Source of the DNA: Erysipelotrichaceae bacterium
Lineage (GTDB): Bacteria; Bacillota_I; Bacilli_A; RFN20; CAG-826
Length of the DNA stretch: 64,000 bases
Assembly: GCA_015059185.1 (NCBI GenBank)
Contig: SVAY01000006.1
Location: 14,070-78,069 of the forward strand
Reading direction: 5' to 3'
Made by a program: the position numbers and the translations under genes
Notes under the pieces: generated by a model
Database searches by the model: none
What the model was told of the DNA's origin: nothing
The model's input: only the letters and a program-made list of their open reading frames with translations
In this document: piece by piece, positions 1 through 64,000 of the stretch
How positions within the stretch are numbered: the first letter of the stretch is position 1
Layout of the letters: each line of letters opens with the position of its first letter

Positions 1-2
1 AG

Positions 3-440
3 ATGGGCGCCCCAATCGCTATTATTGATAAACGTAGACCAAGACCAAACGAAGCTGAAATCATCGGTATCGTTGGTGATGTTAAAGATAAAGATTGTAT
101 CATCGTTGATGATATCGTCGATACTGCCGGTACATTATGCTTAGCCGCTAATAAACTTAAAGAATTAGGCGCAAGACATGTCTATGCTGCTATCTCTCAC
201 GCTATCTTAAGCGGACCAGCTTGCGAAAGAATTCAAAATAGTGGCATTGATAAATTAGTCATTACTGATACCATTCCACTACCAGAAAATAAACGTTTAG
301 ATAAAATTGAAGTCTTATCACTCGCACCAATGTATGCTGATATTATTAACTGCATCGAATATGGTGGCTCTTTAGGTAAAGTGTTCCAAGATTTCTTTGA
401 TGAACACTACGCACCAAGAGGAAAGAAGAAAAATGCGTAA
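3..440 (+). CDS. prs: ribose-phosphate pyrophosphokinase, C-terminal part (5' end lies outside the window)
   Basis: ORF translation has PRPP-synthetase C-terminal motifs (DDIVDTAGT, GARHVYA); runs to the left window edge. Confidence 0.85.
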   Translation: MGAPIAIIDKRRPRPNEAEIIGIVGDVKDKDCIIVDDIVDTAGTLCLAANKLKELGARHVYAAISHAILSGPACERIQNSGIDKLVITDTIPLPENKRLDKIEVLSLAPMYADIINCIEYGGSLGKVFQDFFDEHYAPRGKKKNA

Positions 441-993
441 AATCGTTTTTAACGAAACTGAAATACAAGGCGCTTGCGAAAGAATCGCTAACGAATTAAC
501 CAAGGACCTTGCTAACGATGAAAAGATCCCTGTGTTCTTAGGCGTCATGAAGGGAGCATTAAACTTCTTTATGGATTTAACCAAAAGAATGGAAATGCCT
601 ATCTATCTTGACTACATTCAAATCTCTTCCTATGAAGGTACTAAAAGTACCGGTAATGTCAAATTATTACACGACTTAAGATTTGATTGTGAAGGACGTA
701 CAGTGATTATCGTTGAAGATATCGTCGATACAGGCGTATCTATGAATTATCTCACCAAATATATCCAAGAGAAATATAATCCAAAACGTATCATCGTTGT
801 CACCTTGTTTGATAAGATTAACGCTCGTACAGTCCCAATTAAGATTGATTATTCTGGCAAAGTTTTAGCCCAAAATGATTTCTTAATCGGATATGGTCTA
901 GATTATAAAGAATTACATCGTAATGTTCCTTATGTCTATATCCCAGACGAAGACGAATATAACGAGCTCACTGATCTTGCAAATAATAGTTAA
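433..993 (+). CDS. hpt: hypoxanthine(-guanine) phosphoribosyltransferase
   Basis: PRT motif VIIVEDIVDTG; start taken at ATG 433 (MRKIVFNE) preceded by AAGAGGAAAG RBS; overlaps the prs stop. Confidence 0.8.
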   Translation: MRKIVFNETEIQGACERIANELTKDLANDEKIPVFLGVMKGALNFFMDLTKRMEMPIYLDYIQISSYEGTKSTGNVKLLHDLRFDCEGRTVIIVEDIVDTGVSMNYLTKYIQEKYNPKRIIVVTLFDKINARTVPIKIDYSGKVLAQNDFLIGYGLDYKELHRNVPYVYIPDEDEYNELTDLANNS

Positions 994-1042
994 TTATTAA
1001 GGCCGCCTATAACGGCCTTTCATTTAGAAAGGAATTATCATT

Positions 1043-1585
1043 ATGAACCCATGGCATGACATCAGCAAAGAACGCGTTAAACCAGATAAGTTCTGGGCAA
1101 TGATTGAAATCTCTAAAGGAAGTAAAAACAAATACGAACTTGATAAAGAGACTGGAAGGCTTAAACTTGATCGCGTCTTATTCACCTCAACACATTATCC
1201 TCAAAACTATGGTTTTATCCCTTTAACATACTCTCGTGATTATGACCCATTAGATGTTCTTGTTTTATGTAGTGAAGATATTCTTCCTATGGCATTTGTT
1301 GAATGTAAACCTATTGGTATATTAACAATGATCGATAGCGGATTACCTGATGATAAGATTATTGCTGTAGCAGTAAGTGATCCATTTTATAAAAACTATA
1401 ATGACATATCTGAGCTACCTGAACACATTATGGCGGAGATTAAACACTTCTTCCAAGTCTATAAAACGCTTGAAGGTAAAGATACCTCAGTTGATGAATT
1501 TAAGTCGGGTGATGAGGCTAAAAGAATTATCGAAGAAGCTCTTAATGATTATAAAAGAACAATCCTCCCTAACTTACATAAATAA
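1043..1585 (+). CDS. ppa: family I inorganic pyrophosphatase
   Basis: Size (180 aa) and conserved Asp/Tyr-rich core (YPxNYGFIP, DPLDVLV) typical of soluble PPase. Confidence 0.85.
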   Translation: MNPWHDISKERVKPDKFWAMIEISKGSKNKYELDKETGRLKLDRVLFTSTHYPQNYGFIPLTYSRDYDPLDVLVLCSEDILPMAFVECKPIGILTMIDSGLPDDKIIAVAVSDPFYKNYNDISELPEHIMAEIKHFFQVYKTLEGKDTSVDEFKSGDEAKRIIEEALNDYKRTILPNLHK

Positions 1586-1604
1586 TCCCTATTATAAACA
1601 AAAA

Positions 1605-1640
1605 GAAAATGCCCCGTTATAGTAACGAGGCACTTTTTAT
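1605..1640. terminator. bidirectional intrinsic terminator between ppa (+) and ptsI (-)
   Basis: Hairpin GCCCCGTTATAGTAACGAGGC flanked by an A-run and a T-run. Confidence 0.6.
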
Positions 1641-1651
1641 AAGCAAATAAA

Positions 1652-3295
1652 TTAGATGAATTTAGAGATATCAACTTCATTAGTGTCAATCTTTGATATT
1701 CTTTCTCTTAAAGCCAAGGTATAGGCTGGAGAGACACTTAATTCATCGATACCAATTTTCACGAAGAACGGTAATAATTCCTCATCTCTAGCAAGTTCAC
1801 CACATATACCAACAGGGATACCCGCTTTATGAGCATTTTCACAAATGATATTAATTAATCTCGTCACCGAACGATGACGCGGATTAAACTGTGCAGTAAG
1901 ATTTGGATTCACTCTATCAAGCGCTAAAGTGTACTGCGTTAAATCATTTGTGCCAATAGAGAAGAAGTCAACTTCTCTAGCAAAGATATCGCTAAGAATA
2001 GCGGCACTAGGAGTTTCAACCATAATACCAATCTTCACATCTTCTTTGTAAAGAAGGCCACGCGCTTTAAGATTGTCTCTCGCTTGTTTAGCCATTTCTT
2101 TAATAAAGTTAATCTCACTTAACGAAATAATCATCGGGACCATAATCGCTAAGTTCCCATAATATGAAGCGCGGTATAGTGCTTGAAGTTGTGTTAAGAA
2201 AATTTGAGGACGCGCTTTACAAATACGAATACTTCTAAAACCAAGCGCTGGATTATCTTCTTCTGGAAGATCAAAGTAATCAATCTTCTTATCTGCTCCA
2301 ATATCTAATGTACGAATAATAACTTGACGAGGCGCCATCGCTTCAACAACGCGTTTATAATGTTCAAATTGTTCTTCTTCCGAAGGATAAGTTGAGTTAT
2401 CTAAATAGATGAATTCACTACGGAAGAGGCCAATACCTTCACTATCATTTTTAATCGCATTTTCTACTTCAAAAGAAGAGGCTATATTGGAATAGATTTC
2501 TAATTTCTTTCCATCTTTAGAAATAGTTGGTTTTCCTTTAAAAGCCTGCAATTTAAGCTTATTTTCTTCATATTGATTCTTAAGTTTTGCATAATCAGTC
2601 ACAATATGAGATTCTGGACCAATTAATAGTTGGGCTTTGTTTGCGTCTAAAATCGCATACTCCCCTTCAAGTTCCTTAGTGACTTCAAAACCATCAATTC
2701 CACAGATAGAAGGAATTTCAAGCATTCTTGTTAAAATCGAGACGTGAGAATTTGTGCCACCTTTTACGAACACAATTCCCAAAATGAGTTTGCGATCAAT
2801 CTTCATAAGCTCACTACTTGGAAGATCATCACAAATGATAATGCTTGGTTCTTTTATAATAAAACCACTACTATCTTTTTTAAGGAAAGAGATGATACGA
2901 GAGCTAACTTCTCTAACGTCATTTGCTCTTTCTTTCATATAAGCATCATCCATTGATGCAAACATATCTGCGAGTTGAGCACCAGCACTTTGGGTCGCAA
3001 ATTCTGCAGTAACGTTATTTTCTAATTCAGCTTTAACCGCGTCTTCGAAATCTAGATCCTCAGCCATCAGCTTATGGGTCTCAAATAACGCTGCTTCTTT
3101 TTCACCAAGCTTTGCCAAAGTCTCCATAAAAGAGGCATCCAACGCTTGTACTGTTTCACTACGTGCTTTTTTAAATCTTTCGAATTCTTTTTCTGGGCCT
3201 AAACCAAAACTTTTTTCGACTTTTTCCTGTTTGTAAACAGCAAGCTTACCTAATGCATAGCCTTCAAATACTCGGCTTCCTTGATAAGTCTTCAT
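1652..3295 (-). CDS. ptsI: PTS enzyme I (phosphoenolpyruvate-protein phosphotransferase)
   Basis: 547 aa, PEP-utilising enzyme family sequence throughout. Confidence 0.9.
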   Translation of the reverse strand: MKTYQGSRVFEGYALGKLAVYKQEKVEKSFGLGPEKEFERFKKARSETVQALDASFMETLAKLGEKEAALFETHKLMAEDLDFEDAVKAELENNVTAEFATQSAGAQLADMFASMDDAYMKERANDVREVSSRIISFLKKDSSGFIIKEPSIIICDDLPSSELMKIDRKLILGIVFVKGGTNSHVSILTRMLEIPSICGIDGFEVTKELEGEYAILDANKAQLLIGPESHIVTDYAKLKNQYEENKLKLQAFKGKPTISKDGKKLEIYSNIASSFEVENAIKNDSEGIGLFRSEFIYLDNSTYPSEEEQFEHYKRVVEAMAPRQVIIRTLDIGADKKIDYFDLPEEDNPALGFRSIRICKARPQIFLTQLQALYRASYYGNLAIMVPMIISLSEINFIKEMAKQARDNLKARGLLYKEDVKIGIMVETPSAAILSDIFAREVDFFSIGTNDLTQYTLALDRVNPNLTAQFNPRHRSVTRLINIICENAHKAGIPVGICGELARDEELLPFFVKIGIDELSVSPAYTLALRERISKIDTNEVDISKFI

Positions 3296-3298
3296 TGT

Positions 3299-3556
3299 TT
3301 ATAAATTTTCCTTAAATATTTTTTCAACAGCGGCTGCTCCGTCTTCTTCGTCAGCCCCTTCAACTTTAATAACTACTTCTTCACCGCATTTAACACATAA
3401 AGACATAACACCGAAGATTCTTTTTAAATCGGCGCTTTTGCCTTTATTTTCAATGGTGAAGTTAGAAGAGTATTTCTTTGCTTCAGCAACAACAACACCG
3501 GCTGGACGTGCATGAATACCTTCTTTGTCAGTAATAACATAACTAAATTGTTTCAT
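3299..3556 (-). CDS. ptsH: phosphocarrier protein HPr
   Basis: 85 aa, His15 context GIHARPA and Ser46 region typical of HPr. Confidence 0.9.
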   Translation of the reverse strand: MKQFSYVITDKEGIHARPAGVVVAEAKKYSSNFTIENKGKSADLKRIFGVMSLCVKCGEEVVIKVEGADEEDGAAAVEKIFKENL

Positions 3557-3614
3557 ATAATGATTCTCCTATATTATTTATCCTAGAGCCCACAAGGGCC
3601 CTAGGAATAAAATA

Positions 3615-5609
3615 TTATTTCTTTTTGAAAAGCTTTTTGATATTAATACCTTTCCATTTACCAAGTTCAGGATTATCGTTATCCTTCTTTAAGATGCCAA
3701 GAAGTATAGCGGTAACAAATGAACCTGCAACAATGGCTAGTAGATAAAGTGGAATAGCCCAACCTGGTTGAATGGTACCTAAAACGAATATACCGCCATG
3801 AGGTGCCAATAATTGACATTGGAATAATCCTGTTAATAAACCAGCGACAAGTGAACCACCGGCACAGCTAACAATAACTCTCCATGGGTCAGCAGCAGCG
3901 AATGGAATAGCGCCTTCAGTGATAAATGAGGCACCCATAACATAATTCACCATCGCATCTCCTCTTTGAGTTTTTGAATATTTTTGAGGGAATAAGTTAG
4001 CACTTAAGGCGATACCAAGAGGTGGCACCATACCACCTGCCATAACAGCAGCCATCATGATATAAGCTTCTGGAGTTTGTGTAGATAAGCTTCCAGCAGC
4101 GAAGACATAAGCAGCTTTATTAATAGGACCACCCATATCGGTTGCCATCATGGTCGCAAGAAGCGCACAAGTGATAACTAATAAGGCAGGTTGTTGACCC
4201 ATATATGTTAATAAGTTATTGAATCCAATATTGACGTAGATTAATGGCGTATTGATGAGATACATTGATCCGCCAATTAAAATCATACCTAAGATTGGAT
4301 AGATAAGCATTGGTTTAAGAGCATCTAATGATTTTGGTAATTTCTTAAACAACCTTCCTAATCCTAGAACAATGTATCCAGCAAGGAAGCCGGCAACAAT
4401 GCCTCCTAAGAACCCTGCATTAGAGCCTTTATCAACGCCCTCAATCGCGTATTGAATATTAAATGTTGAAGTAGTAGCAATAAACCCACCGACCATACCA
4501 ACAGCAAGACCAGGACGACCCGCAATTGAGAAGGCAATGAACCCTGCTAAAATCCATACCATGAAGTTAAAGCCATAACCACCGATAGTTTTAAACCAAG
4601 CAGCAACAGCATTAACACTACCGAAGTTAGGATCTCCAGCATTTCCAGCGATGGTATCAATTAAGAATGCGATAGCAATTAAGATACCTCCACCAATAAC
4701 GAATGGTAACATGTGGCTAACACCACTCATTAAGTGTTTATATATTTGGTGAGCAACTGATCCTTTTTCCCCTTCTTCCTTACTAGCTTCACCACTAGCT
4801 TTATATTTTGGAGTTTCTGGATCAAGCGCTTTATTAATAAGTTTTTCTGGTTCGTGGATACCCTTAGCAACTTTTGCTTGTACAACACGTTTACCGTTAA
4901 ACCTATTCATCTCGACATTGACATCAGCGGCAACGACAATGCCTTCTGCGTGTTCAATTTCCTCTTTGGTAAGTTTATTTTTAATTCCACCAGAGCCATT
5001 AGTTTCAACTTTAATCGATATGCCCATTTCTTTCGCTTTATCTTTCAAAGCTTGTTCAGCCATATAAGTATGAGCAATGCCGGTAGGACAGCCAGTAACA
5101 GCTAAGACACGTGGATAACCACTATCGGCTTCTACTTTTTCTTCTTCAAGTTTTTCGCCTTCGGCTTCATCAATTACTTTTAAGAATGCTTTTGCGTTTT
5201 TAGCTTTTAAGAGTTTATTCTTAAATTCATCATTCATAAGCATTTCACTTAATCTCGCTAATACGTCTAAATGAACATTATCTTCACTATTTGGGGCTGC
5301 GATTAAGAATAATAAGTGCACAGGTTCACCGTCTAAAGAAGCATAGTCAACACCTTCCGGGATGACCATTGCTGCTAAAGCAGGTTTATTAACAACTGAG
5401 CTTTTACAGTGAGGAATAGCAATTCCTTCCCCAATACCTGTTGTTGATTCTTCTTCTCTTTTAAAAACACCATTCTCATAGACTGAAACATCATCAATCG
5501 CGCCTGAATTGGCAATAAGAGAGACAGCTTGTTTAATCACATCAGCTTTAGAATCAGCTTTTGCACCAATCAATACTGTTTTTTCTGATAATAAATCAGT
5601 AATTCTCAT
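3615..5609 (-). CDS. fruA: PTS fructose-specific IIABC component
   Basis: 664 aa with an N-terminal IIA(Fru) domain, a IIB domain with Cys (VTGCPTGIAHT) and a multi-TM IIC domain; RBS GAAAGGAG. Confidence 0.85.
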   Translation of the reverse strand: MRITDLLSEKTVLIGAKADSKADVIKQAVSLIANSGAIDDVSVYENGVFKREEESTTGIGEGIAIPHCKSSVVNKPALAAMVIPEGVDYASLDGEPVHLLFLIAAPNSEDNVHLDVLARLSEMLMNDEFKNKLLKAKNAKAFLKVIDEAEGEKLEEEKVEADSGYPRVLAVTGCPTGIAHTYMAEQALKDKAKEMGISIKVETNGSGGIKNKLTKEEIEHAEGIVVAADVNVEMNRFNGKRVVQAKVAKGIHEPEKLINKALDPETPKYKASGEASKEEGEKGSVAHQIYKHLMSGVSHMLPFVIGGGILIAIAFLIDTIAGNAGDPNFGSVNAVAAWFKTIGGYGFNFMVWILAGFIAFSIAGRPGLAVGMVGGFIATTSTFNIQYAIEGVDKGSNAGFLGGIVAGFLAGYIVLGLGRLFKKLPKSLDALKPMLIYPILGMILIGGSMYLINTPLIYVNIGFNNLLTYMGQQPALLVITCALLATMMATDMGGPINKAAYVFAAGSLSTQTPEAYIMMAAVMAGGMVPPLGIALSANLFPQKYSKTQRGDAMVNYVMGASFITEGAIPFAAADPWRVIVSCAGGSLVAGLLTGLFQCQLLAPHGGIFVLGTIQPGWAIPLYLLAIVAGSFVTAILLGILKKDNDNPELGKWKGINIKKLFKKK

Positions 5610-5629
5610 AGATACTCCTTTCTAATTTA

Positions 5630-6532
5630 TTAATCCATTTTGTTTAACAAGTTAGTTACTTCTTCTTTAGTGGCTAAATATTCACTAAAAGCGGAAGCAC
5701 TACCTGTCGCAATGCCTTGTTTAAAGGCTTTTTTAATATCTTTTGAATCAAGATATTCGGCAATAAATCCTGCCACAAGAGAATCTCCTGCTCCTACAGT
5801 ATTTACGACCTTTCCTTGTGGGGCGCTTCTTTTAACAGACTCTAAGCCTTCCCCGACGAGTAAAGCACCATCTCCCCCTAAAGAAACAATGACATTTCTT
5901 GCTCCTAACGATAGAAGCTTAGAAGCATTTTCAATTAATTCTTGATCGTTAGAAATTGAGACGTTAAACATTTCTTCAAGCTCTTCTTTATTAGGTTTCA
6001 CTAGAAGCGGGCGATACTTTAAAGTGTTGAGTAAAATATCTTTAGTCGCATCAACGATAACTTCTACTTTGTTATCTTTAATACGTTCTAAAATCATCTC
6101 ATAAATATTTGAAGGCAAAGATTTAGGAACTGTTCCAGATATCACTAAAAGATCATCTTTAGTTAATTTCTCTAATTGAGAAATTAATTTATTAATATCT
6201 TCATCTTTAATATTAGGGCCTTGACCATTAATCGCTGTTTCTTTTCCAGCACGGATTTTCACATTAATTCGGGTAAGCCCATCTACTTCAATAAAACCAG
6301 ATTTGATATTTCTTTTGGCAAGTTCTTCTTTAATGAATGCACCAGTAAAACCACCTAAAAAGCCTGTAGCAATACTACTCTTTCCTAGGTTAGCTAAAAC
6401 TAGTGATACATTAATTCCCTTCCCACCCGGAAAAACTTGCTCTTGTTGAGTACGATTAATGTCGCCAATAGTAAAATTAGCTAAATCAACTACATAATCA
6501 ATAGCGGGTGAAAAGGTAACAGTATAAATCAT
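5630..6532 (-). CDS. fruK: 1-phosphofructokinase (PfkB family)
   Basis: 300 aa PfkB ribokinase-fold with GAGDS motif; lies first in the operon before fruA; RBS GGAGG. Confidence 0.85.
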   Translation of the reverse strand: MIYTVTFSPAIDYVVDLANFTIGDINRTQQEQVFPGGKGINVSLVLANLGKSSIATGFLGGFTGAFIKEELAKRNIKSGFIEVDGLTRINVKIRAGKETAINGQGPNIKDEDINKLISQLEKLTKDDLLVISGTVPKSLPSNIYEMILERIKDNKVEVIVDATKDILLNTLKYRPLLVKPNKEELEEMFNVSISNDQELIENASKLLSLGARNVIVSLGGDGALLVGEGLESVKRSAPQGKVVNTVGAGDSLVAGFIAEYLDSKDIKKAFKQGIATGSASAFSEYLATKEEVTNLLNKMD

Positions 6533-6620
6533 AGTTTACCTCCGTTATTAAGTAACATATATTTTGATGATGATAATTTATTTTACTTGATATATATTAA
6601 TAACTCAAAACAAATGTGTA

Positions 6621-6634
6621 TATGCGTGCACGCA
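6621..6634. promoter_or_regulatory. perfect 14-bp palindrome ATGCGTGCACGCAT upstream of the fruK promoter (candidate operator)
   Basis: Exact inverted repeat read directly from the sequence, about 100 bp upstream of the fruK start. Confidence 0.3.
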
Positions 6635-6711
6635 TTTAGTTAGTAGATAGATATAGCGACTAATCTTTTTTTATTAATGGGAGGTAAATTATTATATTTT
6701 TTCACCCATTA

Positions 6712-6744
6712 AACATATAAAAAAGGTGTCTAAATAGACACCTT
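6712..6744 (-). terminator. intrinsic terminator of upp
   Basis: 10-bp stem AAGGTGTCTA/TAGACACCTT followed by a U-run on the minus strand. Confidence 0.7.
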
Positions 6745-6765
6745 AATTAATAATATTCCTTAATA

Positions 6766-7425
6766 TTAGGAGTGTGGTTTATTGACAGTACCGAAGATTC
6801 TATCACCACAGTCACCTAAGCCTGGGCAGATGTAAGCTTTATCATTGAGTTCTCTATCAAGAGCACCGACATAAAGTGGGATATCTGGATGAGCTTCACA
6901 GAATCTAGCTACACCTTCTGGCGCCGCAATGATACAGATAAAGCTGATTTGTTTAGCACCGTGTCTTCTTAAGATATCAACCGCGCCACAAGCAGATCCG
7001 CCGGTAGCAAGCATTGGGTCGATAAGGTAGATATGACGGTTAGCGATATCATCAGGAAGCTTGCAGTAATATTCAACAGGTTCATGGGTTTCTTCATTTC
7101 TATATAAACCGATGTGACCACAGGTTGCACCTGGAACGAGTTCAAGCATACCATCTTCCATACCTAAGCCTGCTCTAAGGATTGGTACGAAACAGATGCC
7201 TTTTCTACTCACTGATGGTTGCATTGTTTTTTCGATTGGAGTCTCAACTTCTCTTAAGTGAGTTGGGAGATCTCTTAATGCTTCATATCCTTCGATGAAG
7301 GCAATCTCTTTAACAATGGTTCTAAATTCATTTGTTGGAGTGTTCTTATCTCTGAGCTTTGTAATTTTATGTTTGAGCAAAGGATGGTCAAGATAAGTGA
7401 CATTTTTATATTTACTTAAATCCAT
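6766..7425 (-). CDS. upp: uracil phosphoribosyltransferase
   Basis: 219 aa typical Upp sequence; RBS AGAGGTAAA. Confidence 0.85.
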   Translation of the reverse strand: MDLSKYKNVTYLDHPLLKHKITKLRDKNTPTNEFRTIVKEIAFIEGYEALRDLPTHLREVETPIEKTMQPSVSRKGICFVPILRAGLGMEDGMLELVPGATCGHIGLYRNEETHEPVEYYCKLPDDIANRHIYLIDPMLATGGSACGAVDILRRHGAKQISFICIIAAPEGVARFCEAHPDIPLYVGALDRELNDKAYICPGLGDCGDRIFGTVNKPHS

Positions 7426-7514
7426 ATTTTTACCTCTTAAAATAATTCTACATAAATAGGTACAAATAATAAATGTTTATTTTCTTAAAATAATAATTAG
7501 ACTAAAATAGTGAT

Positions 7515-8051
7515 ATGGAATATAAAACAACAATCTTAGATGAATTAGCCTTAAGTAGAACAATCAAGCGTTTAGCTCATGAAATTATTGAACATAATAA
7601 CGGAGTAAACGATTTAATATTAGTCGGTATTAAAACACGTGGCGTACCATTCGCCAGCATCATCAAGGAGCATTTCAAAACTCTTGAAGGTGTTGACGTA
7701 CCACTTGAAGAAATTGATATTACCTTATATCGTGATGACCTCACTGAAGTGAGTAACGATGCAAAGCTTAATCAAGATAAAATCACCACTGACGTAAATG
7801 GAAAAACTGTTATCTTATGTGATGATGTCTTATATACCGGTAGAACATGTCGTGCTGCTATCGACGCTGTACTTAAACATGGTCGGCCAAAATCAATTCA
7901 GTTCGCTGTCATTATTGACCGTGGTCATAGAGAGCTCCCAATTAGAGCGGATTACGTTGGTAAAAACGTACCAACTAGCCATAACGAAATCATCGCTGTT
8001 AAATTTAAAGAAACAGATGATATTAATAGCGTAGAATTATATCAACTCTAA
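7515..8051 (+). CDS. pyrR: bifunctional pyrimidine operon regulator / uracil phosphoribosyltransferase PyrR
   Basis: 178 aa PyrR-family sequence (PRT fold, [13 protein letters not shown]). Confidence 0.8.
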
Positions 8052-8077
8052 TATCTATTAATTAATCATAAAAATAT

Positions 8078-8110
8078 ATAAAAAGGATGGGTCAAGCCCA
8101 TCCATTTTAT
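8078..8110. terminator. bidirectional terminator shared by pyrR (+) and pyrP (-)
   Basis: GGATGGG-TCAAG-CCCATCC hairpin flanked by an A-run and a T-run. Confidence 0.7.
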
Positions 8111-8129
8111 GTTTATAAAACTCAATTAC

Positions 8130-9542
8130 TTATTTTTTTGGACTGTCGTCGCCTTCAGGAATCACGCCTTCTTCTTTTGGTTGACCTTTTTTGAGGTTAA
8201 CCAAGAGGTTAACTAAGATACCTAAGATTAAGGCACAGGCAACTTCAGTAACGGTCACTTGTCCAAACTTGAGGACCATGCCGCCGACACCAGCGATTAA
8301 GATAACAGAGACAACGAATAAGTTTCTATTATCACCGAGGTCGACTGGTTGAATCATCTTAAGTCCGGATACAGCGATGAAGCCGTAGAGGGCGATACAG
8401 ACACCACCCATGACACAGCTTGGGATAGTGGCTAAGAATGTGGCGAATGGTAAGATGAAGCTTAAGACGATGGCCATACAGGCTGTCACTAAGATTGTTC
8501 TTACAGAAGCGTTACCAGAGATAGCAACACATCCAACGGATTCACCATAAGTTGTATTGGCAGCACCACCGAAGAAGGCACCAGCTATAGATCCAACACC
8601 ATCACCTAATAAGGTTCTGTGAAGTCCTGGATCATCTAATAAATCGTGTTCAATGATAGATGATAAGTTTTTGTGGTCGGCAATGTGTTCAGCAAAGACG
8701 ACGAAGGCAACTGGGATATAAGCAACAGCGATTGTGCCTAAGTAAGCACCGAAGTTACCGGCTTCGCCGAAGTCATAATTACCACTGAAGGCAGTTAAGA
8801 ATGTGAAGTCTGGGCACCATCCACCGATGAACTTACCCCATCCTGCTTGTGCGAATAATTCAAAGTTGATAACTTTTAAGGCATCGTTATTAGCAGCATA
8901 ACCGATTCCTGTGAAGATAGCAGCGAGGGCATAACCTGCAGCGATACCAATGATGAATGGAATCATCTTCATCATTTTCTTGCCATAAACTGAGCAAGCA
9001 ATGGTTACAAATAATGTTACTAAGCCACAGATGAGTGCGACAAAGGTATTAGCAGTTGGAACACCTTCAACAGCGAAGGAACCTTTCATTAAATCACCAA
9101 CCGCGTTACCAGCTAAGCTAAGTCCGATAATAGCAACAGTTGGTCCAATAACAACAGCTGGCATGATTTTGTTAATCCATGAAGTGCCACAGAATTTAAC
9201 AACGATTGCAATAGCAACATAGACAAGGCCTGCAAAAGCAGCACCGATGATGAGTCCGAGATAACCAACGGACATAGAGACTGCTCCACCAAAAGCAGCG
9301 AACATACTTCCTAAGAAAGCGAAGGAGCTTCCTAAGAAGACTGGTGATTTGAATTTTGTAAATAACAAGTAAACAATAGTACCAACACCAGCACCGAATA
9401 AAGCTGCAGAAGTACTCATGCCATTTCCAACGATCATTGGAACAGCAATGGTAGCAGCCATAATAGCGAGGAGTTGTTGTAAAGCGAATACTAATGTTTT
9501 GCCCCATGAAGGTTTGTCACTTACGCCGTAAACGAGTTTCAT
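8130..9542 (-). CDS. pyrP: uracil permease (NCS2 family, UraA/PyrP-like)
   Basis: 470 aa multi-TM protein with strong UraA signature blocks (YLGSSFAF, AEH, DPGLHR, NTTYGE); RBS AAGGAG. Confidence 0.8.
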   Translation of the reverse strand: MKLVYGVSDKPSWGKTLVFALQQLLAIMAATIAVPMIVGNGMSTSAALFGAGVGTIVYLLFTKFKSPVFLGSSFAFLGSMFAAFGGAVSMSVGYLGLIIGAAFAGLVYVAIAIVVKFCGTSWINKIMPAVVIGPTVAIIGLSLAGNAVGDLMKGSFAVEGVPTANTFVALICGLVTLFVTIACSVYGKKMMKMIPFIIGIAAGYALAAIFTGIGYAANNDALKVINFELFAQAGWGKFIGGWCPDFTFLTAFSGNYDFGEAGNFGAYLGTIAVAYIPVAFVVFAEHIADHKNLSSIIEHDLLDDPGLHRTLLGDGVGSIAGAFFGGAANTTYGESVGCVAISGNASVRTILVTACMAIVLSFILPFATFLATIPSCVMGGVCIALYGFIAVSGLKMIQPVDLGDNRNLFVVSVILIAGVGGMVLKFGQVTVTEVACALILGILVNLLVNLKKGQPKEEGVIPEGDDSPKK

Positions 9543-9569
9543 ATTTCTTTCTCCTTTTTTCGTTTAGTC

Positions 9570-9703
9570 TAATAAAAACGCCTAGTCGACATCGACCAGG
9601 CGCATAGTATACACTTCACTTGAGTTGTTCTAGCATCTTGTCGATATCTCGTATCGCCTTAAAGACCGTATATATAATAGTAGTATTACTCTTAGCTTGT
9701 CAA
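9570..9703 (-). promoter_or_regulatory. pyrP promoter (TTGACA-18-TATTAT at 9703-9674) and leader carrying an intrinsic terminator (hairpin 9579-9602 plus U-run) about 30 nt upstream of the RBS; candidate attenuator
   Basis: Hexamers and the 11-bp GC-rich stem CGCCUGGUCGA/UCGACUAGGCG followed by UUUUUAUU were read from the sequence; there is no room for a promoter downstream of the hairpin. Confidence 0.45.
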
Positions 9704-9759
9704 ACTCTTTTTGAAAGAATTTTTTACTCAATTTTTTACAGATTAGAAAAATGTCTTTT

Positions 9760-10095
9760 TTACTGATTTGAACTACTAGTTGTGATTCCTGCTTCAATAA
9801 ATAATGAGAAATATCTTACTATTCCCCACGCTAACATTAAAGAAGCAATAGAGATACCTGCAATCGAGGGCCATTTCACCCTTGTTCCAAATAGTCCGAC
9901 TATCCCTAATATAATAGCAACCGCTGCCATAATCATAGTGATAACAGCAAAAGCTAAACCTAAAAATGGAAGAATAGATAAATAGCCAGGTAATAAAGAT
10001 AATATAGATATAACAAAAGATATAACGGCAAATGGTAATCCCCATTTATGACTATTATTAACTTCTACTACTTCTTGAGTTTGTTCTTCGTTCAT
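9760..10095 (-). CDS. small hydrophobic membrane protein, function unknown
   Basis: 111 aa with three predicted TM segments; overlaps the 3' end of the upstream aminotransferase gene. Confidence 0.5.
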   Translation of the reverse strand: MNEEQTQEVVEVNNSHKWGLPFAVISFVISILSLLPGYLSILPFLGLAFAVITMIMAAVAIILGIVGLFGTRVKWPSIAGISIASLMLAWGIVRYFSLFIEAGITTSSSNQ

Positions 10096-11380
10096 TATCT
10101 AACACCTTCTTCACCGATTGATATTTTATTACATCTGAAAGCACATTGATGGCAATTTCTAATTCCTCAATGCTTGGATAAGAAGGGGCTAATCTAATAT
10201 TTCTATTATTAGGATCTTGATGATACGGGAAGCTACTTCCAGCAGGAGTGAAATATACCCCTAAAGAGTTGCACATCTCTACTACTTCTTTCGCGACCCC
10301 ATAGTTACAATCTAAGGAAATGAAATATCCTCCGCGAGGTCTAGTAAAATTAATTAAATCACTATTTAAGAAGTTTTTATCGAGGATTTGCTCGACTTTT
10401 TCAAATTTTGGTCTAAGAATATTCGCATGTTTTTTCATATGTTCTTTGATGCCGTTAAGATTATGGAAGAAACGGACATGACGTAATTGATTAACCTTGT
10501 TATAGCCGATTGTTTGGACTTTCATAAATTCTCTAATGTCTTCTAAATTAGCAGGGCTAGAAGCTAAAGCGGCAATACCACTACCAGGGAAAGATATCTT
10601 GCTTGTTGAAGTAAATTTATAAACGATATCAGGATTATTTGCTTTTCTTGCTTCTTCAATTATTTCCACTAAGAAATCTTGTTTATCTTGATACAAATGA
10701 TGAACACTATAAGCGTTATCCCAATAGATTCTAAAATCTTTAGCTTTTGGTTTTAGATTAACAAAACGTCTTACCACTTCTTCGCTATAGGTGACACCAC
10801 TTGGATTAGAATATTTAGGAACACACCATATACCTTTGATATATTCATCTTTACTTACTAATTCTTCAACCATATCCATATCTGGACCGTTTTCATCCAT
10901 TGGGATATTAATCATTTCAATCCCAAAATATTCACATATGGCAAAGTGACGATCATACCCTGGAACTGGGCATAACCACTTCACTGGTTTATCAAGCTTA
11001 CTCCATGGAGTGGATCCCATCACACCCCTAATCATTGCATGAGAAATACAATCAAACATGATGTTAAGAGATGAGTTGCCAAAGATAATAATATTCTCTG
11101 GAGGTAGTTCTATAATCTCTCCTAATAATCTACGACATTCTGGAATACCTTCTAAGATGCCATATGTTCTACAATCAATTCCATCTTCGCAGCGGTAGTC
11201 ACTATCACTTTTAAGAACATTCATCATCTCATTAGATAGATTGATTTGTTCTTTAGAAGGAACACCACGTTTCATGTTTAAAGAAAGATTCATCTTGCGA
11301 TATTCATTAATCTTTTCCTCTAATGCGGCTAGTTCTTCTTTTAAGAAAGATTCAGGTAAATTTTTATAAGTTAGTTCCAT
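10058..11380 (-). CDS. PLP-dependent aminotransferase (class I/II fold)
   Basis: 440 aa with an aminotransferase-like Lys region (FTSTSKISFPGSG); exact subfamily not resolved. Confidence 0.6.
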   Translation of the reverse strand: MELTYKNLPESFLKEELAALEEKINEYRKMNLSLNMKRGVPSKEQINLSNEMMNVLKSDSDYRCEDGIDCRTYGILEGIPECRRLLGEIIELPPENIIIFGNSSLNIMFDCISHAMIRGVMGSTPWSKLDKPVKWLCPVPGYDRHFAICEYFGIEMINIPMDENGPDMDMVEELVSKDEYIKGIWCVPKYSNPSGVTYSEEVVRRFVNLKPKAKDFRIYWDNAYSVHHLYQDKQDFLVEIIEEARKANNPDIVYKFTSTSKISFPGSGIAALASSPANLEDIREFMKVQTIGYNKVNQLRHVRFFHNLNGIKEHMKKHANILRPKFEKVEQILDKNFLNSDLINFTRPRGGYFISLDCNYGVAKEVVEMCNSLGVYFTPAGSSFPYHQDPNNRNIRLAPSYPSIEELEIAINVLSDVIKYQSVKKVLDNERRTNSRSSRS

Positions 11381-12608
11381 ATTCTTCTATTAATTTGTCA
11401 TAAGCATATTTATTCGCGCCATAGACAAAATCATTATTACGGCCATCTTTCTTAGCAGTGTTATAAATATTCTCAAAAATTGTTTCCATGATGCCTTTAA
11501 GTCTAGCGTCAACTTTTTCAAAGCTCCAAGATTCGCCTGCTTTATTTTGTTCAATTTCTAATCCTGAGACGCTTACTCCACCAGCGTTACTCGCTTTACC
11601 TGGAATGTAATAAATGTTATGGCTTTGGAGATATTTCACTGCTTCTTCAGTACAGCTCATGTTACTTCCTTCACAGACCACTTTACAGCCATTTGCCACT
11701 AATGCTTCTGCGCCTTCAAGATCAATCTCATTTTGGGTTGCGCATGGAAGAGCAATATCACATTTAATCTTCCAAATATCTTTAGTTGGAATGATTATGG
11801 CTCCTGGATATTCTTTAATTCTTCCTTTACGAACTTCCTTAATTTCTTTAACAATATCTAAATCGATTCCATTAGGAACATGGATTGCACTAGTAGAATC
11901 ACTCATCGCTACTACTTTTGCACCGAGTTGCATAGCTTTTTCAGCAGCGTAAATAGCAACATTACCACTACCAGAAATTACAACAGTCTTATCTTTAAAA
12001 GATGTAGATAAACAAGTATCTAATAGCTTTTGAGTGATATAGCATAAGCCATATCCAGTTGCTTCTTTACGGCATAATGAGCCACCTAAATCTAAAGGCT
12101 TGCCTGTTAAGCTACAATCATGCTTACCAGTGACCTTCATATATCTTTCATATAAATATCTAATTTCAGTTCCACCAACACCGATATCGCCTGCTGGGAC
12201 ATCAGTCTCTACTCCAATAAAAGGAGCAAGTTTATCCATAAAGGCTTCACAGAACGCTTTAATATCATAGTCACTCTTACCATGAGGATCAAAGTCGCTT
12301 CCGCCTTTCGCACCACCCATTGGTAAGGTAGTTAAAATATTCTTAAATGTTTGTTCAAAGGCTAAACGTTTAAATAGATCTAAGGTAACACTTGGATGGA
12401 ATCTTAATCCACCTTTATATGGTCCGTTCTTATTATTCCATTGAACACGGTATCCTTTGTTCGTGTGCTTTTCACCTTTTTCATCAGTCCAAGTGACATC
12501 AAAAAGATGAATATGTTCTGCTTCAAATACACGTGGGTCATATGATGATAATCCTAAGGAATCTTTGAATTCCTTTTCATACGCTAAATCTAATTTATTG
12601 TTTTCCAT
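11364..12608 (-). CDS. gdhA: NADP-specific glutamate dehydrogenase
   Basis: Glu/Leu/Phe/Val dehydrogenase signature (PMGGAKGGSDFDP) and a Rossmann GSGNVA motif; RBS GGAGG. Confidence 0.85.
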   Translation of the reverse strand: MENNKLDLAYEKEFKDSLGLSSYDPRVFEAEHIHLFDVTWTDEKGEKHTNKGYRVQWNNKNGPYKGGLRFHPSVTLDLFKRLAFEQTFKNILTTLPMGGAKGGSDFDPHGKSDYDIKAFCEAFMDKLAPFIGVETDVPAGDIGVGGTEIRYLYERYMKVTGKHDCSLTGKPLDLGGSLCRKEATGYGLCYITQKLLDTCLSTSFKDKTVVISGSGNVAIYAAEKAMQLGAKVVAMSDSTSAIHVPNGIDLDIVKEIKEVRKGRIKEYPGAIIIPTKDIWKIKCDIALPCATQNEIDLEGAEALVANGCKVVCEGSNMSCTEEAVKYLQSHNIYYIPGKASNAGGVSVSGLEIEQNKAGESWSFEKVDARLKGIMETIFENIYNTAKKDGRNNDFVYGANKYAYDKLIEEYGTNL

Positions 12609-12676
12609 ACGAGTAACCTCCTTATCATTTAATACTCAAACGGGAATATATTCAATACTTCTTTATTAAAGAAATA

Positions 12677-14287
<1,611 letters not shown>

Positions 14288-16066
14288 TTACTCCACGGTC
14301 ACACTTTTAGCAAGGTTTCGTGGTTTATCAACATTTAGACCTTTAGAAATTGAAACATAATATGCTAGATAAAAAGCAACGATAGAGACTGCAACACTAG
14401 AAAGATAATAAGCATAATCCTTCACAATAATCGTATCCTCTTTTCTAGAAAGCTTTTGGGTAGCGATAGTATAAACAGTTGCGCCGCGTGCTTTCACTTC
14501 TTCAATATTTCCTCTCATGCTAGAAGCAGTAACTGTGTCGGTAATAAAAACGATAACTGGTGTTCCTGGTTCAATTAACGCGATTGGGCCATGTTTAAGT
14601 TCTCCTCCAGGAATAGCTTCCGAATGGATATAACTAACTTCTTTTAGTTTTAAAGATGCTTCAAGTGATAAGAAATAGTCATAACTTCTACCTAAATAGA
14701 AGATGTTAGTTTTGTCTTTTAATTCATCTGCAACATTCATAATGATTGGCTTATAGTTATCCCTAATATCTTTAACAATTTCAATAGAGTCTTTTAGATC
14801 TTTTATTGTTTTCTTATCGTTTTGAAGCGCACTTGAAAGAAGTGAAAGCAAAGTCACCTGAGCAACATATGCTTTTGTAGAAGCAACTGATACTTCAATA
14901 CCTGCATGCAACAAAAGCGAATACATTGCATTTCTATCTAAAGTAGACCCACCAGTATTAGTGATAATTAAATTCTTAAGATTATGTTCTTTAATGATTT
15001 TTAGGCAGTGAATTAAGTCCGCCGTTTCTCCCGATTGAGAAATCATAATAATGAACGGTCTTTCTCCTGGATAAGTAGGATGGAAGGCCCATTCAGACGC
15101 AATAAATCTACTTGCAGATTTCCCATAGTATTCAAAAAATCTTCCACCTACTAATCCTGAGTGATAAGAAGTTCCACAAGCAATAAAAATGATATGATCA
15201 GATTCGTTTAAATCTTTGATAAGGTGGGGATCAAACTGGTATTCATCATTTTTAAAATATTCATTAATCAAGTTATTAACAACAGAAGGTATTTCTTCAA
15301 TTTCCTTAAGCATATAATGTGGATAACCTTTTAGGTCATGAGATATAGTCTCAATATCTTTATGTATCTTTTCTTTATTGACCTTCTCCCCTTCTTGGTC
15401 ATAAACCTCAACTGAATCATTAGAAATAACTGTATATTCGTTATCTTCAAGTTCGATAAAGTTATTGGTCAAACTAATCATCGGAGAAGCGTCACTTGCA
15501 ATTAAGTTATATCCTTCGCCGAGTCCAATAACTAAAGGTGAAGACTTTTTTAAAGCATATAAAACATTTTCATCATCACTCGTAAAGAAGGTGATTGCAA
15601 AACTACCCTTAAGCAATGACATCACTTTTCTAATTGCACTGATGACATCGTAATCTTTTAAATAGAAGTATTCTAATAAGTTAGAAGCAATTTCTGAATC
15701 AGTTTCACCAACAAATTCGTAGCCTTTATCCACTAAAAATTCTTTTAATTCCTTATAATTTTCAATTACGCCATTATGGACTAAACAGATTTTTTTACGA
15801 AAAGAAAGATGAGGATGGGTATTGTTGATACTGGGAACACCATGTGTTGCCCAGCGGGTATGTCCAATCATCACATTTGTTTCTATGTGGCTAGGAACAA
15901 AAGAGAATAGGTGTTCGACACTACCTACGTCTTTATAGATTTTAATGCCATCACTAAGATAAGCAATACCAGCGGAATCATATCCACGGTAATCTAAAAT
16001 CTTTAAGCCTTTTTCGACATAATTACGAGGATCTTTTAATCCAATTGAGCCAACAATTCCACACAT
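14288..16066 (-). CDS. glmS: glutamine--fructose-6-phosphate aminotransferase
   Basis: Starts MCGIVG, has two SIS domains and ends KSVTVE, as GlmS does. Confidence 0.85.
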   Translation of the reverse strand: MCGIVGSIGLKDPRNYVEKGLKILDYRGYDSAGIAYLSDGIKIYKDVGSVEHLFSFVPSHIETNVMIGHTRWATHGVPSINNTHPHLSFRKKICLVHNGVIENYKELKEFLVDKGYEFVGETDSEIASNLLEYFYLKDYDVISAIRKVMSLLKGSFAITFFTSDDENVLYALKKSSPLVIGLGEGYNLIASDASPMISLTNNFIELEDNEYTVISNDSVEVYDQEGEKVNKEKIHKDIETISHDLKGYPHYMLKEIEEIPSVVNNLINEYFKNDEYQFDPHLIKDLNESDHIIFIACGTSYHSGLVGGRFFEYYGKSASRFIASEWAFHPTYPGERPFIIMISQSGETADLIHCLKIIKEHNLKNLIITNTGGSTLDRNAMYSLLLHAGIEVSVASTKAYVAQVTLLSLLSSALQNDKKTIKDLKDSIEIVKDIRDNYKPIIMNVADELKDKTNIFYLGRSYDYFLSLEASLKLKEVSYIHSEAIPGGELKHGPIALIEPGTPVIVFITDTVTASSMRGNIEEVKARGATVYTIATQKLSRKEDTIIVKDYAYYLSSVAVSIVAFYLAYYVSISKGLNVDKPRNLAKSVTVE

Positions 16067-16067
16067 A

Positions 16068-17402
16068 CTATCTTCCTAAATATTTCTTAAGTTCGTATTC
16101 ACTAACAGTCGTGTGATATTCCTTCCACTCTTTTTCCTTTGCTTCGATATATTTAGGGAAGAGATGATCACCTAAGACTTCCTTAAGAATTGCACTATTC
16201 CTAAAATCCTTAATCGCAGAATGAAGGGTTGCTGGTAAACATACAATATTACGCGCTTCAATTTCTTCCTCGCTTAGGGCAAAGAGGTTATCGCTGACAG
16301 GGGGAATGATATCGCTGTCTTTAGTTTTTTCGATACCCTCTAAGCCACAAGCTAGGATGCCAGCAAGTGCTAAATATGGATTCGCACAAGGGTCAACATT
16401 TCTTAATTCTGTTCTTGTGGCTAAACCTCTAATAGCAGGAATACGAATGAGCGAACTTCTATTCGCATCACTCCAACATGCGTAGATAGGGGCTTCATAG
16501 CCACTGACAAGTCTTTTATATGAATTAACAATTGGGTTAGTTAATAAACTTAATTCACGAGCGTGACTTAGTATTCCTGTAATCCACTTCTTACATAATA
16601 AGGATAATTCCATCTCACAATTTGGATCATAGAATAAATCACCTTTATCTTTAGAATATAATGAGCAGTTTGTGTGCATGCCGTTACCAGCAAGTTTATT
16701 AAGTGGTTTAGGCATGAAGGAAGCTAGGTAGCCATTCTTTCTAGCGACCATTTTCACAACTTGTTTAAATGTTTGGACACGGTCACAAGCACTGACTACA
16801 TCGATATATTTAAAAGTTATTTCATTTTGGCCTGGACCGACTTCATGGTGAGACGCTTGGACATTAAAGCCCATCTTCTCAAGCATTAAAGCAATTTCTC
16901 TACGGATATTTTCTCCTCCATCAAATGGTGAGAGGTCAAAGTAAGAGGCACTATCACTTAAGGCAGTAGAAGGATTACCATCTTTATCAAGTTTAAAGAG
17001 ATAGAACTCAGGTTCAAAACCAACGTACATGGTTTCAATACCCATCTTATTCATCTTCTCGACCTGTCTTTTTAAGATATAACGAGGATCACCTAAGAAC
17101 GGTTTACCTTCTGGAGTGTAGCAATCACAAATGAATCTAGCGACTCCTCCAACCGAACTATCTTCAAATGGAAGAACTAAGAATGTACCAATATCTGGTC
17201 TAAGATACATATCTGCTTCTTTAATACGGACAAAGCCTTCAATTGAGGATCCATCAAACATAATCTTGTTATTTAATACATCGTCAAGTTTACTTACTGG
17301 TACTTCTACCGCTTTAATATCACCAAGCATATCGGTAAATTGTAGTCTTAAGTATGAAATGTTGTTTTCTTTAATTATTCTTCTGATATCATTTGCGTCC
17401 AT
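16068..17402 (-). CDS. glnA: glutamine synthetase type I
   Basis: GlnA family sequence; start taken at ATG 17402 (MDANDIRR) because AAAGGAG sits 10 nt upstream (the track ORF begins at an upstream TTG). Confidence 0.85.
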   Translation of the reverse strand: MDANDIRRIIKENNISYLRLQFTDMLGDIKAVEVPVSKLDDVLNNKIMFDGSSIEGFVRIKEADMYLRPDIGTFLVLPFEDSSVGGVARFICDCYTPEGKPFLGDPRYILKRQVEKMNKMGIETMYVGFEPEFYLFKLDKDGNPSTALSDSASYFDLSPFDGGENIRREIALMLEKMGFNVQASHHEVGPGQNEITFKYIDVVSACDRVQTFKQVVKMVARKNGYLASFMPKPLNKLAGNGMHTNCSLYSKDKGDLFYDPNCEMELSLLCKKWITGILSHARELSLLTNPIVNSYKRLVSGYEAPIYACWSDANRSSLIRIPAIRGLATRTELRNVDPCANPYLALAGILACGLEGIEKTKDSDIIPPVSDNLFALSEEEIEARNIVCLPATLHSAIKDFRNSAILKEVLGDHLFPKYIEAKEKEWKEYHTTVSEYELKKYLGR

Positions 17403-17557
17403 AATTATAATGCTCCTTTTCAAATATCAATGTAGTTATGTTAGTCGGTTGTCAACAACATTTGAAATACTTATAATATTGTGATTATCATATTTTTTAC
17501 ATATGATAGAAAAAAAGAGGTTAATTCACCCCTTAATGTAAAGTTTTATTTACAAAT

Positions 17558-18439
17558 CTATTCTTTGATAATTGCTTTAATGTGATCAATAAATGCTTCG
17601 TCTAATAACGATAATGGTTTATCTTTAAGCCAGACAAAGAGATATTCAACATATCTTTCTGGATTCACTATTTCTTTAGCAATGATTTGATCATTTAAAA
17701 TATAGGAAGTTTTTGGGAATATACTAATACCAATGTTCCTTCCTGCTAGGGCAGCAACATCTAGATAATTATCCATACGACACACAATATGTGGTTCCGC
17801 GTGTATTTCCTTAAACCATTTATAAATCATTGTATTCATTGCAACTCTACTAGGAATAATTAATGGTTTATCCTTTAACATTGATAAATCAATAGTGTCA
17901 CCTTGAATAGTAGCAAGAGGATTATCTTTACTCATAAATGCTGTCATCTTTTCTTGTCCAACTTTAAAACTATTTAGTAATGTATTGTCACATGGAGAGG
18001 TGATAACAGCCATATCAATAAGTCCACTTCTTAGTTTTTGGATTAATTCGTCGCTATTGCCATCAACCACATGGAATTCAACATTTTTATATTGGCTAAC
18101 AAATCTTTCAATCCAATCAGCGGCAATGATAGGTGCTGACCCTTCCACTAAACCAATTGCTATCTTTCCTCTCATCCCTTTGTCCATAGCTCTAATTTCT
18201 TCTTTAGTTTTATTGACAAGAGACAAAATCTCTTTTGCGTGACGATAAAGAAGTTTGCCTGAGTCAGTTAATTGTAATCGCCTTTTTCCTCTAATAAATA
18301 AAACCGTATCAAGTTCATCTTCTAGCGCTTTCATTTGACTACTTAAAGGAGGCTGACTCATACAAAGTTTCTCTGCTGCTTTTGTGATGTTGAGTTCTTC
18401 TGCGATTGTCACGAAGTAAGATAATGTGCGAATATCCAT
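17558..18439 (-). CDS. LysR-family transcriptional regulator
   Basis: N-terminal HTH (LNITKAAEKLCMSQPPLS) and a LysR substrate-binding domain; divergent from the amt fusion gene. Confidence 0.8.
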   Translation of the reverse strand: MDIRTLSYFVTIAEELNITKAAEKLCMSQPPLSSQMKALEDELDTVLFIRGKRRLQLTDSGKLLYRHAKEILSLVNKTKEEIRAMDKGMRGKIAIGLVEGSAPIIAADWIERFVSQYKNVEFHVVDGNSDELIQKLRSGLIDMAVITSPCDNTLLNSFKVGQEKMTAFMSKDNPLATIQGDTIDLSMLKDKPLIIPSRVAMNTMIYKWFKEIHAEPHIVCRMDNYLDVAALAGRNIGISIFPKTSYILNDQIIAKEIVNPERYVEYLFVWLKDKPLSLLDEAFIDHIKAIIKE

Positions 18440-18562
18440 AACTATTTACCTATCATACGAAATTTATATTGTTACCATAATATTATACGTATTTGATTAA
18501 TATAATTCAAAATTTTAAAATCCCCTCATATGAACTAGTTATTGTTCAGTGGAGGAAAAGTT

Positions 18563-20281
18563 ATGACAATAGAATTCTGGTATTTAATTGGTGCTGCATT
18601 AGTGTTCTTCATGCAAGCAGGCTTTGCAATGGTTGAGACCGGTTTTACGAGAGCAAAAAATGCTGGCAATATCATCATGAAGAACTTGATGGATTTCTGT
18701 ATTGGCACAATCGTCTTCATGTTATTAGGATTTGGTCTTATGATGGGTGAAGATACGCTATTTGGGCTTATCGGTATTCCTAACTTAGATTTATTCACTA
18801 AATTTGCATCATTTATTGAAAGCCCAGCAGATGGTTTTACCGCTGCTTCGACATTTGTGTTTAACCTTGTCTTCTGTGCTACTGCAGCAACTATTGTTTC
18901 TGGTTCAATGGCAGAAAGAACAAGGTTCTTATCTTACTGTATTTATTCCGCAATTATCTCTTTAATCATATACCCAATTGAAGCGCACTGGATTTGGGGT
19001 GGAGGTTGGTTAGCCTCTATCGGTTTTCATGATTACGCTGGCAGCACTGCCATTCATATGGTTGGCGGTATCGCTGCTTTAATTGGAGCAATTTTTCTTG
19101 GTCCACGTATTGGTAAATATGAAAGGGACGAGAATGGAAAAGTTATTAAAGTTAATGCTATTCAAGGTCACTCTATACCTTTAGGTGCCTTGGGTGCATT
19201 TATCTTGTGGTTTGGTTGGTATGGTTTCAATGGTGCTGCTGCCACGACCACAAGCGAATTAGCTACTATTTTCTTGAACACAACTATTGCACCAGCAGTT
19301 GCTACAGTAACTACTATGGTTTTTACATGGATTAAAAACGGTAAGCCTGATGTCTCTATGTGTATCAATGCCTGCCTAGCAGGTTTAGTTGGCGTTACTG
19401 CTGGATGCGCAGCTTTTGACGCCATTGGTTCCACTGTTGTTGGTTTGGTCTCTGGTTTCCTAGTCGTCTTTGTGGTTGAGTTTCTTGATCTTAAGTTACA
19501 TATTGATGATCCAGTCGGTGCGGTTGGTGTTCATATGGCAAACGGTATTTGGGGCACACTTGCAGTTGGCTTATTAGCAAACCCAAATGCTCCAGCAGGT
19601 TTAAACGGCCTCTTCTATACTGGTAATTTCTATCAATTAGGAGTACAAGCTTTAGGTTTTATTTCAGTCGCAACCTATACCGCTATATTTATGACCTTAA
19701 CATTCTTCATTATTAAAAAGACTGTTGGTTTACGCGTTAATAAAGAAGAAGAAATTAAAGGTCTTGATAGTACTGAACATGGCTTAACGAATGCTTATGC
19801 TGATTTTGCAATTGCAGCGAATGCTTATGCTGATTATATTGCCGCCGAACCTGTCATTATTACTGGAGAAGCACCCGTTGCGGAAGCTGTTCCAGTTAAG
19901 AAAAATAAAACATCTTCTAACGGTGTGAAGTTCACTAAAGTAGAGATTATATTCAAAGAAGAAAGACTATATGCTTTAAAAACTGCTATGAGCAAAATTG
20001 GCATTATGGGTATGACGGTGTCACACGTTATGGGTTTTGGTCAACAACAAGGCAAACCTGAATATTATCGTGGTGTTCAAGTTGAAGCGGACTTATTACC
20101 AAAGGTACAAGTCGATATCGTTGTATCTAAGATTCCAGTTAGAACCGTTATCGAAACAGCAAAGAAAGTTCTATATACCGGCAATATCGGTGATGGCAAA
20201 ATCTTTGTTTATGATGTTGAAAATGTCGTCAAGGTAAGAACCGGCGAAGAGGGTTATGATGCTTTGCAAGATGTTGAATGA
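18563..20281 (+). CDS. amt: ammonium transporter (Amt) fused in-frame to a C-terminal P-II (GlnB/GlnK-like) domain
   Basis: The Amt core runs to about residue 410; an Ala/Tyr-rich repeat linker follows; the last ~112 aa align to P-II (GMTVSHVMGFGQQQG...GDGKIFVYDV...RTGEEG); start at ATG 18563 after GGAGGAAAAG. Confidence 0.8.
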   Translation: MTIEFWYLIGAALVFFMQAGFAMVETGFTRAKNAGNIIMKNLMDFCIGTIVFMLLGFGLMMGEDTLFGLIGIPNLDLFTKFASFIESPADGFTAASTFVFNLVFCATAATIVSGSMAERTRFLSYCIYSAIISLIIYPIEAHWIWGGGWLASIGFHDYAGSTAIHMVGGIAALIGAIFLGPRIGKYERDENGKVIKVNAIQGHSIPLGALGAFILWFGWYGFNGAAATTTSELATIFLNTTIAPAVATVTTMVFTWIKNGKPDVSMCINACLAGLVGVTAGCAAFDAIGSTVVGLVSGFLVVFVVEFLDLKLHIDDPVGAVGVHMANGIWGTLAVGLLANPNAPAGLNGLFYTGNFYQLGVQALGFISVATYTAIFMTLTFFIIKKTVGLRVNKEEEIKGLDSTEHGLTNAYADFAIAANAYADYIAAEPVIITGEAPVAEAVPVKKNKTSSNGVKFTKVEIIFKEERLYALKTAMSKIGIMGMTVSHVMGFGQQQGKPEYYRGVQVEADLLPKVQVDIVVSKIPVRTVIETAKKVLYTGNIGDGKIFVYDVENVVKVRTGEEGYDALQDVE

Positions 20282-20492
20282 TTAGTTACGATATTAGATA
20301 TTGAGTTTTTTTTGTGATAATCAAAAGGCTATAAAAATACTACTCTATTCTTATCATATAAATTTCGTATGATTATACAAATATTATACATATTTGATTT
20401 TATAGATATAAATTCATACAATTGCCCTGTGATTGAATGAATCAGGTTTTAGTAAATGGTTCATTTATTCATCCTTAACGAAGGAGAATACT

Positions 20493-21767
20493 ATGAGAAA
20501 CTGTGCGATTGTGGGCATTAACTGGGGAGATGAAGGAAAAGGAAGAATTGTTGACCTTTTATGTTCATCATATGATTACGTTGTTCGTTATCAAGGTGGC
20601 GGCAATGCTGGCCATACTGTTGTGAATGATAAAGGTAAATTTGCTCTTCACCTAATTCCTTCTGGAATATTTCATGAAGGCGTCATAAATATCTTAGGAA
20701 ACGGGGTTGCTCTTGATCCTGAAAGCCTTTATGAAGAAATTGTATTTCTCAGAAGTAAAGGGATAGAGGTAAGCCCCGCTAATCTTAAAATCAGTGATCG
20801 TGCTTCTATCTTATTCCCTTGGCATAAAGAGTTGGATGCTTTAGAAGAAGAAAGACTTAAAGATAAAAAATATGGCTCTACTAAACAAGGCATAGCTCCT
20901 TTTTATAGTAATAAATATCAAAAGAAAACTATTTTAATGGGAGAGTTATTGTACTCATCTAATCTTGATGAACATATCAAAGATATCCTTGAATGGAAAA
21001 ACCTTATATTAAAAGGCGTATATAACGCTGAACCTATTTCTTTTGAAGATATCAAGAAATGGGTAGAGGATATGAAAGAAAAAATTGGCCCATTCATTTG
21101 TGATACAACAAAATTATTAATGAACGCTGTGTATGAAAACAAAAGTATACTTTTTGAAGCTCAACTTGGTTCATTAAGAGATCTTGATTATGGTATTTAT
21201 CCCTACACCACTTCTAGCAATACTCTAGCCTCCTATATCCCAATAGGATCAGGCTTACCAACAGCGAAAATTGAAGAGATTCTTGGCGTAGTAAAAGCTT
21301 ATTCTACCTGCGTTGGTGAAGGTCCGTTTGTGAGTGAATGGAAAGGTGAAGATGCTGATAAACTTCGTGAAGCAGGCATGGAATATGGAGCAAAAACTGG
21401 TCGCCCTAGAAGAGTAGGACCAATTGATATCGTTGCAACAAAGTATGGAGTAGAGGTCCAAAACGCCACTTCAATCGCCTTAACTAAGTTAGATGTTCTT
21501 TCTTATATGGATAAGATTCCAGTCTGTGTTAAATATAAACTTCATGGTGAAGAAATCGACCATTTTCCATTCCCGTCTTTACTTGAGGAATGTGAACCTG
21601 TTATCGAATATCTCGACGGCTGGAAAGAAGATATTTCTAAAATAAGAAAATGGGAAGAGTTACCAAATAATGCTAGAGTATATGTAGAGTTTATAGAAAA
21701 GCAGATTAATTGTCACATCAAGTATGTTTCGGTTGGACAAGAAAGAAATGCTTATATAGAAAGGTAA
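20493..21767 (+). CDS. purA: adenylosuccinate synthetase
   Basis: GDEGKGR P-loop and QGG(G)NAGHT motifs; start at MRNCAIV after AAGGAGA. Confidence 0.85.
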   Translation: MRNCAIVGINWGDEGKGRIVDLLCSSYDYVVRYQGGGNAGHTVVNDKGKFALHLIPSGIFHEGVINILGNGVALDPESLYEEIVFLRSKGIEVSPANLKISDRASILFPWHKELDALEEERLKDKKYGSTKQGIAPFYSNKYQKKTILMGELLYSSNLDEHIKDILEWKNLILKGVYNAEPISFEDIKKWVEDMKEKIGPFICDTTKLLMNAVYENKSILFEAQLGSLRDLDYGIYPYTTSSNTLASYIPIGSGLPTAKIEEILGVVKAYSTCVGEGPFVSEWKGEDADKLREAGMEYGAKTGRPRRVGPIDIVATKYGVEVQNATSIALTKLDVLSYMDKIPVCVKYKLHGEEIDHFPFPSLLEECEPVIEYLDGWKEDISKIRKWEELPNNARVYVEFIEKQINCHIKYVSVGQERNAYIER

Positions 21768-21770
21768 TTT

Positions 21771-23201
21771 ATGAACCAGAACGATAAATATATGAGTCCC
21801 TTCTCAGAAAGATATGCTTCCAAAGAAATGCAATATCTATTTTCCGCAAACAAAAAGTATTCAACCTGGAGAAGACTATGGGTTGCTTTAGCAGAAGCAG
21901 AAAAAGAGTTAGGCATAAAACAAATTACTGATGAAATGATCAAAGAGATGAAAAGTCATATTGAAGACATTGATTATGAGCTAGCTAATAAATACGAAGA
22001 AAAACTTCGTCATGATGTTATGGCCCATATCCACGCTTATGGTGATCAATGCCCTACCGCAAAAGGAATAATACATCTCGGTGCAACTAGTTGCTATGTT
22101 GGTGATAACGCCGATATCATCATTATGAAAGAAGCATTATTACTACTTAAAAAGAAACTAGTTAATCTAATTAATAATCTCGCCAACTTTGCTCTTAAAT
22201 ATAAAGACGTCCCCACTTTGGCCTATACACATTTTCAAGCTGCTCAACCCACTACTGTAGGAAAAAGAGCCTCGTTATGGTTGCATGATTTTATTATTGA
22301 CCTCGAAGATTTAGAATATGTAGCTAACTCTCTTAAATTATTGGGCAATAAAGGCACTACTGGTACCCAAGCTTCTTTTGTAGAACTATTTAACGATAAA
22401 GAAGCTCCTATCAAATTAGATAAGTTAATCGCTAATAAAATGGGATTTAAAGATACTTACCCAGTGTCTGGGCAAACATATACTAGGAAAATTGATTGTC
22501 GTATATATAACGTATTAGCTTCAATCGCCACTTCAGCGAGCAAAATGGCAAATGACATTCGTTTATTGCAACACGAAAAAGAAATAGAAGAACCATTTGA
22601 ATCAAGTCAAGTTGGTTCTAGTGCAATGCCTTATAAACGTAACCCTATGCGTTCAGAAAGAATTACCTCTATAGCAAGATATGTCATAAGCAATATGAAT
22701 AATCCTTATATTACTGCTTCTTCTCAGTGGCTTGAAAGAACTCTAGATGACTCCGCTAATCGAAGGATTGTATTAAGCGAAGGATTTTTAGGAGCGGATG
22801 GCATCTTAGATTTATGTATAAATATCACTGAAGGACTTGTTGTTAATCAAAAAGTGATTGAAAAGAACCTTAAAGAAGAACTTCCTTTTATGATTACCGA
22901 GAACATTTTGATGGACCAAGTAAAAGAAGGTGGAAACCGCCAAGAACTTCATGAAGAAATAAGGAAGCTTTCTATGGAAGCTAGTAAAAGGGTGAAGGAA
23001 GAAGGATTAGATAACGATTTATATTCAAGAATCCTTGCTTCAAATAAGTTTAAAATTTCAAATGATAAAGACTATTTAAATCCAAATAAATATATAGGAT
23101 TAGCAAATGAACAAGTAACCTCATTTATAAATGCAATAGTTAATCCTATTTTAGAAAAAAATAAAGATTTGCTTGGAATTAAAGTAAAAATCAATAAATA
23201 G
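21771..23201 (+). CDS. purB: adenylosuccinate lyase
   Basis: 476 aa fumarate-lyase family protein with purB-type termini; immediately follows purA. Confidence 0.8.
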
Positions 23202-23209
23202 GTGGAGTT

Positions 23210-24742
23210 ATGGATAAGATATTAGTTTTAGATTTTGGAGGGCAATATAACCAACTAATTGCTCGTCGAGTACGTTCGCTTTCAGTTTTTGCCGAAATTA
23301 AAAACTATGATTGTATAACTAGTGAAGAAATAAAGAATAACGATTATAAAGGAATTATTTTTACAGGTGGTCCTAATAGTGTATATGATCCATCTTCACC
23401 TCATTATTCAAAAGATATCTTAGAATTAGGTATTCCAATCCTAGGAATATGTTATGGTGATCAACTTCTCGCTTATATGAATGGGGCCACTATCACTAGC
23501 GCTAAACATAATAGTGAATATGGCAAGACAACCCTTATCTCTTTGGGTGGAACCATCTTAAAGGGAGTACCAGAAAAAAGCGTCTGTTGGATGAGCCATA
23601 CTGATTATATTAAAGAAGCGCCAAGTGGCTTTAAAACCACTGGTTATACAAATAATTGTCCATGCGCCGTCATGGAGAATAATGAAAAGAAATTTTATGG
23701 CGTGCAATTCCATCCAGAAGTTACTCATACAGAATACGGAATGACGATATTATCAAATTTCGTTTTTGATGTGTGTGAATGTAAAGCTGATTGGAAGATG
23801 GACAACTTTGCTAAAGCTTCAATAGAAAAATATAGAAATGAATTAAAAGATAAAAAGGTTTTATTGGCGCTTTCTGGTGGTCTTGATTCTTCTGTTGTTG
23901 CACTTCTACTTAATAAAGCAATAGGAAAAAACCTTATCTGTGTATTTGTTGATCATGGCTTATTAAGAAAAGATGAAGGAGACTATGTTGAAAAGGTCTT
24001 TAAAGATACATTTGATATTAACCTCATTAGGGTAAACGCAAAAGCGAGGTTCTTAAATGCCCTAAAAGGAGTAACAGATCCAGAAACAAAACGTAAGATT
24101 ATTGGAAAAGAATTTATTGAAGTCTTTACCGAAGAAGCAAAGAAGATTGGGAATATCGATATACTATCACAAGGCACCATTTATCCAGATGTCATTGAAA
24201 GCGGTAGAAACGCCTCAGCAGTCATTAAAAGCCATCATAACGTTGGGGGATTACCAAAAGATATTGGCTTCAAAGGAATAGTTGAACCTTTAAGGGATCT
24301 TTTTAAAGATGAAGTAAGAAAAATTGGTATTGAACTAGGGCTCCCGTTAGAATTAGTTTACCGTCAACCATTCCCTGGACCTGGACTAGCGGTAAGAATT
24401 ATAGGCGAGATTACAGAAGAAAAAATTAAAATTGCTCAAGATAGCGACGCGATACTGAGGGAAGAATTCTTAAAAGCAGGTTTAGATAAAAAAGCAAACC
24501 AATATTTTACCGTTGTTACCAACACACACTCAGTTGGAGTTATGGGTGACGCTAGAACATATGGTTATACCCTTGCTATTAGAGCGGTGACAACCGATGA
24601 CTTTATGACGGCTACATGGACAAGGATTCCTTTTGATACATTAGAGACTATCAGTTCACGAATCACCAATGAAGTCAAAGGCATAAACCGTGTGACATAC
24701 GATATCACAAGCAAACCACCTGCTACTGTTGAATGGGAATAA
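23210..24742 (+). CDS. guaA: GMP synthase (glutamine-hydrolysing), full length
   Basis: N-terminal GATase (GICYGDQ; HPE), ATP-PPase SGGxDSS motif and C-terminal ...TVEWE. Confidence 0.9.
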
Positions 24743-24743
24743 T

Positions 24744-25391
24744 ATGAAAAAACACATTGTTATTCAACTTGTGATTGCTTTCTTATTTACCTTTATGGGT
24801 GGATACTGTGATGGGTATACCTATTTAACAAGAAATGGGATATTTAGTCATATGCAAACAGGCAACCTTATCAAATTTTGTATCGCCCTAGCAAATGGAT
24901 ATTTTGAATATCCTTTATTAATACCTATTATCTTTTTCTGTTTAGGATGCATAGCTGCAACTTTTATTGGAAAACTCAAATATTGTACCTATATCACCAC
25001 TATTACTTTAACAATAACATTTTTCGCTTGTAGCTTTTGTCCCTTAGAAAAAACATGGAACATTGTTGCTGTCTCTATATTATCTTTTGTTGCTGCTTTA
25101 CAGTTCCAAGCATTTAATAGATGCCTTAATTACCACTATACTTCAACCATGTGCACGAATAATATGCGTTTATTATCAAATAACATTGCGCATGGAAATT
25201 TGAAGAAGGTTGCTTTTTATTTTTCAATTATATTATGCTTTGCTCTTGGTGTAGTTGCTTCTACGTTCGTCGTAAAAGCAATGGACTTTTATGCTCTTGC
25301 TCCAAGCGCTTTAATCTTTATTGTTATACTAGTTTTATTATTTGTTGATAAAAACGAAATCAAAATAGATGATGAAGAAATAAACGACTAA
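24744..25391 (+). CDS. DUF1275 / YoaK-family membrane protein
   Basis: Hydrophobic 216-aa protein with YoaK-like N-terminal pattern (GGYCDGYTYL); weak RBS. Confidence 0.5.
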   Translation: MKKHIVIQLVIAFLFTFMGGYCDGYTYLTRNGIFSHMQTGNLIKFCIALANGYFEYPLLIPIIFFCLGCIAATFIGKLKYCTYITTITLTITFFACSFCPLEKTWNIVAVSILSFVAALQFQAFNRCLNYHYTSTMCTNNMRLLSNNIAHGNLKKVAFYFSIILCFALGVVASTFVVKAMDFYALAPSALIFIVILVLLFVDKNEIKIDDEEIND

Positions 25392-25392
25392 T

Positions 25393-26631
25393 CTATTCCT
25401 TCATTCTATTTAAACATTCTTTTATTATCTTAGGCAAAATAGAGGCTTCATATTTACTAATTGTACATAAAGCTACTCTTAAACAAGTAGTTGTTGGAAT
25501 AAGGTAGACTTTATCTTTATGTAATTCTTCTGCCACTTTTTTAGGGTTATTACAAGGAATACAAATAAAGAAGCCCTTTTCATAAGGAAGGGTTATTAAA
25601 TTAACTTCTTTTGCTTTATCTAGAAAAAGCACACAGCGATCTTCTAGCATCTTGCAAACGTTTTTAATTTCATTTTCATAGCTAAGACGGTATTCATCAT
25701 TAAGCACTAACTTTTCTATAATACTCATTCCTAAGGTAGAAGAATCAGACCACTTTGCTCTTGTTGAAAAGTTACTAGCGTTTCGAAAAGCTTTAATCTC
25801 GTCTTTATCGTGAGTAAGTGCAACTAAAGCCCCAACTCTTAAGCCATATAGTCCAAATGATTTAGATCCAGAAAACACAAAGAACGCAATTGCATTATTT
25901 GGAATGTTTTTAAACTTCGTAAATCTATTTCTTATGATGTTTTGGTTAGTATTGTAAAAATCAAAATATGCAACATCCATTATAAAAACAAAACTATTAT
26001 TCGGATTAGATTTTGCAATCTCTATCAAAGCATCATAATCTTCATCCTTCATACAAAAACCTGTTGGGTTTTCACAAGGATCGTTAATTATTATAGTGAT
26101 ACGGTTTTGTTTCTTTTTTAATTCATTAATTTTGTTAATCAAAAAATCTATGTCAAACAACCCTTCTTTATTAAAGAGATGATAAGTGTCAGAATTAAAC
26201 CCCATCTCAACACCATATGTAAGATAGTTTTCCCACATATAATTTGGTAATAGAATTGTATCCCCTTTATCCATATAATTTGATAAAACAAGATTAAGCC
26301 CTCCACTTCCTCCTGGAGTGACAATTGAATCAATATAGCATTCTTTCTTAATAATAGATATGTTATTTCCAAATAAAGAATATAAGACCGCTTCTTTATA
26401 GGTTGGAGTACCTAAAGAATCGGTATAAGCAAATTTCTCATTATTGGATAAGTTTTCAATGACCTTTTTAACAGAATCAAAAACATAAAGGGAACCATCC
26501 TCGTTCTTCAACATGCCAGTTGTTGAATTAATAACGGAAGAGTCCTCTTTTTTCGCTTTGATCGCTTCTGATTCAATCGCGAGGATATTGTTATTTAATA
26601 GTTTATTCTCACTACCTTTTTTAATAATCAT
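25393..26631 (-). CDS. aspartate/aromatic aminotransferase family (AspC-like)
   Basis: 412 aa; catalytic Lys region SGSKSFGLYGLRVG matches the AspAT SxSKxFGLYGERVG consensus. Confidence 0.7.
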   Translation of the reverse strand: MIIKKGSENKLLNNNILAIESEAIKAKKEDSSVINSTTGMLKNEDGSLYVFDSVKKVIENLSNNEKFAYTDSLGTPTYKEAVLYSLFGNNISIIKKECYIDSIVTPGGSGGLNLVLSNYMDKGDTILLPNYMWENYLTYGVEMGFNSDTYHLFNKEGLFDIDFLINKINELKKKQNRITIIINDPCENPTGFCMKDEDYDALIEIAKSNPNNSFVFIMDVAYFDFYNTNQNIIRNRFTKFKNIPNNAIAFFVFSGSKSFGLYGLRVGALVALTHDKDEIKAFRNASNFSTRAKWSDSSTLGMSIIEKLVLNDEYRLSYENEIKNVCKMLEDRCVLFLDKAKEVNLITLPYEKGFFICIPCNNPKKVAEELHKDKVYLIPTTTCLRVALCTISKYEASILPKIIKECLNRMKE

Positions 26632-26704
26632 AAAAACACTTTATAACTAAAACAATTATTAAATAAAATACTTTTAATATAGGTATAACCATAGTAAAAA
26701 CAAA

Positions 26705-26828
26705 TAATAAAAAATATCTCATATCGAGATACTCTTTATTCGTCAACCAGGGCAGTTACCATCCTGGAACACCGTAGCCATCTAATTAGATGCGTCGTGG
26801 TCGCGCACTGATTCTCCACCTTTGACGA
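26705..26828 (-). other. GC-rich structured element (closing helix UCGUCAA/UUGACGA enclosing two perfect hairpins) followed on the minus strand by hairpin 26715-26731 plus a U-run; unassigned RNA motif/terminator
   Basis: Stems read directly from the sequence; the island is conspicuously GC-rich in an AT-rich intergenic region; no match to motifs I can recall. Confidence 0.3.
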
Positions 26829-26855
26829 CTTTATTATAGTTGCATTTACAGCAAC

Positions 26856-27269
26856 TTACAATCTATTTTCCTCAATCCTATAGGTAATGAAAATAGTTTT
26901 GATATAAGCAGTATGTCTATCGTTTTCTAACAACTTGACTGCTAACTGTATGAAACCTGAACTTTCACCTTTTCTTTTTATGAAATAGTAATAAGTCTCT
27001 TTATGAATGTGACTCTTTACATACCTAACATAACTATGGATGCCATCTGGAATAGATTCAATATCCCTTACTTTAAGCTGATGATCCTTTCTTGCAATAT
27101 GTTCAAATCTTGTTTGATTACTCCTAGCTTGGTCATTTCTCACTATAATTGTAAGATTGTGTTTCTTATCAAATATTGTTTTTGGTAATTTAGCTAGAGC
27201 CTCCATAACATTTTCATCATAATACGAGACTTCTTTCTGCTTCATAAGTGTTTCAATGATAGAACACAA
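26856..27269 (-). CDS. hypothetical 137-aa basic protein; no recognisable SD; possibly a degraded or orphan gene
   Basis: ORF only; no family recognised; no Shine-Dalgarno upstream of any candidate start. Confidence 0.3.
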   Translation of the reverse strand: MCSIIETLMKQKEVSYYDENVMEALAKLPKTIFDKKHNLTIIVRNDQARSNQTRFEHIARKDHQLKVRDIESIPDGIHSYVRYVKSHIHKETYYYFIKRKGESSGFIQLAVKLLENDRHTAYIKTIFITYRIEENRL

Positions 27270-27379
27270 AAAAGGAGATAATCAATACATATTTTTCTTA
27301 AGAAAAAAATCCCTATTATTATATATTGATAGTACTTAGATATAACTTATTACATAGATATATATAATAATTGGGATAA

Positions 27380-27422
27380 TTATGAAAAAAATTAAAAGGA
27401 GAGGTAACCCTCTCCAATTTTG
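27380..27422. terminator. strong (bidirectional) terminator ending the nucleoside-transporter/guaA' operon
   Basis: GGAGAGG-GTTA/TAAC-CCTCTCC hairpin with an A-run upstream and a T-run downstream. Confidence 0.7.
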
Positions 27423-27435
27423 ATAATGATTTATC

Positions 27436-28413
27436 TTATTCCCACTCGATTGTTGCGACTGGTTTTGGTGATAAGTCATATAAGACTCTATTAACACCTT
27501 TAACTTCGTTTAAGATACGATTAACAATCTTATTTAAGATTTCGTATGGGATTGGTTCAATTGTCGCGCTTGTGGCGTCTACTGAGTTAACAGCACGGAT
27601 CACAACTGGCCATTCAAATGTACGTTTATTATCTTTAATACCTGTGCTTCTGAAATCTGGAACGATGGTGAAGTATTGCCATACTTTTCCTTCAAGTCCT
27701 GCATTAGCGAATTCTTCTCTAAGAATCGCGTCTGCTTCTCTTACAGCTTCAAGTCTATCACGGGTAATCGCGCCGACACATCTCACACCAAGACCTGGTC
27801 CTGGGAATGGTTGACGATAGACCATATTATGTGGTAAACCAAGAGCTTCACCAACAACACGAACTTCGTCTTTATATAAGAACTTCACTGGTTCAACGAG
27901 TTCAAACTTAAGATCTTCTGGAAGACCACCAACGTTGTGGTGAGCCTTGATGCCTTTAGATTCTAAGATATCTGGATAAATTGTACCTTGACCTAAGAAA
28001 GCAATACCGTCTAATTTACGAGCTTCTTCAGCGAAGACATCAATGAAGATTTTGCCGATAATTTTACGTTTGGTTTCTGGATCGCTGACACCTGCTAAAG
28101 CATCTAAGAATCTGTCAACTGCGTCAACATAGATTAAGTTTGCACCGAGTTCTTCTTTAAATACTTTGATAACTTGTTCTGGTTCGCCTTTACGTAATAA
28201 GCCATGGTTCACGTGAACACATGTTAAGTTATTACCAATAGCTTTGATTAATAAAGCAGCACAGACTGAGCTATCAACTCCTCCAGAAAGGGCTAATAAC
28301 ACTTTCTTATCACCCACTTGGGCTCTAATTGCTGCAATTTGTTCGGCGATGAATTTATCCGCTAATTCTTTAGTGGTAATTCTTGCCATATTTGGATCTC
28401 TAACATCTGACAT
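27436..28413 (-). CDS. GMP synthase ATP-pyrophosphatase + dimerisation domain only (GuaA C-domain paralog; no glutaminase domain)
   Basis: 325 aa with [19 protein letters not shown] and [10 protein letters not shown] motifs, ending TIEWE; about 60% identical to residues ~200-510 of the full guaA in this window; strong RBS AAGGAGG. Confidence 0.8.
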
Positions 28414-28432
28414 AATAATTCCTCCTTAGAGA

Positions 28433-29416
28433 TTATCTATCTTCACGGAAATATGTAATACCTAATCCAGCCGGTGGTTGAGCGTTCTTTTTATTAAACA
28501 CACTAGTCAAGATTAAGACTAAGATTGTAGCTGCATAAGGTACAATAGAGAACATTTGCATTTGGACAGAACTAAGTGATAAGAAGTTTGGTAACACTTG
28601 TAATGCTCCGAATAAAAGGGAAGCAAAGATACAAATTGTTGGCTTCCACATTGAGAAGATAACAAGTGATAAGGCTAACCAACCAAAGGCATCAACTGCA
28701 TCCTTAGGGTTGAACATACCTTTATATAAATCGATTTCAAGAGCCATACCACCTAAGCCAGCAATTGCTGCACCTAAGATAGTAGCGATGTATCTATATT
28801 TATCAACATTGATACCGGCAGCGTCAGCAGCAGCAGGGTTTTCACCACACGCTCTTAAGTTAAGGCCAACTCTAGTACGGCTGATAATGATTGCAGCAAC
28901 AATAGCAACAATAATAGCAGTGTATGTAAATAAGGATTGAGAGAAGAAGATTTGACCAAACCAGTTTCCACCCCATTCAAATCCGCTTGGGACGAATAAG
29001 GATTGAATCATGAGTCCAGCCTCGCTCATTCTTGTGGTTGGAATTAAACCAATGAAGTAACAGGATAAACCAACACCAAATGTGGTAATGGTAAGACCTG
29101 TAACATTATGATTACACTTTAATGTGACAGTGAAGAAGGAGAATAATAGTCCACCAACGGCAGCAAATAACATTGCAAATAACATTGGCATAAAAAGCAC
29201 TAAGAATGGATTAAGTGCGGTTTCTGGACCGATACTATCAAGATAAACTCTTTCTCCTAAGATACCACCAAGTGCACCAAGATACATGATGCCTGGAATA
29301 CCCATATTTAAGTGTCCACTCTTTTCAGTAATAGTTTCACCAGTACTACCAAAGATGAAGACAGTCGCGAACTTAATCGCTCTAGCAAGGAATGCTACAA
29401 ACATTGTTCCAGTCAT
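28433..29416 (-). CDS. ABC transporter permease (BMP/nucleoside-type, NupC/YufQ-like)
   Basis: 327 aa multi-TM protein in the BMP-ABC operon context. Confidence 0.7.
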   Translation of the reverse strand: MTGTMFVAFLARAIKFATVFIFGSTGETITEKSGHLNMGIPGIMYLGALGGILGERVYLDSIGPETALNPFLVLFMPMLFAMLFAAVGGLLFSFFTVTLKCNHNVTGLTITTFGVGLSCYFIGLIPTTRMSEAGLMIQSLFVPSGFEWGGNWFGQIFFSQSLFTYTAIIVAIVAAIIISRTRVGLNLRACGENPAAADAAGINVDKYRYIATILGAAIAGLGGMALEIDLYKGMFNPKDAVDAFGWLALSLVIFSMWKPTICIFASLLFGALQVLPNFLSLSSVQMQMFSIVPYAATILVLILTSVFNKKNAQPPAGLGITYFREDR

Positions 29417-29418
29417 AC

Positions 29419-30861
29419 TTATTTAGCCTCCTTGTTATTCTTTTTAGTTTTGCTAATAGGTTTTTTACTTGCTACCTTTTTAAGAGGTTTCTTTTCCTCT
29501 TTCTTTGGAGCAGGTTTACTAGCTTTTTTTGTAACCTTTACAGGTTTTTTAATTTCTTTTATTTCTTTTTTAACAGGTTTTTTAATTTCTTCTTTAGGAG
29601 TTTCAACCTTTGTTTCTTTTTGAGGTTCTTCTTTAATTTCTTCCACTACTGGAGTAGCTTCTTCAACTGGTTTAACTTCTTCAATAGTTTCACTCGCTTC
29701 CTCTTTAAGAGCACTAGCGTTACTAACTTGTCCTTCATAACTAGGTACGGTTAAAACTTTTGCTCCTTGTTCACCATTAACACCATGACGACGTTTGATT
29801 TCATAGTTCACAAAGAATTCACTAGCAATAACAACTAAGAAGAACATTCCAGTAATAATGTTTGAGAAATCACTAGAGCTCATACCCATTGAGCTAGCGG
29901 CATATGTTGAACCGTTTTGGAAGATACCAACAAGTACTGCATATAAAATCATTTGGCCAGGATTAAATCCACCAAGCCATGCGATTAAAACACCGGTAAA
30001 TCCTCTACCACCAGCTAAGCCAGTTGATAAGGTGTGATGGTGACCAGCGACGAGCAAAAATCCAACAAGCCCACATAAGGCACCACTAAGAATCATAGTT
30101 CTAATAATGACCTTCTTAACATTGATACCGACATATCTAGCAGTATTGACTGATTCACCAACAACGCTTAATTCATAACCATGTTTAGTTTTCTTTAAGT
30201 ACACAATCATTAAAGCAACAACGATAGCAACAATAATGATGTTGAGCAAATATTTAAGACCTAAATCTGGTAAACCACCATTGGTTAATAAACCGAATAC
30301 TTGGGAACCACTTGGAACCCAAATGTTAATGCAAAGAGCAATAAGCGCCATCGCGACATAATTCATCATTAAGGTGAATAATGTTTCATTGGTGTTAAAG
30401 AATGCTTTGAATATGGCCGGAATAACTGCCCAGATGATGCCAGACACTACAGCTGTCACAAGTGAAACAAGGATAATCACGATATCACTTGCATTCATGA
30501 ATTTAGAAATTGCCGCGGTCGCTAAACAACCAACAAGGATTTGTCCTTCACCACCGATATTCCAAAATTTCATTTTAAATGCTGGAGCAAGAGCGAAGGC
30601 CACTAATAATAACAAGCCAATAGTCTCTAATAAAGACATCAACACTTCAATATCTGTAAAATCAAAACATCCGATAAACATTTGTTGATAGAATCTTAAG
30701 AAAGATCCTGGGGTAAGCATGGTACAAATAAGACCAGCTAATAATAATGCTACAAAGAAACCAGCAATTTTAATTAACCAGTAAGTTTTTCTTGGAGTGT
30801 CTAATCTTTTAACGACATGGAAAGGCATTTCAAATCTACTACCTGAACCTGCTAATCTCAT
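29419..30861 (-). CDS. ABC transporter permease (NupB/YufP-like) with a ~110-aa K/E/P-rich low-complexity C-terminal tail
   Basis: Permease core ~360 aa, then ...EEVKPVEEATPVVEEIKEEPQKETKVETPKEEIKKPVKK...KKNNKEAK. Confidence 0.7.
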   Translation of the reverse strand: MRLAGSGSRFEMPFHVVKRLDTPRKTYWLIKIAGFFVALLLAGLICTMLTPGSFLRFYQQMFIGCFDFTDIEVLMSLLETIGLLLLVAFALAPAFKMKFWNIGGEGQILVGCLATAAISKFMNASDIVIILVSLVTAVVSGIIWAVIPAIFKAFFNTNETLFTLMMNYVAMALIALCINIWVPSGSQVFGLLTNGGLPDLGLKYLLNIIIVAIVVALMIVYLKKTKHGYELSVVGESVNTARYVGINVKKVIIRTMILSGALCGLVGFLLVAGHHHTLSTGLAGGRGFTGVLIAWLGGFNPGQMILYAVLVGIFQNGSTYAASSMGMSSSDFSNIITGMFFLVVIASEFFVNYEIKRRHGVNGEQGAKVLTVPSYEGQVSNASALKEEASETIEEVKPVEEATPVVEEIKEEPQKETKVETPKEEIKKPVKKEIKEIKKPVKVTKKASKPAPKKEEKKPLKKVASKKPISKTKKNNKEAK

Positions 30862-32675
30862 TATTCTGCCCTCCCTTTAGTCATTAGTAATCCAACTTCT
30901 TCTTTAGTGACTTTAGTTGGATCAACGATACCTGCGACCTTGCCGCCACTTAATACTAAGATACGGTCACACAAGGCCATTAAGACATCTAAATCTTCAC
31001 CAACAAATAAGACGGCTGTGCCCTTTTCTTTTTGTTGATTGAGTAAATCATAAATTAAATATGAGGAGTTGATATCAAGACCTCTAACTGGATAAGCAGC
31101 CATAAAGACTTTTGGTGAAGAAGAGATTTCTCTACCAACAAGAACTTTTTGGATGTTACCACCAGATAATTTTCTAACTTGAGTATGAACACCAGGAGTA
31201 ACAACTTCTAGTTCATCAACGATCTCATTGGCAAGAGCTTCAGGTTTCTTTCTATTAAGGAAGATACCTCTACCCTTACGATAGCTTCTAAGCATCATGT
31301 TATCAGTTAAGTCCATAGAACCGACTAAGCCCATACCAAGTCTATCTTCAGGAACGAAGCTAAGTTTGATACCTAAATCTCTAATTTCAAGTGGAGACTT
31401 GTCTTTTAAATCAATGATTTCATCTTCATAGAAAATAATTTCTTCTTTATTGACAGCTTCAATGATTTGTTTTTTACTCCAGTGAGTTAAATCTACTCTA
31501 TTACCCACTAGATCATGGAACGCTCCATTACGAGACATTTCTTTCACTTGCTTAATAGAGTGGTGATATAAAGTTAATGGTTTTTCTTTCTTTGGATTAT
31601 GGAAAATCATTTCACCGGTCTTATAGTGTCTTAATCCAGCGATAGCGTCTAATAATTCTTTTTGACCACTGCCAGAGATACCAGCGACACCTAAGATTTG
31701 TCCACTTCTAAGGACGAAGGAAACACTATCTAAAGCGGTAGTACCATCCATATTTTGAACGGTGAGGTTAGAGATGAATAATCTATCTTCCACATGCTCC
31801 ATCTTCTCACGCTTAATTTGAAGATTGACCTTACGTCCAACCATCATATTAGTGAGTTCTTTTTCGTTTGTATTTTTAGTTTCAACAGTACCGATATATT
31901 TACCTTTTCTAAGAACGACAACGTTATCACTGATTTCCATAACTTCGTTAAGTTTATGGGTAATAATGATAATAGTCTTACCCATTTCTCTCATATTTCT
32001 AAGGACATCAAATAATCCTTTGATTTCTTGAGGGGTAAGAACAGCGGTTGGTTCATCAAGAATGAGTATATCAACACCACGATAGAGGGCTTTTACGATT
32101 TCAAGTGTTTGCTTTTGAGAAACACTCATATCATAAACTTTTTGATAAGGATCGACTTTAAATCCATATTTTTCACAGATATTAGTGACACGTTCTGCAG
32201 CAGCAGCGACATTAAAGCCACGGCTACGACGAGCATATCTCTTATATCTTTTAATTGTTGCTTTTCTTTCTTCTTCGCTCAAAGAAGTGTCATTAAGAGC
32301 TTTTTGAATGTGCTCTCTTGATTTCTCCTTTTGATCGATATTAAAAAGTTTATAATCGTCCTTTGTTAATCCAAGTAAGATGTTTTCAGTCGCATTGAAG
32401 ACATCGACGAGTTTAAAGTGTTGGTGAATCATTCCAATCTTTTGTTTGAAGGCATCACGAGGGGAGTTGATATGAACTTCCTTTCCATGAACAAAAACCT
32501 CGCCTTCATCTTGTTTATAGATACCAGCAATCATGTTCATTAAGGTTGTCTTACCACTACCATTTTCGCCTAAAATGGAATAAATCTTTCCTTCTTCTAA
32601 AGCAAAGGAAACATTTTGGTTCGCGACCACTTTTCCAAAGGTTTTAGTAATGTTTTTAAATCTTATTGCTTCCAT
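30861..32675 (-). CDS. ABC transporter ATP-binding protein with duplicated ATPase domains (nucleoside/sugar type)
   Basis: Two Walker A motifs (GENGSGKTT; GISGSGQKE) and two signature motifs; 604 aa. Confidence 0.8.
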   Translation of the reverse strand: MEAIRFKNITKTFGKVVANQNVSFALEEGKIYSILGENGSGKTTLMNMIAGIYKQDEGEVFVHGKEVHINSPRDAFKQKIGMIHQHFKLVDVFNATENILLGLTKDDYKLFNIDQKEKSREHIQKALNDTSLSEEERKATIKRYKRYARRSRGFNVAAAAERVTNICEKYGFKVDPYQKVYDMSVSQKQTLEIVKALYRGVDILILDEPTAVLTPQEIKGLFDVLRNMREMGKTIIIITHKLNEVMEISDNVVVLRKGKYIGTVETKNTNEKELTNMMVGRKVNLQIKREKMEHVEDRLFISNLTVQNMDGTTALDSVSFVLRSGQILGVAGISGSGQKELLDAIAGLRHYKTGEMIFHNPKKEKPLTLYHHSIKQVKEMSRNGAFHDLVGNRVDLTHWSKKQIIEAVNKEEIIFYEDEIIDLKDKSPLEIRDLGIKLSFVPEDRLGMGLVGSMDLTDNMMLRSYRKGRGIFLNRKKPEALANEIVDELEVVTPGVHTQVRKLSGGNIQKVLVGREISSSPKVFMAAYPVRGLDINSSYLIYDLLNQQKEKGTAVLFVGEDLDVLMALCDRILVLSGGKVAGIVDPTKVTKEEVGLLMTKGRAE

Positions 32676-32680
32676 AATTG

Positions 32681-32726
32681 TTTTTATAAAAAAATAGAAG
32701 ACTTGCTGGCCGTAACGACCAGCAAG
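32681..32726 (-). terminator. intra-operon attenuating hairpin plus U-run between the SBP gene and the ATPase gene
   Basis: CTTGCTGG(T/C)CG-TTAC-CGACCAGCAAG stem followed on the minus strand by UCUUCUAUUUUUUU. Confidence 0.5.
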
Positions 32727-32741
32727 CCTGAGTTAATTTAA

Positions 32742-34082
32742 TTAAGCGTTTGCTTCAGGTAAGTTGATACCATCGATATCGAGATCGAAGTATGGAGCAC
32801 TGCATTCGTAGCTTTCATTGAAGTAAGATGGAAGGAGTTCAGTTCCTTTAACAACAACTTCAGTGTCACCAACGAAGTCACCATCGGTGTCAGCTTTATA
32901 AGAGGTGAGGTGCTTGTTTTCATCAACTTTAGCACCAACATTCTTTTTATCTGTAACTGTTACTGTGAATTTAGAAGTATCAAATACTTTCATAGTACCG
33001 GATTTGATAGCTTCTTCTATAAGAGCAAATGCTGTTTGCGCAGAAGTTTTAACGGCTGGATAGTTCTTTACAACATTGTCCCAGTTGACATTATATTCGA
33101 CAGAACCAGTAGCGACTGTGCCAGTCCAGTTGTGGTTCTTTTCATTAGCAATTGCTCTACCTTCATATAAAGAGTTAACGATTTCTTTATAATATGGAGC
33201 CCAGTTGATACGGCTGTAAGCTAAATAAGTGTCAGGACAATCTTTTTTAGTTTCAATGTTATATGTAACATTTGGAATCTTCTTTTCTTCACAGACACCT
33301 GGAGCACCCATGGAGTCAGCGTGTTGGGAAACTAAGGCAGCACCACCTTCGATTAAAGCGGTAGCAGCACTTGCTTCAGCATTAACATCGTACCAAGAGT
33401 TTGTGAATTTAACATCCATGGTAACTTTTTCTGGATCGACGCCAGAAATTTCAAAAGCGCCTCTAACACCTAAGAACCAAGCGGTATAACCACTCTTAAC
33501 TTCGGCGTATGGGAAAGCACCAACATAACCGACTTTGGTTGCTGGGAAATCATCAGGATCAGAAACTGAAGGTATTTTATCAGCCAATAATCTTAAACCA
33601 GCAGCGAAACCAGCTAAGTATCTACCTTCATAGATAGAAGCGAAAGCGTTGTGATAGTTGTCTAAGTTAGCATTCTTAGCATTGGTACCAGTGGCGTGAT
33701 AGAATTGAACGGTTGGCCATTCTTGAGCAGCCTTTAACATGTAGGATTGGTGACCGAAAGAGTCAGCGATAACAACGTTACAACCTTTCTTGACTAAGTC
33801 TTTAGCGGCTTCATAGCATTGTTCGTTTTCATCTTTACCAGTTAAGATACAGTCATCGGTGAGGACCATTTTGGATTCACCTAAATCTTTAGCAGCTTCT
33901 TTTAAAGCATTGATAAAGTTAGCATCATATGTGGATTTGTCATCGTGTAAGCAGATAATACCAACTTTAACTGGATTACCCTTTTCATAAGTTGCACCTT
34001 TAACTCCACATCCAGTCATGGCTAAGAGTGAAGCAGCACTGATAGCGGAAACTGATAATGCACGTATAATGGTTTTTTTCAT
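32742..34082 (-). CDS. BMP-family ABC substrate-binding lipoprotein (PnrA/Med-like purine-nucleoside receptor)
   Basis: Lipobox LLAMTGC, BMP-family sequence, strong RBS AAGGAGG. Confidence 0.75.
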   Translation of the reverse strand: MKKTIIRALSVSAISAASLLAMTGCGVKGATYEKGNPVKVGIICLHDDKSTYDANFINALKEAAKDLGESKMVLTDDCILTGKDENEQCYEAAKDLVKKGCNVVIADSFGHQSYMLKAAQEWPTVQFYHATGTNAKNANLDNYHNAFASIYEGRYLAGFAAGLRLLADKIPSVSDPDDFPATKVGYVGAFPYAEVKSGYTAWFLGVRGAFEISGVDPEKVTMDVKFTNSWYDVNAEASAATALIEGGAALVSQHADSMGAPGVCEEKKIPNVTYNIETKKDCPDTYLAYSRINWAPYYKEIVNSLYEGRAIANEKNHNWTGTVATGSVEYNVNWDNVVKNYPAVKTSAQTAFALIEEAIKSGTMKVFDTSKFTVTVTDKKNVGAKVDENKHLTSYKADTDGDFVGDTEVVVKGTELLPSYFNESYECSAPYFDLDIDGINLPEANA

Positions 34083-34099
34083 TTTTGTTTTTCCTCCTT

Positions 34100-34262
34100 A
34101 GTTCTTTAAAAATAAAAATGAGCTTCCTATAATTGGAAGCCTCTACTTTAAATTAAACGAGGAAATACAACAAACGGTTATTTCTTCTTTAATTTAATTC
34201 GTAGCACTAGATTATACGGTCTAGCGTAGAGACTACCCACCAATTAGGGAATTATACGAATG
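34100..34262 (-). ncRNA. purine (guanine-type) riboswitch-like aptamer (34197-34261) plus terminator expression platform (hairpin 34120-34143 and U-run) in the BMP operon leader
   Basis: Recognised by eye: P1 AUUCGUA/UACGAAU; J1/2 UAAU; J2/3 GUCUCUAC (consensus GUUUCUAC); P3 with L3 CCGUAUAAU; C directly before the 3' strand of P1 (guanine-type). P2 is short and atypical; not verified by covariance model. Confidence 0.5.
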
Positions 34263-34285
34263 TCGATTTCTCAACCGACACCGAT

Positions 34286-34313
34286 ATTATAAAGGTTTAA
34301 AAGTTCATTGCAA
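34286..34313 (-). promoter_or_regulatory. sigma-A-type promoter of the BMP operon (TTGCAA-16-TATAAT)
   Basis: Hexamers read from the sequence about 25 nt upstream of the aptamer. Confidence 0.45.
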
Positions 34314-34431
34314 GAGAAAAAACATCTTTTTATAACCTTTCTTTAAATTGTAACACCGGGCTAAAAAAGACAATTTTTATATGTGTGTTATATATTTATA
34401 TATTGTTGTCTAGACAAGATGGATTAATCTT

Positions 34432-34830
34432 TTAGTAATTATCTATAAAATCTCTTGGGGTTATTATTTTTGGTTTATCTATTTTGAATTCTAATAAATC
34501 CTTATCGCCAGTTATTAAAATATCAGCATCAATTAATAATGCAGCCTCTATAACAGGCACATCATTCTTATCCCTTATCAATATTTCAGTTTTATTACTA
34601 TTAACATGAACAATATTAAGTTGTGGAAGTAAAAAGAAGAGATTACTCACAAATACACCTAAAAGTTCAGGTTTTTTCTTATTAACCACACTATATAATT
34701 CAGATAAACAATAATCTGATGTAAAAAGAGAATATGGGTATTCGCTAGCCTTTATTATGGCTTTACCTGGAATTGAATTAGAATTATAAAATGAAGAAAA
34801 TAGTACATTTGTATCAACAAATACAATCAT
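34432..34830 (-). CDS. vapC: PIN-domain toxin (VapC-like)
   Basis: 132 aa with N-terminal VDTNV and a conserved acidic pattern; 4-bp overlap with the upstream antitoxin gene. Confidence 0.65.
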   Translation of the reverse strand: MIVFVDTNVLFSSFYNSNSIPGKAIIKASEYPYSLFTSDYCLSELYSVVNKKKPELLGVFVSNLFFLLPQLNIVHVNSNKTEILIRDKNDVPVIEAALLIDADILITGDKDLLEFKIDKPKIITPRDFIDNY

Positions 34831-35087
34831 TTACCATAACGTACTTCGTTAACTAGTTTTTGTACATCATCATCATTTTTAATGCCTAACTCATCGGCAA
34901 TGCCTTTCATAGAATCTTGCACTACTTCTAATGCTGCCTTAAGTGAGGTAACAAGAATTATTTTATTCCCATCAACCAAAAAAGATACACGATCACCAAT
35001 GGATATGCCCATTTGTTCACGCACATCCTTAGGAATGGTGATTTGCCATTTCGACGTTACTCTTGCAGTTTCAACAAATGAATTCAT
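34827..35087 (-). CDS. vapB: AbrB/MazE/SpoVT-family antitoxin (VapB-like)
   Basis: 86 aa; swapped-hairpin-type N-terminus (QITIPKDVREQMGISIGDRV); RBS AGGAGG. Confidence 0.65.
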   Translation of the reverse strand: MNSFVETARVTSKWQITIPKDVREQMGISIGDRVSFLVDGNKIILVTSLKAALEVVQDSMKGIADELGIKNDDDVQKLVNEVRYGK

Positions 35088-35105
35088 ACTGTGACCTCCT
35101 ATCTA

Positions 35106-35163
35106 GTAAGGAATTCCTTACTTTCCTTACTTTAATCTTATTAAGACCAATCCATCTTGTCAA
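35106..35163 (-). promoter_or_regulatory. TA-module promoter (TTGACA-17-TAAGAT) with a perfect 16-bp palindrome GTAAGGAATTCCTTAC (35106-35121) as candidate autoregulatory operator
   Basis: Palindrome and hexamers read directly from the sequence; the palindrome sits between the -10 element and the RBS. Confidence 0.45.
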
Positions 35164-35318
35164 CAAACTATATCAACTTGAATCTAAAAGCATAATTTCC
35201 TCCTATATATTCTTTTCAAGACGGAAGAAACACATAGAATGTTGAAAAAAATATTTCTATTTATTACAAATAACGTGAGATGTAAAATAAAATTAACAAT
35301 ATATAAGGATATATACGT

Positions 35319-36734
35319 ATGCGTAAGACCAAAATTATTTGCACTATTGGTCCCAGTAGTGATGATGAGGCCATTTTAATCGAAATGGCAAAAGCGGGAA
35401 TGAATGTCGCAAGATGTAATTTTTCTCACGGTGACCACAATCAACATCGAGCCAGAATGGATATGATTAAAAAGGTGAGGGAAGAACTTAACTTGCCTAT
35501 TGCCATCATGCTTGACACCAAAGGACCTGAATATCGTATCGGTTTATTTAAAAATAATGAGGTGAACCTCAATAAAGGTGATAAATTTACCTTCACTACC
35601 GAAGAAATCATGGGTGATGAAACTATCGTCTCCGTGAGTTATAAAAAATTAACCGAAGATCTTGAAGTTGGTGACACAATCTTAGTAAATAATGGTCTAG
35701 TCGTATTTGAAGTTAATAAAATAGAAGGAAATAAAATTATTACCACTGTCAAAGAAGGTGGTAGATTATCAAATCGTAAATCGATGAGTTTCCCTAATAA
35801 ACTCTTAAAGCAAGAATTCTTATCTAGTCATGATAAAGAAGACTTATTATTTGGTATTGAAAATGATATCGATTATGTTGCTGCAAGCTTCGTGAGCTGC
35901 AAACAAGATATGCTCGATATGAGAGACTTCTTAGACGCTCATGGAGGAGAGAATATCGATATCATCGCTAAGATAGAAAATAGACATGGCGTTGATAATA
36001 TCAAAGAGATATGTGAAGTTGCTGATGGAATCATGGTTGCTAGAGGTGACTTAGGTGTGGAAGTACCATTTATTGAAGTTCCAACAATTCAAAAACGCTT
36101 AATTAGAGAATGTCGACTCATGGGTAAGATTGTTGTTACCGCCACAGAAATGCTTGAAAGTATGACCACTAATCCTCGTCCAACGAGAGCAGAAATCAGT
36201 GACGTTGCTAATGCTGTATATGATGGAACATCCGCAATTATGCTTTCTGGAGAATCTGCGAACGGTAAATACCCAGTAGAAGCAACTAGAAATATGGCAA
36301 AGATTGCTGAATATACAGAACAGCAAATTGATTACGCTAAACGCTTTAGAGAAACTGACTTTGCCATCCGTAATCCAGTCGATGCCGTGAGTCACGCGAC
36401 ATGTGATATGGCACTCGATACTAAAGCGAAAGCTATTGTCTGTACATCTATTTCTGGATCAACAGTTAAAATGGTTGCAAGATTTAGATGTCCTATAGAT
36501 ATATTAGGCGTTACGACAAGCGAAAAAGTTTGGTATAAACTCGCACTTGCGTGGGGCGTTACTCCAGTCATCACTGGAACATATAATCACACTACCCCAA
36601 TGCTTAATAATGCTTTATTCCTTGCCACCACTACTTTCAACTTAAAGCAAGGTGATTATGTAATTATCACCGGAGGAAGTGTAGGAGCAAGAAAAGGCTC
36701 GACAGACCTTATTAAATTAGAAGTTGTTCAATAA
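35319..36734 (+). CDS. pyk: pyruvate kinase
   Basis: 471 aa Pyk-family sequence (MRKTKIICTIGP...). Confidence 0.9.
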   Translation: MRKTKIICTIGPSSDDEAILIEMAKAGMNVARCNFSHGDHNQHRARMDMIKKVREELNLPIAIMLDTKGPEYRIGLFKNNEVNLNKGDKFTFTTEEIMGDETIVSVSYKKLTEDLEVGDTILVNNGLVVFEVNKIEGNKIITTVKEGGRLSNRKSMSFPNKLLKQEFLSSHDKEDLLFGIENDIDYVAASFVSCKQDMLDMRDFLDAHGGENIDIIAKIENRHGVDNIKEICEVADGIMVARGDLGVEVPFIEVPTIQKRLIRECRLMGKIVVTATEMLESMTTNPRPTRAEISDVANAVYDGTSAIMLSGESANGKYPVEATRNMAKIAEYTEQQIDYAKRFRETDFAIRNPVDAVSHATCDMALDTKAKAIVCTSISGSTVKMVARFRCPIDILGVTTSEKVWYKLALAWGVTPVITGTYNHTTPMLNNALFLATTTFNLKQGDYVIITGGSVGARKGSTDLIKLEVVQ

Positions 36735-36744
36735 TAAACAAACC

Positions 36745-36778
36745 AAAAGACCACTCGTTCGATGAGTGGTCTTTTCAT
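36745..36778. terminator. bidirectional terminator after pyk and the surface-protein gene
   Basis: GACCACTC-GTTCGAT-GAGTGGTC hairpin flanked by A and T runs. Confidence 0.65.
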
Positions 36779-36783
36779 ATACC

Positions 36784-39096
36784 TTATGCTATCGTTGGCC
36801 AATTGCCACCAGTGATACGATAACCTTGTTTATCCCAAGCTAGTTCTGTTACTAGAAGTGGATATTGGTAGAGTTTTTCTTCCTCTTCCTTCTCACTCAC
36901 TCCATTAGGGAGTTCAACGGCAATGGCTCCTTCAGGACCAATCACACTATTAGCATAGCAATAACATTTGTTATATAGTCCTGCACTACTATCAACGAAT
37001 CTTCCAACCTTATGATTCTTTGAATATTCTAGAACTGTCGCAGAAGCAATAGACTTTGTGATGATGCTGGTGCTCGTAGAAACACCAACAAATCCACCAG
37101 TATTTAATGTCATATCTGCTAAGGCGGAATTATTACCCATATCCACTTTACCAGCTGATAAGGAGTTAGAAATATTACCTTTATTAATAGCGGCAAATAA
37201 TCCCATTGTAGAATCTGCCTCAACTCCGTCTCTAAATAAGTAGCCTTTAATTAAGCAGGCATTAACAACACCTTTTTCTTCATTAACCCCAATAAGTCCT
37301 CCAGCAGTAGCGGGATAATTGGTTCTTGTTCTGAGGTTATAATGACCCTCTTCATAATCTTCATATGAAGTCTCGATATAGGAGTTAATGACATTACCGT
37401 TATTAACTGCAATCAAGCCACCAAATGTGAGAGTTGATTCAAAGCTATAATGAATCATCTTTTGAATCGCATCTACCTTACCTAAAACTGCAGAATGAAT
37501 AACCTTTCCATTATTGGTAGCCACAAGACCTCCAAATGTCATATGGTCTGTACTATAAGTATCTTTCGCAGTTTGCACTTGTTCGCCAGTAATAGTCTGG
37601 GTGATATCATTCTTTAAAACACAGTTAGAAATCGTACCATTATTCTCTCCGACAAAGCCACTGGCTCTGGTGGTTAAAACCGCTTCTAATTTTCCAGAAA
37701 TGATTGAATCATAACCATATTGGAAACGATCAGCGTAAGTAAATGAGACATTATCTTCAACAGTACAGTTTCTAATGCTTCCTTTATTATTCGCAGCATA
37801 TAAACCAAATAATTGATTATAACTACTTCTTGTTCCAGCGGAAGTTAAAGTCGCATTAATCACTGCATCTTCTAAATTGACATTATCTAGATATGCCCCT
37901 TGTTCAATGGTGTTCACTAATAATGCAGCACTGATATTTCCATCACGAGGAACATGATTAAAGTCGGCATGAACTTTACCAGATATAATGGCTGTAAAGT
38001 CTTTAAATGTAATATTTGATAATGAACCAGTTAATGTCTTAATCCAACCAATGTTTAAAACGGCTGGAGTTGAATAGTTAACAGTAAATTCTTTAATGGC
38101 ATGATTCTTCCCATCGATATGAGATTTCACTTCGTTAATCACTTCTAATGCTTCTGATTCAAAAGAAATATCGTTTTTTAAGTAATAATAGCCTGTGCTA
38201 GATAAAGCATATAAGAATTGTTCTTTAGTGGAGATAGCACTGACAAGGTTCCAATCTAAATGCACTTTGATATCTTTATCGATAATATAGTTATCATCAT
38301 ATTCCTTGCTACTGCTACCACCTTTGATTTCATCATGCATATAAACCCTAGTTAACAACCAATATTTATCTGGGTCAGGATTCTTAGTAGCATAGTCATC
38401 CGTGAGCTGCTTTTTGAAATCAGCAATGGTTGAACCCACATCAACTTTAATCGTCTGTTGTTTATAAGTTTCACGGTTATCAGTATAAACGTAAACATTA
38501 TAGTAAGTGATCTCTTCAAACTTGGCTACCAAGGTAATATTCTTAGGGGCACTAGTAGGTAAAGTGTCAATCGCTACTCCATCAAGAGTCCAACCTAAGA
38601 AACGATATCCTTCTCGAGTGACAGCAGGTAGTTTATCACTGCTCTTTATATTATATGTCTCAATCTTATTATCGAATTTATCCCCTTCTTTGATACCTTG
38701 ATAAGTGATGGTGTATTCAATTGGTAAATAATGAAGGGTAACTTTACGAACAAGTGTTCCGGAATCATCTTTAACAGTAGGAGCAAAGTTCACACTATAT
38801 TGCACTTTTTCAAGACTTCCATAATCAAATATGGAGGCAAAGCTTTCATCGTTATCATTGATGGCAGAATATAAACCTTTATATGTATAATAGTCTCTTT
38901 TTATGGCCTCTGGTTCTTCAAGTGCCGCTAGTTGAGATTTCCAAGTATCATAATCGTCAATATTGACACGGAGAACATATCGATCATCGACTTCATTATA
39001 AAAAGAGATGATGTTAGTAGATGTATCTCCTCCGCATGAGGCTAGAGACAACACCATAAAAGCACTGCTTAGAAAAATTAATCCTTTTTTATTCAT
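36784..39096 (-). CDS. large surface lipoprotein with an InlB B-repeat (Listeria-Bacteroides repeat) and multiple GLUG-motif repeats
   Basis: Lipobox LSLASC; EGYRFLGWTLDG hallmark; repeated (F/A)GGL(I/V)AxN..G motifs; the start (MNKKGLIF at 39096) is uncertain because the RBS is weak. Confidence 0.6.
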   Translation of the reverse strand: MNKKGLIFLSSAFMVLSLASCGGDTSTNIISFYNEVDDRYVLRVNIDDYDTWKSQLAALEEPEAIKRDYYTYKGLYSAINDNDESFASIFDYGSLEKVQYSVNFAPTVKDDSGTLVRKVTLHYLPIEYTITYQGIKEGDKFDNKIETYNIKSSDKLPAVTREGYRFLGWTLDGVAIDTLPTSAPKNITLVAKFEEITYYNVYVYTDNRETYKQQTIKVDVGSTIADFKKQLTDDYATKNPDPDKYWLLTRVYMHDEIKGGSSSKEYDDNYIIDKDIKVHLDWNLVSAISTKEQFLYALSSTGYYYLKNDISFESEALEVINEVKSHIDGKNHAIKEFTVNYSTPAVLNIGWIKTLTGSLSNITFKDFTAIISGKVHADFNHVPRDGNISAALLVNTIEQGAYLDNVNLEDAVINATLTSAGTRSSYNQLFGLYAANNKGSIRNCTVEDNVSFTYADRFQYGYDSIISGKLEAVLTTRASGFVGENNGTISNCVLKNDITQTITGEQVQTAKDTYSTDHMTFGGLVATNNGKVIHSAVLGKVDAIQKMIHYSFESTLTFGGLIAVNNGNVINSYIETSYEDYEEGHYNLRTRTNYPATAGGLIGVNEEKGVVNACLIKGYLFRDGVEADSTMGLFAAINKGNISNSLSAGKVDMGNNSALADMTLNTGGFVGVSTSTSIITKSIASATVLEYSKNHKVGRFVDSSAGLYNKCYCYANSVIGPEGAIAVELPNGVSEKEEEEKLYQYPLLVTELAWDKQGYRITGGNWPTIA

Positions 39097-39186
39097 AACT
39101 GTCTCTAAAAATATGATACATGCTAAAAGAGTAATCAAAAAGTATTATTTATAACAAAAGTCCCGCTTCATCCGCGGGACTAAGTA

Positions 39187-39756
39187 TTAACCAAATATTG
39201 GAGTATTGCCGTCAAACGCAACAATATTTGCGCCGCTTACCACTTTAATTCCCATGGCGTTAAGTAATTCTCTACCACCTTGGAAGCTCTTTTCAATTGT
39301 GGCACATACACCGACACAATTCGCGCCACCTTGCTTAATAATCTTGATTAATCCAATTGCGGCATTGCCCTTAGCTAGGAAATCATCCACTATTAAGATA
39401 TTTTCATTTGGTAAGATGTATTTCTTGCTGACTGTAACTGTACTAACAGTACCTCTCGTGAAACTTCTTACTTCTTCACTATACACATCTTCATCAACAA
39501 TTTTTGATTTACTCTTTTTTGCAAACACCATATTAACATCTAAGATAGAAGCAACCGCGTAAGCAATTGGAATGCCACTTGTCTCTAATGTTAAAACTTT
39601 ATCAATTCTTGTATCTTTAAATTGATCAACAAAATATCTTGCTAATTCATTAGTGATACTTGGGTTCACTTGATGATTAACGAAAGAATCAACTTTAATG
39701 ATTTCTCCATCAAGTATCTTTCCATATTTACTAATTGCTTCTTCAATAATTTTCAT
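39187..39756 (-). CDS. xpt: xanthine phosphoribosyltransferase
   Basis: 189 aa Xpt-type PRT (ILIVDDFLAKGNA); RBS GAGGT. Confidence 0.8.
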   Translation of the reverse strand: MKIIEEAISKYGKILDGEIIKVDSFVNHQVNPSITNELARYFVDQFKDTRIDKVLTLETSGIPIAYAVASILDVNMVFAKKSKSKIVDEDVYSEEVRSFTRGTVSTVTVSKKYILPNENILIVDDFLAKGNAAIGLIKIIKQGGANCVGVCATIEKSFQGGRELLNAMGIKVVSGANIVAFDGNTPIFG

Positions 39757-39839
39757 TCTCGTTTACCTCGAGTATATTATAAAAAAACAATTTATTAATT
39801 TATAGACTATTTCTATAATAATAGGCGAGGACTATTAAT

Positions 39840-40355
39840 ATGGATTTAAATAAATATATTGCTATTAGAGAAAACTGGCCAAAGGAAGGTATCTCATTCA
39901 AAGACATCACTCCATTAACCCAAGACCCAGCGGCATTTAAGGAAGCAGTTGAAAGAATGGCGGAACCATTTAAAGGCTTAGGCATCACTAAAGTGTTATG
40001 TGCTGACGCTAGAGGTTTTATCTTTGGTGGACCAGTTGCACTTATCTTAGGTGCTGGTATGTCAATTGCGAGAAAACCAAATAAATTACCATATGTCGCT
40101 TATAGTGAATCATATGACTTAGAATATGGAAGCAATACTCTTGAAGTTGCACCAGGTGCAGTTATTAGAGGTGATAAAGTACTTGTTGTCGATGACTTAC
40201 TTGCTACCGGAGGAAGCGCTATCGCATTAACTAAACTTGCTGAAAGAGCAGGCGGCGAAGTTGTTGGCTATTCCGTCTTAGTGGAATTAACTGGATTAAA
40301 AGCAAGAAACAAACTTAAAGCTCCTACTCATTCTCTAATTCAATACGAATTCTAA
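39840..40355 (+). CDS. apt: adenine phosphoribosyltransferase
   Basis: 171 aa Apt sequence (VLVVDDLLATGGS). Confidence 0.85.
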   Translation: MDLNKYIAIRENWPKEGISFKDITPLTQDPAAFKEAVERMAEPFKGLGITKVLCADARGFIFGGPVALILGAGMSIARKPNKLPYVAYSESYDLEYGSNTLEVAPGAVIRGDKVLVVDDLLATGGSAIALTKLAERAGGEVVGYSVLVELTGLKARNKLKAPTHSLIQYEF

Positions 40356-40363
40356 TTAATACT

Positions 40364-40396
40364 AAAAAAGGATGACCATCGAAGTCATCCTTTTCT
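40364..40396. terminator. bidirectional terminator after apt and the OYE-type reductase gene
   Basis: GGATGAC-CATCGAA-GTCATCC hairpin with an A-run and a T-run. Confidence 0.65.
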
Positions 40397-40408
40397 TATG
40401 CTTATATC

Positions 40409-42460
40409 TTAGATTTTCATCGCTACTTCATAGGCACGCCAGATAACACTTCTTAAATTGCCTACTTGTAAACAGTCACCAACGAGATAGACATTCTTTC
40501 CTTTATTCACTAAAGGAGTAGGAATATAGCCGGTAGAAGAGATAACAGAATCAACTTTTATTTCTTCATCACCTTTTTCGCTAGTAACAATAATTGAACC
40601 ATCTTTCACTTCTTTTAATTTAGTAGAAAGATAAACAGGTACTTTTTTATAAGCAAAATATTCTCTTAAATATGATGAGTTAGCTAAGCATACTCCTTTT
40701 TGAGCAATAAGATCATCTTTCATTTCGATGATGATTGGCTTCTTACCTTGAAGTTCTAATTCATAAGCGATTTCTGAGCCGGTTAAGCCTCCACCAATAA
40801 CGGCGACAGTCTTGCCCACTTCTTTACCATTAAGATAGTCACACGCTTCAATCATTCTTTCCTTACCTGGAACATTTAAGATACGAGCTTTACTACCGGT
40901 AGCGATAATAACTAGTTCTCCTTTAAAGGCATCAAGAGACTTAATCTCACTATGATATTTAACTTCAATAGCAAGTTTTTCCATTTGATAACGATACCAA
41001 TTAAGGAGTTCTCTAAGTTTACCTTTATATGATTCACTACTTGCAGGGATGAATGTTCCACCAAGTTTATCACTCTTTTCGTAAATGATTGGACGATGCC
41101 CACGGAGTTTTAATACCCTAGCCGCTTCCATACCACCGATTCCACCACCGACAATATGAACAGTTTTAGGATGCTTAGTAGGAACAATTTTATGCTTCTT
41201 CCACTGCATCATTTCGGCATTCACTGCACAACGAGCAAGATGTAAGGAATCGCTAAGCGCTTGATCATTAGGTACCCCTTTATAATGACACATATTGAAA
41301 CAGCCATTATGACATAAGATACATGGTCTTATTTCTTTTTCTTCATCATTTAATACTTTGGTGAACCATTCAGGATCTGCGAGGAAATTACGCGCAAATC
41401 CTACACCATCAAGCTTTCCTTCTTTTACACTTTTAGCCCCGGCTTCAAGAGTCATTCTTCCTGCAGCCACTAAAGGAACATTCACATATGGTTTAAGTTC
41501 TTCAACATATGAAAGGTTACAGTTTTCTGGCATATAGATTGGTGGATGGGCCCAGTACCAAGCATCATATGTACCATTATCACAGTTAAGCATATCATAT
41601 CCTGCTTCTTCTAAGAGTTTAGCGGCCTTCTTTGATTCTTCAAAATCACGTCCCACTTCTACATATTCTTCTCCTGGGACAGCACCCTCTCTAAAACCTT
41701 TTGTCTTACTAACAACGGAATATCTTAATGAGACTGGGAAGTCTTCACCACACTCTTTCTTAATTGCTTTAACAATCTCAATAGCGAAGCGATATCTATT
41801 TTCTAAACTTCCTCCATATTCATCAGTTCTTTTATTAACATATTTTAGAGTGAATTGGTCTAATAAATATCCTTCATGGACTGCATGGATTTCAACGCCA
41901 TCAACACCTGCTTCTTTACAAAGCTTTGCGCTCTTAGCGAACGCTTGAATAAAGAATTCAATTTCTTTCTTCGTCATCTCTCTAGAAGGTAGACGGTCAC
42001 TCCATCTATTAGGAGAAGGAGAGGCACTAGCAGTAATCTTATCTAGATTCATCACTGGCTTAGCTAAGAAGTTTAATACTTTATTGTTATAAAGCATTTC
42101 CATCATGCTACTAACAGTAAAACTTCTACCAAATCCAGCAGTTAATTGAATAAAGAGTTTCGCTCCTGTCTTATGAAATTCAGGCATCCACTTCTTTAAA
42201 TCATTGAACATCTTTTTATTACGATAAAGCCACTGCCCAAACATCGGGTTATATACTGGTTGACATCCAGGAAGAACAAGACCGCAGTTATTTTTTGCAA
42301 CTTCCAATATGAACTTTGCACCTTCTTTATCAAAGTGGTTTTTCTCCATCCAACCGAATAAATCAGTACCACCCATGGAGGTCAAAACAATACGGTTTTT
42401 AATCTCAAGATTCCTAATCTTCCAAGGAGTTAATAATGGTTCTAATTCTTTTTTCATCAT
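40409..42460 (-). CDS. OYE-family FMN oxidoreductase fused to a Cys cluster and FAD/NAD(P)-binding domains (2-enoate reductase / 2,4-dienoyl-CoA reductase / TMADH-like architecture)
   Basis: N-terminal OYE motifs (KNRIVLTSMGG; HAVHEGYLLDQF), Cys cluster CILCHNGCFNMC...C, and two GxGxxG Rossmann motifs (VHIVGGGIGG; VAVIGGGLTG); ATGA overlap with the upstream gene. Confidence 0.7.
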   Translation of the reverse strand: MMKKELEPLLTPWKIRNLEIKNRIVLTSMGGTDLFGWMEKNHFDKEGAKFILEVAKNNCGLVLPGCQPVYNPMFGQWLYRNKKMFNDLKKWMPEFHKTGAKLFIQLTAGFGRSFTVSSMMEMLYNNKVLNFLAKPVMNLDKITASASPSPNRWSDRLPSREMTKKEIEFFIQAFAKSAKLCKEAGVDGVEIHAVHEGYLLDQFTLKYVNKRTDEYGGSLENRYRFAIEIVKAIKKECGEDFPVSLRYSVVSKTKGFREGAVPGEEYVEVGRDFEESKKAAKLLEEAGYDMLNCDNGTYDAWYWAHPPIYMPENCNLSYVEELKPYVNVPLVAAGRMTLEAGAKSVKEGKLDGVGFARNFLADPEWFTKVLNDEEKEIRPCILCHNGCFNMCHYKGVPNDQALSDSLHLARCAVNAEMMQWKKHKIVPTKHPKTVHIVGGGIGGMEAARVLKLRGHRPIIYEKSDKLGGTFIPASSESYKGKLRELLNWYRYQMEKLAIEVKYHSEIKSLDAFKGELVIIATGSKARILNVPGKERMIEACDYLNGKEVGKTVAVIGGGLTGSEIAYELELQGKKPIIIEMKDDLIAQKGVCLANSSYLREYFAYKKVPVYLSTKLKEVKDGSIIVTSEKGDEEIKVDSVISSTGYIPTPLVNKGKNVYLVGDCLQVGNLRSVIWRAYEVAMKI

Positions 42461-42903
42461 CAAACACCTACTTTCACAGTTCCGTCTTCAAGCACTTCAA
42501 TTGTGTCCCCAGTCTTTACATTATCTAAGAAGTCTTGACCGAGTCGATCAATAGCGATGACAGGGGAGTTTTCCCAAATCTTCGCTAAGACGATGCCAGA
42601 AGCAGCAAGTGAATCAATGGATTCCGAGAAGAGGAAACATGCTGGCGCAATACCCATTTGACATACTGTTTGAATAACTAATCCTCCAGTTGTACTACCA
42701 ATAGTGATCGGTAAACATAATGCTTTACCAGTAATATTGACGCCAAATAAGTCTTTATTATTTTGATCTGAGACTAATACTTCTTTCGCATTCTTTAATG
42801 CGCTTTTTTGGAATGAGGCAAGGGTATTAAAACCTTGATGAGACACGGCAGCTTCACCCTTATAATATCCGCCTGCAATCACGCGTCCTTTATATTCTTT
42901 CAT
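42460..42903 (-). CDS. AcnX (aconitase X) small swivel-domain subunit-like protein (DUF126)
   Basis: ~147 aa with a glycine-rich swivel region (GSTTGGLV); start at ATG 42903 after AAAGGAA (the track ORF begins at an upstream TTG). Confidence 0.55.
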   Translation of the reverse strand: MKEYKGRVIAGGYYKGEAAVSHQGFNTLASFQKSALKNAKEVLVSDQNNKDLFGVNITGKALCLPITIGSTTGGLVIQTVCQMGIAPACFLFSESIDSLAASGIVLAKIWENSPVIAIDRLGQDFLDNVKTGDTIEVLEDGTVKVGV

Positions 42904-42904
42904 A

Positions 42905-44200
42905 TTATTTAGATTCCTTTCCGACAACGAAATCTAATATTTCTTTATCTTTTGCATAACGAGCGAATGAATATGTTCTTAACTTATTTGAACTTGTATA
43001 AATTCGTCGTGATTTGGTGAGAGGATTATTGGTATACATAAGTGGACAAATAGTAGTTAATTTCACACCTGTCGCCATTAACTCTTGATACTTAGGAGTC
43101 TTCATAAATTTATCCTTAATATCAGGAGCGGTCGTTATGATTGTTCTCACCACTACTTTTTTACGCCCTGTTTCTTTTAACCCTTCTTTAATACGATCTG
43201 TCCAACTATTAAGTTGTTCAAATGTTAAATGTGGACAACCAATGAAGACGAGATTGCCTTTCTTCTCTGGTTTCTTCCACATAATTGGATAGCTGCGATA
43301 GACTCTTTCAATCTCTTCATCATCAATGACGTATTCTTTCGCATCAGGTAAGATTAATTTCTCACCATATTTCTTTGCTTCTGGAGTAAGTCCATCAATA
43401 TGATATAAGCCAACTGCTCCATTAGAGGCTGTCGCGGCTCCAAAGTCTTTTAGATAACCGATTGTTTTATCATCAAGTTTATTTCCAATAAGTTTATCTA
43501 ATCCAACGATATAAGGAACATCTTCCATGACCTTCATACCAATGGCAGATCCTAAAATTTGAGCTTCAGGAACATTCTTACATTTAATAATTACTTTCCA
43601 TTTCGCTTTTCTTCCTTCATCAGTGATAAAACCAAATTCTGGAACGAGTCCTAAGATGGAACCAAATAATTCAATCATTCCAGAATTACGATTACATCTT
43701 GCTCCTAGAACCGAGTTTGCAAACACTACCGCACTTGATTCGGCCCAAGAAAGAATATCTCCTTCTTTAGGCGTATTACCAATTTCTGGTAAATATGCTG
43801 CACATGAGAAAGCATTACTATCTTTAAGTCCCACTTTCTTCAACTGCTCTTCATACATTGCTTGCTTTGCATACATAATCTTTGAGAATACGAGTTTCTC
43901 AAGTGGATTACATTTAACGTTTTCATAATCAATTGGGCGAGGATCAACAGTGAACTTACCTTTAGTCTTAATTCCACTTTCAATTAATTGATCCATCGTT
44001 GAAAATAATGGTTTTAATAACTTAATACCAAAACTAGTTACTAAATGGCCATCATGATGAGTAACTTTAACTAACCTAGGTGCGCCAAAAATATCACCAA
44101 ACATCACGACTGTTTCCATGATCTTGGCCATGACTGGACCTTGACTTCCGTTCAGGATATCTCTTTGTTCCGAGGTTAATTCCATCTTTGGTTCATACAT
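42905..44200 (-). CDS. AcnX large catalytic subunit-like protein (DUF521)
   Basis: 431 aa; DUF521/AcnX type II large-subunit-like by motif recollection (several conserved Cys/Ser-rich blocks); RBS AAAGGAG. Confidence 0.55.
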   Translation of the reverse strand: MYEPKMELTSEQRDILNGSQGPVMAKIMETVVMFGDIFGAPRLVKVTHHDGHLVTSFGIKLLKPLFSTMDQLIESGIKTKGKFTVDPRPIDYENVKCNPLEKLVFSKIMYAKQAMYEEQLKKVGLKDSNAFSCAAYLPEIGNTPKEGDILSWAESSAVVFANSVLGARCNRNSGMIELFGSILGLVPEFGFITDEGRKAKWKVIIKCKNVPEAQILGSAIGMKVMEDVPYIVGLDKLIGNKLDDKTIGYLKDFGAATASNGAVGLYHIDGLTPEAKKYGEKLILPDAKEYVIDDEEIERVYRSYPIMWKKPEKKGNLVFIGCPHLTFEQLNSWTDRIKEGLKETGRKKVVVRTIITTAPDIKDKFMKTPKYQELMATGVKLTTICPLMYTNNPLTKSRRIYTSSNKLRTYSFARYAKDKEILDFVVGKESK

Positions 44201-44259
44201 ATGGAATTCTCCTTTATTGATAATTATATTGTAACACCCTATAAAATGAATTTATAACA

Positions 44260-44290
44260 CTAAAAAATCCCTCTATATTGTGAGGGATAT
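44260..44290 (-). terminator. tRNA-cluster terminator displaced from the tRNAs by the IS insertion
   Basis: ATCCCTC-TATATTG-TGAGGGAT hairpin followed by UUUUUU on the minus strand. Confidence 0.5.
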
Positions 44291-44349
44291 TTCAATCACT
44301 GTACTTACCCCAATTCATTGGACTAATATCCTCTGAACCGGCACCTATA

Positions 44350-45261
44350 TTATACATTACGTTGTAATAATTCGCATTTGTATTTCATTGGACTGTTTTT
44401 CAAGGCCACGATAATACGCTCCTCATTATAATATTTAATCCACTTATGAATTGCTTCACGTAACTGATTAATATTCTCATATCTCCATTCCTGACCATAG
44501 AATACTTCTTCCTTTAATCTTCCGAAGAAGTTCTCTGTTGGAGAATTATCTAAGCAATTGCCTTTCCTAGACATTGATTGAATCATTTGATGCTCTTCAA
44601 GGAAATCTTGATACCACTTTTGTTGATATTGCCAACCTTGATCAGAATGAATAATAGAACCAGGAAGATATGCTTTATATTTATCCTCTAACTGATGCAT
44701 CATTCTTTTGATTTGAAGCATATTTGGATGGATTGAGATGTCATATGAAACAATCTCGCGTGTATGGAAATCGATGATTGGAGAAAGGTATAGTTTGTCT
44801 TCTCCTATCCTAAATTGAGTAACATCAGTTCCAAATACTCTATATGGCTCTCCAACATCAAAATGACGCTTTATTACATTAGGTGCTTTTGACCCAACTT
44901 CTCCACGATAAGAACAGTATTTCTTTTTCTTAGGTTCCGCTGAAATATGATGCTCTTTCATAATTCTTGCCACTTTCTTTTCGTTGATATGAATACCTCT
45001 ATTGTTTAATTCAATCGTTATACGTGGATATCCATATTTTTTATAATGGCTATCGAAGATAGACTTTATTAGCTTGGCTAAATCATCATCCTTATGTTTT
45101 CTTTCTTCTCCATATTTTAAAACATCATAATAAGTAGATTTAGATAACTTTAAATATTTTAGAAGGACATCTAGTTTGATTCGGCCCTTGAGCTCATTAA
45201 CGATTTGTACCTTTTCCTCAATCGTTTGTCCTTCTTTAAAGCCAGGGCCAAGGATTTTTTT
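44350..45261 (-). CDS. IS3-family transposase OrfB (DDE integrase core), expressed as an OrfAB fusion by -1 frameshift at AAAAAAA (45255-45261)
   Basis: DDE core with HSDQG...NxxxESxFxxLKxE motifs; the reading frame stays open upstream back to the slippery heptamer. Confidence 0.75.
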   Translation of the reverse strand, partial: KKILGPGFKEGQTIEEKVQIVNELKGRIKLDVLLKYLKLSKSTYYDVLKYGEERKHKDDDLAKLIKSIFDSHYKKYGYPRITIELNNRGIHINEKKVARIMKEHHISAEPKKKKYCSYRGEVGSKAPNVIKRHFDVGEPYRVFGTDVTQFRIGEDKLYLSPIIDFHTREIVSYDISIHPNMLQIKRMMHQLEDKYKAYLPGSIIHSDQGWQYQQKWYQDFLEEHQMIQSMSRKGNCLDNSPTENFFGRLKEEVFYGQEWRYENINQLREAIHKWIKYYNEERIIVALKNSPMKYKCELLQRNV

Positions 45262-45740
45262 AATATTTCATTCTCATCTTCTAAATGTTTACATCTATCC
45301 TTCAATTCTTTATCTGCTAAAAACCTTTGACGGTCTTCATGAAGCATGTACTTTTTTCTGCCTCTAGAAATTTGGATCCCTTCTTCACCTTTTTCTTTAT
45401 ATTTTCTTACCCACTCACCGACAGAATCTGCATCAGGTGTTCCTACCTCAGCTGCTACCTGCCGAGCTGATTTTTTCCCGCTCAAAACCTCTTTAATTGC
45501 TGCTAATTTCTCTTCGCGAGTATAGATTCTTTCTTCTTGTTCATCAGTAAAAGGTTTTTCACCATGAATCTGATAAACCTTTGCCTTGTGTTTTAAGGCA
45601 CTTACATTAAATTTGTACTTTTGAGCTAACTTTGTCATAGGTACGCCATCATCGACGTATAGTTTGACAATTCTTAGCCATTCACTTGGCCGTCTTTCCA
45701 TAAAGAAAACCCCCTTAAATTGTACCGAATTTTGGTCCAA
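45171..45740 (-). CDS. IS3-family transposase OrfA (HTH + leucine-zipper)
   Basis: 189 aa with an HTH and a coiled-coil C-terminus, typical of OrfA. Confidence 0.75.
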   Translation of the reverse strand: MDQNSVQFKGVFFMERRPSEWLRIVKLYVDDGVPMTKLAQKYKFNVSALKHKAKVYQIHGEKPFTDEQEERIYTREEKLAAIKEVLSGKKSARQVAAEVGTPDADSVGEWVRKYKEKGEEGIQISRGRKKYMLHEDRQRFLADKELKDRCKHLEDENEILKKSLALALKKDKRLRKRYKSLMSSRAESN

Positions 45741-45765
45741 TAAACGGGGGTATTTTCAATCACTT

Positions 45766-45850
45766 TGGTGCGGCTAGCAGGAATCGAACCTGTACGGGTT
45801 GCCCCACTAGATCCTAAGTCTAGCGCGTCTGCCAGTTCCGCCATAGCCGC
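45766..45850 (-). tRNA. tRNA-Leu (anticodon TAG)
   Basis: Hand-folded 85-nt cloverleaf with long variable arm, anticodon loop CUUAGGA, encoded CCA. Confidence 0.8.
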
Positions 45851-45891
45851 AAATAGTTAACCCCTCTAAATAGAGGGGTATTTCTTTAAAT

Positions 45892-45967
45892 TGGTGCCGT
45901 CTATCGGAATCGAACCAACAACCTACTGATTACAAATCAGTTGCTCTGCCAATTGAGCTAAGACGGC
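45892..45967 (-). tRNA. tRNA-Thr (anticodon TGT)
   Basis: 76-nt cloverleaf, anticodon loop UUUGUAA, T-loop TTCGATT, encoded CCA. Confidence 0.75.
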
Positions 45968-45976
45968 ATTTCTTTT

Positions 45977-46051
45977 TGGTGGACACTACAGGGATCGAAC
46001 CTGTGACCTCTTCCGTGTGAAGGAAGCGTTCTCCCGCTGAACTAAGTGTCC
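45977..46051 (-). tRNA. tRNA-Val (anticodon CAC)
   Basis: 75-nt cloverleaf, anticodon loop UUCACAC, encoded CCA. Confidence 0.75.
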
Positions 46052-46162
46052 AATCGCTTATTAATACTACCAAACACTTTTCCTTTTTTCAATTGATAAG
46101 GCTGAGGTCGGGGGTTCTTATAAAAAATAAACCATGGAAGGTTTACTTTTTTAAAATCCATT

Positions 46163-46239
<77 letters not shown>

Positions 46240-46257
46240 AAATTTTGACGCTCAATT

Positions 46258-46286
46258 ACTATACAATACTAGTAATAATTTTGCAA
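46258..46286 (-). promoter_or_regulatory. promoter for tRNA-Ile (TTGCAA-17-TATAGT)
   Basis: Hexamers read from the sequence about 20 nt upstream of the mature tRNA 5' end. Confidence 0.4.
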
Positions 46287-46299
46287 TGTGATTTAAGAA

Positions 46300-46340
46300 T
46301 AATTTGGGGAAAGGCTTTTCACCTCTCCCCAATTGTTTCC
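46300..46340 (-). terminator. hairpin downstream of rpsI (GGGGAGAGG/CCUUUCCCC); weak U-tract
   Basis: 9-bp stem with one mismatch; the following tract is only moderately U-rich. Confidence 0.35.
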
Positions 46341-46365
46341 TAAATTTCGTAAACCTTGTTCTAAA

Positions 46366-46761
46366 TTAACGTTTAGAGAATTGTGGAGCTCTTCTAGCAG
46401 CTTTGAGACCGTATTTCTTACGTTCTTTCGCTCTAGGATCTCTTGTAACCATACCAGCGACTTTGAGAGTAGATCTATCAACACCAGCTTCAAGTAAAGC
46501 ACGTGTGATACCTAATCTGATAGCGCCTGTTTGACCTGTGAATCCTCCACCTTTAACTTGGGCTTCAACATCATATTTGGTGTCGGTACCAGTTAAGGTT
46601 AATGGTTGTTTTAGATCCATAACAAGGGTGGCATAAGGAATGTATTCATCAACAGGGCGACCATTGACTGTAATCTTTCCTTTACCTGGAGTAAGGAATA
46701 CTCTAGCGATAGAAGATTTTCTTCTACCAGTTCCGTAATAACGAGCTGTATCTTTTGCCAT
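46366..46761 (-). CDS. rpsI: 30S ribosomal protein S9
   Basis: 131 aa, ends ...RRAPQFSKR. Confidence 0.95.
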
Positions 46762-46775
46762 TTTACCTTACCTCC

Positions 46776-47216
46776 TTAGAGTTTGATTTCGAGAACTTCT
46801 GGTTTTTGAGCTTCATGCTTATGTTCTGGACCAGCATAGACGAATAATTTCTTTTCGATTTGTCTACCTAAACGGCCCTTTGGTAACATACCGTGAACAC
46901 TTCTTTCAATCATTTCGGTTGGGAAGTTTTTAAGCATTTCACCAGCGGTTCTTGTTCTTAATCCACCTGGGAAACCAGATGCATTGTAATATTTTTTGTT
47001 GTGAATTTTGTCACCACTTAAGCTGACTTTGTCGGCATTGATAACAATGACGTAATCACCACAGTCGACATTTGGAGTATAAATTGGTTTAACTTTACCA
47101 CTTAATACTTGAGCGACTTGTGTGCAAAGACGGCCTAAAGGTTTATCTGTGGCATCAACAACATACCACTTTCTTTGGATTTCGCTATTTTTTGCAATAG
47201 TAGTTTGACGTTGCAT
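46776..47216 (-). CDS. rplM: 50S ribosomal protein L13
   Basis: 146 aa typical L13 sequence. Confidence 0.95.
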   Translation of the reverse strand: MQRQTTIAKNSEIQRKWYVVDATDKPLGRLCTQVAQVLSGKVKPIYTPNVDCGDYVIVINADKVSLSGDKIHNKKYYNASGFPGGLRTRTAGEMLKNFPTEMIERSVHGMLPKGRLGRQIEKKLFVYAGPEHKHEAQKPEVLEIKL

Positions 47217-47289
47217 AACGATTCCTCCTTTACCAAACTAACTTTTTCCTTACCGGGGACTTCATTAATTTTGGCGTGTGCCGATACTA

Positions 47290-47319
47290 ATAATACTTAA
47301 AACAATTACTGCATGTCAA
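47290..47319 (-). promoter_or_regulatory. rplM-rpsI promoter (TTGACA-18-TATTAT), followed by a ~70-nt leader
   Basis: Hexamers read from the sequence. Confidence 0.45.
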
Positions 47320-47425
47320 ATATTTATTTAGAAATAAATGGACGCTATTAAAAATGAGACCTCTTGTAAAGAGAGTGATTCCTATTTATTTGCACTAAAT
47401 ATGAAGGATAGATTATACTTGAATT

Positions 47426-48373
47426 ATGCAAGAAGTTGCCGTCAGTGTCATCATTCCAGTTTATAATTCAGAGAGGTATTTAAAAGAATGTTTAGATTCG
47501 GTTTTTAATCAATCTTTTGAACACCCTTACGAAGTGATTGCTTCGGTTAATGGTAGCACGGATAATTCAATAAATATTCTAAAAGAATATAGTAAGAGTC
47601 ATCCTAACCTCGTAATCATCAATGATCCGATAAATAAAGGGGCTGCAAAAGCACGTATTGATGGCATCAATAAAGCAAGAGGAAAATACGTCGCATTTAT
47701 CGATAGTGATGACCTCTATCATAAAGATTTTTTAAAGGTAATGTATGAAACAATCGAAGTTGGTTATGACATCGTCGGATGTAACTTTTATTATCTATAT
47801 GATACAAAAGCAAGAAAGAGTATCTTAAAAGCAAACTATGAATTAAATTCCATTAAAGCTACTCGCGCATTACTCCGCGACTACACAATGCGTGGATATA
47901 TGTGGAATAAGATGTATAGAAAGGATTTATTTACTGAGCAAAAGGTCTATTATCCTAAAGACCCAAAAACATTATTTGAAGACATTGTGACCTTATATAA
48001 CATCCTTGCTAACATCCACTCGTTTAAAGCAATCAAAACTTCTTTATATTATTACCGTAAGAGTCAGGCTTCAGTCACAAGTACAGTAAATATAGAAAGG
48101 TTCAACCACCATCTATATGCTTTCTGTTTTATTAGATATCTATGTGATCAAAATGAAAATAAAGCATATCTTAAATCATTTAGAAGAACATTCTGGAGAA
48201 CAAGACTATCATTATTTTTTGATGCATATCTATTAAGAAAACAGTTCCATCATGGTCCATTTAAGCATCTAAGAATTTATAAAAAAGAAATAAGAGCGCT
48301 TAAAGACATCAAAAAACCTCTACCGATTGAAGGAGAGGTTTATGAACAATATATTAAAGATTGTTTAGATTAA
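47426..48373 (+). CDS. family-2 glycosyltransferase
   Basis: N-terminal VSVIIPVYN...DSDD GT2 signature. Confidence 0.75.
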   Translation: MQEVAVSVIIPVYNSERYLKECLDSVFNQSFEHPYEVIASVNGSTDNSINILKEYSKSHPNLVIINDPINKGAAKARIDGINKARGKYVAFIDSDDLYHKDFLKVMYETIEVGYDIVGCNFYYLYDTKARKSILKANYELNSIKATRALLRDYTMRGYMWNKMYRKDLFTEQKVYYPKDPKTLFEDIVTLYNILANIHSFKAIKTSLYYYRKSQASVTSTVNIERFNHHLYAFCFIRYLCDQNENKAYLKSFRRTFWRTRLSLFFDAYLLRKQFHHGPFKHLRIYKKEIRALKDIKKPLPIEGEVYEQYIKDCLD

Positions 48374-49081
48374 TTATTTAACGTTGTGATAAACGTTTTG
48401 GACATCTTGAAGTTCATCAAGCATGTCACATAATTCATCAAATTTACGACGATCTTCTGGATCGTTGATTTCAATATATTCATTTGGTAAATATGAAATT
48501 TCTGCAACATCGAAATCTTTGATGCCTAAATCATTGCTTAATACATCACGTGCCTTACCAAACGCTGCTGGTTCAACAAGAACTTCGATGACGCCATCTT
48601 CTTCAGTAACTTCACGAACGTCGACATCACTTAAGATGAGGGTTTCTTCTACTTGATCACGGTTATCACCTTTGAAAGAGAATACACCTGTTTGGGTAAA
48701 ATTATAGATGACACTACCCATGTGACCACCCTTTTTAGTAATAGCAGTTCTCACTTCGGTAAGTGCTCTATTGGTGTTATCAGTTAATGTTTCAATGATG
48801 AAATAGGAATTGCCTGGTCCAAAAGCTTCATACATACCTTGGGCATAGCTTTCAGCAGATCCGCCTTTGGCTTTTTGGATAGCTCTTTCAATAACGTCTT
48901 TAGTAACGTTTTGGCCTTTCCATTTTTCAATTGCACTTCTAAGTGCAAGGTTCATATCTGGATCAGGTTCACCAGATTTAGCAGCCATGTAAATTTCTTT
49001 ACTGGCTCTCATAAATAAAGCGCTTCTAGCAGCGGCTGTTGCTGCCATCGCTTTTGCTCTAACTTCGTGTGCTCTTCCCAT
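48374..49081 (-). CDS. YebC/PmpR-family transcriptional regulatory protein
   Basis: 235 aa YebC-family sequence (MGRAHEVRAK...). Confidence 0.8.
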   Translation of the reverse strand: MGRAHEVRAKAMAATAAARSALFMRASKEIYMAAKSGEPDPDMNLALRSAIEKWKGQNVTKDVIERAIQKAKGGSAESYAQGMYEAFGPGNSYFIIETLTDNTNRALTEVRTAITKKGGHMGSVIYNFTQTGVFSFKGDNRDQVEETLILSDVDVREVTEEDGVIEVLVEPAAFGKARDVLSNDLGIKDFDVAEISYLPNEYIEINDPEDRRKFDELCDMLDELQDVQNVYHNVK

Positions 49082-49114
49082 AAGAATTCCTCTTTTTCCG
49101 TTAAAAATAATACA

Positions 49115-49843
49115 TCAATAGATTACATCTATCAAGTATAAGCCTTCGCTTGAGGCTTTATATGAAACAATCTCCCTATTCTTTGAATCGAGATGTTTAT
49201 ATATGTAATTAATATCTTCTTTATTAGTCGCTACCGCTAGAGAAGTGCCAATAATATCTCTAATCATATAACGCATAAAACCATTACCAATTAGTTTCAC
49301 GCTGATGATATCGTTATCTTCTTTAACATCAACAGAATATATCTCTCTAATAAAGTTATCTTCATCATCTTCTTTTGAAGTGAAATCTTGAAAGTTATGT
49401 TTCCCAACAAATAACTTTAAACACTCCCTAAAAATATCAATATCAAATGGGTATGGATAATATAAAGTACGACCAAAAATAAATGGATTTTTGTCACCAC
49501 GATTTATTAAGTATTCATAGACCTTCTTTTTAGCACTATAACGTGCGTGGAAATCGTTATCGACTTCCTTCATTTCTTTAATATGGATATCATTTGGTAA
49601 AAGCATATTGGAAGTATAGAGGAGTTTAGCTAAATCAACTTCCTTATTAACTTCAAAATGGAAGGTTTGGCCTTTCGCATGAACTCCAGCATCAGTTCTT
49701 CCACTTCCATAAATATTAATCTCGGTATTTAAGATTTGAGATAAAACTTTTTCTATTTCTTCTTGTACACTATTAGCGTTAATTTGTTTTTGCCAACCAT
49801 GATAAGAAGTTCCTAAATATTCGACAATTGCGAGTAATTTCAT
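49115..49843 (-). CDS. truA: tRNA pseudouridine(38-40) synthase
   Basis: 242 aa with catalytic-Asp region GSGRTDAGVHA. Confidence 0.85.
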   Translation of the reverse strand: MKLLAIVEYLGTSYHGWQKQINANSVQEEIEKVLSQILNTEINIYGSGRTDAGVHAKGQTFHFEVNKEVDLAKLLYTSNMLLPNDIHIKEMKEVDNDFHARYSAKKKVYEYLINRGDKNPFIFGRTLYYPYPFDIDIFRECLKLFVGKHNFQDFTSKEDDEDNFIREIYSVDVKEDNDIISVKLIGNGFMRYMIRDIIGTSLAVATNKEDINYIYKHLDSKNREIVSYKASSEGLYLIDVIY

Positions 49844-49853
49844 GCTAAATCAC

Positions 49854-50732
49854 TTAAATTCCTACTTCTACACCAAAAATAACATTAATGATATCAACCA
49901 CTTCAAAATTGTGATCAATAATGAATAAAGTTAAGACTGCACCAAATATCACTAATACGATAAATAAACCAATAATATCAATAAAATGGAACTGTAATTT
50001 TTGGAAGTGTGTCCTCTTACTTCTAGGATCGTATCCTCTTGCTTCCATCGCGTTAGCTAACTCTTCGCTTCTTTCAATTGCAGAAACAAATAACGGGATA
50101 ATAAGTGAGATGATGGCTCTAAACTTATTTTTAAGTGAACCATGGGAAAAATCTACGCCTCTAGATTCCTGTGCTTTCATTATTCTTTTTGTCTCTTCTA
50201 ATATAGTTGGTATGAAACGTAATGCAATCGAGATAGTCATCGCAATTTCATGAGCAGGAAATCTCACAACTTTTAACGGTGTCATACCCCATTCTAAACC
50301 ACGAGTTAAATCCATTGGTTTAGTGGTTGAAGTCAAAATCATTGTGATACATAACATCATCACTAATCTAAGTAAGATATAGCCACACTGATAGAACGAA
50401 TCCCAGTAAATGTTATAACTACCAATACTAAAGGCAACGTGCGTGTAAGTTGAGTTAGGTAAAAAGATATAAATAATAAGTAAGAAGAGGACTAAAAACC
50501 ACATCCCTTTTAACGATTTAAATAAATCTTTTAAACTTACTTTAGCGATAAGCATAAAGACAAAAAGGAATAATAATATAATGCCTCCAATTATTAAGTT
50601 AGTAGTCCATAAGTTAAATTGAAGGAAGATGCTTACGAAAAATAGAATCATCATCAATAGTTTGTTTCTAGCGTCTAAATGATGAATTGGAGTTTCTCTA
50701 GCGATGTATCTACCAAATGTTATATCGTTCAT
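49854..50732 (-). CDS. ecfT: energy-coupling-factor transporter transmembrane component
   Basis: 292 aa CbiQ-family multi-TM protein in the conserved ecfA-ecfA'-ecfT-truA context. Confidence 0.8.
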   Translation of the reverse strand: MNDITFGRYIARETPIHHLDARNKLLMMILFFVSIFLQFNLWTTNLIIGGIILLFLFVFMLIAKVSLKDLFKSLKGMWFLVLFLLIIYIFLPNSTYTHVAFSIGSYNIYWDSFYQCGYILLRLVMMLCITMILTSTTKPMDLTRGLEWGMTPLKVVRFPAHEIAMTISIALRFIPTILEETKRIMKAQESRGVDFSHGSLKNKFRAIISLIIPLFVSAIERSEELANAMEARGYDPRSKRTHFQKLQFHFIDIIGLFIVLVIFGAVLTLFIIDHNFEVVDIINVIFGVEVGI

Positions 50733-50734
50733 CT

Positions 50735-51568
50735 TTATTTCCTTATATAACTCACTAGGTCACTGATTGTGTGAATCTTATCAAGAGGAATGTTATATCC
50801 TCTTTCATTAAGTTTAGAGGCTAAATCAAAAAGGTAAGGAAGATCTAATGTCTTCTCGTTACGTTTAAATAATTCAACTGGTGTACCATCAAAATCAATC
50901 TTCCCGCCTTTAAGGAAACAGACTCTAGAAGCATAACGATAGACAATATCCATATCGTGCGTAACTAAAATAATGGTTTTACCTTTTTCATTTAGATTCT
51001 TTACTAAGTCCATCACATCTTTACTGCCTTGATAATCTAATCCAGCAGTTGGTTCGTCTAACACTAAAACATCGGGATCAAGAGCGAGGATACCAGCTAT
51101 AGCAACCCTTCTTCTTTCTCCTCCAGATAATTCAAAAGGTGTTCTTTCAAAATATGATTCATCAATCTTTACTAAAGATAATGCTTCTTTAGCTTTTTGA
51201 CGTGCTTCTTCTTCGCTCGCTCCAAAGTTACGAGGACCAAATGCCACATCTTTAATAATTGATTCTTCAAATAATTGATATTCAGGGAATTGGAAAATAA
51301 GGCCAATATGTTTTCTTAAATCATGAAGCTTCTTATTTTTTCTTTTGTTAGGAGTGACAACATATTCATTTACCTCAACCGTCCCACTATCAGGTAAAAG
51401 CAAGGCATTAAGGTGTTGGACTAAAGTAGACTTGCCACTACCTGTTTCTCCAACAAGAGCAACAAAAGAACCATCTTCAATATTAAGTGAGACGTCGTTT
51501 AAAGCAAGGACTTCATTAGGAGTCTTTTTATAGTAAGAATGGGAGACATTATTTACTTTGATTGGCAT
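50735..51568 (-). CDS. ecfA2: ECF transporter ATPase component A2
   Basis: ABC ATPase (GETGSGKST, LSGGERRR). Confidence 0.8.
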   Translation of the reverse strand: MPIKVNNVSHSYYKKTPNEVLALNDVSLNIEDGSFVALVGETGSGKSTLVQHLNALLLPDSGTVEVNEYVVTPNKRKNKKLHDLRKHIGLIFQFPEYQLFEESIIKDVAFGPRNFGASEEEARQKAKEALSLVKIDESYFERTPFELSGGERRRVAIAGILALDPDVLVLDEPTAGLDYQGSKDVMDLVKNLNEKGKTIILVTHDMDIVYRYASRVCFLKGGKIDFDGTPVELFKRNEKTLDLPYLFDLASKLNERGYNIPLDKIHTISDLVSYIRK

Positions 51569-52374
51569 ATCTTTTCTACCGCTTCTTCAATACTAGAAGC
51601 GTCTCCTATATCTAGGCCTACTTTTAAACATTCATCTCGTACATTAAGTAGGAATGGTTTCATCAAATTGCATTCTTTGATTAACTCCTCATTTGAGAAG
51701 ATAACGCTTGGTTTATCATAGGCTCTTAATTCGCCTTTATTTAAGAGCACAACTTTATCTGCTTGATAAGCTTCTTCCACATCATGCGTAATTGAAATAA
51801 TCGTTAAATCTGGCATATTTTTACGCATTTCTTTGATTATTTTACTTATTTCATTTCTTCCACGAGGATCCAACATTGATGTTGCTTCATCAAAAATAAT
51901 GACTTTAGGTTGTAATGCTAAAATGCCTGCAATCGCCACTCTTTGTTTTTGTCCGCCAGAAAGGTTAGTAGGTTCTTTTTTAAGATAATCGATCATCCCT
52001 ACTTTACGTGCAAATTCATCGATAATACCTCTCATATCTTCTTGAGGTACTTGTCTATTTTCTAAGCCAAAAGCAATATCATCTTCAACAGTTGAACCGA
52101 TGAATTGATTATCAGGATTTTGGAAGACGATACCGACTTGACTTCTAATTTTAGAATAATTAGCCTTTTCGAGCTTAAGTCCATTTACTATAATTTCTCC
52201 ACTTTGGAGGGGAAGTAAACCAATGATTAACTTTGCTAAGGTTGATTTCCCGCTTCCATTATGTCCGACTAAAGCAATATAGGAGCCCTCCTCAAGCTCA
52301 AGGCTAAGGTTTTTGATGGCGAATCCTTCTTTGCTATATGAATACGAAACATTCTTGAAGATAATAGTTTTCAT
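51553..52374 (-). CDS. ecfA1: ECF transporter ATPase component A1
   Basis: ABC ATPase (GHNGSGKST, LSGGQKQR). Confidence 0.8.
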   Translation of the reverse strand: MKTIIFKNVSYSYSKEGFAIKNLSLELEEGSYIALVGHNGSGKSTLAKLIIGLLPLQSGEIIVNGLKLEKANYSKIRSQVGIVFQNPDNQFIGSTVEDDIAFGLENRQVPQEDMRGIIDEFARKVGMIDYLKKEPTNLSGGQKQRVAIAGILALQPKVIIFDEATSMLDPRGRNEISKIIKEMRKNMPDLTIISITHDVEEAYQADKVVLLNKGELRAYDKPSVIFSNEELIKECNLMKPFLLNVRDECLKVGLDIGDASSIEEAVEKICQSK

Positions 52375-52402
52375 GTCTCGTATTATAGCACAAGAGCATT
52401 AT

Positions 52403-53017
52403 TTATAAATAATTCTCTTTGATTATTTTTTGGATTTTGTTTTTCATGTTTCTGATTAGGTAGTTTGTTTTGTTACGGGTAAAGTGCAATTCTTCTACAA
52501 TTTCCTTGATGCTATATTGTTTCATCAACAATAATTCGGCTACTTTTTGTTCATTAACAGTTAGTAACTTTTTCTTACCCTTAATATAAGGTTCAAGGAA
52601 CTTCATAATTTCGTTTTCCTTTTCATCCTCTCCCACAACATCACTTAACATGATTACTTCATTGTCATAATAACGTTTGTGGTCAAGTGAGAGTCCTGCG
52701 AATATTTTGCCACCTGCTTCATAAGAATTTGTTCTTACATAATCATAGATGGCATTCTTTACCATGGTTCTCCAATAGGCATAGAACGTTTTATCAATCT
52801 CATCGAACCTTAATACTGCTTCATGCGTTTTAGAGAACGCGATGGCATATAGTTCTTCTAGAGTAATACCAGAGTTCTTTTTAAAGATGTAATAATACTT
52901 GTTCGCAAGATGGAGTGAATAATCACTATACCTTTTGTAAAACACTTTCTCCGCTGCTTGACTGTTGGCCCTAATCAAAAAAATCAGATCTTCGTCTGAC
53001 ATTTCGTTTAATAACAC
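52403..53017 (-). CDS. sigma-70-family alternative sigma factor (SigH-like by position in the cysS-rlmB-sig cluster)
   Basis: Region 2/4-like segments; start taken at GTG 53017 because GGAGG lies 7 nt upstream (the track ORF begins at an upstream GTG). Confidence 0.55.
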   Translation of the reverse strand: MLLNEMSDEDLIFLIRANSQAAEKVFYKRYSDYSLHLANKYYYIFKKNSGITLEELYAIAFSKTHEAVLRFDEIDKTFYAYWRTMVKNAIYDYVRTNSYEAGGKIFAGLSLDHKRYYDNEVIMLSDVVGEDEKENEIMKFLEPYIKGKKKLLTVNEQKVAELLLMKQYSIKEIVEELHFTRNKTNYLIRNMKNKIQKIIKENYL

Positions 53018-53057
53018 TATGTTTCCTCCTTGAACAGGGAGGAACACTAGAGATTAT

Positions 53058-53780
53058 TTATCCTTTTATCTTTGCAAGAAAGATACCTGCTGCTACAGAA
53101 GCATTCAGGGAATTAACTTTTCCATACATTGGAATCTTCACAATAAAGTCGGAGTTTTTGAGAACTAAAGGTGAGATGCCATCTCCCTCATTTCCAATTA
53201 CAAGTACGGTTGGGAAATCATAATCTAAATCAAGATAGCTCTTGTCGCAGTTTCCATCTGCCGCTACTATCCAGAACCCTTTCTTTTTTAAAAGGTCGAG
53301 TGTTTGATTTAGATTACCTACTTGGGCAACTGGAACATAATTAATCGCTCCAGCGCTAGTTTTAGCAACGGTAGCATTTAAACCAACTTGGTCATGCTTA
53401 CCTATCAGTAATCCATTCACTCCAAATATATCGCAACATCTTAATATTGCTCCAAGGTTATGCGGATCAACCACACCATCAAGCAACACTAAAATAGGTT
53501 TCTCAGTTTTTTGACAATTATCTAAGATTTTATCTAACGGAGTAAATTCATACGGCTTAATAACGGCCACTATGCCCTGATGCACTCCGCCTTGTGCTAA
53601 TTCATTAAGTTCATTATTCTGACGCACAATTTGAGGAATTACATGTTCGCGTAGCAATTTTGAAACAGCTTGATCATGGAAAGAATTCGAAACGAAAACT
53701 TTAAGGACTCGATTCGCTACAATTGCTTCCTTGACAGCGTTCCTCCCGTAGATAAAATTGGTGAGATTGTCTTTTTTCAT
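53058..53780 (-). CDS. rlmB: 23S rRNA 2'-O-ribose methyltransferase RlmB (TrmH/SpoU family)
   Basis: SpoU methylase motifs (LVIGNEGDGIS; NVSVAAGI). Confidence 0.75.
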   Translation of the reverse strand: MKKDNLTNFIYGRNAVKEAIVANRVLKVFVSNSFHDQAVSKLLREHVIPQIVRQNNELNELAQGGVHQGIVAVIKPYEFTPLDKILDNCQKTEKPILVLLDGVVDPHNLGAILRCCDIFGVNGLLIGKHDQVGLNATVAKTSAGAINYVPVAQVGNLNQTLDLLKKKGFWIVAADGNCDKSYLDLDYDFPTVLVIGNEGDGISPLVLKNSDFIVKIPMYGKVNSLNASVAAGIFLAKIKG

Positions 53781-53781
53781 A

Positions 53782-55119
53782 TTAGAGTATTTTTCTTTCG
53801 ATTAATGTTTGTCTAATCTCATCACTTTTGGCAAAATCTTTGTTCGCTTTTGCCTCCATATATTGTTGATATAATTTTTTATCATCATCTGTTAATGATG
53901 TATATTTGATATCTAGACCTAAAACAAATAACATGTCGGTTAATGTCTTAAAATAATCATTGAGCAAAACGAGGTCTGGCTCACGTGTTCTAATAGCGGT
54001 ATTGATAAGCTTAATGAGATTAAATAATTCCATTAAAGCATTAGCGGTATTTAAGTCATCTGCAAGTGCTAATAAGAATGGATTAATATATTTAGCTTCA
54101 CCTTTACTCATATCAACATTACTTGTTTGAAGTTTAAGAGCTAATTGGCGATATGCAAATTCAATTTTATTTACTTCTTGCTTTGCCGCTTCAAGAGTAT
54201 CATCAGTAAATGTAACTGGCATTCTATAGTGGGTAGAAATAATCACCATACGAGCTACTGGACCACCAACTTTTGCAATCAAATCCTTTGCAAAAATGAC
54301 ATTTCCTAGAGATTTAGACATTTTTTCATTGCCAAAATTAATAAATGCATTGTGCATCCAATACTTTGCAATCTTATTATTATGTGTTGCTTCTGATTGA
54401 GCGATTTCATTCTCATGATGAGGGAATTTTAAATCGTATCCGCCACCATGCACATCAATAAAGTGACGTGGGAAAATAGTGTCGATCATGACACAGCATT
54501 CTGTGTGCCATCCTGGTCTACCTTTTCCCCAAGGAGAATCCCAATTAATTCCGACATCAGTCTTCTTCCATAAAGCAAAATCGAGTGGGCTTTCTTTTTG
54601 AGTATTTTCTTCAATACGAGCACCGACTTTTAAATCTTCTATATTAATACCACTGAGTGATCCATAATCTAATATTTTGCTCACTCTAAAGTAAACATCA
54701 CCGTTCACTTCATAAGCGGCACCGATCTTAACTAGGTTATCTACATATTTAATAATTGCATCGATATATTCAGTCACTCGAGGAGTGATGTTTGGGAGCA
54801 TCGAACCAATCTTTTGAGTGGCATCTTTAAATGCAGAAATATAAAAATCTGTCAGTTCCTTTTCACTTTTATTTTCTTGCGCTGCACTTTTGATAATTTT
54901 GTCATCTACATCTGTGAAATTGCTGACATAGGTAACATCATAGCCGATATAACTTAAGAAGCGTCTAAATGTATCAAAAACAACAACTGGACGCATATTA
55001 CCAATATGAGGATAGCCGTACACTGTTGGACCACAAACGTACATTGAAACTTTATTAGGTTCAATAGTTTCAAATTTCTCTACTTTATTTGTTAACGAAT
55101 TATAAATTTTTACATCCAT
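53782..55119 (-). CDS. cysS: cysteine--tRNA ligase
   Basis: HIGH-type motif (YPHIGN) and KMSKS motif. Confidence 0.9.
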   Translation of the reverse strand: MDVKIYNSLTNKVEKFETIEPNKVSMYVCGPTVYGYPHIGNMRPVVVFDTFRRFLSYIGYDVTYVSNFTDVDDKIIKSAAQENKSEKELTDFYISAFKDATQKIGSMLPNITPRVTEYIDAIIKYVDNLVKIGAAYEVNGDVYFRVSKILDYGSLSGINIEDLKVGARIEENTQKESPLDFALWKKTDVGINWDSPWGKGRPGWHTECCVMIDTIFPRHFIDVHGGGYDLKFPHHENEIAQSEATHNNKIAKYWMHNAFINFGNEKMSKSLGNVIFAKDLIAKVGGPVARMVIISTHYRMPVTFTDDTLEAAKQEVNKIEFAYRQLALKLQTSNVDMSKGEAKYINPFLLALADDLNTANALMELFNLIKLINTAIRTREPDLVLLNDYFKTLTDMLFVLGLDIKYTSLTDDDKKLYQQYMEAKANKDFAKSDEIRQTLIERKIL

Positions 55120-55130
55120 ATTTCTATCCT

Positions 55131-55646
55131 CTACTTATATAAGATAAATTTTCTTGTGAAATAATTCCATACTAAGCCAACTAATGTTCTTAAACAGAAG
55201 GAGACAAAGTAGGCCCAAAACGCTGCATCTCCCCAGAAGGTAAATGTAAATACTCTTTTAATAATAACATCAACATTTTCATCAATATTAATATTCCACG
55301 CGTTGCGGCACACTAAAGAGCATAATTCCATCGTTCCAACCGATAACCCCCACGCAACTGCACTTAAGACTACAAAAGCAATAATAAAACCTATAGTCTT
55401 AGTTTTATCCTTATTAGATACATTTTTAAAGACCCAGAAGGTACTGAGTAAGTAATTTATCGTGACTCCAACAATAAATCCCGCTGTCGTTGATATTGCA
55501 GTAGCCCAAAAGCCTGTCATACCAGCCTTATTTAAAAGAGCTAGAACCCCATAACTAGTTAAAAAATCTAATAAAGCGCATACCACACCTGTGACAATGA
55601 ATCTAAATAATTCATTACCAGTCGAAATCTTCTCACTTTTTTCCAT
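55131..55646 (-). CDS. GtrA-family membrane protein
   Basis: 171 aa, four TM helices, GtrA-like sequence. Confidence 0.6.
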   Translation of the reverse strand: MEKSEKISTGNELFRFIVTGVVCALLDFLTSYGVLALLNKAGMTGFWATAISTTAGFIVGVTINYLLSTFWVFKNVSNKDKTKTIGFIIAFVVLSAVAWGLSVGTMELCSLVCRNAWNINIDENVDVIIKRVFTFTFWGDAAFWAYFVSFCLRTLVGLVWNYFTRKFILYK

Positions 55647-55695
55647 TAATGAGATTATACATTTTTATTCATCAAATATGAATAATATTAATTAT

Positions 55696-57858
55696 TTACT
55701 TTTGTCTTGAAGTATAGGCTTCATATGGTTCTGGTTTACCATATAAATAACCTTGGAGTCTTTCTACTCCGATACTAGATAAGAAATCAGCTTGTTCTTT
55801 GGTTTCAACACCTTCACATAATGTACCAATGCCAAGTGTCTTAGCCATCTCAACAACTGAGCCAATAATAGTTTTAGCTTTAGGATTAGAACCAAAAGAA
55901 GAAAGGAAAGCCATATCGAGCTTAAGAACATCAAACGAGAAGTCTTTAAGAACATTGAAGGAAGAATAACCACTACCAAAGTCATCAAGCCAAACTTTAT
56001 AACCAAACTTATGTAATCTATCGATAGCGTATTTAAGTTTATCTTGATCATCCATTAAAGCACTTTCAGTGATTTCAATATGCAATAAGTCTTTATCAAT
56101 TTGATATTCATTCACCACTTCTTCAATCATCGAAACAATATCAACAGTGATGAAATCCATACGCGAGAAGTTAATGGATAAAGCAAGTGGTTTATTACCC
56201 GCATCAATCTCTTCCCTAAGATGTTTACAAGCATTACGTAACATCGCAATATCAAGTTTATGAATCAATCTCGCATTCTCAAGTTGAGGAACAAAGACAA
56301 CAGGAGAAAGCATACCATACTTAGGATCTATCCATCTCACTAATACTTCCGCTCCGATAAGCTTTTTATCTTTACTAGCCACAACCGGTTGATAATAAGG
56401 TTTTAAATAATTTGATTCAATTGCTTCATCGATATGACGAACGACATATTGATTCAAACGATATTGGTCGTGCATCTTTTCATCATAGAAAGAGATGTCC
56501 CCAAGGCTCTTATTTCTCGCTTCTGTATAAGCATAACGAGCTTTCTCAACACCCTCTCTAGATGGCTCTTCTTTTTTCACAAATGTATATGCACCAAATT
56601 TCACGTCTGGACGGACGATTGGTTCGTATTCTTTAATCTTTTCGTTGAGGATTTGCACTTTATTTTCAATATCTATGTTTTCTGTGAATAAGGCGTAATG
56701 GTCGTCAGCTTGGCGAGAAATATAACCACCAAAAATCTCTCTTAATAATTCTCCAATCTTGATTAAGAATTCATTTCCTTTAAGATATCCTTTTTGGTCA
56801 TTAATAACTTTAAAGCCCACAACGTCTACGAATAAAAATACCCATTCGTTCTTTTTCACTGTATCTTCTTTAATCACCTTATTAACAGTAGAGGTGAAAT
56901 ATTCAAAAGACATCAAATCAGTTAATGGATCTTTAGTCGCTAAATATTCTAATTCTTCATCCTTCTCTGCCTCGTTCACACGTTGGACATAGATTGATAT
57001 ACAAATCATCGTTAAGGAGATTAAGAAGGTAATGTAGTTAACCAAGTCACCTTCAGGGAATTTACGAGGTGAGACAGTATATTCAAGTAATAAATAAAAT
57101 CCAATAAATATCGATCCGATGATAGCGATAGAAACATATGGTTTCCAAATGAGCAAGCAACCAACATACATCGCCATCATTAAGAAACATATAATTTGCT
57201 TATAATCTGGGTTAGGAACAAGTTGACCGTCTATTGTTCTCACACTAGAGAAGTCTCCATAAGATACTTTCATGCCAAATGAAAGACACACTAAAGCGAA
57301 TAATGAGATGGTGACAACTGTAGGAATATAGTTCTTCTTACCACCACGATAATGGTAGACGGAGAAGATAATAACAAAGATATTAAATAAAGCGATAGAC
57401 GCATATAAAGAAATAAGAAGATATAAAGGAACACCGACTATTGGTCTTTTACTATAAATAAATTCAAATGGCATCAAAGCACAGAAAGCAAGAGAAATAG
57501 CAGCAGGAATAAGGATACTGATTAGTTTCTTTTTATTACCATTAATCTTTTTATACCCTAAACAAGCAAAGAACATCGTAACGCCAAACGAAAGAAGTAG
57601 CCAGAAGTTAGATGTATTTAAAAACACCACCTTAAATAAGGAATTAGTGTTACTAGGATCCGTCATTGTTGGAATAATGTATTTGTTTGTTTGACGGATT
57701 AAAAGCCATATTTCAAGAACGAAGATAATGGCTGACATAAAAACGCCAGAACGAACGTTAGCTTCATTAAGATAATCTCTTACGTACTTGCTATTTGAGT
57801 GTAAACCAAAAATACGTCTAATGTTGTTCCAAGCGTTTTGAAAAAATGTTTTCATCAT
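55696..57858 (-). CDS. integral-membrane c-di-GMP signalling protein: N-terminal multi-TM domain, degenerate GGDEF domain, intact EAL phosphodiesterase domain
   Basis: The GGDEF position reads RQADDHY; EAL motifs EVLVRW, DDFGSGYSS and EGVE are present. Confidence 0.7.
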   Translation of the reverse strand: MMKTFFQNAWNNIRRIFGLHSNSKYVRDYLNEANVRSGVFMSAIIFVLEIWLLIRQTNKYIIPTMTDPSNTNSLFKVVFLNTSNFWLLLSFGVTMFFACLGYKKINGNKKKLISILIPAAISLAFCALMPFEFIYSKRPIVGVPLYLLISLYASIALFNIFVIIFSVYHYRGGKKNYIPTVVTISLFALVCLSFGMKVSYGDFSSVRTIDGQLVPNPDYKQIICFLMMAMYVGCLLIWKPYVSIAIIGSIFIGFYLLLEYTVSPRKFPEGDLVNYITFLISLTMICISIYVQRVNEAEKDEELEYLATKDPLTDLMSFEYFTSTVNKVIKEDTVKKNEWVFLFVDVVGFKVINDQKGYLKGNEFLIKIGELLREIFGGYISRQADDHYALFTENIDIENKVQILNEKIKEYEPIVRPDVKFGAYTFVKKEEPSREGVEKARYAYTEARNKSLGDISFYDEKMHDQYRLNQYVVRHIDEAIESNYLKPYYQPVVASKDKKLIGAEVLVRWIDPKYGMLSPVVFVPQLENARLIHKLDIAMLRNACKHLREEIDAGNKPLALSINFSRMDFITVDIVSMIEEVVNEYQIDKDLLHIEITESALMDDQDKLKYAIDRLHKFGYKVWLDDFGSGYSSFNVLKDFSFDVLKLDMAFLSSFGSNPKAKTIIGSVVEMAKTLGIGTLCEGVETKEQADFLSSIGVERLQGYLYGKPEPYEAYTSRQK

Positions 57859-58041
57859 TTTTAGAATACAACTTTTTATATAAGTTGTTGAAGAGTTTTC
57901 TTATTTTCCTTTCTAAATTGGACAAATGACCATTTTTTGAAAAGATGTAAAGTTATCTTTACATAATTTTTTTCTCAAAATTGATGCTTTTTTATTTATT
58001 TTTATTTAATAAATGGATATTATTATGCAGTGGTGAATAAT

Positions 58042-59460
58042 ATGAAATATAACGTAGTACTCGTCGGAGCTGGTCCTGCTGGATATTTTGCAGCTTACGA
58101 ATTAACAAAAATCAACCCATCTTTAAAGGTGGCTTTAATCGACCGTGGTCATAGCATTGAGAAAAGAAGATGCCCAGTGCTTGAACACAGAATCCAAAAA
58201 TGCCCAATCGGCAAAGGTGGCAGCCTAGGAGAATGTGCTCCTGCATGTTCCATTACCAATGGTTTTGGTGGAGCAGGTGCTTATTCAGATGGTAAATTCA
58301 ACATTACAACTGAATTCGGTGGTTGGTTAACTGACTACATCAGTGATGAAGAATTATTAGACTTAATCAATTATGTTGATCAAATCAATCTTTCATTCGG
58401 TGCAACTGAAACCATCACTAATCCAAACACTCCTGAAGTCAAAGCTATTGAACTTAGAGCGATGTCTGCTGGACTCAAACTATTAAGAAGTAGAGTGAGG
58501 CATTTAGGTACAGAAGAAAACTTAAAGATCTTAACTAAAATCTCTAACTATTTAAGTGACAAGATTGATATGTACTTTGGAACAAAAGTTGAAGATATCA
58601 TTGTCGAAGATAATGTGGTTAAAGGTGTTGTCCTTCAAGATGGTACCAAGTTTGAAGCTGATTATGTGGCCTTAAGCGTTGGTAGAGAAGGAAGTAAGTG
58701 GCTCAATGAAATCTTAGAAAGACGCGGAGTCAAGATGAGCCAAACCCAAGTTGATTTAGGTGTTCGTGTCGAATGTCCTAACTTGATCATGGAAGAAATC
58801 AATAACACCTTATATGAAGGTAAATTCTTATACAAAACCTCAACTGGAAATACAGTGAGAACTTTCTGTTCCAATCCAGGTGGACACGTCGTTGTTGAAA
58901 ACTATGAAGGTGTTGTGAACGTTAATGGTCACTCCTATAACGATTCAAAACTCAGTAGTAACAACACCAACTTCGCTTTACTTGTTTCACATCACTTTAC
59001 TGAACCATTTAAAGAACCAAATGAATATGCCAAAAAGATCTCATCCCTTGCTAACCAATTAGCGTGTGGAGGCGTTATTGTTCAAAGATATGGCGATATC
59101 CTTTTAGGTAGAAGATCTACTGAGAAAAGAATCAAAGAAGGCTTTGTTAAACCAACATTAAAAGAAGCGGTTCCTGGCGACTTAACTCTTTGCATTCCTC
59201 AAAAAACTATGCAATCCATCATCGAAATGATTCAAGTCTTAGATAAAATCACTCCAGGTATTGCTACAGAACACACCTTATTATATGGAGTAGAAGCTAA
59301 ATATTATTCTGCTCACCCAAACATCGATGAAAAACTTGAAGTGAGAGAAATTAAAAATCTCTATGTCGGTGGAGATGGCGCAGGTCTCACAAGAGGCTTA
59401 GCCCAAGCCGGAGCTTCAGGTGTATATATCGCAAGAAATATTGCGGGAAAGGTCAAATAA
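58042..59460 (+). CDS. FAD-dependent dehydrogenase-like flavoprotein (COG2509-type) with a Cys-rich insert
   Basis: N-terminal GAGPAG dinucleotide-binding motif; CPVLEHRIQKCPIGKGGSLGECAPAC cluster; start at ATG 58042 after GGTGA. Confidence 0.55.
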   Translation: MKYNVVLVGAGPAGYFAAYELTKINPSLKVALIDRGHSIEKRRCPVLEHRIQKCPIGKGGSLGECAPACSITNGFGGAGAYSDGKFNITTEFGGWLTDYISDEELLDLINYVDQINLSFGATETITNPNTPEVKAIELRAMSAGLKLLRSRVRHLGTEENLKILTKISNYLSDKIDMYFGTKVEDIIVEDNVVKGVVLQDGTKFEADYVALSVGREGSKWLNEILERRGVKMSQTQVDLGVRVECPNLIMEEINNTLYEGKFLYKTSTGNTVRTFCSNPGGHVVVENYEGVVNVNGHSYNDSKLSSNNTNFALLVSHHFTEPFKEPNEYAKKISSLANQLACGGVIVQRYGDILLGRRSTEKRIKEGFVKPTLKEAVPGDLTLCIPQKTMQSIIEMIQVLDKITPGIATEHTLLYGVEAKYYSAHPNIDEKLEVREIKNLYVGGDGAGLTRGLAQAGASGVYIARNIAGKVK

Positions 59461-59462
59461 CT

Positions 59463-60656
59463 ATGTCTAGATACGTAGGAACAACAAGTAGAGGCATTAG
59501 ATGCCCAATCATCAAAGAAGGTGACAAGTTAGAAGACATCGTCACTGAAAGTGTTTTATTAGCAAGTAAAGAGGAAGGTTTCCCAATTAAGGATAAGGAT
59601 GTTATCGCAATTACCGAAAGTATCGTTGCCCGTAGTCAAGGAAACTACTGCACAATCGATGATATTGGAAATGATATCAAAGCTAAATTCAATAGCGACA
59701 CCATCGGAGTTATCTTCCCAATCTTAAGTAGAAATAGATTCTCCATCTTACTTAAAGGTATCGCTAGAGGAGTAAAGAAAATTGTCTTAATGCTCTCCTA
59801 TCCAAGTGATGAAGTTGGTAATGCATTATTAACTTATGATGATTTAGATGAAAAGGGCGTTAACCCATATAGTGATGTTCTCTCTTTAGAAAGATATAGA
59901 CAATTATTCGGTTATCGTTTACACGAATTCACCGGTGTTGATTATATCGAATATTATCAAGAATTGATTAGAGGCGAAGGATGTGAAGTTGAAGTCATCT
60001 TCTCTAACAACGCTAGAGCAATCCTTAAATACACTCCATACGTCTTAGCATGTGATATCCATACAAGAAGAAGAACTAAGAGAATCCTTAAAGAAGTAGG
60101 CGCTAAAATCGTCCTCGGCCTTGATGACATTATGACTTCTTCTATTAAAGGAAGCGGATTCAACAAAGACTACGGCTTACTCGGTAGTAACAAGGCTACT
60201 GAAGATAAAGTCAAACTCTTCCCAAGAGATTCCCAATGGTTAGTAGAAGAAATCCAAGCTAGGATCTTAAAAGCAACTGGTAAACACGTTGAAGTTATGG
60301 TCTATGGTGATGGAGCCTTCAAAGATCCACAAGGAAAGATTTGGGAACTCGCTGACCCAGTGGTCTCCCCATTCCATACCTCAGGTTTAGTTGGCACTCC
60401 AAACGAACTCAAACTCAAATACTTAGCGGATAACGAATTCAAAAACCTCACTGGTGAAGAATTAAAAGCTGCTATTGAAAAGAGAATCAAAGAGAAAGAC
60501 GCTAACCTCAAAGGTACAATGGCAACTCAAGGTACTACCCCACGTCAATTAACAGACTTAATCGGTTCCTTATGTGACTTAACATCTGGTTCCGGTGATA
60601 AGGGTACACCAGTCATCTTAGTCCAAGGTTACTTCGATAACTACACTAACGACTAA
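59463..60656 (+). CDS. CofE-superfamily (F420-0:gamma-glutamyl ligase fold) protein with a central insertion
   Basis: CofE-like blocks IKEGDKLEDIV, VIAITESIVARSQGN, YGDGAFKDPQGKIWELADP and GSGDKGTPVILVQGY. Confidence 0.5.
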   Translation: MSRYVGTTSRGIRCPIIKEGDKLEDIVTESVLLASKEEGFPIKDKDVIAITESIVARSQGNYCTIDDIGNDIKAKFNSDTIGVIFPILSRNRFSILLKGIARGVKKIVLMLSYPSDEVGNALLTYDDLDEKGVNPYSDVLSLERYRQLFGYRLHEFTGVDYIEYYQELIRGEGCEVEVIFSNNARAILKYTPYVLACDIHTRRRTKRILKEVGAKIVLGLDDIMTSSIKGSGFNKDYGLLGSNKATEDKVKLFPRDSQWLVEEIQARILKATGKHVEVMVYGDGAFKDPQGKIWELADPVVSPFHTSGLVGTPNELKLKYLADNEFKNLTGEELKAAIEKRIKEKDANLKGTMATQGTTPRQLTDLIGSLCDLTSGSGDKGTPVILVQGYFDNYTND

Positions 60657-60678
60657 TTATATTAATAATTAAAGTATT

Positions 60679-60710
60679 AAGGCCTAACATGAAAGTTAGG
60701 TCTTTTTATA
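60679..60710 (+). terminator. intrinsic terminator after the CofE-like gene
   Basis: AGGCCTAAC-ATGAAA-GTTAGGTCT hairpin followed by TTTTT. Confidence 0.6.
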
Positions 60711-60816
60711 TCACACATAGTATATTTTTTTGAATACCCAAATTGAAACTAGAGCATAAGCTCTAGTTCATTCAACCAATTGTTCTAATCAACCTTTATA
60801 ATAGTTCCTATTATAG

Positions 60817-61875
60817 TTATTTAAGATAAACTTTTTCTAAATGTTTGAATTCTTCAGGTAATTCTTGATCGCTAAGAATGATAGAAGTATCAACAATGAA
60901 GACACTTAATTTATCAGTGACTTTAATGCCGTTAAAGTTTTTGATATCTCTATTTGGAGAATAAACAAGCATATTCACTTTATGGGCTTTAAGTTTATTA
61001 ATGACATCGATAAGTGGAGAATATTTATTTGGTATGCCATATATTCCTACTAAAGCATCATCATCACCTTTGATTTTATCTAAGATAGAATTGGCAACGT
61101 GCTCTTTTCTAACTTCATTTGACGCTAAAGTTGCTTCAATGAGCTTTTGAGGAGCGTTATATTCATTCATAAGTTCCATGGAGTCTTTTGGTAAGCAATA
61201 TCCACCATATCCATAGGATGGCTTATTATAGTAGTCACCAATACGTTTATCGGCACAGACAGCTTTAATAATCTTGTTAGAATCTAAGTTATTCACTTCA
61301 CTGTAAGTGTCAAGTTCGTTGAAGAAGGCAATACGCATTGCTAAATAGGTATTAGAGAAGAGTTTAACGGCTTCTGCTTCTTCATAATTCATCACGAAAC
61401 GTTTCTTAGTATTAAATAAAGATAGATAGGTCACCACATGGAGATCTTCAGGATCATCTTTAAGGGTACCAATAACTGAACGGTCTGGATTTCTAATATC
61501 TTCATAGGCACTAGATTGACGTAAGAATTCAGGTGTGTAATATAGTCTATCGATTCTTAAGTCATTAGCAACTTTTCTCGTAAAACCAATATTGACGGTA
61601 GATTTGATGTAAATAGGCGCATACATATTGACTTTTACTATCTCTCTCACTGCATTTTCAATGAGTGAATTATCGAGTGAGTTAGTCTCTTCATCAAATG
61701 GAGATGGTAGACAAATAAACACTGCATCCGCACTTCTTAATTCATCATAGTCTTTATAGACTGGGAACGCGGCTTGAATATCTAAATCATCAATACCAAT
61801 GATTTTATGTTCTTGCATTAAATAGTCGCCTAAAGCGTGACCGACGTTACCAACGCCAATAATACCAATTCTCAT
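60817..61875 (-). CDS. UDP-glucose/GDP-mannose dehydrogenase-family nucleotide-sugar dehydrogenase (short form)
   Basis: N-terminal GxGxVG motif and catalytic-Cys motif GGYCLPKD. Confidence 0.7.
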   Translation of the reverse strand: MRIGIIGVGNVGHALGDYLMQEHKIIGIDDLDIQAAFPVYKDYDELRSADAVFICLPSPFDEETNSLDNSLIENAVREIVKVNMYAPIYIKSTVNIGFTRKVANDLRIDRLYYTPEFLRQSSAYEDIRNPDRSVIGTLKDDPEDLHVVTYLSLFNTKKRFVMNYEEAEAVKLFSNTYLAMRIAFFNELDTYSEVNNLDSNKIIKAVCADKRIGDYYNKPSYGYGGYCLPKDSMELMNEYNAPQKLIEATLASNEVRKEHVANSILDKIKGDDDALVGIYGIPNKYSPLIDVINKLKAHKVNMLVYSPNRDIKNFNGIKVTDKLSVFIVDTSIILSDQELPEEFKHLEKVYLK

Positions 61876-61983
61876 AATATATTACCTACCTCATATATAA
61901 TTTTATTATAAGGTCAACCTAGTGTCTATAAAATTAGAGAAAAGTTACATAGTCTTTTTGTTGCAAATTTTTATAATTTTTAT

Positions 61984-62736
61984 ATGATAAATGGGATGGA
62001 TGAAATAGATATTTTAAAATCAATGCTCGAGCATTCAAACCGTATAGTCTTCTTTACGGGTGCTGGTATCTCCGTTCCTAGTGGGATTCCAGATTTTCGA
62101 AGTGCGGACGGCTTATATAACCAAAAAGATAAATCAAATTATTCTCCAGAAGAGATTATCTCTCACTCATTTTATGTAGCCCATAAAAGAGAGTTCTATA
62201 CATTCTATAAAGACAAGATGGTTTATCCTAACGCTAAACCAAATATTGCTCATAAATTTATCGCTGATCTACAAAATGAAAAAGAGGTAACTGTCGTCAC
62301 CCAAAACATCGATGGTCTACATCAAGAAGCAGGAAGTAAAAAAGTCATTGAACTACATGGCTCAGTAAAACGTAATTACTGCGAAAGATGTGGAGCCTTC
62401 TATGATGATAAATATGTGATGGCGTCTAAAACTATTCCAACATGCTCAAAGTGCGGAGGAGATATTAAGCCAGACGTCGTCTTATATGAAGAAGGATTAA
62501 ACGAAGAGGATATTAGTAATGCCATCACTGCCATTATGAAAGCAGATACCTTAGTAATTATTGGCACCTCTTTAGTGGTCTACCCAGCAGCAGGCTTTAT
62601 CCGTTATTTTAAAGGCAATGCCCTCATTGTCATCAATAAAGATAAAACATCTTATGATAATATGTGTGACTTAGTAATTAATGACGATGTCACGAAAGTG
62701 ATTAATAAACTCAATGAAAAAAAGACCGCTAAATAA
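61984..62736 (+). CDS. cobB: NAD-dependent protein deacylase, Sir2 family (CobB-like, with Zn ribbon)
   Basis: GAGIS(V)PSGIPDFR motif, four Cys of the Zn ribbon, catalytic His in HGS. Confidence 0.8.
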   Translation: MINGMDEIDILKSMLEHSNRIVFFTGAGISVPSGIPDFRSADGLYNQKDKSNYSPEEIISHSFYVAHKREFYTFYKDKMVYPNAKPNIAHKFIADLQNEKEVTVVTQNIDGLHQEAGSKKVIELHGSVKRNYCERCGAFYDDKYVMASKTIPTCSKCGGDIKPDVVLYEEGLNEEDISNAITAIMKADTLVIIGTSLVVYPAAGFIRYFKGNALIVINKDKTSYDNMCDLVINDDVTKVINKLNEKKTAK

Positions 62737-63844
62737 AGAAGAAATACAAAAAATATGGGACTTTTACTATGAATTTAGCAAAAATCCTGTTTTAAATAAA
62801 CTTTATAACACTCCTCAACATCGTACATCTAATACCTATCGTCATGTCTGTTTAGTTACTAGACTCTGTTTATATAAAGCAACGAAAAAAGGATACGATT
62901 TAGATTATGAATCTTTAATTAGAGGAGCGTTCCTCCACGACTTATTTTTCTATGACTGGAGAGTTGATAAAGAAAATAGAAAACATCACTTAACTCGTCA
63001 TCCAGAAAAAGCAATTAATAACGCGAAGCAATATTTCGAACTTAATGATACTGAAATAGATATCATCCGTAATCATATGTGGCCTATTACCATTACTAAA
63101 TTCCCTCACACAAAAGAAGGAAAGCTTGTCATGATGATGGATAAAAAAGCAACGATGATTGAAGTCTTTAATAAGCGTAAAAACTTACTAGTATTTGATT
63201 TAGATGGTACCCTTGTTGATACCATCCCAGATTTAAACGGCAGTATCAATTATATGTGCGAACAAATGGGCTTCCCAAAAAGAAGTTTAGAACATACCCG
63301 TATCTCTATTGGTAATGGAGTCCCTGTATTAGTTAGACGTTCAGTTCCAGAAGGGACTAATGAGATAGATTATTTAAAGGCTTTAGAAATATTTAAAGCT
63401 CATTATATAGAACATGCTTTAGACTTATCTAAACCATATGATGGGATGTACGACACTCTTAGAAGATTAAGAAAAAGAGGCTACACTTTAGCAGTCGTTA
63501 CTAATAAGAATGAAGATATGGCGAAAAAGATCATCGACGGCTTCTATCCTAATATGTTTGTGACTGTTGTGGGTGGAAACGGTATTAGAAAACCTAAGCC
63601 AGATTATGAAATGATTAATGAATTACGCAACCGCATCAAAATTCGTCGCCCTCGAAGTGCAGCTTATATTGGCGATACAGAAGTCGATTACTTAACTGCT
63701 AGAAGAGCGTTAATGCCTACATATATTGTGACGTATGGCTACCGTACTAGAGATGAATTAGATTCTCTCAATTTTAAAAATGTCACTTATATTGACCATC
63801 CAAGTGACTTATTAATGTATTTTACAAAGAAATCAAAATATTAA
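62714..63844 (+). CDS. HD-domain phosphohydrolase fused to a HAD-superfamily phosphatase
   Basis: N-terminal H...HD motif (LHDLFFYD); C-terminal DLDGTLVDT and KPKPD HAD motifs; overlaps the sirtuin gene by 23 bp. Confidence 0.65.
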   Translation: MKKRPLNKEEIQKIWDFYYEFSKNPVLNKLYNTPQHRTSNTYRHVCLVTRLCLYKATKKGYDLDYESLIRGAFLHDLFFYDWRVDKENRKHHLTRHPEKAINNAKQYFELNDTEIDIIRNHMWPITITKFPHTKEGKLVMMMDKKATMIEVFNKRKNLLVFDLDGTLVDTIPDLNGSINYMCEQMGFPKRSLEHTRISIGNGVPVLVRRSVPEGTNEIDYLKALEIFKAHYIEHALDLSKPYDGMYDTLRRLRKRGYTLAVVTNKNEDMAKKIIDGFYPNMFVTVVGGNGIRKPKPDYEMINELRNRIKIRRPRSAAYIGDTEVDYLTARRALMPTYIVTYGYRTRDELDSLNFKNVTYIDHPSDLLMYFTKKSKY

Positions 63845-64000
63845 TTATTGTTTAATTAATTGATAAATATATTCTTCGACCTCTTCACGGTCTTTTTCTA
63901 GTGATAACGCTAATTCATCGAACATTGTTCTCGCTGCATATTTAAGCATATCAACATCTGCAGGACCAAACTTCACTGGTGTATCAACTTCATCAGGATG
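63845..64000 (-). CDS. C-terminal end of an unidentified protein (gene continues beyond the window)
   Basis: Open frame ending ...EEYIYQLIKQ* at 63845, with no start in the window. Confidence 0.3.
   Translation of the reverse strand, partial: HPDEVDTPVKFGPADVDMLKYAARTMFDELALSLEKDREEVEEYIYQLIKQ

Follow-up and report, generated by a model that had tools for sequence, protein, structure and literature searches.

The window, by which we mean the whole 64,000-nt stretch of DNA that was analysed, carries at positions 18563-20281 a single open reading frame (ORF) that encodes an ammonium transporter (Amt) and a P-II regulator as one polypeptide. The ORF runs from an ATG at 18563 to a TGA at 20279-20281 through 572 codons and, as the initial annotation of this DNA had reported, is interrupted by neither a stop nor a frameshift. 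The protein length of 573 aa given in that annotation includes the stop codon, and the actual length is 572 aa. The Amt domain (residues 6-409) comes first, followed by a linker of about 47 residues and the P-II domain (residues 457-568). All of the strings quoted from the protein in the initial annotation are found in it, at residues 410-430, 491-509, 539-548 and 559-564, and a LysR-type gene does lie divergently upstream (17558-18439, minus strand), as described there. The features of the locus are the following:

17558..18439, minus strand: gene for a LysR-type regulator of 293 aa, divergent from the fusion gene and a candidate regulator of the locus
18452..18498, plus strand: operator-like composite element between lysR and the fusion gene, consisting of a palindrome-like box ATCATACGAAATTTATATTGT, 6 nt and AATATTATACGTATTTGATT
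18493..18521, plus strand: candidate sigma-70-like promoter, TTGATT, 17 nt, TAAAAT (9 of 12 positions matched, by consensus scan alone)
18551..18555, plus strand: ribosome-binding site GGAGG, 7 nt 5' of the ATG, by direct reading
18563..20281, plus strand: coding sequence of the Amt-P-II fusion, 572 aa plus TGA, by direct reading
18578..19789, plus strand: Amt ammonium channel domain, residues 6-409 (Pfam, TIGRFAM, AmtB alignment, AF2 and Foldseek)
19745..19783, plus strand: conserved cytoplasmic C-terminal region of the Amt domain, EEEIKGLDSTEHG, residues 395-407
19790..19930, plus strand: inter-domain linker, residues 410-456, predicted to be disordered
19790..19837, plus strand: two copies of the Amt tail motif, NAYADF (residues 410-415) and NAYADY (residues 420-425)
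19880..19903, plus strand: conserved linker motif AEAVPVKK, residues 440-447
19931..20266, plus strand: P-II (GlnK-like) domain, residues 457-568, with a beta-alpha-beta-beta-alpha-beta fold (secondary structure from AF2)
20033..20089, plus strand: T-loop GFGQQQGKPEYYRGVQVEA, residues 491-509, equivalent to GlnB 35-53
20177..20254, plus strand: B-loop TGNIGDGKIF (residues 539-548) and C-terminal RTGEEG (residues 559-564), for nucleotide binding

Profile matches confirm the earlier description of the protein as a complete Amt core joined to a full P-II domain. The Pfam Ammonium_transp profile (PF00909) matches residues 6-409 with E = 3e-121 and 405 bits against a cut-off of 23, spanning profile positions 2-397 of 399, and the protein passes the TIGR00836 'amt' model with 429.6 bits against a cut-off of 343.3. 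AF2 predicts an eleven-helix Amt fold, with pLDDT of approximately 85-98 over most of the domain, and Foldseek gives TM-scores, normalised to the target, of 0.94 for Af-Amt1 and 0.88-0.91 for E. coli AmtB (2ns1_A, 2nuu). The twin histidines, the Phe gate and the equivalents of W148 and D160 are all present: in E. coli AmtB numbering, F107, W148, D160, H168, F215 and H318 correspond to F104, W145, D157, H165, F222 and H324 here, and the sole pore or selectivity residue that differs in the alignment is S219, which is Ala226. Within the cytoplasmic C-terminal region, E397, G400, L401, D402 and H406 are invariant across 60 fusions. By sequence, the nearest solved Amts are Ks-Amt5 (6eu6, E = 1.5e-77, 38% identity) and Sd-Amt1, ahead of Af-Amt1 and AmtB. 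The helix-I occlusion positions read F21/V24/F28 here, F27/Y30/F34 in Ks-Amt5 and V23/F26/M30 in the transporter Af-Amt1. On its residues and genomic context, the domain is best read as an assimilatory ammonium channel, with transport predicted.

The P-II assignment, which the initial annotation had made dependent on a profile search, holds as well: PF00543 matches residues 458-562 with E = 7e-23 and 81.4 bits against a cut-off of 25, spanning profile positions 2-102 of 102. Alignments to 1pil (E. coli GlnB), 2eg1 and 4rx6 (B. subtilis GlnK) contain no gaps, including in the 19-residue T-loop. The closest solved P-II protein is B. subtilis GlnK (NrgB; 4rx6, E = 9e-31), to which alignment had been proposed. 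From the ungapped alignment to 1pil and 4rx6, GlnB residue n is residue n+456 of the window protein. The domain falls short of the cut-offs of NF008111 and NF007946, two equivalog models specific to E. coli, which is to be expected of a distant orthologue, and the linkage to amt that defines GlnK is here fusion with Amt in the same ORF. The ATP, ADP and 2-oxoglutarate ligands G37, Q39, K58, G87-K90 and R103 are present and vary little or not at all across 101 fusions, the equivalents of G87, D88, G89, K90 and R103 being approximately invariant; the equivalent of R101 is Lys in the window protein and in most fusions.

The T-loop retains the residues for plugging and lacks those for modification. 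All of the 101 fusions compared share its tip, Y46-R47-G48, and R503 of the window protein is the equivalent of the plug arginine R47. The modifiable residues are missing, with V507 (GTT, 20081-20083) at the position of GlnB Y51 and V505 at that of A49. The valine at position 51 had been noticed before, and alignment to E. coli GlnB, which needs no gaps, places it there. Uridylylation of Tyr51, adenylylation of Tyr51 and phosphorylation of Ser49 mark proteobacterial, actinobacterial and cyanobacterial P-II subtypes only. With Val507 instead of Tyr51, uridylylation of the GlnD type is impossible here, in line with the earlier expectation for a Firmicute; the Firmicute origin holds, and P-II modification has not been reported in Firmicutes (PMC4285133). 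The residue at position 51 is indeed not tyrosine, but its "replacement" is not special to this fusion: Tyr is absent from the position in all of the approximately 160 fusions examined and B. subtilis GlnK has Ile51, so that, with no modification of a Firmicute P-II protein reported, a residue other than tyrosine is the norm.

The linker, which ranges from 42 to 65 aa in 101 homologues, has pLDDT below 50 at residues 414-453. Its residues 410-430, NAYADFAIAANAYADYIAAEP, had been described as a low-complexity linker with an Ala/Tyr-rich repeat. The string is present, but the linker is more than low-complexity sequence: its first part is the C-terminal tail natural to Amt proteins (in the alignment, the last residues of E. 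coli AmtB are ...HGENAYNA). The tail is duplicated as a 30-nt tandem, with an exact 16-nt repeat AATGCTTATGCTGATT at 19790 and 19820; of the two copies, the first is matched by the C-terminus of E. coli AmtB in the alignment, and the second is confined to close relatives. Nearer the P-II domain, at a distance of 13-26 residues on its N-terminal side, 67 of 144 linkers carry the motif A[VI]P[VI], compared with 2.3 when the linkers are shuffled. The A-V-P-V motif is also present in lineages with 35-60% identity to the window protein.

Several lines of evidence establish the fused gene as genuine and widespread. The database entry MBE6141767.1, from an Erysipelotrichaceae MAG, is an identical 572-aa protein, and the identical sequence occurs in NCBI, JGI/IMG and Logan assemblies, in a cluster of 138 members, which excludes the assembly-collapsed stop about which the initial annotation had cautioned. 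Relatives are encoded in at least 599 genome stretches, and the search for the same fusion in related genomes recommended there gave a uniform answer: the ORF is stop-free across both domains in 80 of 80 species loci fetched and, among the matches listed, the 120 closest protein clusters and a further 120, thus all 240, carry both Pfam domains. Full-length fusions extend down to approximately 37% identity, and both domains are also present in 34 of the 150 highest-ranking representatives at 50% identity. That the frame is kept across these loci, listed clusters and representatives argues that the fused state is under purifying selection. In a crude neighbor-joining tree of Amt domains, 59 of 62 fusions fall in one clade, with 6 unfused proteins inside it and 3 fused proteins outside, which suggests a single main origin, although the tree is too rough for counts of events. 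The generalization that amtB and glnK are normally separate is true of model organisms, but the fused form is common in Clostridia, Erysipelotrichaceae and some Treponema, and is a frequent design among anaerobic bacteria of the gut and rumen.

The surroundings of the fusion are those of nitrogen assimilation. Across 82 loci, its neighbors include type III glutamine synthetase (GS; 43), GOGAT (20), AsnB (19) and GS-I (12), and glnA lies near it in the window. We found no free P-II gene within 6 kb of any fetched fusion locus or in the window, and no other Amt gene in the window. Nor was a TnrA- or GlnR-type gene seen adjoining the fusion; the local regulator is of the LysR type.

Given the domain identities, the conserved ligand, plug and pore residues, the conserved fusion and the nitrogen-assimilation context, we favor, with a probability of about 70%, a model in which an assimilatory Amt carries a GlnK-type P-II protein on a flexible, covalent tether of approximately 47 residues, the P-II domain serving as an effector-gated plug. 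Trimer formation, plugging and effector control would follow by homology with the AmtB-GlnK pairs of E. coli and B. subtilis. Both Amt and P-II partners are homotrimers, and a 3+3 assembly joined by three tethers is therefore expected of the product. The P-II domain would read the nitrogen, carbon and energy state of the cell by binding Mg-ATP with 2-oxoglutarate, or ADP. When nitrogen is sufficient (low 2-oxoglutarate, ADP bound), the T-loops would extend and R503, the equivalent of R47, would enter the cytoplasmic exit of each pore and close it. When nitrogen is limited, Mg-ATP and 2-oxoglutarate would keep the T-loops in a non-plugging state, and the P-II body would undock but stay tethered. 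Covalent modification of the T-loop would play no part, and GlnK-AmtB association and dissociation can follow ATP, ADP and 2-oxoglutarate without it (PMC4274968). A 1:1 stoichiometry and a location at the membrane, both proposed in the initial annotation, are direct consequences of fusion in one polypeptide. The tether would also keep the local concentration high, which could make shut-off fast, and would bar this P-II protein from free cytoplasmic signaling. The AF2 model, a monomer, folds both domains confidently on either side of a disordered linker, without a confident docking geometry, and no solved chain covering both domains was found in the PDB comparison. Some observations count against the model: the nearest solved Amts, Ks-Amt5 and Sd-Amt1, are non-transporting sensors; two of the three Ks-Amt5 occluding positions are Phe here (F21 and F28); the equivalent of S219 is Ala and that of R101 is Lys in most fusions; and the A-V-P-V linker motif plays no part in the model.

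Comparison with characterized systems helps to define what is shared and what is particular to the fusion. E. coli AmtB-GlnK (PDB 2NS1, 2NUU) pairs the same two families 1:1, and the pore residues, the Y46-R47-G48 tip, the ligands Q39, K58, G87-K90 and R103 and the AmtB C-terminal region, including the ...HG.NAY tail, are all kept in the fusion. However, the E. coli partners are two diffusible proteins rather than one polypeptide with a linker, their gene order is glnK-amtB whereas the fusion has Amt and then P-II, Tyr51 and AmtB S219 are Val507 and Ala in the fusion, and the Amt domains share only approximately 27-30% identity. B. subtilis AmtB/GlnK (NrgA/NrgB; 4RX6, 4R25) is closer in having the amt-glnK gene order, a residue other than Tyr at position 51 (Ile), Val at position 49 and, as a Firmicute system, no known P-II modification. 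Its genes and proteins are nevertheless separate and its GlnK can leave the membrane, which the P-II domain of the window cannot. The C. thermocellum protein Clo1313_2260, Caproicibacterium WP_275846397.1 and MBE6141767.1 have the same PF00909 + PF00543 architecture, with no architectural difference. The sensor Amts Ks-Amt5 (6EU6) and Sd-Amt1 (8QJ3, 8QJ4) likewise place a cytoplasmic signaling domain C-terminal to an Amt trimer, although that domain is a histidine kinase or HAMP-GGDEF, whereas only P-II follows Amt in the fusion. Their Amt modules have lost transport, and the Ks-Amt5 triad is only partly matched here.

A further reading, in which the fusion is more than just a passive tether, takes up the linker. 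The conserved motif and the duplicated tail may together form a second regulated contact, for example with the P-II lateral cleft or with loop 5 of a neighboring Amt subunit, in a mechanistically distinct 2-oxoglutarate/ATP-gated channel at a locus perhaps run by an undescribed LysR-type nitrogen regulator. We hold this view only tentatively. If it is true, the second contact would set the equilibrium between docked and undocked states, and the channel would be self-contained.

It is improbable that the protein is an ammonium receptor (transceptor), in which Amt would bind ammonium without conducting it and signal conformationally to a P-II output module, by analogy with Ks-Amt5 and Sd-Amt1. 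Among PDB sequences, these sensors match the Amt part best, F21 and F28 correspond to the bulky F27 and F34 of Ks-Amt5, and signaling domains C-terminal to Amt are an established theme, with many Amt-containing proteins of 700-2800 aa. Yet the middle occluding position is Val24, a smaller residue than its counterpart in either Ks-Amt5 (Y30) or the transporter Af-Amt1 (F26), every transport motif is intact, the transporter cut-off of TIGR00836 is passed, the window holds no second Amt gene that could do the transport, and the gene is placed in GS, GOGAT and AsnB assimilation clusters. The resemblance to sensors may only mirror which Amts have been solved, as Firmicute Amts are not sampled in the PDB.

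The tethered P-II domain could instead serve mainly as a scaffold that recruits nitrogen proteins, such as a TnrA-like factor or glutamine synthetase, in an effector-dependent manner, with plugging secondary. B. subtilis GlnK, which is the closest solved P-II protein, sits on AmtB at the membrane and binds TnrA, and GS genes are the commonest neighbors of the fusion. The regulator beside the fusion is of the LysR type rather than a TnrA or GlnR, however, and the invariant T-loop tip is a plug signature, making this an unlikely primary role; it is in any case compatible with the tethered-plug reading, to which it would merely be an addition. Very unlikely, in our view, is a precursor or hidden bicistron that releases free GlnK, through proteolysis of the linker (perhaps at A-V-P-V) or internal initiation, for classical diffusible regulation. 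The linker is long and disordered, a short conserved motif keeps a constant spacing from the P-II domain, and the P-II Met1 position is still Met in many Lachnospiraceae-type fusions. In the window, though, this position is Phe457 (TTC), the only start-type codon nearby is GTG455, without an upstream Shine-Dalgarno sequence, and the frame is held open in hundreds of species even though the ancestral two-gene state is trivially available. That a genuine stop codon separates amt from glnK is almost certainly wrong: the sole a priori point in its favor is that these are separate genes in model organisms, and we reject it on the recurrence of the exact sequence, the stop-free frame in all fetched loci and the two domains in every listed cluster, to which is added a linker far longer than the intergenic gap expected of an amtB-glnK operon.

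The architecture itself is already known. It is represented in databases with Pfam annotation, this very protein has a deposited entry, and the fusion is mentioned in two papers; novelty is therefore low. Marsh et al. (2013) include AmtB-GlnK in a list of complexes with subunits that occur as fusions in some genomes, and public annotation of Amt-P-II fusions reads just 'ammonium transporter'. Our literature search found passing mentions and no functional or biochemical study of any such fusion, although an earlier explicit description is possible. The value as a discovery is thus small. A natural single-chain AmtB-GlnK that is stoichiometric and non-dissociating may nonetheless be useful as a tool: it could let structural biologists trap plugged and unplugged states, and could show how ATP, ADP and 2-oxoglutarate alone drive the T-loop without covalent modification. 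As the fusion is abundant in Clostridia, Erysipelotrichaceae and Treponema of the rumen and gut, ammonium uptake in these ecosystems may be largely controlled by this variant.

Finally, the intergenic region points to how the locus may be regulated. The best NCBIfam matches of the LysR-type gene are AlsR, CidR and GltC, all far below their cut-offs, and the gene still adjoins the fusion in a relative with 89% identity. Rfam returned nothing at E <= 1 for positions 14000-25000, and thus neither a known glutamine riboswitch nor a known leader; the stretch from the fusion to purA showed no intrinsic terminator. In the operator-like element, AATATTATACGTATTTGATT overlaps the -35, and the promoter geometry is repeated at purA (20394-20422). 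The two-box element also lies 5' of purA (20353-20399) and of glnA (17507-17461, minus strand), and its 20-mer occurs 3 times in the window, compared with 0.12 expected. These sites suggest a putative LysR-type operator common to the glnA, amt-PII and purA promoters, and an undescribed LysR-type nitrogen regulator may run the locus in this Erysipelotrichaceae lineage. If so, a LysR regulator with a two-box operator at glnA, amt-PII and purA-purB-guaA would replace control of the GlnR/TnrA type. A fourth match to the operator 20-mer, at 55670-55689 (minus strand), is partial and lacks the palindrome box; we disregarded it, since it probably only resembles the operator as part of a promoter.

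The Amt-P-II fusion is real, was correctly interpreted by the initial annotation, is ordinary for its lineage and was already known. It occupies a single frame:

18563-20281 (+), amt-PII fusion CDS, one ORF of 572 codons plus TGA

A GGAGG, read from the sequence, lies 7 nt ahead of the ATG. In the ORF listing the frame runs upstream as far as a TTG at 18542, and the ATG at 18563 is the start used in the 572-aa database homologues. Pfam places an Ammonium_transp domain at residues 6-409 (E 3e-121) and a P-II domain at residues 458-562 (E 7e-23), both far above the gathering score, and the protein clears the NCBIfam cut-off for TIGR00836 'amt' (429.6 bits vs 343.3). By the membership tests applied it belongs to both families, the exception being the subtype-specific modification site. 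The initial annotation had described Amt followed by P-II in one ORF, and both Pfam domains indeed lie in one 572-codon frame; its quoted peptide strings are all present, and the C-terminal part that it assigned to P-II is matched by that profile. Its length of 573 aa counted the stop codon; the protein has 572 aa.

A database entry, MBE6141767.1 ('ammonium transporter [Erysipelotrichaceae bacterium]'), has exactly this 572-aa sequence, which recurs in JGI/IMG and Logan assemblies, within a 138-member 90% cluster. PF00543 and PF00909 occur together in 120/120 of the best protein clusters (81-98% identity, 552-593 aa). With one genome scanned for each GTDB species, at least 599 stretches were found to encode a relative, and in 80/80 loci kept from these a single stop-free ORF crosses both domains, so that related genomes do carry the same fusion. 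These loci come from Lachnospiraceae, Oscillospiraceae, Ruminococcus flavefaciens, Butyrivibrio, Agathobacter, [Lactobacillus] rogosae, Monoglobus and Treponema, and a few are bins labelled Bacteroidales. Given the identical sequence in several assemblies and the open frame in all loci kept, an assembly artefact is hardly conceivable. Among the best 150 representatives at 50% identity, 34 have both domains, with full-length fusions as low as 37-38% identity. The divergent fusion P0153, used as query, returned another 120 listed clusters, every one with both Pfam domains, including Anaerocolumna, Caproicibacterium and Ruminococcus bicirculans. In a rough NJ tree built from the Amt domains, 59 of 62 fusions fall in one clade, which suggests one main, old fusion event. 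The similarity searches also returned many proteins 900-2800 aa long (P0146, P0149, P0164, P0167, P0172, P0177, P0181 and others), with two matched query stretches and an Amt domain 34-39% identical to that of the window protein; in these an Amt module is presumably joined to a large signalling protein (sensor Amts).

Across homologues the linker is 42-65 residues long (median about 51-52). It opens with x-S/N-A-Y-A-D/G-F, the natural Amt C-terminal tail, and the E. coli AmtB C-terminus (...HGENAYNA) matches its start. Two features stand out in the window protein:

19790-19837, 30-nt tandem duplication of the Amt tail motif NAYAD, exact 16-nt core AATGCTTATGCTGATT twice
19880-19903, linker motif AEAVPVKK (residues 440-447), of the form A-[VI]-P-[VI]

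The core copies, at 19790 and 19820, lie 30 nt apart, and the duplication, confined to the window protein and relatives at ≥ about 82% identity, explains the 'Ala/Tyr-rich repeat' noticed earlier. A-[VI]-P-[VI] occurs in 67/144 linkers (2.3 after shuffling), and in relaxed form in 119/144. It sits 13-26 residues ahead of the first P-II residue and is kept where the remaining linker is unalignable, including lineages at 35-60% identity with the window protein, and it has no structure in the AF2 model. The position of P-II Met1 is still Met in many fusions and is Phe457 here. Firmicute gene order is amt then glnK, the same as the domain order of the fusion. This order, the retained Amt tail and the retained Met1 would fit an origin in which the stop codon separating two neighbouring genes was lost.

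The P-II part aligns ungapped to E. coli GlnB (1pil), Aquifex GlnB (2eg1) and B. subtilis GlnK (4rx6), the last being the best match (E 9e-31), so that GlnB residue n is window residue n+456. Tyr51 thus corresponds to Val507 (GTT, 20081-20083), as first proposed, and Ala/Ser49 to Val505; the plug arginine R47 is retained as R503. Among 101 aligned fusions, position 51 holds V, M, I or L, with Tyr in none (likewise in the divergent set), the Y46-R47-G48 tip is invariant, and G37, Q39, K58, G87, D88, G89, K90 and R103 vary hardly or not at all. B. subtilis GlnK has Ile at position 51, and Merrick's 2015 review (PMC4285133) states that no P-II modification is reported in Firmicutes or archaea. 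The absence of Tyr51, already seen as fitting a Firmicute, is therefore normal for the phylum and not caused by the fusion.

Alignment of the Amt part to E. coli AmtB shows the Phe gate (F104, F222), W145 (AmtB W148), D157 (AmtB D160) and the twin histidines (H165, H324) retained, with S219 to Ala226 the sole pore-residue replacement. The AF2 model (mean pLDDT 81, pTM 0.75) has an Amt helical bundle and a canonical beta-alpha-beta-beta-alpha-beta P-II domain, with linker residues 414-453 at pLDDT <50. Superposition of the Amt part gives TM-scores, normalised to the target, of 0.94 with Af-Amt1 and 0.88-0.91 with the AmtB chains of the AmtB-GlnK complexes 2NS1 and 2NUU. Sequence and structure comparison with solved structures found no chain spanning both domains.

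The neighbourhood is what one would expect around an assimilatory transporter:

17558-18439 (-), LysR-type regulator gene, divergent from the fusion, as initially annotated
beyond lysR, glnA, type I GS (TIGR00653, 476 bits vs 429)
beyond lysR, with glnA, glmS
20433-24742 (+), purA, purB and guaA, downstream of the fusion

Neighbours across 82 related loci are GS type III (43, usually directly upstream on the same strand), GOGAT (20), asparagine synthetase (19), GS-I (12) and LysR (1, the 89%-identical relative only). No second Amt or P-II gene was found within the window, and no free P-II gene within 6 kb of any fusion in the related loci surveyed.

In the AmtB-GlnK complexes (2NS1, 2NUU), a GlnK trimer docks 1:1 on the AmtB trimer, with R47 of each T-loop inserted into the pore exit. 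Because all residues required by this model are conserved, we consider it likely (probability about 0.7), by analogy, that the fusion works like AmtB-GlnK, as a tethered, effector-gated plug. The P-II part would dock on the Amt trimer and the R503 T-loops would plug the pores. ATP, ADP and 2-oxoglutarate alone can drive GlnK-AmtB association and dissociation without modification (PMC4274968), and the same effectors would gate the tethered plug. The tether would also set stoichiometry and location, a view we share with the initial annotation, and would take the fused P-II out of any free cytoplasmic signalling role.

An ammonium sensor or transceptor is an improbable alternative: among Amts of known structure, the closest are Ks-Amt5 and Sd-Amt1, sensors that do not transport, and two of the three residues that occlude Ks-Amt5 have matches in F21 and F28, but a small Val takes the third position, no transport motif is disrupted and the gene context is one of assimilation. 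We give equally little weight to the tethered P-II as a scaffold for other partners, which would add to the tethered plug rather than exclude it. Release of free GlnK through cleavage or internal initiation seems slightly less probable still, as no start codon preceded by a Shine-Dalgarno sequence lies at the P-II boundary in the window.

Public databases already contain the fused architecture, named 'ammonium transporter'. Sander et al. are cited on it beside Marsh et al. 2013 (PMC4009401), who count AmtB-GlnK (2NS1) as one of the 'prefusion' complexes and note that its disassembly pathway would not be preserved by fusion. Our literature search found no functional or structural study of an Amt-P-II fusion; the remaining interest is an unexploited natural single-chain AmtB-GlnK.

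A less explored part of the locus may be its regulation. Three promoters share an operator-like two-box element, ATCATA-N9-TATGAT, N6, then AATATTATA(C/A)(G/A)TATTT..:

17507-17461 (-), glnA promoter
18452-18498 (+), amt-PII promoter
20353-20399 (+), purA (purA-purB-guaA) promoter

The second box overlaps a TTGATT -35 candidate, and the element is equally distant from the -35/-10 candidate at all three. The window contains its 20-mer 3 times, where 0.12 would be expected. In the 89%-identical relative the arms are kept and the spacer is variable. The layout suggests the recognition and activation sites of a LysR-type regulator and, with lysR (17558-18439) positioned amid the three promoters, points to a candidate nitrogen/purine regulon of that gene. 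The purA-purB-guaA cluster, rich in N-consuming amidotransferases and aspartate-using enzymes, appears to be co-regulated with ammonium uptake; the relatives L081 and L082 (fusions 89% and 85% identical) add pyrG, purC or asnB to this type of neighbourhood. A partial 20-mer copy at 55670-55689 (-), with 2 mismatches and without the palindrome box, is probably just a promoter look-alike; it is flanked by genes for a GGDEF/EAL-like membrane protein (55696-57858) and a small membrane protein (55131-55646). L082 is without the LysR gene, and its GS type III and amt-PII leaders (3290-3770, 5860-6005) carry repeats of GC-rich, hairpin-like units such as GGCAA(C/A)GGCGTCTTTTGTG...AAAGGCGC. Possibly they are targets of an ANTAR-type antiterminator, in which case the same gene would be regulated in another way in this relative.

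Follow-up and report, generated by a model that had tools for sequence, protein, structure and literature searches.

The last gene of a riboswitch-controlled nucleoside-transporter operon in the window (the whole 64,000-nucleotide stretch of DNA analysed here) encodes a stand-alone paralogue of the GuaA synthetase that lacks a glutaminase domain and that, judging from its sequence and those of its relatives, probably acts as a glutamine-independent XMP aminase using free NH3. GMP synthetase (GMPS) is described as a glutamine amidotransferase that forms a single fused protein in bacteria and separate subunits in many archaea (PMC10526850). The family to which the window protein belongs points to a third widespread state of GMPS, namely a paralogue with its glutaminase discarded or killed and its catalytic centre predicted to be complete, existing beside the normal enzyme. 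Its carriers are many gut and rumen organisms, abundant Bacteroidales and methanogens included. A search of the full-text literature found no description of this family, and the matches to 'guaA2' proved to be the E. coli allele guaA21 rather than a family gene.

The gene and its operon

The open reading frame (ORF) begins with ATG, and its frame is intact over 325 codons (Table 1). The encoded protein carries the PP-loop SGGVDSS at residues 42-48 and ends in ...KPVATIEWE; together with HHNVGG, these are the motifs that the initial annotation had read from the DNA, and all of them are present. Pfam profiles detected GMP_synt_C (PF00958, 122 bits) and PP-loop families, the NCBIfam model guaA_Cterm (TIGR00884) scored 444 bits against a cut-off of 339, and neither the Pfam nor the NCBIfam profile search returned a GATase domain in this protein, which agrees with the earlier statement that the class-I amidotransferase domain is missing. 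Only positions 188-512 of the full-length guaA model are covered, and the protein starts 18 residues upstream of the synthetase core. BLASTP aligned it with the native 510-aa GuaA encoded in the same window at 57% identity over 313 residues (native residues 198-510, E = 5e-121), close to the ~60% initially estimated for the C-terminal part. Its AlphaFold model (pLDDT 83) is confident apart from the lid, and matches the GMPS ATPPase structures 7SBC, 1GPM and 6JP9 with TM-scores of 0.80-0.83.

Starting from a purine riboswitch, the operon continues through the genes for a Bmp protein, an ABC ATPase and two permeases, and the 325-aa gene comes last. The aptamer keeps a C at the specificity position, which indicates a riboswitch of the guanine type. 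No convincing promoter was found within the 19-nt gap that separates the gene from the preceding permease gene, and the hairpin and T run past the stop codon mark the end of the operon. Both the operon placement, with its short gap and its ribosome-binding site, and the control of the transporter operon by a riboswitch had been proposed from the DNA alone, and both are borne out. The co-resident full-length guaA, likewise pointed out at the start, is by its sequence the housekeeping enzyme. Also nearby, as had been remarked, are xpt, ~11 kb from the 325-aa gene, and an Amt-PII fusion gene. Because the 325-aa gene and native guaA lie in different operons under separate regulation, their arrangement argues for an independent function of the former.

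Table 1. Position of the 325-aa gene, its operon and other genes of purine and ammonium metabolism in the window
Feature	Position	Strand	Basis or remark
Intrinsic-terminator-like hairpin GGAGAGG/CCTCTCC, then T run	27398..27415	-	20 nt past the stop codon
Stand-alone GuaA synthetase paralogue (ATP-pyrophosphatase and dimerisation domains), 325 aa, glutaminase-free	27436..28413	-	ORF, domain, BLASTP, structure model
Intergenic gap, 19 nt	28414..28432	-	Ribosome-binding site AAGGAGG (28427-28421), 7 nt from ATG
ABC permease (BPD_transp_2)	28433..29416	-	Operon gene 4
ABC permease (BPD_transp_2), 480 aa	29419..30861	-	
ABC ATPase, duplicated ATP-binding cassettes, 604 aa	30861..32675	-	
Bmp/PnrA-like substrate-binding protein, nucleoside type, 446 aa	32742..34082	-	
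Purine riboswitch aptamer (RF00167), operon leader	34182..34279	-	43.9 bits (gathering score 37)
Native full-length two-domain guaA (GATase and ATPPase), 510 aa	23210..24742	+	Gene 3 of purA-purB-guaA
Xanthine phosphoribosyltransferase (xpt)	39187..39756	-	Source of XMP by salvage
Amt-PII fusion gene	18542-20281		

Distribution, ancestry and gene neighbourhoods of the family

A word-indexed protein search retrieved at least 120 clusters of 325-326 aa at 84-100% identity, which come from Erysipelotrichaceae and other Bacilli MAGs. Scanning one genome per GTDB species yielded at least 583 relatives, the best 80 of which (76-86% identity to the window protein) were taken as loci; the ORF is stand-alone and ~325 aa long in every one of the 80. 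These best 80 derive from rumen, gut and digester MAGs labelled as Bacilli, many Clostridia families, Spirochaetes, Lentisphaeria, Thermoguttaceae (Planctomycetes), Bacteroidaceae, Prevotella, Thermoplasmata and Methanomethylophilaceae. One cultured member was found, the rumen isolate Aristaeella hokkaidonensis. The two methanogen contigs among the loci are genuinely archaeal: their genes include those for the McrA-thioamidation YcaO, a RecJ of archaeal type and an MCM that contains an intein.

When the same pairs of genomes are compared, methanogen-Clostridia pairs included, the family copies are 80% identical, whereas the native copies are 61% identical; moreover, copies from Clostridia are among the near neighbours of the non-Firmicutes copies (83-90% identity). 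From these two observations, transfer between phyla and domains is evident. The pattern requires that the family moved between phyla and between domains and subsequently underwent full amelioration and strong purifying selection.

The slightly higher GC content noticed in the initial annotation is real (0.396 in the gene versus 0.354 in the rest of the window), but it is no sign of foreign origin, because the same offset of ~+0.04 recurs in 80/80 related loci. At third codon positions the gene is native-like (GC3 of 0.276 versus 0.263 in the C-terminal half of native guaA), and across the family, in which GC3 spans 0.08-0.88, gene GC follows host GC with r = 0.96. Composition thus tracks the hosts, and the family copies are therefore old residents. 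A recent acquisition, as read from the GC bump, was rejected on these grounds, so that the suggested horizontal origin is not supported as a recent gain in this genome and stands only at the level of the family, as transfer between phyla and domains.

All phylogenies were neighbour-joining (NJ) distance trees. In these, the clade was monophyletic in 100 of 100 bootstraps and nested among bacterial GuaA-type sequences, mostly full-length, and in 0/100 bootstraps was it sister to archaeal GuaAB. An archaeal GuaAB origin was consequently rejected, the likeness in the short lid and WQYF having no backing from the trees, and the parallel with archaeal GuaAB that had been drawn from the window did not survive the phylogenetic check.

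The immediate neighbours of the family gene differ between loci, but genes of purine metabolism recur among them. The one met most often is xpt (10/80 loci), hpt and guaB are neighbours in 3/80 loci each, and in 7/80 a native guaA or GuaAB gene lies next to the family gene or close by. The family gene follows guaA in tandem in loci L016, L029 and L032, and follows native GuaAB in the methanogen locus L061, where purE is another neighbour; in L063, which has purC and purE as neighbours, the order is purine riboswitch, purC, family gene. A Bmp-ABC transporter is nearby in 3/80 loci, and only in L003 does the gene lie within the transporter operon, repeating the order of the window (purine riboswitch, transporter, family gene) and followed by xpt. 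Linkage to a nucleoside transporter was therefore rejected as a family trait: the proposed connection with nucleoside uptake holds for the riboswitch-transporter operon of the window, but does not extend to the family.

Active site, clade signature and the ~430-aa sister form

The catalytic and XMP-binding residues to be compared were those listed in a review of GMPS (PMC10526850), and they were followed through a 40-sequence family alignment. Invariant in this alignment are SGGxDSS, PDxxES, K-x-HHN of the lid and KDEVR, as well as the Arg of KRKIIG, the Gln of WQYF, the Arg of VNRV and the C-terminal K...I-E-x-E; the same is true of the XMP-contact residues R115, R308, K316, E322 and E324. 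The PP-loop SGGxDSS was present in 301/301 family members. In the window protein, the DxxES, lid and KD(D/E)V(K/R) motifs read YPDILES, IKAHHN and KDEVR, respectively, and at the T/S position of IK(T/S)HHN most 325-aa members have Ala, whereas the ~430-aa form described below has Ser. Since the listed catalytic and substrate residues are invariant and the structure model matches known GMPS structures, the synthetase is likely active.

A clade signature emerged when 301 family members were set against 108 canonical GuaA sequences. Beside the PP-loop strand, HVNHG stands in place of FVDxG in 299/301 family members and in 1/108 canonical sequences, and GAITRDRL is found in 266/301 and 0/108, respectively. 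Conversely, the GVxGDxR loop occurs in 0/301 family members versus 70/108 canonical sequences, and the C-terminal loop KPPxT in 2/301 versus 98/108. The former loop has been called invariant, and it donates the Arg of the neighbouring chain to the XMP phosphate (PMC10526850). Its family version is G[IV]xD[GN]xR (GIKDNKR, with the Arg retained, in the window protein), and that of the C-terminal loop is KPxxT.

With bacterial GuaA (EC 6.3.5.2; E. coli 1GPM, A. baumannii 7SBC), the 325-aa protein has in common the synthetase fold, at 52-59% identity, together with the PP-loop, the lid HHN, KDEVR, the XMP-binding residues and the dimerisation domain. Because the glutaminase domain is absent, however, neither glutamine hydrolysis nor an ammonia channel is predicted for it. 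Further differences from bacterial GuaA, besides the clade replacements (including [IV]xD[GN]xR and KPxxT), are a lid loop 5-8 residues shorter, which is common to the family, and a conserved 18-residue N-terminal extension; the N-terminus of the 325-aa form carries the motif M..N[VK]RP..M.RITT..LA..FI.EQ, conserved across the 80 loci. The database label 'glutamine-hydrolysing' (EC 6.3.5.2) needs a class-I GATase with Cys-His-Glu, and the 325-aa protein has neither.

Archaeal GuaAB (M. jannaschii 6JP9; P. horikoshii 2DPL/3A4I) is also a stand-alone synthetase of ~310 aa with a short lid and WQYF, and the isolated archaeal ATPPase subunit uses NH4+ in vitro (PMC10526850). In contrast to GuaAB, the 325-aa protein belongs to another clade and coexists with a complete native GMPS; on the methanogen contig L061, a family gene even stands alongside native GuaAB. 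The R-loop, GVKGDER in M. jannaschii GuaAB, is rewritten in the 325-aa protein.

The clade includes a second architecture of ~430 aa, with 429-435 aa in Bacteroides finegoldii (e.g. WP_055279793.1) and Subdoligranulum variabile; in the part common to both, this form and the window protein share 72-76% identity. Its C-terminal 310 residues bear the clade signature (HVNHG in 98/99, GAITRDRL in 97/99, GVxGDxR in none), and in its N-terminal ~125 residues the GATase profile, 190 positions long, is matched over positions 1-76 only; in the comparison with this profile, the catalytic triad of Cys, His and Glu was absent from the stub. With only these positions and no triad, a working glutaminase is impossible, and the stub, which corresponds to the first 40% of the domain, is by its sequence dead. 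The ~430-aa form retains IKSHHN and DAMTA and is devoid of the RITT...LA insertion of the 325-aa form. Over the shared region, the S. variabile protein is 88% identical to one 325-aa member, and therefore both architectures are intermixed within one clade. Bacteroidales carry the ~430-aa form in great numbers (clusters of 2,000-4,900 member sequences), and it is found in some Clostridia as well; in Parabacteroides gordonii and S. variabile, its gene comes directly after full-length guaA. Databases annotate it as 'glutamine-hydrolyzing GMP synthase'. There are also more distant ~430-aa proteins, the N-terminal stubs of which are unrecognisable. Such distant stub-bearing proteins suggest repeated loss of the glutaminase.

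Several observations bear on mobile elements. Three records of a plasmid collection match the window protein at 73-75% identity, but they are of the ~430-aa form (presumably so in the third, from Parabacteroides distasonis), and the S. variabile record, which was examined in detail, has full-length guaA beside the ~430-aa gene and looks chromosomal; carriage on plasmids was thus rejected. Matches on E. faecium plasmids are ordinary full-length guaA genes and not family members, and the phage sequence set contained no members of the family. An integrase gene lies downstream of the family gene in nine loci, which we explain by site-specific insertion into the conserved 3′ end of the gene, since the 3′ end of guaA is a known attachment site of integrases (PMC5704250). 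The S. variabile gene carries such an insertion within its last 12 nt: an 8,011-bp tet(W) element, present twice in tandem, whose attL and attR cores are GAGTGGGAGTGA and GAGTGGGAATAA. Since this element inserts into a guaA-type 3′ end, the notion that the gene is cargo of a mobile element was rejected.

Nitrogen donor and competing readings

In the reading that we favour, the 325-aa protein would bind ATP-Mg and XMP as a homodimer, adenyl-XMP would form at the PP-loop site beneath the shortened lid loop, and free NH3 from the cytoplasm would attack C2 to yield GMP, AMP and PPi (the EC 6.3.4.1 reaction) with no glutaminase taking part. The guanine-type riboswitch would turn on the gene together with the nucleoside ABC importer when purines are scarce, and the housekeeping, glutamine-dependent guaA would be kept in its separate purA-purB-guaA operon. 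The clade as a whole consists of bacterial-derived GuaA paralogues after loss of glutaminase function, with either a dead N-terminal stub (~430 aa; Bacteroidales and some Clostridia) or the domain fully lost (~325 aa), and has spread among gut and rumen anaerobes, methanogenic archaea included. Gut and rumen contents are as a rule rich in ammonia, and using it directly would save the ATP spent on glutamine synthesis in such ammonia-rich, energy-poor habitats. The nitrogen donor NH3, the homodimeric state and the selective advantage are the components of this scheme that we infer.

Another PP-loop amidating enzyme, the NAD+ synthetase NadE, exists both with and without a glutaminase module, and its module-less form uses free ammonia. 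The comparison is a functional analogy only, given that NadE belongs to another family and acts on another substrate, and that its use of ammonia has been established experimentally, whereas here we infer it. The ammonia-dependent reading is stronger than it was from the window alone, because the clade is large and strongly conserved and because the sister form carries a triad-less stub in cis. It is further supported by the invariant catalytic and XMP-binding residues, by the lack of a GuaAA-like gene linked to the family gene in the window and the 80 loci, and by the recurrent neighbours from purine metabolism. Isolated ATPPase units and two-domain GMPS take external NH4+ in vitro, yet for NH4+ every GMPS studied has a Km from the millimolar up to the 100-millimolar range, and glutamine is favoured as donor (PMC10526850). 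This high Km and the preference for glutamine count against free NH3. Moreover, the family still has the α-12 acidic pair (KDEVR) that in PfGMPS makes contact with the glutaminase, so that a docking surface for a glutaminase may persist, and a simple isozyme would have no obvious need to be co-transcribed with the normal guaA, as it is in Bacteroidales, which also speaks against this reading. If the family does use free ammonia, it would tie nucleotide synthesis, at the level of an enzyme, to the ammonia-rich gut habitat, would allow the systematic database misannotation as "glutamine-hydrolyzing" to be corrected, and would constitute a natural experiment on the roles of the glutaminase, the lid loop and the dimer loops.

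Alternatively, the 325-aa protein might need a stand-alone class-I glutaminase (GuaAA-like) encoded elsewhere, which would dock transiently, as the subunits of Methanocaldococcus and Pyrococcus do. In favour of this are the architecture and the short lid loop, both similar to those of M. jannaschii GuaAB, and the retained interface motifs KDEVR and DxxES; archaeal subunits associate only transiently, and their genes need not be linked (PMC10526850). Nevertheless, we consider such a partner unlikely, as no GuaAA-like glutaminase gene was found in the window or beside the family gene in the 80 loci: tblastn with the GuaA glutaminase domain returned only the N-termini of full-length guaA genes, in 6/80 loci, and in the window it matched nothing but the native guaA. 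Two further points against it are the closest sister form, with a truncated, triad-less stub already fused in cis, and the methanogen contig L061, with a separate native GuaAB beside the family gene, and the bootstrap trees never placed the clade as sister to archaeal GuaAB.

A mixed dimer, in which the 325-aa protein would pair, by way of the C-terminal dimerisation domain, with the full-length native GuaA and would tune or share the activity of that enzyme, would fit the tandem arrangement (behind guaA in Parabacteroides, Subdoligranulum, L016, L029 and L032; behind GuaAB in L061) and the fact that the XMP site of GMPS spans the dimer (PMC10526850). Such a dimer appears improbable, since in the window and in most loci the gene is unlinked to guaA and separately regulated, all catalytic residues are invariant, which would be unexpected for a purely regulatory subunit, and three segments of the interface and XMP loops were rewritten together, which looks more like insulation from the native enzyme than like pairing with it.

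The rewriting of the GVxGDxR and KPPxT loops could, however, reflect an altered substrate and not just an altered dimer interface. According to this possibility, to which we give little credence, the enzyme was repurposed: it would still adenylate a xanthine-type nucleotide, but either the substrate would differ at its phosphate end or the nucleophile would not be ammonia. The clade-wide changes in the phosphate-contact loop and the C-terminal loop, the replacement of FVD by HVN beside the PP-loop strand, and the very tight conservation of the clade, which suggests a demanding specificity, are in its favour; yet all these contacts to XMP, from the base-discriminating Arg and the Gln to Lys, Ile and Glu at the C-terminus, are kept, the neighbours are ordinary XMP/GMP genes (xpt, guaB and guaA), and the NCBIfam guaA_Cterm score is well above its cut-off. 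Because the trans-Arg and KPPxT loops are rewritten throughout a clade that is tightly conserved across phyla and domains, there is a slim chance that its members aminate a different xanthine nucleotide or use a donor beyond free NH3 and a class-I glutaminase, which would amount to a new purine reaction common to gut and rumen microbes.

That the gene might be a decaying, truncated guaA duplicate, which the initial annotation had named as its own refuter and which the loss of half of the ancestral protein might suggest, can be dismissed with near certainty: the reading frame is unbroken and has a strong ribosome-binding site and a terminator of its own, the motif at the N-terminus has been conserved, synonymous positions are saturated and the protein is conserved, and the stand-alone 325-aa form is kept in >580 species genomes.

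Swiss-Prot presumably carries a second 'putative' GMP synthase in Bacteroides, and on account of this entry the family sequence is probably known to curators yet uncharacterised. A GuaA copy of B. thetaiotaomicron, BT_4265 (full-length or paralogue), raised the gut fitness of E. coli (PMC4380924).

An integrative element at the 3′ end of a guaA variant

In Subdoligranulum variabile (locus L086, OY725880.1 28000-77900), we identified an integrative element of 8,011 bp, present as two tandem copies and carrying an XRE-type HTH gene, a tyrosine integrase gene and tet(W), which is inserted in the last 12 nt of a glutaminase-less guaA variant. The core GAGTGGGAGTGA occurs both at the end of the variant gene and at the junction of the element copies, while the core GAGTGGGAATAA lies at the far end of the element. 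The conserved ...EWE-stop end of the glutaminase-less guaA family is an attachment site. The gene order of this locus recurs in L082 (5939-8138) and in nine of the 80 loci surrounding the best 80 of at least 583 relatives, for example in L016 (10945-13200).

GuaA-like proteins with N-terminal stretches

Ten further GuaA-like proteins of ~420-440 aa (P0142, P0146, P0150, P0167, P0182, P0201, P0210, P0218, P0231 and P0267) are more distant than the family, with identities of 49-58%, and are of the FVD type. Each begins with an N-terminal stretch of 130-150 residues resembling the start of a GATase domain; these stretches received no score from Pfam GATase models and are without catalytic motifs. 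Glutaminase domains may have decayed several separate times among GuaA paralogues.

In a functional-metagenomics screen, BT_4265, a 'GMP synthase' of B. thetaiotaomicron (either the normal guaA or a glutaminase-less paralogue), raised the fitness of E. coli in the mouse gut (PMC4380924).

Transporter and other genes

The Bmp/Nup-type nucleoside ABC system of the window comprises a binding protein of 446 aa, for which no matching NCBIfam model was found, an ATPase of 604 aa and a first permease of 480 aa. These components appear long for a system of this type. The 137-aa ORF had no match in Pfam or NCBIfam.

Location of additional features in the window and in locus L061
Feature	Sequence	Coordinates	Strand	Remark
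Amt ammonium channel fused to P-II nitrogen-regulator domain	window	18542-20281	+	one 579-aa ORF
137-aa ORF	window	26856-27269	-	just downstream of operon terminator
Transporter genes of family-gene operon	window	28433-34082	-	
PIN-domain gene	window	34432-34830	-	just upstream of purine riboswitch
Four clustered tRNA genes	window	45769-46239	-	
Archaeal MCM helicase gene	L061	6976-9588	+	intein-interrupted

The Amt-P-II fusion ORF lies immediately upstream of purA-purB-guaA. On the Methanomethylophilaceae contig L061, the intein-bearing MCM gene, a native GuaAB and a family member are all present.

Follow-up and report, generated by a model that had tools for sequence, protein, structure and literature searches.

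The window, by which we mean the whole stretch of 64,000 nucleotides that was analysed, encodes a Bmp-type ABC transporter operon behind a minus-strand leader that resembles a guanine riboswitch with an unusually short P2 helix. This raises three questions: whether the leader is a functional member of the purine riboswitch family, which ligand it would recognise and by which exchange of strands it would control the genes downstream. The reading that we favour, with a probability of roughly 0.85, is a guanine-I riboswitch that works as a transcriptional OFF switch for a five-gene operon encoding the Bmp protein, the remaining ABC transporter components and a GMP synthase subunit. The prototype of guanine-I riboswitches (RF00167) is xpt-pbuX of Bacillus subtilis.

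The operon and its aptamer

All features described here lie on the minus strand. The first gene (32742..34082) encodes a lipoprotein of the Bmp/PnrA family, the substrate-binding protein (446 aa; Pfam PF02608, E 5.5e-14). It is followed by an ABC ATPase with two nucleotide-binding domains (32675..30861) and two BPD_transp_2 permeases (30861..29419 and 29416..28433), all three annotated using Pfam and NCBIfam. Together, the PF02608 protein, the double-domain ATPase and the two BPD_transp_2 permeases make up a Bmp/PnrA-type ABC importer. The last gene of the operon, 19 nt past the second permease, encodes a stand-alone ATP-pyrophosphatase subunit of GMP synthase (27436..28413, 325 aa; TIGR00884 guaA_Cterm, E 2.8e-133). 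This protein has no glutamine amidotransferase domain and aligns to residues ~190-525 of full-length GuaA and covers the "subunit B" structures 6JP9 and 2DPL from end to end. The likely end of the operon is a terminator-like hairpin recognised in the sequence (GGAGAGGG-UUA-CCUCUCC followed by a U-run; 27385..27415).

The locus was originally described as a BMP nucleoside ABC transporter operon. The co-oriented Bmp/ABC operon is present as described, but its substrate may be purine bases rather than nucleosides, judging from the relatives of the binding protein. Among solved structures, 3S99 (E 2e-22) and AtzT (6PI5, E 8e-14) come closest, and both are binders of purine bases (adenine or guanine), with a Kd of 110 nM for guanine in the case of AtzT (PMC6834077). 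Because these two proteins bind purine bases, the name "nucleoside transporter" is not secure and "purine base or nucleoside importer" is safer. The operon suggests a transporter that carries purine bases or nucleosides feeding GMP synthesis. Our literature search found no report of a guanine riboswitch upstream of Bmp transporters. In the reading favoured here, a Bmp-type ABC importer and a stand-alone GMP synthase subunit of an uncultured gut or rumen Firmicute would be put under guanine control.

When both strands of the whole 64-kb window were searched with Rfam, the only riboswitch match was to RF00167 (Purine) at 34279..34182, which scores 43.9 bits (gathering score 37; E 5.6e-4). The covariance scan proposed along with the original prediction of a guanine-type purine riboswitch leader thus gave a score above threshold, and the prediction is further borne out by junction residues canonical for the guanine class and by covarying helices. 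The aptamer itself (34197..34261) is composed of a 7-bp P1 (AUUCGUA/UACGAAU; 34261..34255 with 34203..34197), J1/2 UAA (34254..34252) followed by U25, P2/L2 UUCCCU-AAUUGG-UGGGUA (34251..34234), an 8-nt J2/3 GUCUCUAC (34233..34226), P3/L3 GCUAGA-CCGUAUAA-UCUAGU (34225..34206) and a 2-nt J3/1 GC (G73-C74; 34205..34204), and C74 adjoins the 5' end of the P1 3' strand. The 7-bp P1, J1/2, J2/3, P3 with its loop and the C immediately 5' of the P1 3' strand had been predicted, and all can be read in the minus-strand sequence. Aligned to RF00167, the window lacks one pair of P2 and one base of L2, has a U·U at the base of P2 and carries one additional base in L3, which accounts for its modest score. 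The subfamily model R1, whose training set includes the window sequence itself, scores the aptamer at 86.9 bits.

We collected relatives by two scans. The downstream Bmp protein, used as a query against genome contigs, returned 55 loci of at most 51% identity, almost all of them in MAGs of uncultured gut or rumen Clostridia and Bacilli, and a near-identical aptamer is present at two of these loci (L044, labelled Erysipelotrichaceae, and L052). A pattern scan of metagenome contigs, which fixed only TATAAT, GG, GTNTCTAC and CCGTA at compact spacing, yielded 83 stretches with 46 distinct aptamers from gut and rumen metagenomes. A mixed MAFFT alignment of compact and canonical aptamers (A1) does not follow the structure in P2, and no model was built from it.

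Across the 46 distinct homologous aptamers, 89.8% of the P1/P2/P3 cells are paired versus 75% in shuffles. Changes on both sides were found at 15 of the 19 aptamer pairs, with nothing comparable in any of 500 shuffles or in a slid register, and the three-stem junction P1/P2/P3 is strongly supported by covariation. All 17 compact aptamers tested exceed the RF00167 threshold (47-67 bits). One further compact relative (L093) has its best match in the clan with 2dG-II, below threshold (43.1 vs 60 bits), and the window copy has the lowest RF00167 score among the relatives examined. As judged from these comparisons, the compact form is a recognisable member of the known purine family with the window copy as its weakest-scoring representative, and the window aptamer is a real, if ordinary, purine riboswitch of the guanine type that adds one more member to a well-known family. 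Its unusual traits are confined to a slightly shortened arm and a predicted way of switching that is not the typical one.

Of the 55 Bmp-homologue loci, 15 have a purine aptamer upstream according to the subfamily model, and the arrangement is frequently riboswitch-xpt-bmp. Other genes found behind the compact aptamer are an NCS2-type purine permease, a guanine-deaminase-like gene, purL and xpt (names assigned by eye from N-terminal translations). By these annotations, the genes downstream of compact and other purine aptamers correspond to the classic guanine regulon.

The compact P2/L2 arm and the ligand class

The P2 arm of the window (34234..34251) consists of the pairs U-A, U·U, C-G, C-G, C-G and U·U, closed by the 6-nt loop AAUUGG. 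The short P2 that had been noted from the sequence is real and common to the whole subfamily, but its original description as CCC and GGG around 8 nt counts only Watson-Crick pairs. The helix of the family has 6 pairs (U25-A45 plus five) and a 6-nt L2 RAUUGG, whereas the consensus has 7 pairs and a 7-nt RAUAUGG. Among the 46 sequences, the three central P2 pairs covary (CG to UA, AU or GC), and non-standard combinations are frequent at the second pair counted from the junction. Half of the sequences (23) close the loop with U-A or A-U, and the other 23 with a non-standard pair, mostly U·U. Judged by these relatives, the short P2 is not a defect, and the natural sequences show that a purine aptamer can do without one P2 pair and one L2 base and still be clearly assigned to its family. 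On purine-aptamer helix lengths, the literature that we found is limited to the paper on the M. florum 2'-dG-I aptamer, and no description of a guanine aptamer with a shortened P2 was found. The window copy, the weakest of the family, combines three P2 G-C pairs flanked by two U·U with G73 and an 8-nt L3.

Docking of L2 onto L3 involves the pairs G37-C61 and G38-C60 plus A/U quartets. The window has both the GG of L2 and the CC of L3, with L2 one base shorter and L3 one base longer than the consensus. In solved purine aptamers, it is this GG and CC that form the two inter-loop pairs (PMC3159443). Because both are kept, docking is probably retained in an altered form rather than lost, and the loop sequences imply that the part of the docking beyond GG and CC must differ from that of xpt. 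L3 is CCGUAA, CCGUAAA or CCGUAUAA in the subfamily (6, 7 or 8 nt), the window having the 8-nt form. The A-U-U of L2 is invariant in all 46 sequences although it was free in the search pattern, whereas the GG of L2 and the CC of L3 were fixed by the pattern, so their invariance among the relatives is not independent evidence.

Could the window hold a decaying, non-functional aptamer, with the hairpin downstream left as a constitutive attenuator or a leftover terminator? Its Rfam score, the lowest among the relatives examined (43.9), would agree with decay, as would the two U·U mismatches in P2 and the G rather than A at position 73. However, an aptamer identical to that of the window is present on two independent metagenome contigs (L099 and L126), and U·U is common in the family at both of the P2 positions concerned (23 and 14 of the 46 members). 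Relatives that precede other purine genes also vary at position 73 (A, U or G), and the promoter, P0, spacer, antiterminator complementarity, terminator and RBS described below are all intact. Decay is therefore hardly credible as an account of this leader, and we continue with a functional guanine-type aptamer.

The pocket residues U22, U47, U51 and C74 are all of the guanine-I type as read in the sequence, and the junctions have no insertions. C48 and G73 are the only differences in the junctions of the window. The first is common to the whole Bmp-leader group, at a position that makes no contact with the ligand in guanine-I structures; the second is confined to the window and the two contigs with an identical aptamer (L099 and L126), and position 73 is A, U or G in the rest of the subfamily. 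Position 73 is usually A, and variation at this position also occurs in relatives upstream of other purine genes.

By homology, we infer that the ligand is guanine, with hypoxanthine or xanthine possibly bound more weakly. The original prediction had allowed guanine, 2'-dG or xanthine; of these, 2'-dG is unlikely given a U instead of a C at position 51, and the guanine, hypoxanthine or xanthine option stands. Comparison with the other purine-binding classes led us to reject each of them. An adenine riboswitch needs U74 (C74U) and the window has C at 34204. C51 is needed in 2'-dG-I and in 2'-dG-II, the latter being defined by C51 together with a 2-nt J3/1 insertion, with C51 as the determinant that favours nucleoside over nucleobase (PMC6847200); the window has U51 and a J3/1 of 2 nt. 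Xanthine-II is characterised by U51G and junction insertions, guanine-II by junction insertions (in J2-3 and J3-1) and 2'-dG-III by changes in all three junctions (PMC9295807). None of these fits a window with U51, a J2/3 of 8 nt and a J3/1 of 2 nt, in which the changes of 2'-dG-III are absent. The 8-oxoG variant is marked by loss of U47 (PMC10556655) and by association with 8-oxoG deaminase; the window keeps U47 and its downstream gene is Bmp.

The same residues bear on a shift of specificity towards guanosine, 2'-deoxyguanosine or another purine derivative, which would match the nucleoside-type transporter family. The first gene of the operon belongs to Bmp/PnrA, a family best known for nucleosides, the peripheral loops are off consensus as in the M. 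florum 2'-dG-I aptamer (PMC3159443), and relative L093 scored best, if below threshold, against 2dG-II. Yet the window has U51 and lacks the 2-nt J3/1 insertion, keeps the U47 that 8-oxoG aptamers have lost, and has neither U51G nor junction insertions, which excludes xanthine-II and guanine-II. Swapping the L2-L3 region in 2'-dG-II also left selectivity unchanged (PMC6847200), and 3S99 and AtzT, the solved proteins nearest to the binding protein, bind free purine bases. We regard such a shift as very unlikely and keep guanine as the probable ligand.

The expression platform and its proposed switching mechanism

A promoter-like site (TTGCAA, a 16-nt spacer and TATAAT; 34286..34313) agrees with the consensus at 10 of 12 positions, and related leaders have a (C)ATAAT -10 element at the same distance 5' of the hairpin that follows. 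Transcription would start near G34279. The 5'-terminal hairpin, P0 (GUCGGUU-GAGA-AAUCGAC; 34262..34279), begins seven bases past the end of the promoter-like site (34286), abuts P1 directly and is present in every predicted fold of the leader. Folding the Bmp-leader relatives one by one showed a hairpin at the same position with different stems (GUCAAAG/CUUUGAC, GUCAGUG/CACUGG and GUCGAUA/UAUCGGC); pairing by MAFFT columns is 57%, loops of differing length being misaligned in these columns. A P0-type hairpin is absent from the compact aptamers upstream of genes other than Bmp. P0 presumably acts as a 5'-terminal mRNA-stabilising hairpin and may stack on P1.

Between P1 and the partner strand of the antiterminator lies a hairpin (34147..34196; -9.2 kcal/mol, z -2.3) that would serve as a spacer. 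The linker folds into one such hairpin in 40 of 40 homologous leaders (median -9.5 kcal/mol), and their sequences differ enough to blur column-based covariation (53% paired, with a better value at slide -2). The intrinsic terminator (34108..34141) consists of GGCUUCC-AAUUAUA-GGAAGCU (stem 34141..34121), then C-A-UUUUUAUUUUU with the U-rich run at 34118..34108, and its stem lies about 55 nt past the aptamer. It was detected in a terminator scan, and its stem is 99.3% paired in the 40 leaders, with compensatory changes on both sides at 3 pairs. Downstream are an RBS (AAGGAGG, 34099..34093) and the ATG (34082..34080), in agreement with the list of open reading frames, so the hairpin, U-run and RBS predicted for this leader are all found in that order. 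We also considered P1 itself as a terminator in three relatives (L052, L115 and L125) with a U-run directly 3' of P1. We set this aside as less likely: on folding, the U-run forms the 5' half of a spacer hairpin rich in U and A, and the GUAGAGGC terminator is still present further downstream in these leaders.

The sequence GGGUAGUCUCUAC (34226..34238), which comprises the P2 3' strand and all of J2/3, is complementary to GUAGAGGCUUCC (34135..34146), in which GUAGA lies outside the terminator stem and GGCUUCC is the terminator 5' strand. The two strands (34226..34238 with 34146..34135) pair at 11 of 12 positions in the window. Contiguous complementarity ranges from 8 to 14 bp across the relatives, and virtually every one of the 40 leaders pairs over an 8-bp core. 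J2/3 is invariant, and the changes in this conserved core are one-sided only (G·U to A-U), without compensatory change. GUAGA is conserved as well, which the terminator by itself leaves unexplained because these bases are not part of its stem. From these observations, we predict an antiterminator that uses the P2 3' strand and J2/3, which is part of the ligand pocket, rather than the P1 3' strand, a proposal that is new here. The helix would cross P1 and take one strand of P2, and hence exclude the junction, with P3 and the spacer hairpin inside its loop.

Folding energies are consistent with such an exchange. For a window transcript truncated after the terminator 5' strand, the minimum free energy (MFE) of the antiterminator fold is -37.8 kcal/mol, versus -31.5 kcal/mol with the aptamer enforced, and the antiterminator is in the MFE fold of 37 of 40 leaders truncated before the terminator 3' strand (median difference -9.1 kcal/mol). 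At full length, the nearest-neighbour model places the antiterminator about 2-4 kcal/mol below aptamer plus terminator, with a median of -2.75 in the homologues. As the model favours the antiterminator even at full length, the OFF state depends on ligand and tertiary energies, and ligand binding together with loop docking could plausibly overturn the full-length gap of ~3 kcal/mol.

We infer the direction of switching from this arrangement. Once transcription has started near G34279, P0 would form first, followed by the three-way-junction aptamer. When purine is plentiful, guanine (or hypoxanthine or xanthine) would pair with C74, enclosed by U22, U47 and U51, and J2/3, P1 and P2 would be locked. 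This would leave GAGGCUUCC downstream with GGAAGCUC as its sole partner, the terminator and U-run would form and the polymerase would halt before the RBS. When purine is scarce, J2/3 would be unstructured and GUAGAGGCUUCC, once transcribed, would pair with GGGUAGUCUCUAC. The resulting antiterminator would enclose P3 and the spacer hairpin, be topologically incompatible with P1 and P2 and occupy the terminator 5' strand, with read-through into the operon as the outcome. An OFF switch had been predicted, and the RF00167 match, the covarying terminator and the co-oriented Bmp/ABC operon support it.

Purine riboswitches are usually described as "P1 helix-regulated", meaning that the expression platform is the alternative partner of the P1 3' strand (PMC5049679). 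The leader might be functional and switch in this classical way: CUAC (C74-C77) would pair with GUAG (34146..34143) and extend the spacer hairpin, and the complementarity of J2/3 would be incidental. The full-length MFE fold does contain the CUAC/GUAG pairing. However, this predicted alternative pairing of the P1 3' strand is only 4 bp long, which would not qualify the leader as P1 helix-regulated, and it leaves the terminator stem free, so it cannot block termination. In contrast, the J2/3 pairing has 8-14 contiguous bp in the relatives, covers the terminator 5' strand and constitutes the MFE fold in 37 of the 40 truncated leaders. Switching through the P1 strand thus seems rather unlikely, and the antiterminator formed with J2/3 remains the preferred mechanism.

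A further 7-bp complementarity in the window between J1/2 and the terminator loop (UAUAAUU/AAUUAUA) is not claimed as a pairing because the loop is only partly conserved among the relatives. Other Bmp-homologue loci with canonical aptamers have different platforms, so the diversity of platforms in this setting is ordinary.

A bolder interpretation of the compact P2/L2 would be a distinct guanine-I sub-architecture of gut and rumen Firmicutes, defined by a P2 of 6 pairs, RAUUGG, an L3 of 6-8 nt, an obligatory P0 and a J2/3-invading antiterminator, in which the altered loop docking and the invasion of the pocket would lead to folding kinetics or purine selectivity different from those of xpt-type aptamers. 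If true, the compact form could be tuned to hypoxanthine or xanthine or have a different decision window during transcription; we consider this improbable. The compact subfamily, P0 and the pocket-invading antiterminator have the backing of sequence comparison and energy models and are best seen as variations on a known theme that overturn nothing known. A terminator 5' strand that competes directly for the pocket strand J2/3 would be a simple design, useful for thinking about how riboswitches are built and engineered.

Comparison with known systems

The window shares with guanine-I and xpt-pbuX the three-stem junction, U22, U47, U51 and C74, J1/2 UAA, J2/3 GUNUCUAC, a GG in L2 that would pair with a CC in L3, a proposed OFF platform with an intrinsic terminator and a regulon of purine salvage and transport. 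It differs in having 6 instead of 7 pairs in P2, a 6-nt L2 RAUUGG instead of the 7-nt RAUAUGG, an 8-nt L3 (6, 7 or 8 in the subfamily), C and G at positions 48 and 73, and an extra 5' hairpin abutting P1. Its predicted antiterminator also uses the P2 3' strand and J2/3, not the P1 3' strand.

In the 2'-dG-I aptamer of Mesoplasma florum (mfl), L3 is truncated, the lengths of P2 and P3 are exchanged and the two inter-loop G-C pairs are kept (PMC3159443), so a remodelled periphery is nothing new in this family. Like it, the window has a purine-family aptamer with altered helix and loop lengths and probably retained inter-loop G-C pairs. Unlike mfl, in which L3 is truncated and the P2 and P3 lengths are swapped, the window shortens P2 and L2, and it keeps the guanine pocket that is changed in mfl (C at the equivalent of position 51 and other junction changes). 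The 2'-dG-II riboswitch (RF03165; PMC6847200) has the same overall fold and belongs to the same clan, but it requires C51 and a 2-nt J3/1 insertion, neither of which is present in the window (U51, J3/1 of 2 nt). Guanine-II, xanthine-II and 2'-dG-III (PMC9295807) as well as the 8-oxoG variant (PMC10556655) also share the guanine-I three-stem junction and are found in Firmicutes; unlike the window, they have mostly ON logic and other gene associations. For the binding protein, the closest solved relatives are 3S99 and AtzT (PMC6834077), with which it shares low similarity over about 250 residues, the window protein being about 90 residues longer.

Terminator loop and platform designs

In the window, the terminator loop AAUUAUA (34128-34134, minus strand) is the full complement of UAUAAUU (34250-34256, minus strand), a segment that runs from the top of P1 through J1/2 to the first P2 base. 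When the 160-nt window transcript is folded, the predicted antiterminator structure pairs the two, and the loop sequence is only partially conserved among relatives.

Four relative loci (L044:5825-5990, and also L062, L105 and L108) carry a platform that differs from that of the window, though the compact aptamer (6-pair P2) is the same. Downstream of the aptamer lies CAUUC, which can pair with the P1 3' strand CGAAUG and is followed by UUUUUCAUUUUUU. A separate complementarity links UGGAAAGUC, formed by the P2 3' strand and J2/3, with GACUUUCUA farther downstream. In two other loci, L104 (aptamer at L104:666-730) and L113, position 48 of the aptamer is A, and UACUUUUU, located inside a U-run, complements GGAAAGUA (P2 3' strand and J2/3). 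Position 48 and its partner change jointly, being A-U in these two loci and C-G in the window group.

Aptamers near Bmp homologues and a second lipoprotein

Upstream of a Bmp homologue we detected a related aptamer (L016:2144-2211) that scores 61 bits with the subfamily model, in whose building the window sequence was used. Its P2/L2 segment is 18 nt long and its P3/L3 differs, reading GCUGUGGC-CCGGAA-GCCAGC. Eight loci from Clostridia MAGs (L035, L032, L031, L024, L038, L040, L034, and L007) share another order, in which a canonical purine aptamer with a 7-pair P2 is followed by an xpt-like gene and then by the Bmp homologue. In these loci the P1 3' strand is repeated as UAUUGGCA just ahead of the terminator, which points to another platform design.

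Compact aptamers also precede a second kind of lipoprotein (L067, L077, L092, L094, L132, and L133), whose N-terminus has the form ...YDIKTGDTYELKVNKDLDFS....

Genes around the leader and the GMP synthase subunit

The riboswitch promoter is directly preceded by two genes with a 4-nt overlap (34432-35087, minus strand), one for a PIN-domain toxin of 132 aa and the other for an 86-aa antitoxin of the AbrB/MazE type. Pyruvate kinase is encoded on the plus strand (35319-36734), and the minus strand carries a group of four tRNA genes (45769-46239) and the gene for a likely surface protein of 784 aa (36784-39138), in which Listeria-Bacteroides repeat and GLUG motifs occur.

In the riboswitch-Bmp operon of the window, GMP synthase is represented solely by a stand-alone ATP-pyrophosphatase subunit (325 aa; 27436-28413, minus strand); the glutamine amidotransferase domain is absent from this protein and from the adjacent genes. 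This stand-alone subunit gene, with 82-85% identity, also adjoins the riboswitch-Bmp operon in nine relatives (L052, L072, L090, L115, L120, L125, L080, L061, and L077). In the relatives, this gene is either upstream and co-directional or downstream and convergent to the operon, whereas in the window it lies within the operon.

Follow-up and report, generated by a model that had tools for sequence, protein, structure and literature searches.

Three abutting minus-strand open reading frames at 40409-44200 of the window (the whole stretch of 64,000 nucleotides that was analysed) encode the large and small subunits of an AcnX enzyme (AcnX-L and AcnX-S) and an OYE/[4Fe-4S]/FAD reductase (the Fe-S flavoenzyme), each found where the sequence-only reading had placed it. 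The features of the locus are as follows.

40364..40396, both strands: bidirectional intrinsic terminator, with 14 and 11 pairs
40409..42460, minus strand: Fe-S flavoenzyme, 683 aa from the first ATG (MBE6141785.1)
42460..42903, minus strand: AcnX-S, ATG at 42903 and stop at 42460, 147 aa (MBE6141786.1)
42905..44200, minus strand: AcnX-L, 431 aa (MBE6141787.1)
~44214..44208, minus strand: ribosome-binding site AAAGGAG, downstream of the extended -10 element
44228..44236, minus strand: extended -10 element TGTTACAAT, from sequence and alignment with two related loci
44267..44288, minus strand: terminator-like hairpin, ATCCCTCACAATATAGAGGGAT followed by a T-run, the former tRNA-Leu terminator
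44306..45752, minus strand: IS3-family insertion sequence (NCBIfam transpos_IS3, 206.6 bits against a cut-off of 160)

The AcnX-L stop and the AcnX-S start are 1 nt apart, as had been claimed, the junction reading TAA-t-ATG. The next junction, gtTTGATGATGaaa, does not contain the ATGA overlap previously reported but is an equally tight abutment, with a 1-nt TGATG overlap if the reductase is read from its first ATG or a 4-nt overlap if it begins at an alternative TTG at 42463, which would give 684 aa (682 aa in the NCBI annotation). The operon had been credited with its own promoter just past a displaced tRNA terminator, and this is borne out by the extended -10 element (44236..44228), which overlaps a perfect TATAAT at 44228..44223 and which the alignment shows to have counterparts 5' of the orthologous AcnX-L genes in two related loci (TGCTAAAAT in L168 and TGCTAGAAT in L006); a consensus promoter scan reported none for the operon because the -35 is weak. 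The hairpin at 44267..44288 was split from tRNA-Leu by the IS3 insertion, a second hairpin, 74% similar to it, is found between tRNA-Thr and tRNA-Leu (repeat comparison within the window), and in L168 tRNA-Leu is followed directly by a hairpin and then by the operon. Four tRNA genes lie upstream, while the terminator at 40364..40396 closes the operon and is common to the convergent apt gene. This arrangement is best explained by a single transcription unit spanning all three genes.

The IS3 element is intact, as had been stated, with imperfect 24-nt terminal inverted repeats (44306-44329 and 45729-45752) and orfA/orfB joined by an A7 -1 frameshift (slippery) site, the orfB frame being open from 45267. 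It had also been taken as a sign that the operon is accessory. However, the 96%-identical strain L168 has no IS at this site: its tRNA-Leu is followed after 124 nt by the same operon and then, downstream, by identical neighbours (apt/xpt/pyk), so that the element is uninformative on accessory status. The insertion is recent and strain-specific, and it is context rather than part of the module.

The first two proteins belong to the AcnX family, and their assignment as type II large and small subunits was upheld by profile HMMs, PDB matches and predicted fold. AcnX-L matches Pfam AcnX (E=3.8e-89) and AcnX-S matches AcnX_swivel_put (E=4.3e-11), their best solved relatives by sequence are PDB 7cnr_A (8e-36) and 7cnr_B (6.3e-07), respectively, and an AlphaFold model of AcnX-L (pLDDT 87.8) was matched by Foldseek to 7cnr_A (E=8.9e-27, TM 0.77/0.85). 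AcnX-L corresponds to aconitase domains 1-2-3 and AcnX-S to the swivel, domain 4. The predicted [4Fe-4S] ligands of AcnX-L are C133, C322 and C385, which align with Cys110, Cys283 and Cys342 of the Thermococcus kodakarensis (Tk) enzyme; the Tk positions represent sites A, 1 and B, which in A. pernix PMDh have been demonstrated to hold a [4Fe-4S] cluster (PMC10040528; PMC8184944). The predicted catalytic and carboxylate-binding residues (E154, S155, S156, K406 and Y410), together with a small-subunit Ser-Thr, match the residues that bind the carboxylate and C3-hydroxyl in both solved AcnX enzymes. In AcnX-S, the catalytic-serine motif is IGSTTGG (residues 68-74), whose GSTTG aligns with GSTVG of Tk (Ser62-Thr63-Val64). 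The key residues of AcnX-L are invariant in 81 sequences and also in members from Clostridium, Thermoanaerobacter, Bacillus and Rhodococcus. Clade-specific invariant features are H52, T55, S56 and D86 in AcnX-L and, from alignment across the clade, a DQNN(K/P)DL motif in AcnX-S.

The closest solved relative is thus an archaeal phosphomevalonate dehydratase (AcnX type IIb; T. kodakarensis 7CNR/7CNS, A. pernix PMDh), a two-subunit enzyme that is likewise encoded by tandem genes and shares the fold, the identical three-Cys pattern, the Glu-Ser-Ser, Lys and Tyr set and the small-subunit Ser-Thr. These likenesses, and the automated UniRef name 'phosphomevalonate dehydratase large subunit-like' carried by some relatives, would fit dehydration of mevalonate-5-phosphate in an archaeal-type route. 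However, AcnX-L is only 28% identical to the archaeal enzyme and has a 3-residue insertion bearing the invariant His52, and where that enzyme binds phosphate through Asn53 and Asn79, AcnX-L has Leu61 and the invariant Asp86. Moreover, the present module is bacterial, lacks a mevalonate context and is partnered by a reductase for which the mevalonate route has no use. As noted earlier for the immediate vicinity, no mevalonate-pathway genes (UbiD/UbiX-type decarboxylase and mevalonate kinase included) occur in the window, nor do they in ~170 related loci. We consider such a route highly improbable and, judging from the predicted binding site, mevalonate-5-phosphate is ruled out as the substrate.

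The conversion of cis-3-hydroxy-L-proline to delta1-pyrroline-2-carboxylate, which is then passed to a reductase, is one of two characterised AcnX activities (PMC8184944). That dehydratase shares family and fold with the present enzyme, and the substrate might be a beta-hydroxy-alpha-amino acid (hydroxyproline, hydroxypipecolate, hydroxyaspartate or threonine-like), with AcnX forming an enamine/imine whose C=N, or C=C in the enamine form, is then reduced by the flavoenzyme to leave the amino acid without its hydroxyl. In the small-subunit S-T-T motif, position three is Thr, which the Agrobacterium enzyme shares (its Thr72 touches the ring nitrogen; PMC8184944), whereas the archaeal enzyme has Val; the invariant Asp86 could hold an ammonium group, and the reductase relatives TMADH and histamine dehydrogenase work on C-N bonds. 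This scenario is nevertheless unlikely. With the NCBIfam LhpI equivalog (NF051439) AcnX-L reaches 146 bits where the cut-off is 700, its Cys pattern is of the [4Fe-4S] and not the C-x-C [2Fe-2S] type, and Agrobacterium Asp203, a nitrogen ligand, is replaced by Thr55. No hydroxyproline cluster is present here, genes for hydroxyproline or other amino-acid catabolism are conserved in none of the ~170 loci, and the partner is an Fe-S flavoenzyme with an ene-reductase signature, not a Pyr2C reductase. With both the archaeal phosphate ligands and the hydroxyproline-enzyme landmarks absent, the substrate would be neither of the known AcnX substrates, and cis-3-hydroxy-L-proline is very probably not used. 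The presence of the invariant His52, Thr55, Ser56 and Asp86 at the archaeal phosphate site suggests that the distal group of the substrate is polar or cationic rather than anionic.

The third protein is indeed an OYE/Fe-S/FAD enzyme, on which Pfam (Oxidored_FMN 1.2e-52, Pyr_redox_2 1.3e-27), PDB matches (6qkg, 2-naphthoyl-CoA reductase or NCR, 7e-53; 1ps9, FadH, 4e-43, with the Cys motif aligned) and an alignment with FadH agree. An N-terminal OYE-type FMN barrel with HAVHEGY at 192-198 is followed by the cluster motif, a C-terminal FAD domain (GGGIGG, 438-443) and an NAD(P)H domain (GGGLTG, 556-561), the last two being the GxGxxG folds recognized earlier. The CxxCxxxCxxxC pattern that had been reported is present (C380-x2-C383-x3-C387-x3-C391), but its last cysteine is not the fourth cluster ligand, which alignment with FadH places at C411 (ARCAVN). 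This architecture (OYE FMN barrel, C-x2-C-x3-C...C [4Fe-4S] site, FAD and NAD(P)H domains) is that of the FadH, 2-enoate reductase, BaiCD, BilR and NCR family, which is widespread in anaerobic Firmicutes, as here. Unlike FadH and NCR, however, the reductase retains the OYE-type H-x-x-H pair, a binder of electron-withdrawing groups, along with the Tyr of the ene-reductase signature. It falls far below the NCBIfam cut-offs for BaiCD (339 vs 825) and BilR (334 vs 750), the '2-enoate reductase' label of MBE6141785.1 is an automated name only, and as far as its sequence goes the reductase may take either a free acid or a thioester. A genomic survey of Fe-S flavoenzymes mentions neither aconitase nor DUF521 in its text and supplement and reports no AcnX linkage (PMC7371122).

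The AcnX L+S pair is invariant in 80 species-level genomes, and among the 72 of these 80 loci that are informative an Fe-S flavoenzyme gene lies directly beside it in 42 (58%). The orthologous reductase is directly adjacent in 30 of the 80 loci (25 RED-L-S, 3 divergent, 2 L-S-RED), a 755-aa paralogue lies directly upstream in another 12, and four further loci have a reductase 1-3 kb away. Cultured bacteria that carry the triad include Clostridium carboxidivorans P7, in which TetR accompanies it, Thermoanaerobacter sp., where a sigma54/PAS activator does, and Capillibacterium thermochitinicola; it is also present in Clostridium sp., and the pairing recurs over hundreds of anaerobic gut and clostridial bacteria. 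The expected co-conservation of the three genes thus holds in many genomes and survives rearrangement, but it is not obligatory: 26 of the 72 informative loci lack an Fe-S flavoenzyme over the surrounding 3-8 kb, and at least 20 metagenome contigs, which are non-independent samples, carry a 74-78%-identical reductase but no AcnX for 3 kb or more around it. The two genes are thus linked only facultatively, which leaves room for other or further substrates of the reductase. On the AcnX tree, loci with and without the linkage are intermixed.

It could thus be asked whether the neighbours share a metabolite at all. They might simply be co-regulated or co-inherited, for example as two O2-sensitive Fe-S enzymes needed under the same anaerobic conditions, or the reductase might be an electron donor or repair partner of the AcnX cluster. 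Roughly a third of the AcnX loci, and many of those with the reductase, have no nearby partner, and in Clostridia Fe-S flavoenzymes occur in multiple copies with a promiscuous distribution (PMC11574389). This view appears quite unlikely, however. Start and stop codons abut, adjacency is kept across three gene orders, wholly different flanking genes and at least three reductase lineages, and random placement of up to 20 such genes among ~2000 would give a chance adjacency of no more than ~2%, against the 58% observed. The adjacency, kept through rearrangement, is therefore not accidental. Moreover, the organisms that would most need cluster repair, the aerobes Rhodococcus opacus, Rhodococcus sp. 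ZPP and Bacillus sp., have L+S with LysR and no reductase, as expected if anaerobes have added the O2-sensitive reductive step. Since no other conserved neighbour was found among the related loci, the pair plus reductase appears to be the complete module; nor did the loci compared contain a conserved transporter, riboswitch or regulator that would name the substrate.

The analysis directly supports the family assignments, the cluster-ligand pattern, the catalytic residues, the operon structure and a strong co-conservation confined to anaerobes. With AcnX identity, the flavoenzyme partner, co-conservation and the lack of mevalonate genes taken together, dehydration followed by ene-reduction is the best available reading, and the module probably converts a 3-hydroxy acid to a saturated acid. 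In its specific form, in which a 3-hydroxy-carboxylate is reversibly dehydrated to a 2-enoate that is then reduced with NAD(P)H, we give this reading an even chance. From family chemistry, AcnX-L and AcnX-S would form a heterodimeric, oxygen-sensitive [4Fe-4S] hydro-lyase that binds the carboxylate and C3-hydroxyl of a 3-hydroxy-carboxylic acid; the small-subunit serine would take the C2 proton and the C3-hydroxyl would depart on the unique iron, reversibly yielding an (E)-2-enoate. The FAD of the flavoenzyme would then accept hydride from NAD(P)H and pass electrons through the [4Fe-4S] cluster to FMN, which would reduce the activated C=C to give the saturated acid. The net reaction would be a CoA-independent reductive beta-dehydroxylation.

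A variant of this reading, rather than a true alternative to it, is that the enoate (e.g. a dietary or plant unsaturated acid) is the true substrate and serves the reductase as electron acceptor, with AcnX, chiefly in the role of a hydratase, buffering or diverting it and, in aerobes, feeding it via the 3-hydroxy acid into oxidative degradation. AcnX reactions are reversible, the PMDh assay having been run in the hydration direction (PMC10040528), and RED-L-S is the commonest gene order. In Rhodococcus, L+S and LysR have as neighbours a ShiA-like carboxylate transporter of the MHS family (363 bits), an alpha/beta hydrolase and an SDR, and hydratase, dehydrogenase and hydrolase would make a degradative sequence. 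However, only two genomes, closely related to each other, show this context, regulators separate the genes in them, and no transporter is conserved in the anaerobes, so that we think this variant improbable.

In CoA/ACP-dependent dehydratase/enoyl-reductase pairs (beta-oxidation reversal, FabZ/FabI, CaiD/CaiA, phenyllactate dehydratase/FldZ), a hydroxy acid derivative similarly loses water before the double bond is reduced. AcnX enzymes, in contrast, act on free carboxylates and no CoA ligase, CoA transferase or ACP gene was found in any locus, so that the present route would be thioester-independent. We found no publication on the AcnX/Fe-S flavoenzyme pairing, in agreement with the earlier remark that no described pathway is known to use it; the route seems not to have been described before, while the enzyme families themselves are known and make it a solid, testable lead. 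If true, it would provide strictly fermentative anaerobes with an NAD(P)H sink or a means of salvaging saturated products.

The three genes at issue are present on the minus strand of 40409-44200, where the sequence-only reading had placed them, and the Erysipelotrichaceae MAG is the source of the exact proteins. The features of the operon and its borders are the following.

42905..44200, minus strand: AcnX large subunit (AcnX-L), 431 aa, MBE6141787.1
ATG at 42903 to stop at 42460, minus strand: AcnX small subunit (AcnX-S), 147 aa, MBE6141786.1
40409..42460, minus strand: Fe-S flavoenzyme (reductase, RED), 683 aa from the first ATG, 682 aa according to NCBI, MBE6141785.1
40396..40364: bidirectional terminator that closes the operon
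44288..44267: terminator-like hairpin upstream of AcnX-L
44306-45752: IS3-family element (NF033516, 206.6 bits vs 160) with an A7 -1 frameshift site, an open orfB frame and 24-nt inverted repeats

The genes are tightly packed. AcnX-L and AcnX-S are separated by the single nucleotide that had been claimed (TAA-t-ATG), and the 'ATGA' overlap proposed for the second junction holds for the packing but not for the motif, which reads gtTTGATGATG, the AcnX-S stop sharing one base with the first ATG of the reductase or four bases with a TTG. A terminator scan found no minus-strand terminator inside the operon. A consensus promoter scan upstream of AcnX-L reported nothing, and the operon promoter was recognised solely through the alignment of related upstream regions, in which TGTTACAAT at 44236..44228 matches TGCTAAAAT (in L168, a 96%-identical strain) and TGCTAGAAT (in L006, another related locus) upstream of orthologous genes. 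This element is the predicted, conserved extended -10 of AcnX-L and is followed by a putative strong ribosome-binding site (AAAGGAG). The operon would thus have its own promoter beyond a displaced tRNA terminator, as had been suggested, the IS having split tRNA-Leu from the hairpin. No riboswitch or leader RNA was found in an Rfam scan of 39000-47000 (E<=1), which returned four tRNAs and sub-threshold noise only.

The IS3 element is intact. In L168, tRNA-Leu(TAG) is followed by the hairpin and, 124 nt on, by the operon, with no IS, and the genes downstream of the operon (apt, xpt and pyruvate kinase) are those of the window. Since this IS-free locus is otherwise the same, the insertion between tRNA-Leu and its terminator is recent, and the element is uninformative about the operon, so that the accessory status once suggested from this neighbour is not supported. 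Both flanks of the IS (44289-44305 and 45753-45765) carry an 11-nt direct repeat, AGTGATTGAAA, which is longer than the 3-5 bp usual for IS3 target duplications, and the element has no match in a plasmid collection. Relatives at 87-92% identity hold the three genes at different genomic places, suggesting that the triad relocates as a unit, and it is kept in a 1.06-Mb genome (L055).

Profile or structure searches could have placed the first two ORFs outside the AcnX family, a possibility that had been raised at the outset, but Pfam, PDB matches and AlphaFold/Foldseek all agree on the assignment. AcnX-L matches the AcnX catalytic model PF04412 with 299.6 bits (gathering score 31.5; E=3.8e-89) and AcnX-S the swivel model PF01989 (AcnX_swivel_put) with 42.9 bits (gathering score 27; E=4.3e-11). 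In a PDB sequence search, their closest solved relatives are the two chains of Thermococcus kodakarensis (Tk) AcnX, a phosphomevalonate dehydratase (8e-36 and 6.3e-07), followed by the Agrobacterium enzyme that dehydrates cis-3-hydroxy-L-proline (~1e-21). The AlphaFold model of AcnX-L (pLDDT 87.8, pTM 0.89) retrieves the same order in Foldseek, with 7cnr_A first (E=8.9e-27, TM 0.77/0.85), then the Agrobacterium enzyme (7cnp_A), then IPM isomerase and aconitases; the predicted fold is that of aconitase domains 1-2-3. The two subunits adjoin in every locus long enough to judge. A natural fusion of the large and then the small subunit exists (P0130, a 603-aa representative-library match), in an order opposite to that of type I fused AcnX, where domain 4 comes first, and, being a single chain, would lend itself well to structure prediction.

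No more than two activities are on record for AcnX; type IIb is the phosphomevalonate dehydratase of archaea, in which Cys sites A, 1 and B hold a [4Fe-4S] cluster, while the bacterial types IIc-f are stated to be of unknown function (PMC8184944; PMC10040528). In the alignment, C133, C322 and C385 of AcnX-L match Tk Cys110, Cys283 and Cys342, whereas the cysteine that [2Fe-2S] enzymes have at site C (C-x-C) is absent (ICPLMY, with no Cys at +2), and the cluster is therefore predicted to be of the [4Fe-4S] type. These three cysteines, E154 and the IGSTTGG motif of AcnX-S are invariant across the compared sequences, and the residues for the carboxylate and the C3-OH are kept (Glu-Ser-Ser 154-156, Lys406, Tyr410 and the Ser-Thr of the small-subunit IGSTTGG). 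What differs is the distal part of the site. The phosphate-binding Asn53 and Asn79 of Tk are replaced by Leu61, which is variable, and by Asp86, which is invariant, and neither anhydromevalonate-phosphate decarboxylase/UbiX nor any other mevalonate gene was found in the 64-kb window or in ~170 related loci, in line with the earlier remark that such genes are missing nearby. Phosphomevalonate dehydratase was rejected on these two grounds, and a mevalonate enzyme, which is what the closest solved relative is, appears extremely improbable. Hydroxyproline dehydratase was likewise rejected, because AcnX-L and AcnX-S score 146 and 27 bits against the LhpI equivalog NF051439 (cut-off 700), C-x-C is lacking, the ring-nitrogen ligand Asp203 of the Agrobacterium enzyme is Thr55 here, and the context in the ~170 loci does not fit. 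The broader proposal of a hydroxy-amino-acid substrate converted via an imine, the chemistry to which that enzyme lends itself, seems unlikely.

His52 (within a 3-residue insertion), Thr55, Ser56, Gly58 and Asp86 show no variation across 81 sequences and are almost fully kept at 45-54% identity, in Clostridium, Thermoanaerobacter, Bacillus and Rhodococcus. This conservation in such distant members defines a coherent clade, probably with one common substrate, and the invariant Asp and His at the archaeal phosphate site argue against an anionic distal group in it. The only low-confidence stretches of the AcnX-L model are residues 51-60, 81-90 and 121-130 (window ~44050-44021, 43960-43931 and 43840-43811), of which the first holds His52/Thr55/Ser56, the second Asp86, and the third lies just before Cys133. 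The model thus suggests that these loops may take on a defined structure only when the small subunit, the cluster or the substrate is present.

The reductase matches Oxidored_FMN (1.2e-52) and Pyr_redox_2 (1.3e-27) in Pfam, and the PDB entries that it matches best are those of 2-naphthoyl-CoA reductase (NCR; 7e-53) and FadH (4e-43). It has the predicted full FadH-type architecture: an OYE FMN domain at the N terminus, a [4Fe-4S] motif of four Cys, and FAD and NAD(P)H Rossmann domains at the C terminus. Both GxGxxG motifs announced from the sequence were located (438-443 and 556-561), and the proposed CxxCxxxCxxxC cluster needed partial correction: C380-x2-C383-x3-C387 does align with the FadH motif, but the fourth ligand is C411 (ARCAVN) rather than C391. 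Unlike FadH and NCR, which are without it, the protein keeps the classical OYE H-x-x-H pair (HAVHEGY). It falls far below the curated NCBIfam cut-offs for BaiCD (339 vs 825) and BilR (334 vs 750), and the label '2-enoate reductase' (EC 1.3.1.31), which stands for an enzyme reducing non-activated 2-enoates with NADH, comes from automated names only (NCBI, JGI).

Whether the three genes belong together was addressed by an AcnX scan of one genome per species with a 10-sequence alignment as profile, which gave at least 595 confirmed loci among 600 candidates. The best 80 of these, with identities of 59-89%, were analysed. All come from Bacilli and Clostridia MAGs of gut or digester origin, and L and S occur together in every one of them.

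Fe-S flavoenzyme genes in the best 80 of at least 595 AcnX loci
Orthologous reductase immediately next to the pair (55-85% identity): 30 loci (25 RED-L-S, 3 divergent, 2 with the window's order, L-S-RED)
Orthologous reductase 1-3 kb off: 2 loci
755-aa Fe-S flavoenzyme paralogue immediately upstream (26-29% identity): 12 loci
Third, ~705-aa paralogue, one gene off: 2 loci
No Fe-S flavoenzyme despite flanks of at least 3 kb: 26 loci
Flanks too short to judge: 8 loci

Looked at from the other side, in a redundant sample of 80 metagenome contigs with a 74-84%-identical reductase, 32 have AcnX alongside and 20 lack it within at least 3 kb. Linked and unlinked states are mixed across the AcnX tree, and the flanking genes differ from locus to locus and are mutually unrelated. 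Beyond these MAGs, more distant, cultured anaerobes have the triad too: RED-L-S follows a TetR gene in Clostridium carboxidivorans P7 and a PAS/sigma54 activator gene in Thermoanaerobacter sp.; Clostridium sp. (L173) is also RED-L-S and Capillibacterium thermochitinicola L-S-RED. In the aerobes Rhodococcus opacus PD630, Rhodococcus sp. ZPP and Bacillus sp. 1P02SD, a LysR gene is divergent from L-S and there is no reductase. Because the triad recurs across gene orders, flanks and distant cultured anaerobes, its adjacency is not accidental, and the expectation of a conserved neighbourhood is upheld to that extent, although the linkage is facultative. The loci without a partner are what one would expect of uncoupled neighbours, AcnX and reductase sharing no common metabolite, but set against this recurrence such an explanation is quite improbable.

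If the two enzymes do act in sequence, AcnX would dehydrate a 3-hydroxy-carboxylate to a 2-enoate, the activated C=C of which would be reduced by the flavoenzyme with NAD(P)H via FAD, the [4Fe-4S] cluster and FMN. Dehydration followed by ene-reduction is the most economical reading of the two family chemistries in combination. Among the loci compared, the reductase stands beside L and S in anaerobes only, there are no CoA-handling genes, and the reductase is swapped for paralogues while the AcnX active site is invariant, all of which would fit an O2-sensitive reductive branch added by anaerobes to a reversible hydro-lyase. With a reversible hydro-lyase, an enoate might itself be the true substrate, which we consider rather improbable. 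A more far-reaching possibility, somewhat less likely than not, is that the AcnX clade, as one of the bacterial type IIc-f subclasses, and its dedicated Fe-S flavoenzyme perform an unrecognised thioester-independent reductive dehydroxylation, from a 3-hydroxy acid via the 2-enoate to the saturated acid. Hundreds of anaerobic Firmicutes species from the gut and the environment, ~1-Mb reduced genomes included, would then use it in fermentation as an electron sink, acting on a common acid that stems from host, diet or microbes. The substrates considered were citrate/aconitate (to tricarballylate), malate, 3-hydroxybutyrate, carnitine, 3-aryl-3-hydroxypropionates, pimelate precursors and sugar acids, and none is endorsed because contextual support is at most anecdotal.

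All components come from known families. The functions of the AcnX and reductase clades and their pairing are undescribed in the searchable literature on AcnX, DUF521/DUF126, enoate reductases, Fe-S flavoenzymes and phosphomevalonate dehydratase, which bears out the earlier statement that no described pathway uses this pairing. The great majority of the Fe-S flavoenzymes of gut anaerobes are orphans, although the handful solved so far (bile acids, bilirubin, isoflavones, steroids) are important to host physiology (PMC11574389). Two open problems, orphan AcnX subclasses and orphan Fe-S flavoenzymes, thus meet in one compact, self-contained and conserved pairing, which supplies a concrete chemical hypothesis and narrows the substrate class to 3-hydroxy acids/2-enoates with a non-anionic distal group. 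Cultured, tractable hosts with dedicated, ligand-screenable regulators are at hand (Clostridium carboxidivorans P7, Thermoanaerobacter, Capillibacterium, Rhodococcus opacus PD630 and Bacillus). Were the coupling confirmed, a thioester-free dehydratase/ene-reductase route would be added to anaerobic metabolism; naming the acid would assign a function to both orphan clades and could explain a known, enzymatically unassigned gut transformation. The pairing would not astonish a specialist. As a lead into two orphan-enzyme pools, it is uncommonly clean, widespread and open to direct testing.

All-against-all neighbour clustering of the 80 + 80 loci gave no conserved third partner, be it a metabolic gene, a transporter or a regulator, and the clusters c10, c12, c22 and c11 were discarded as antisense ORF artefacts in GC-rich contigs. 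In four Clostridia loci (L053, L066, L073, L079), the AcnX pair has a GPH-family (glycoside/glucuronide-type) transporter gene within 1-2 genes, which in L066 adjoins a GH3 glycosidase gene. In one Bacilli lineage (L002, L008, L010, L043), NuoE-like, NuoF-like and [FeFe]-hydrogenase genes follow the pair on the same strand (a HydABC-type bifurcating hydrogenase, in L002 at ~9900-14100), the reductase being divergent upstream; this is possibly a redox link, or coincidence. Both contexts, at four loci each, were judged too few to interpret. In L173 (3100-6800), RED-L-S is the immediate neighbour of bioY-bioD-bioA and of a bioB in divergent orientation, a single occurrence. The aerobic L-S pairs of L167 (R. 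opacus PD630 plasmid pRoPD630_1) and L174 (Rhodococcus sp. ZPP), at 1-15000, belong to a catabolic island that encodes an MHS carboxylate transporter resembling ShiA, an alpha/beta hydrolase resembling PcaD/HsaD, an SDR and an F420-type LLM oxidoreductase, together with mhpA/C/B-like 3-hydroxyphenylpropionate genes, a context that serves as a substrate lead only. Elsewhere in the window, a CofE-like gene (F420-0:gamma-glutamyl ligase-like, PF01996, 2.7e-54) directly follows that of an FAD-dependent protein (Pyr_redox_2/FAD-depend_C) at 58030-60656 on the plus strand, in a low-GC Firmicute in which F420 synthesis is not expected. Finally, between the pyruvate kinase gene and the xpt/apt pair, 36784-39138 on the minus strand encodes a predicted lipoprotein of 784 aa that contains a Listeria-Bacteroides repeat as well as a GLUG motif and is probably a surface protein.
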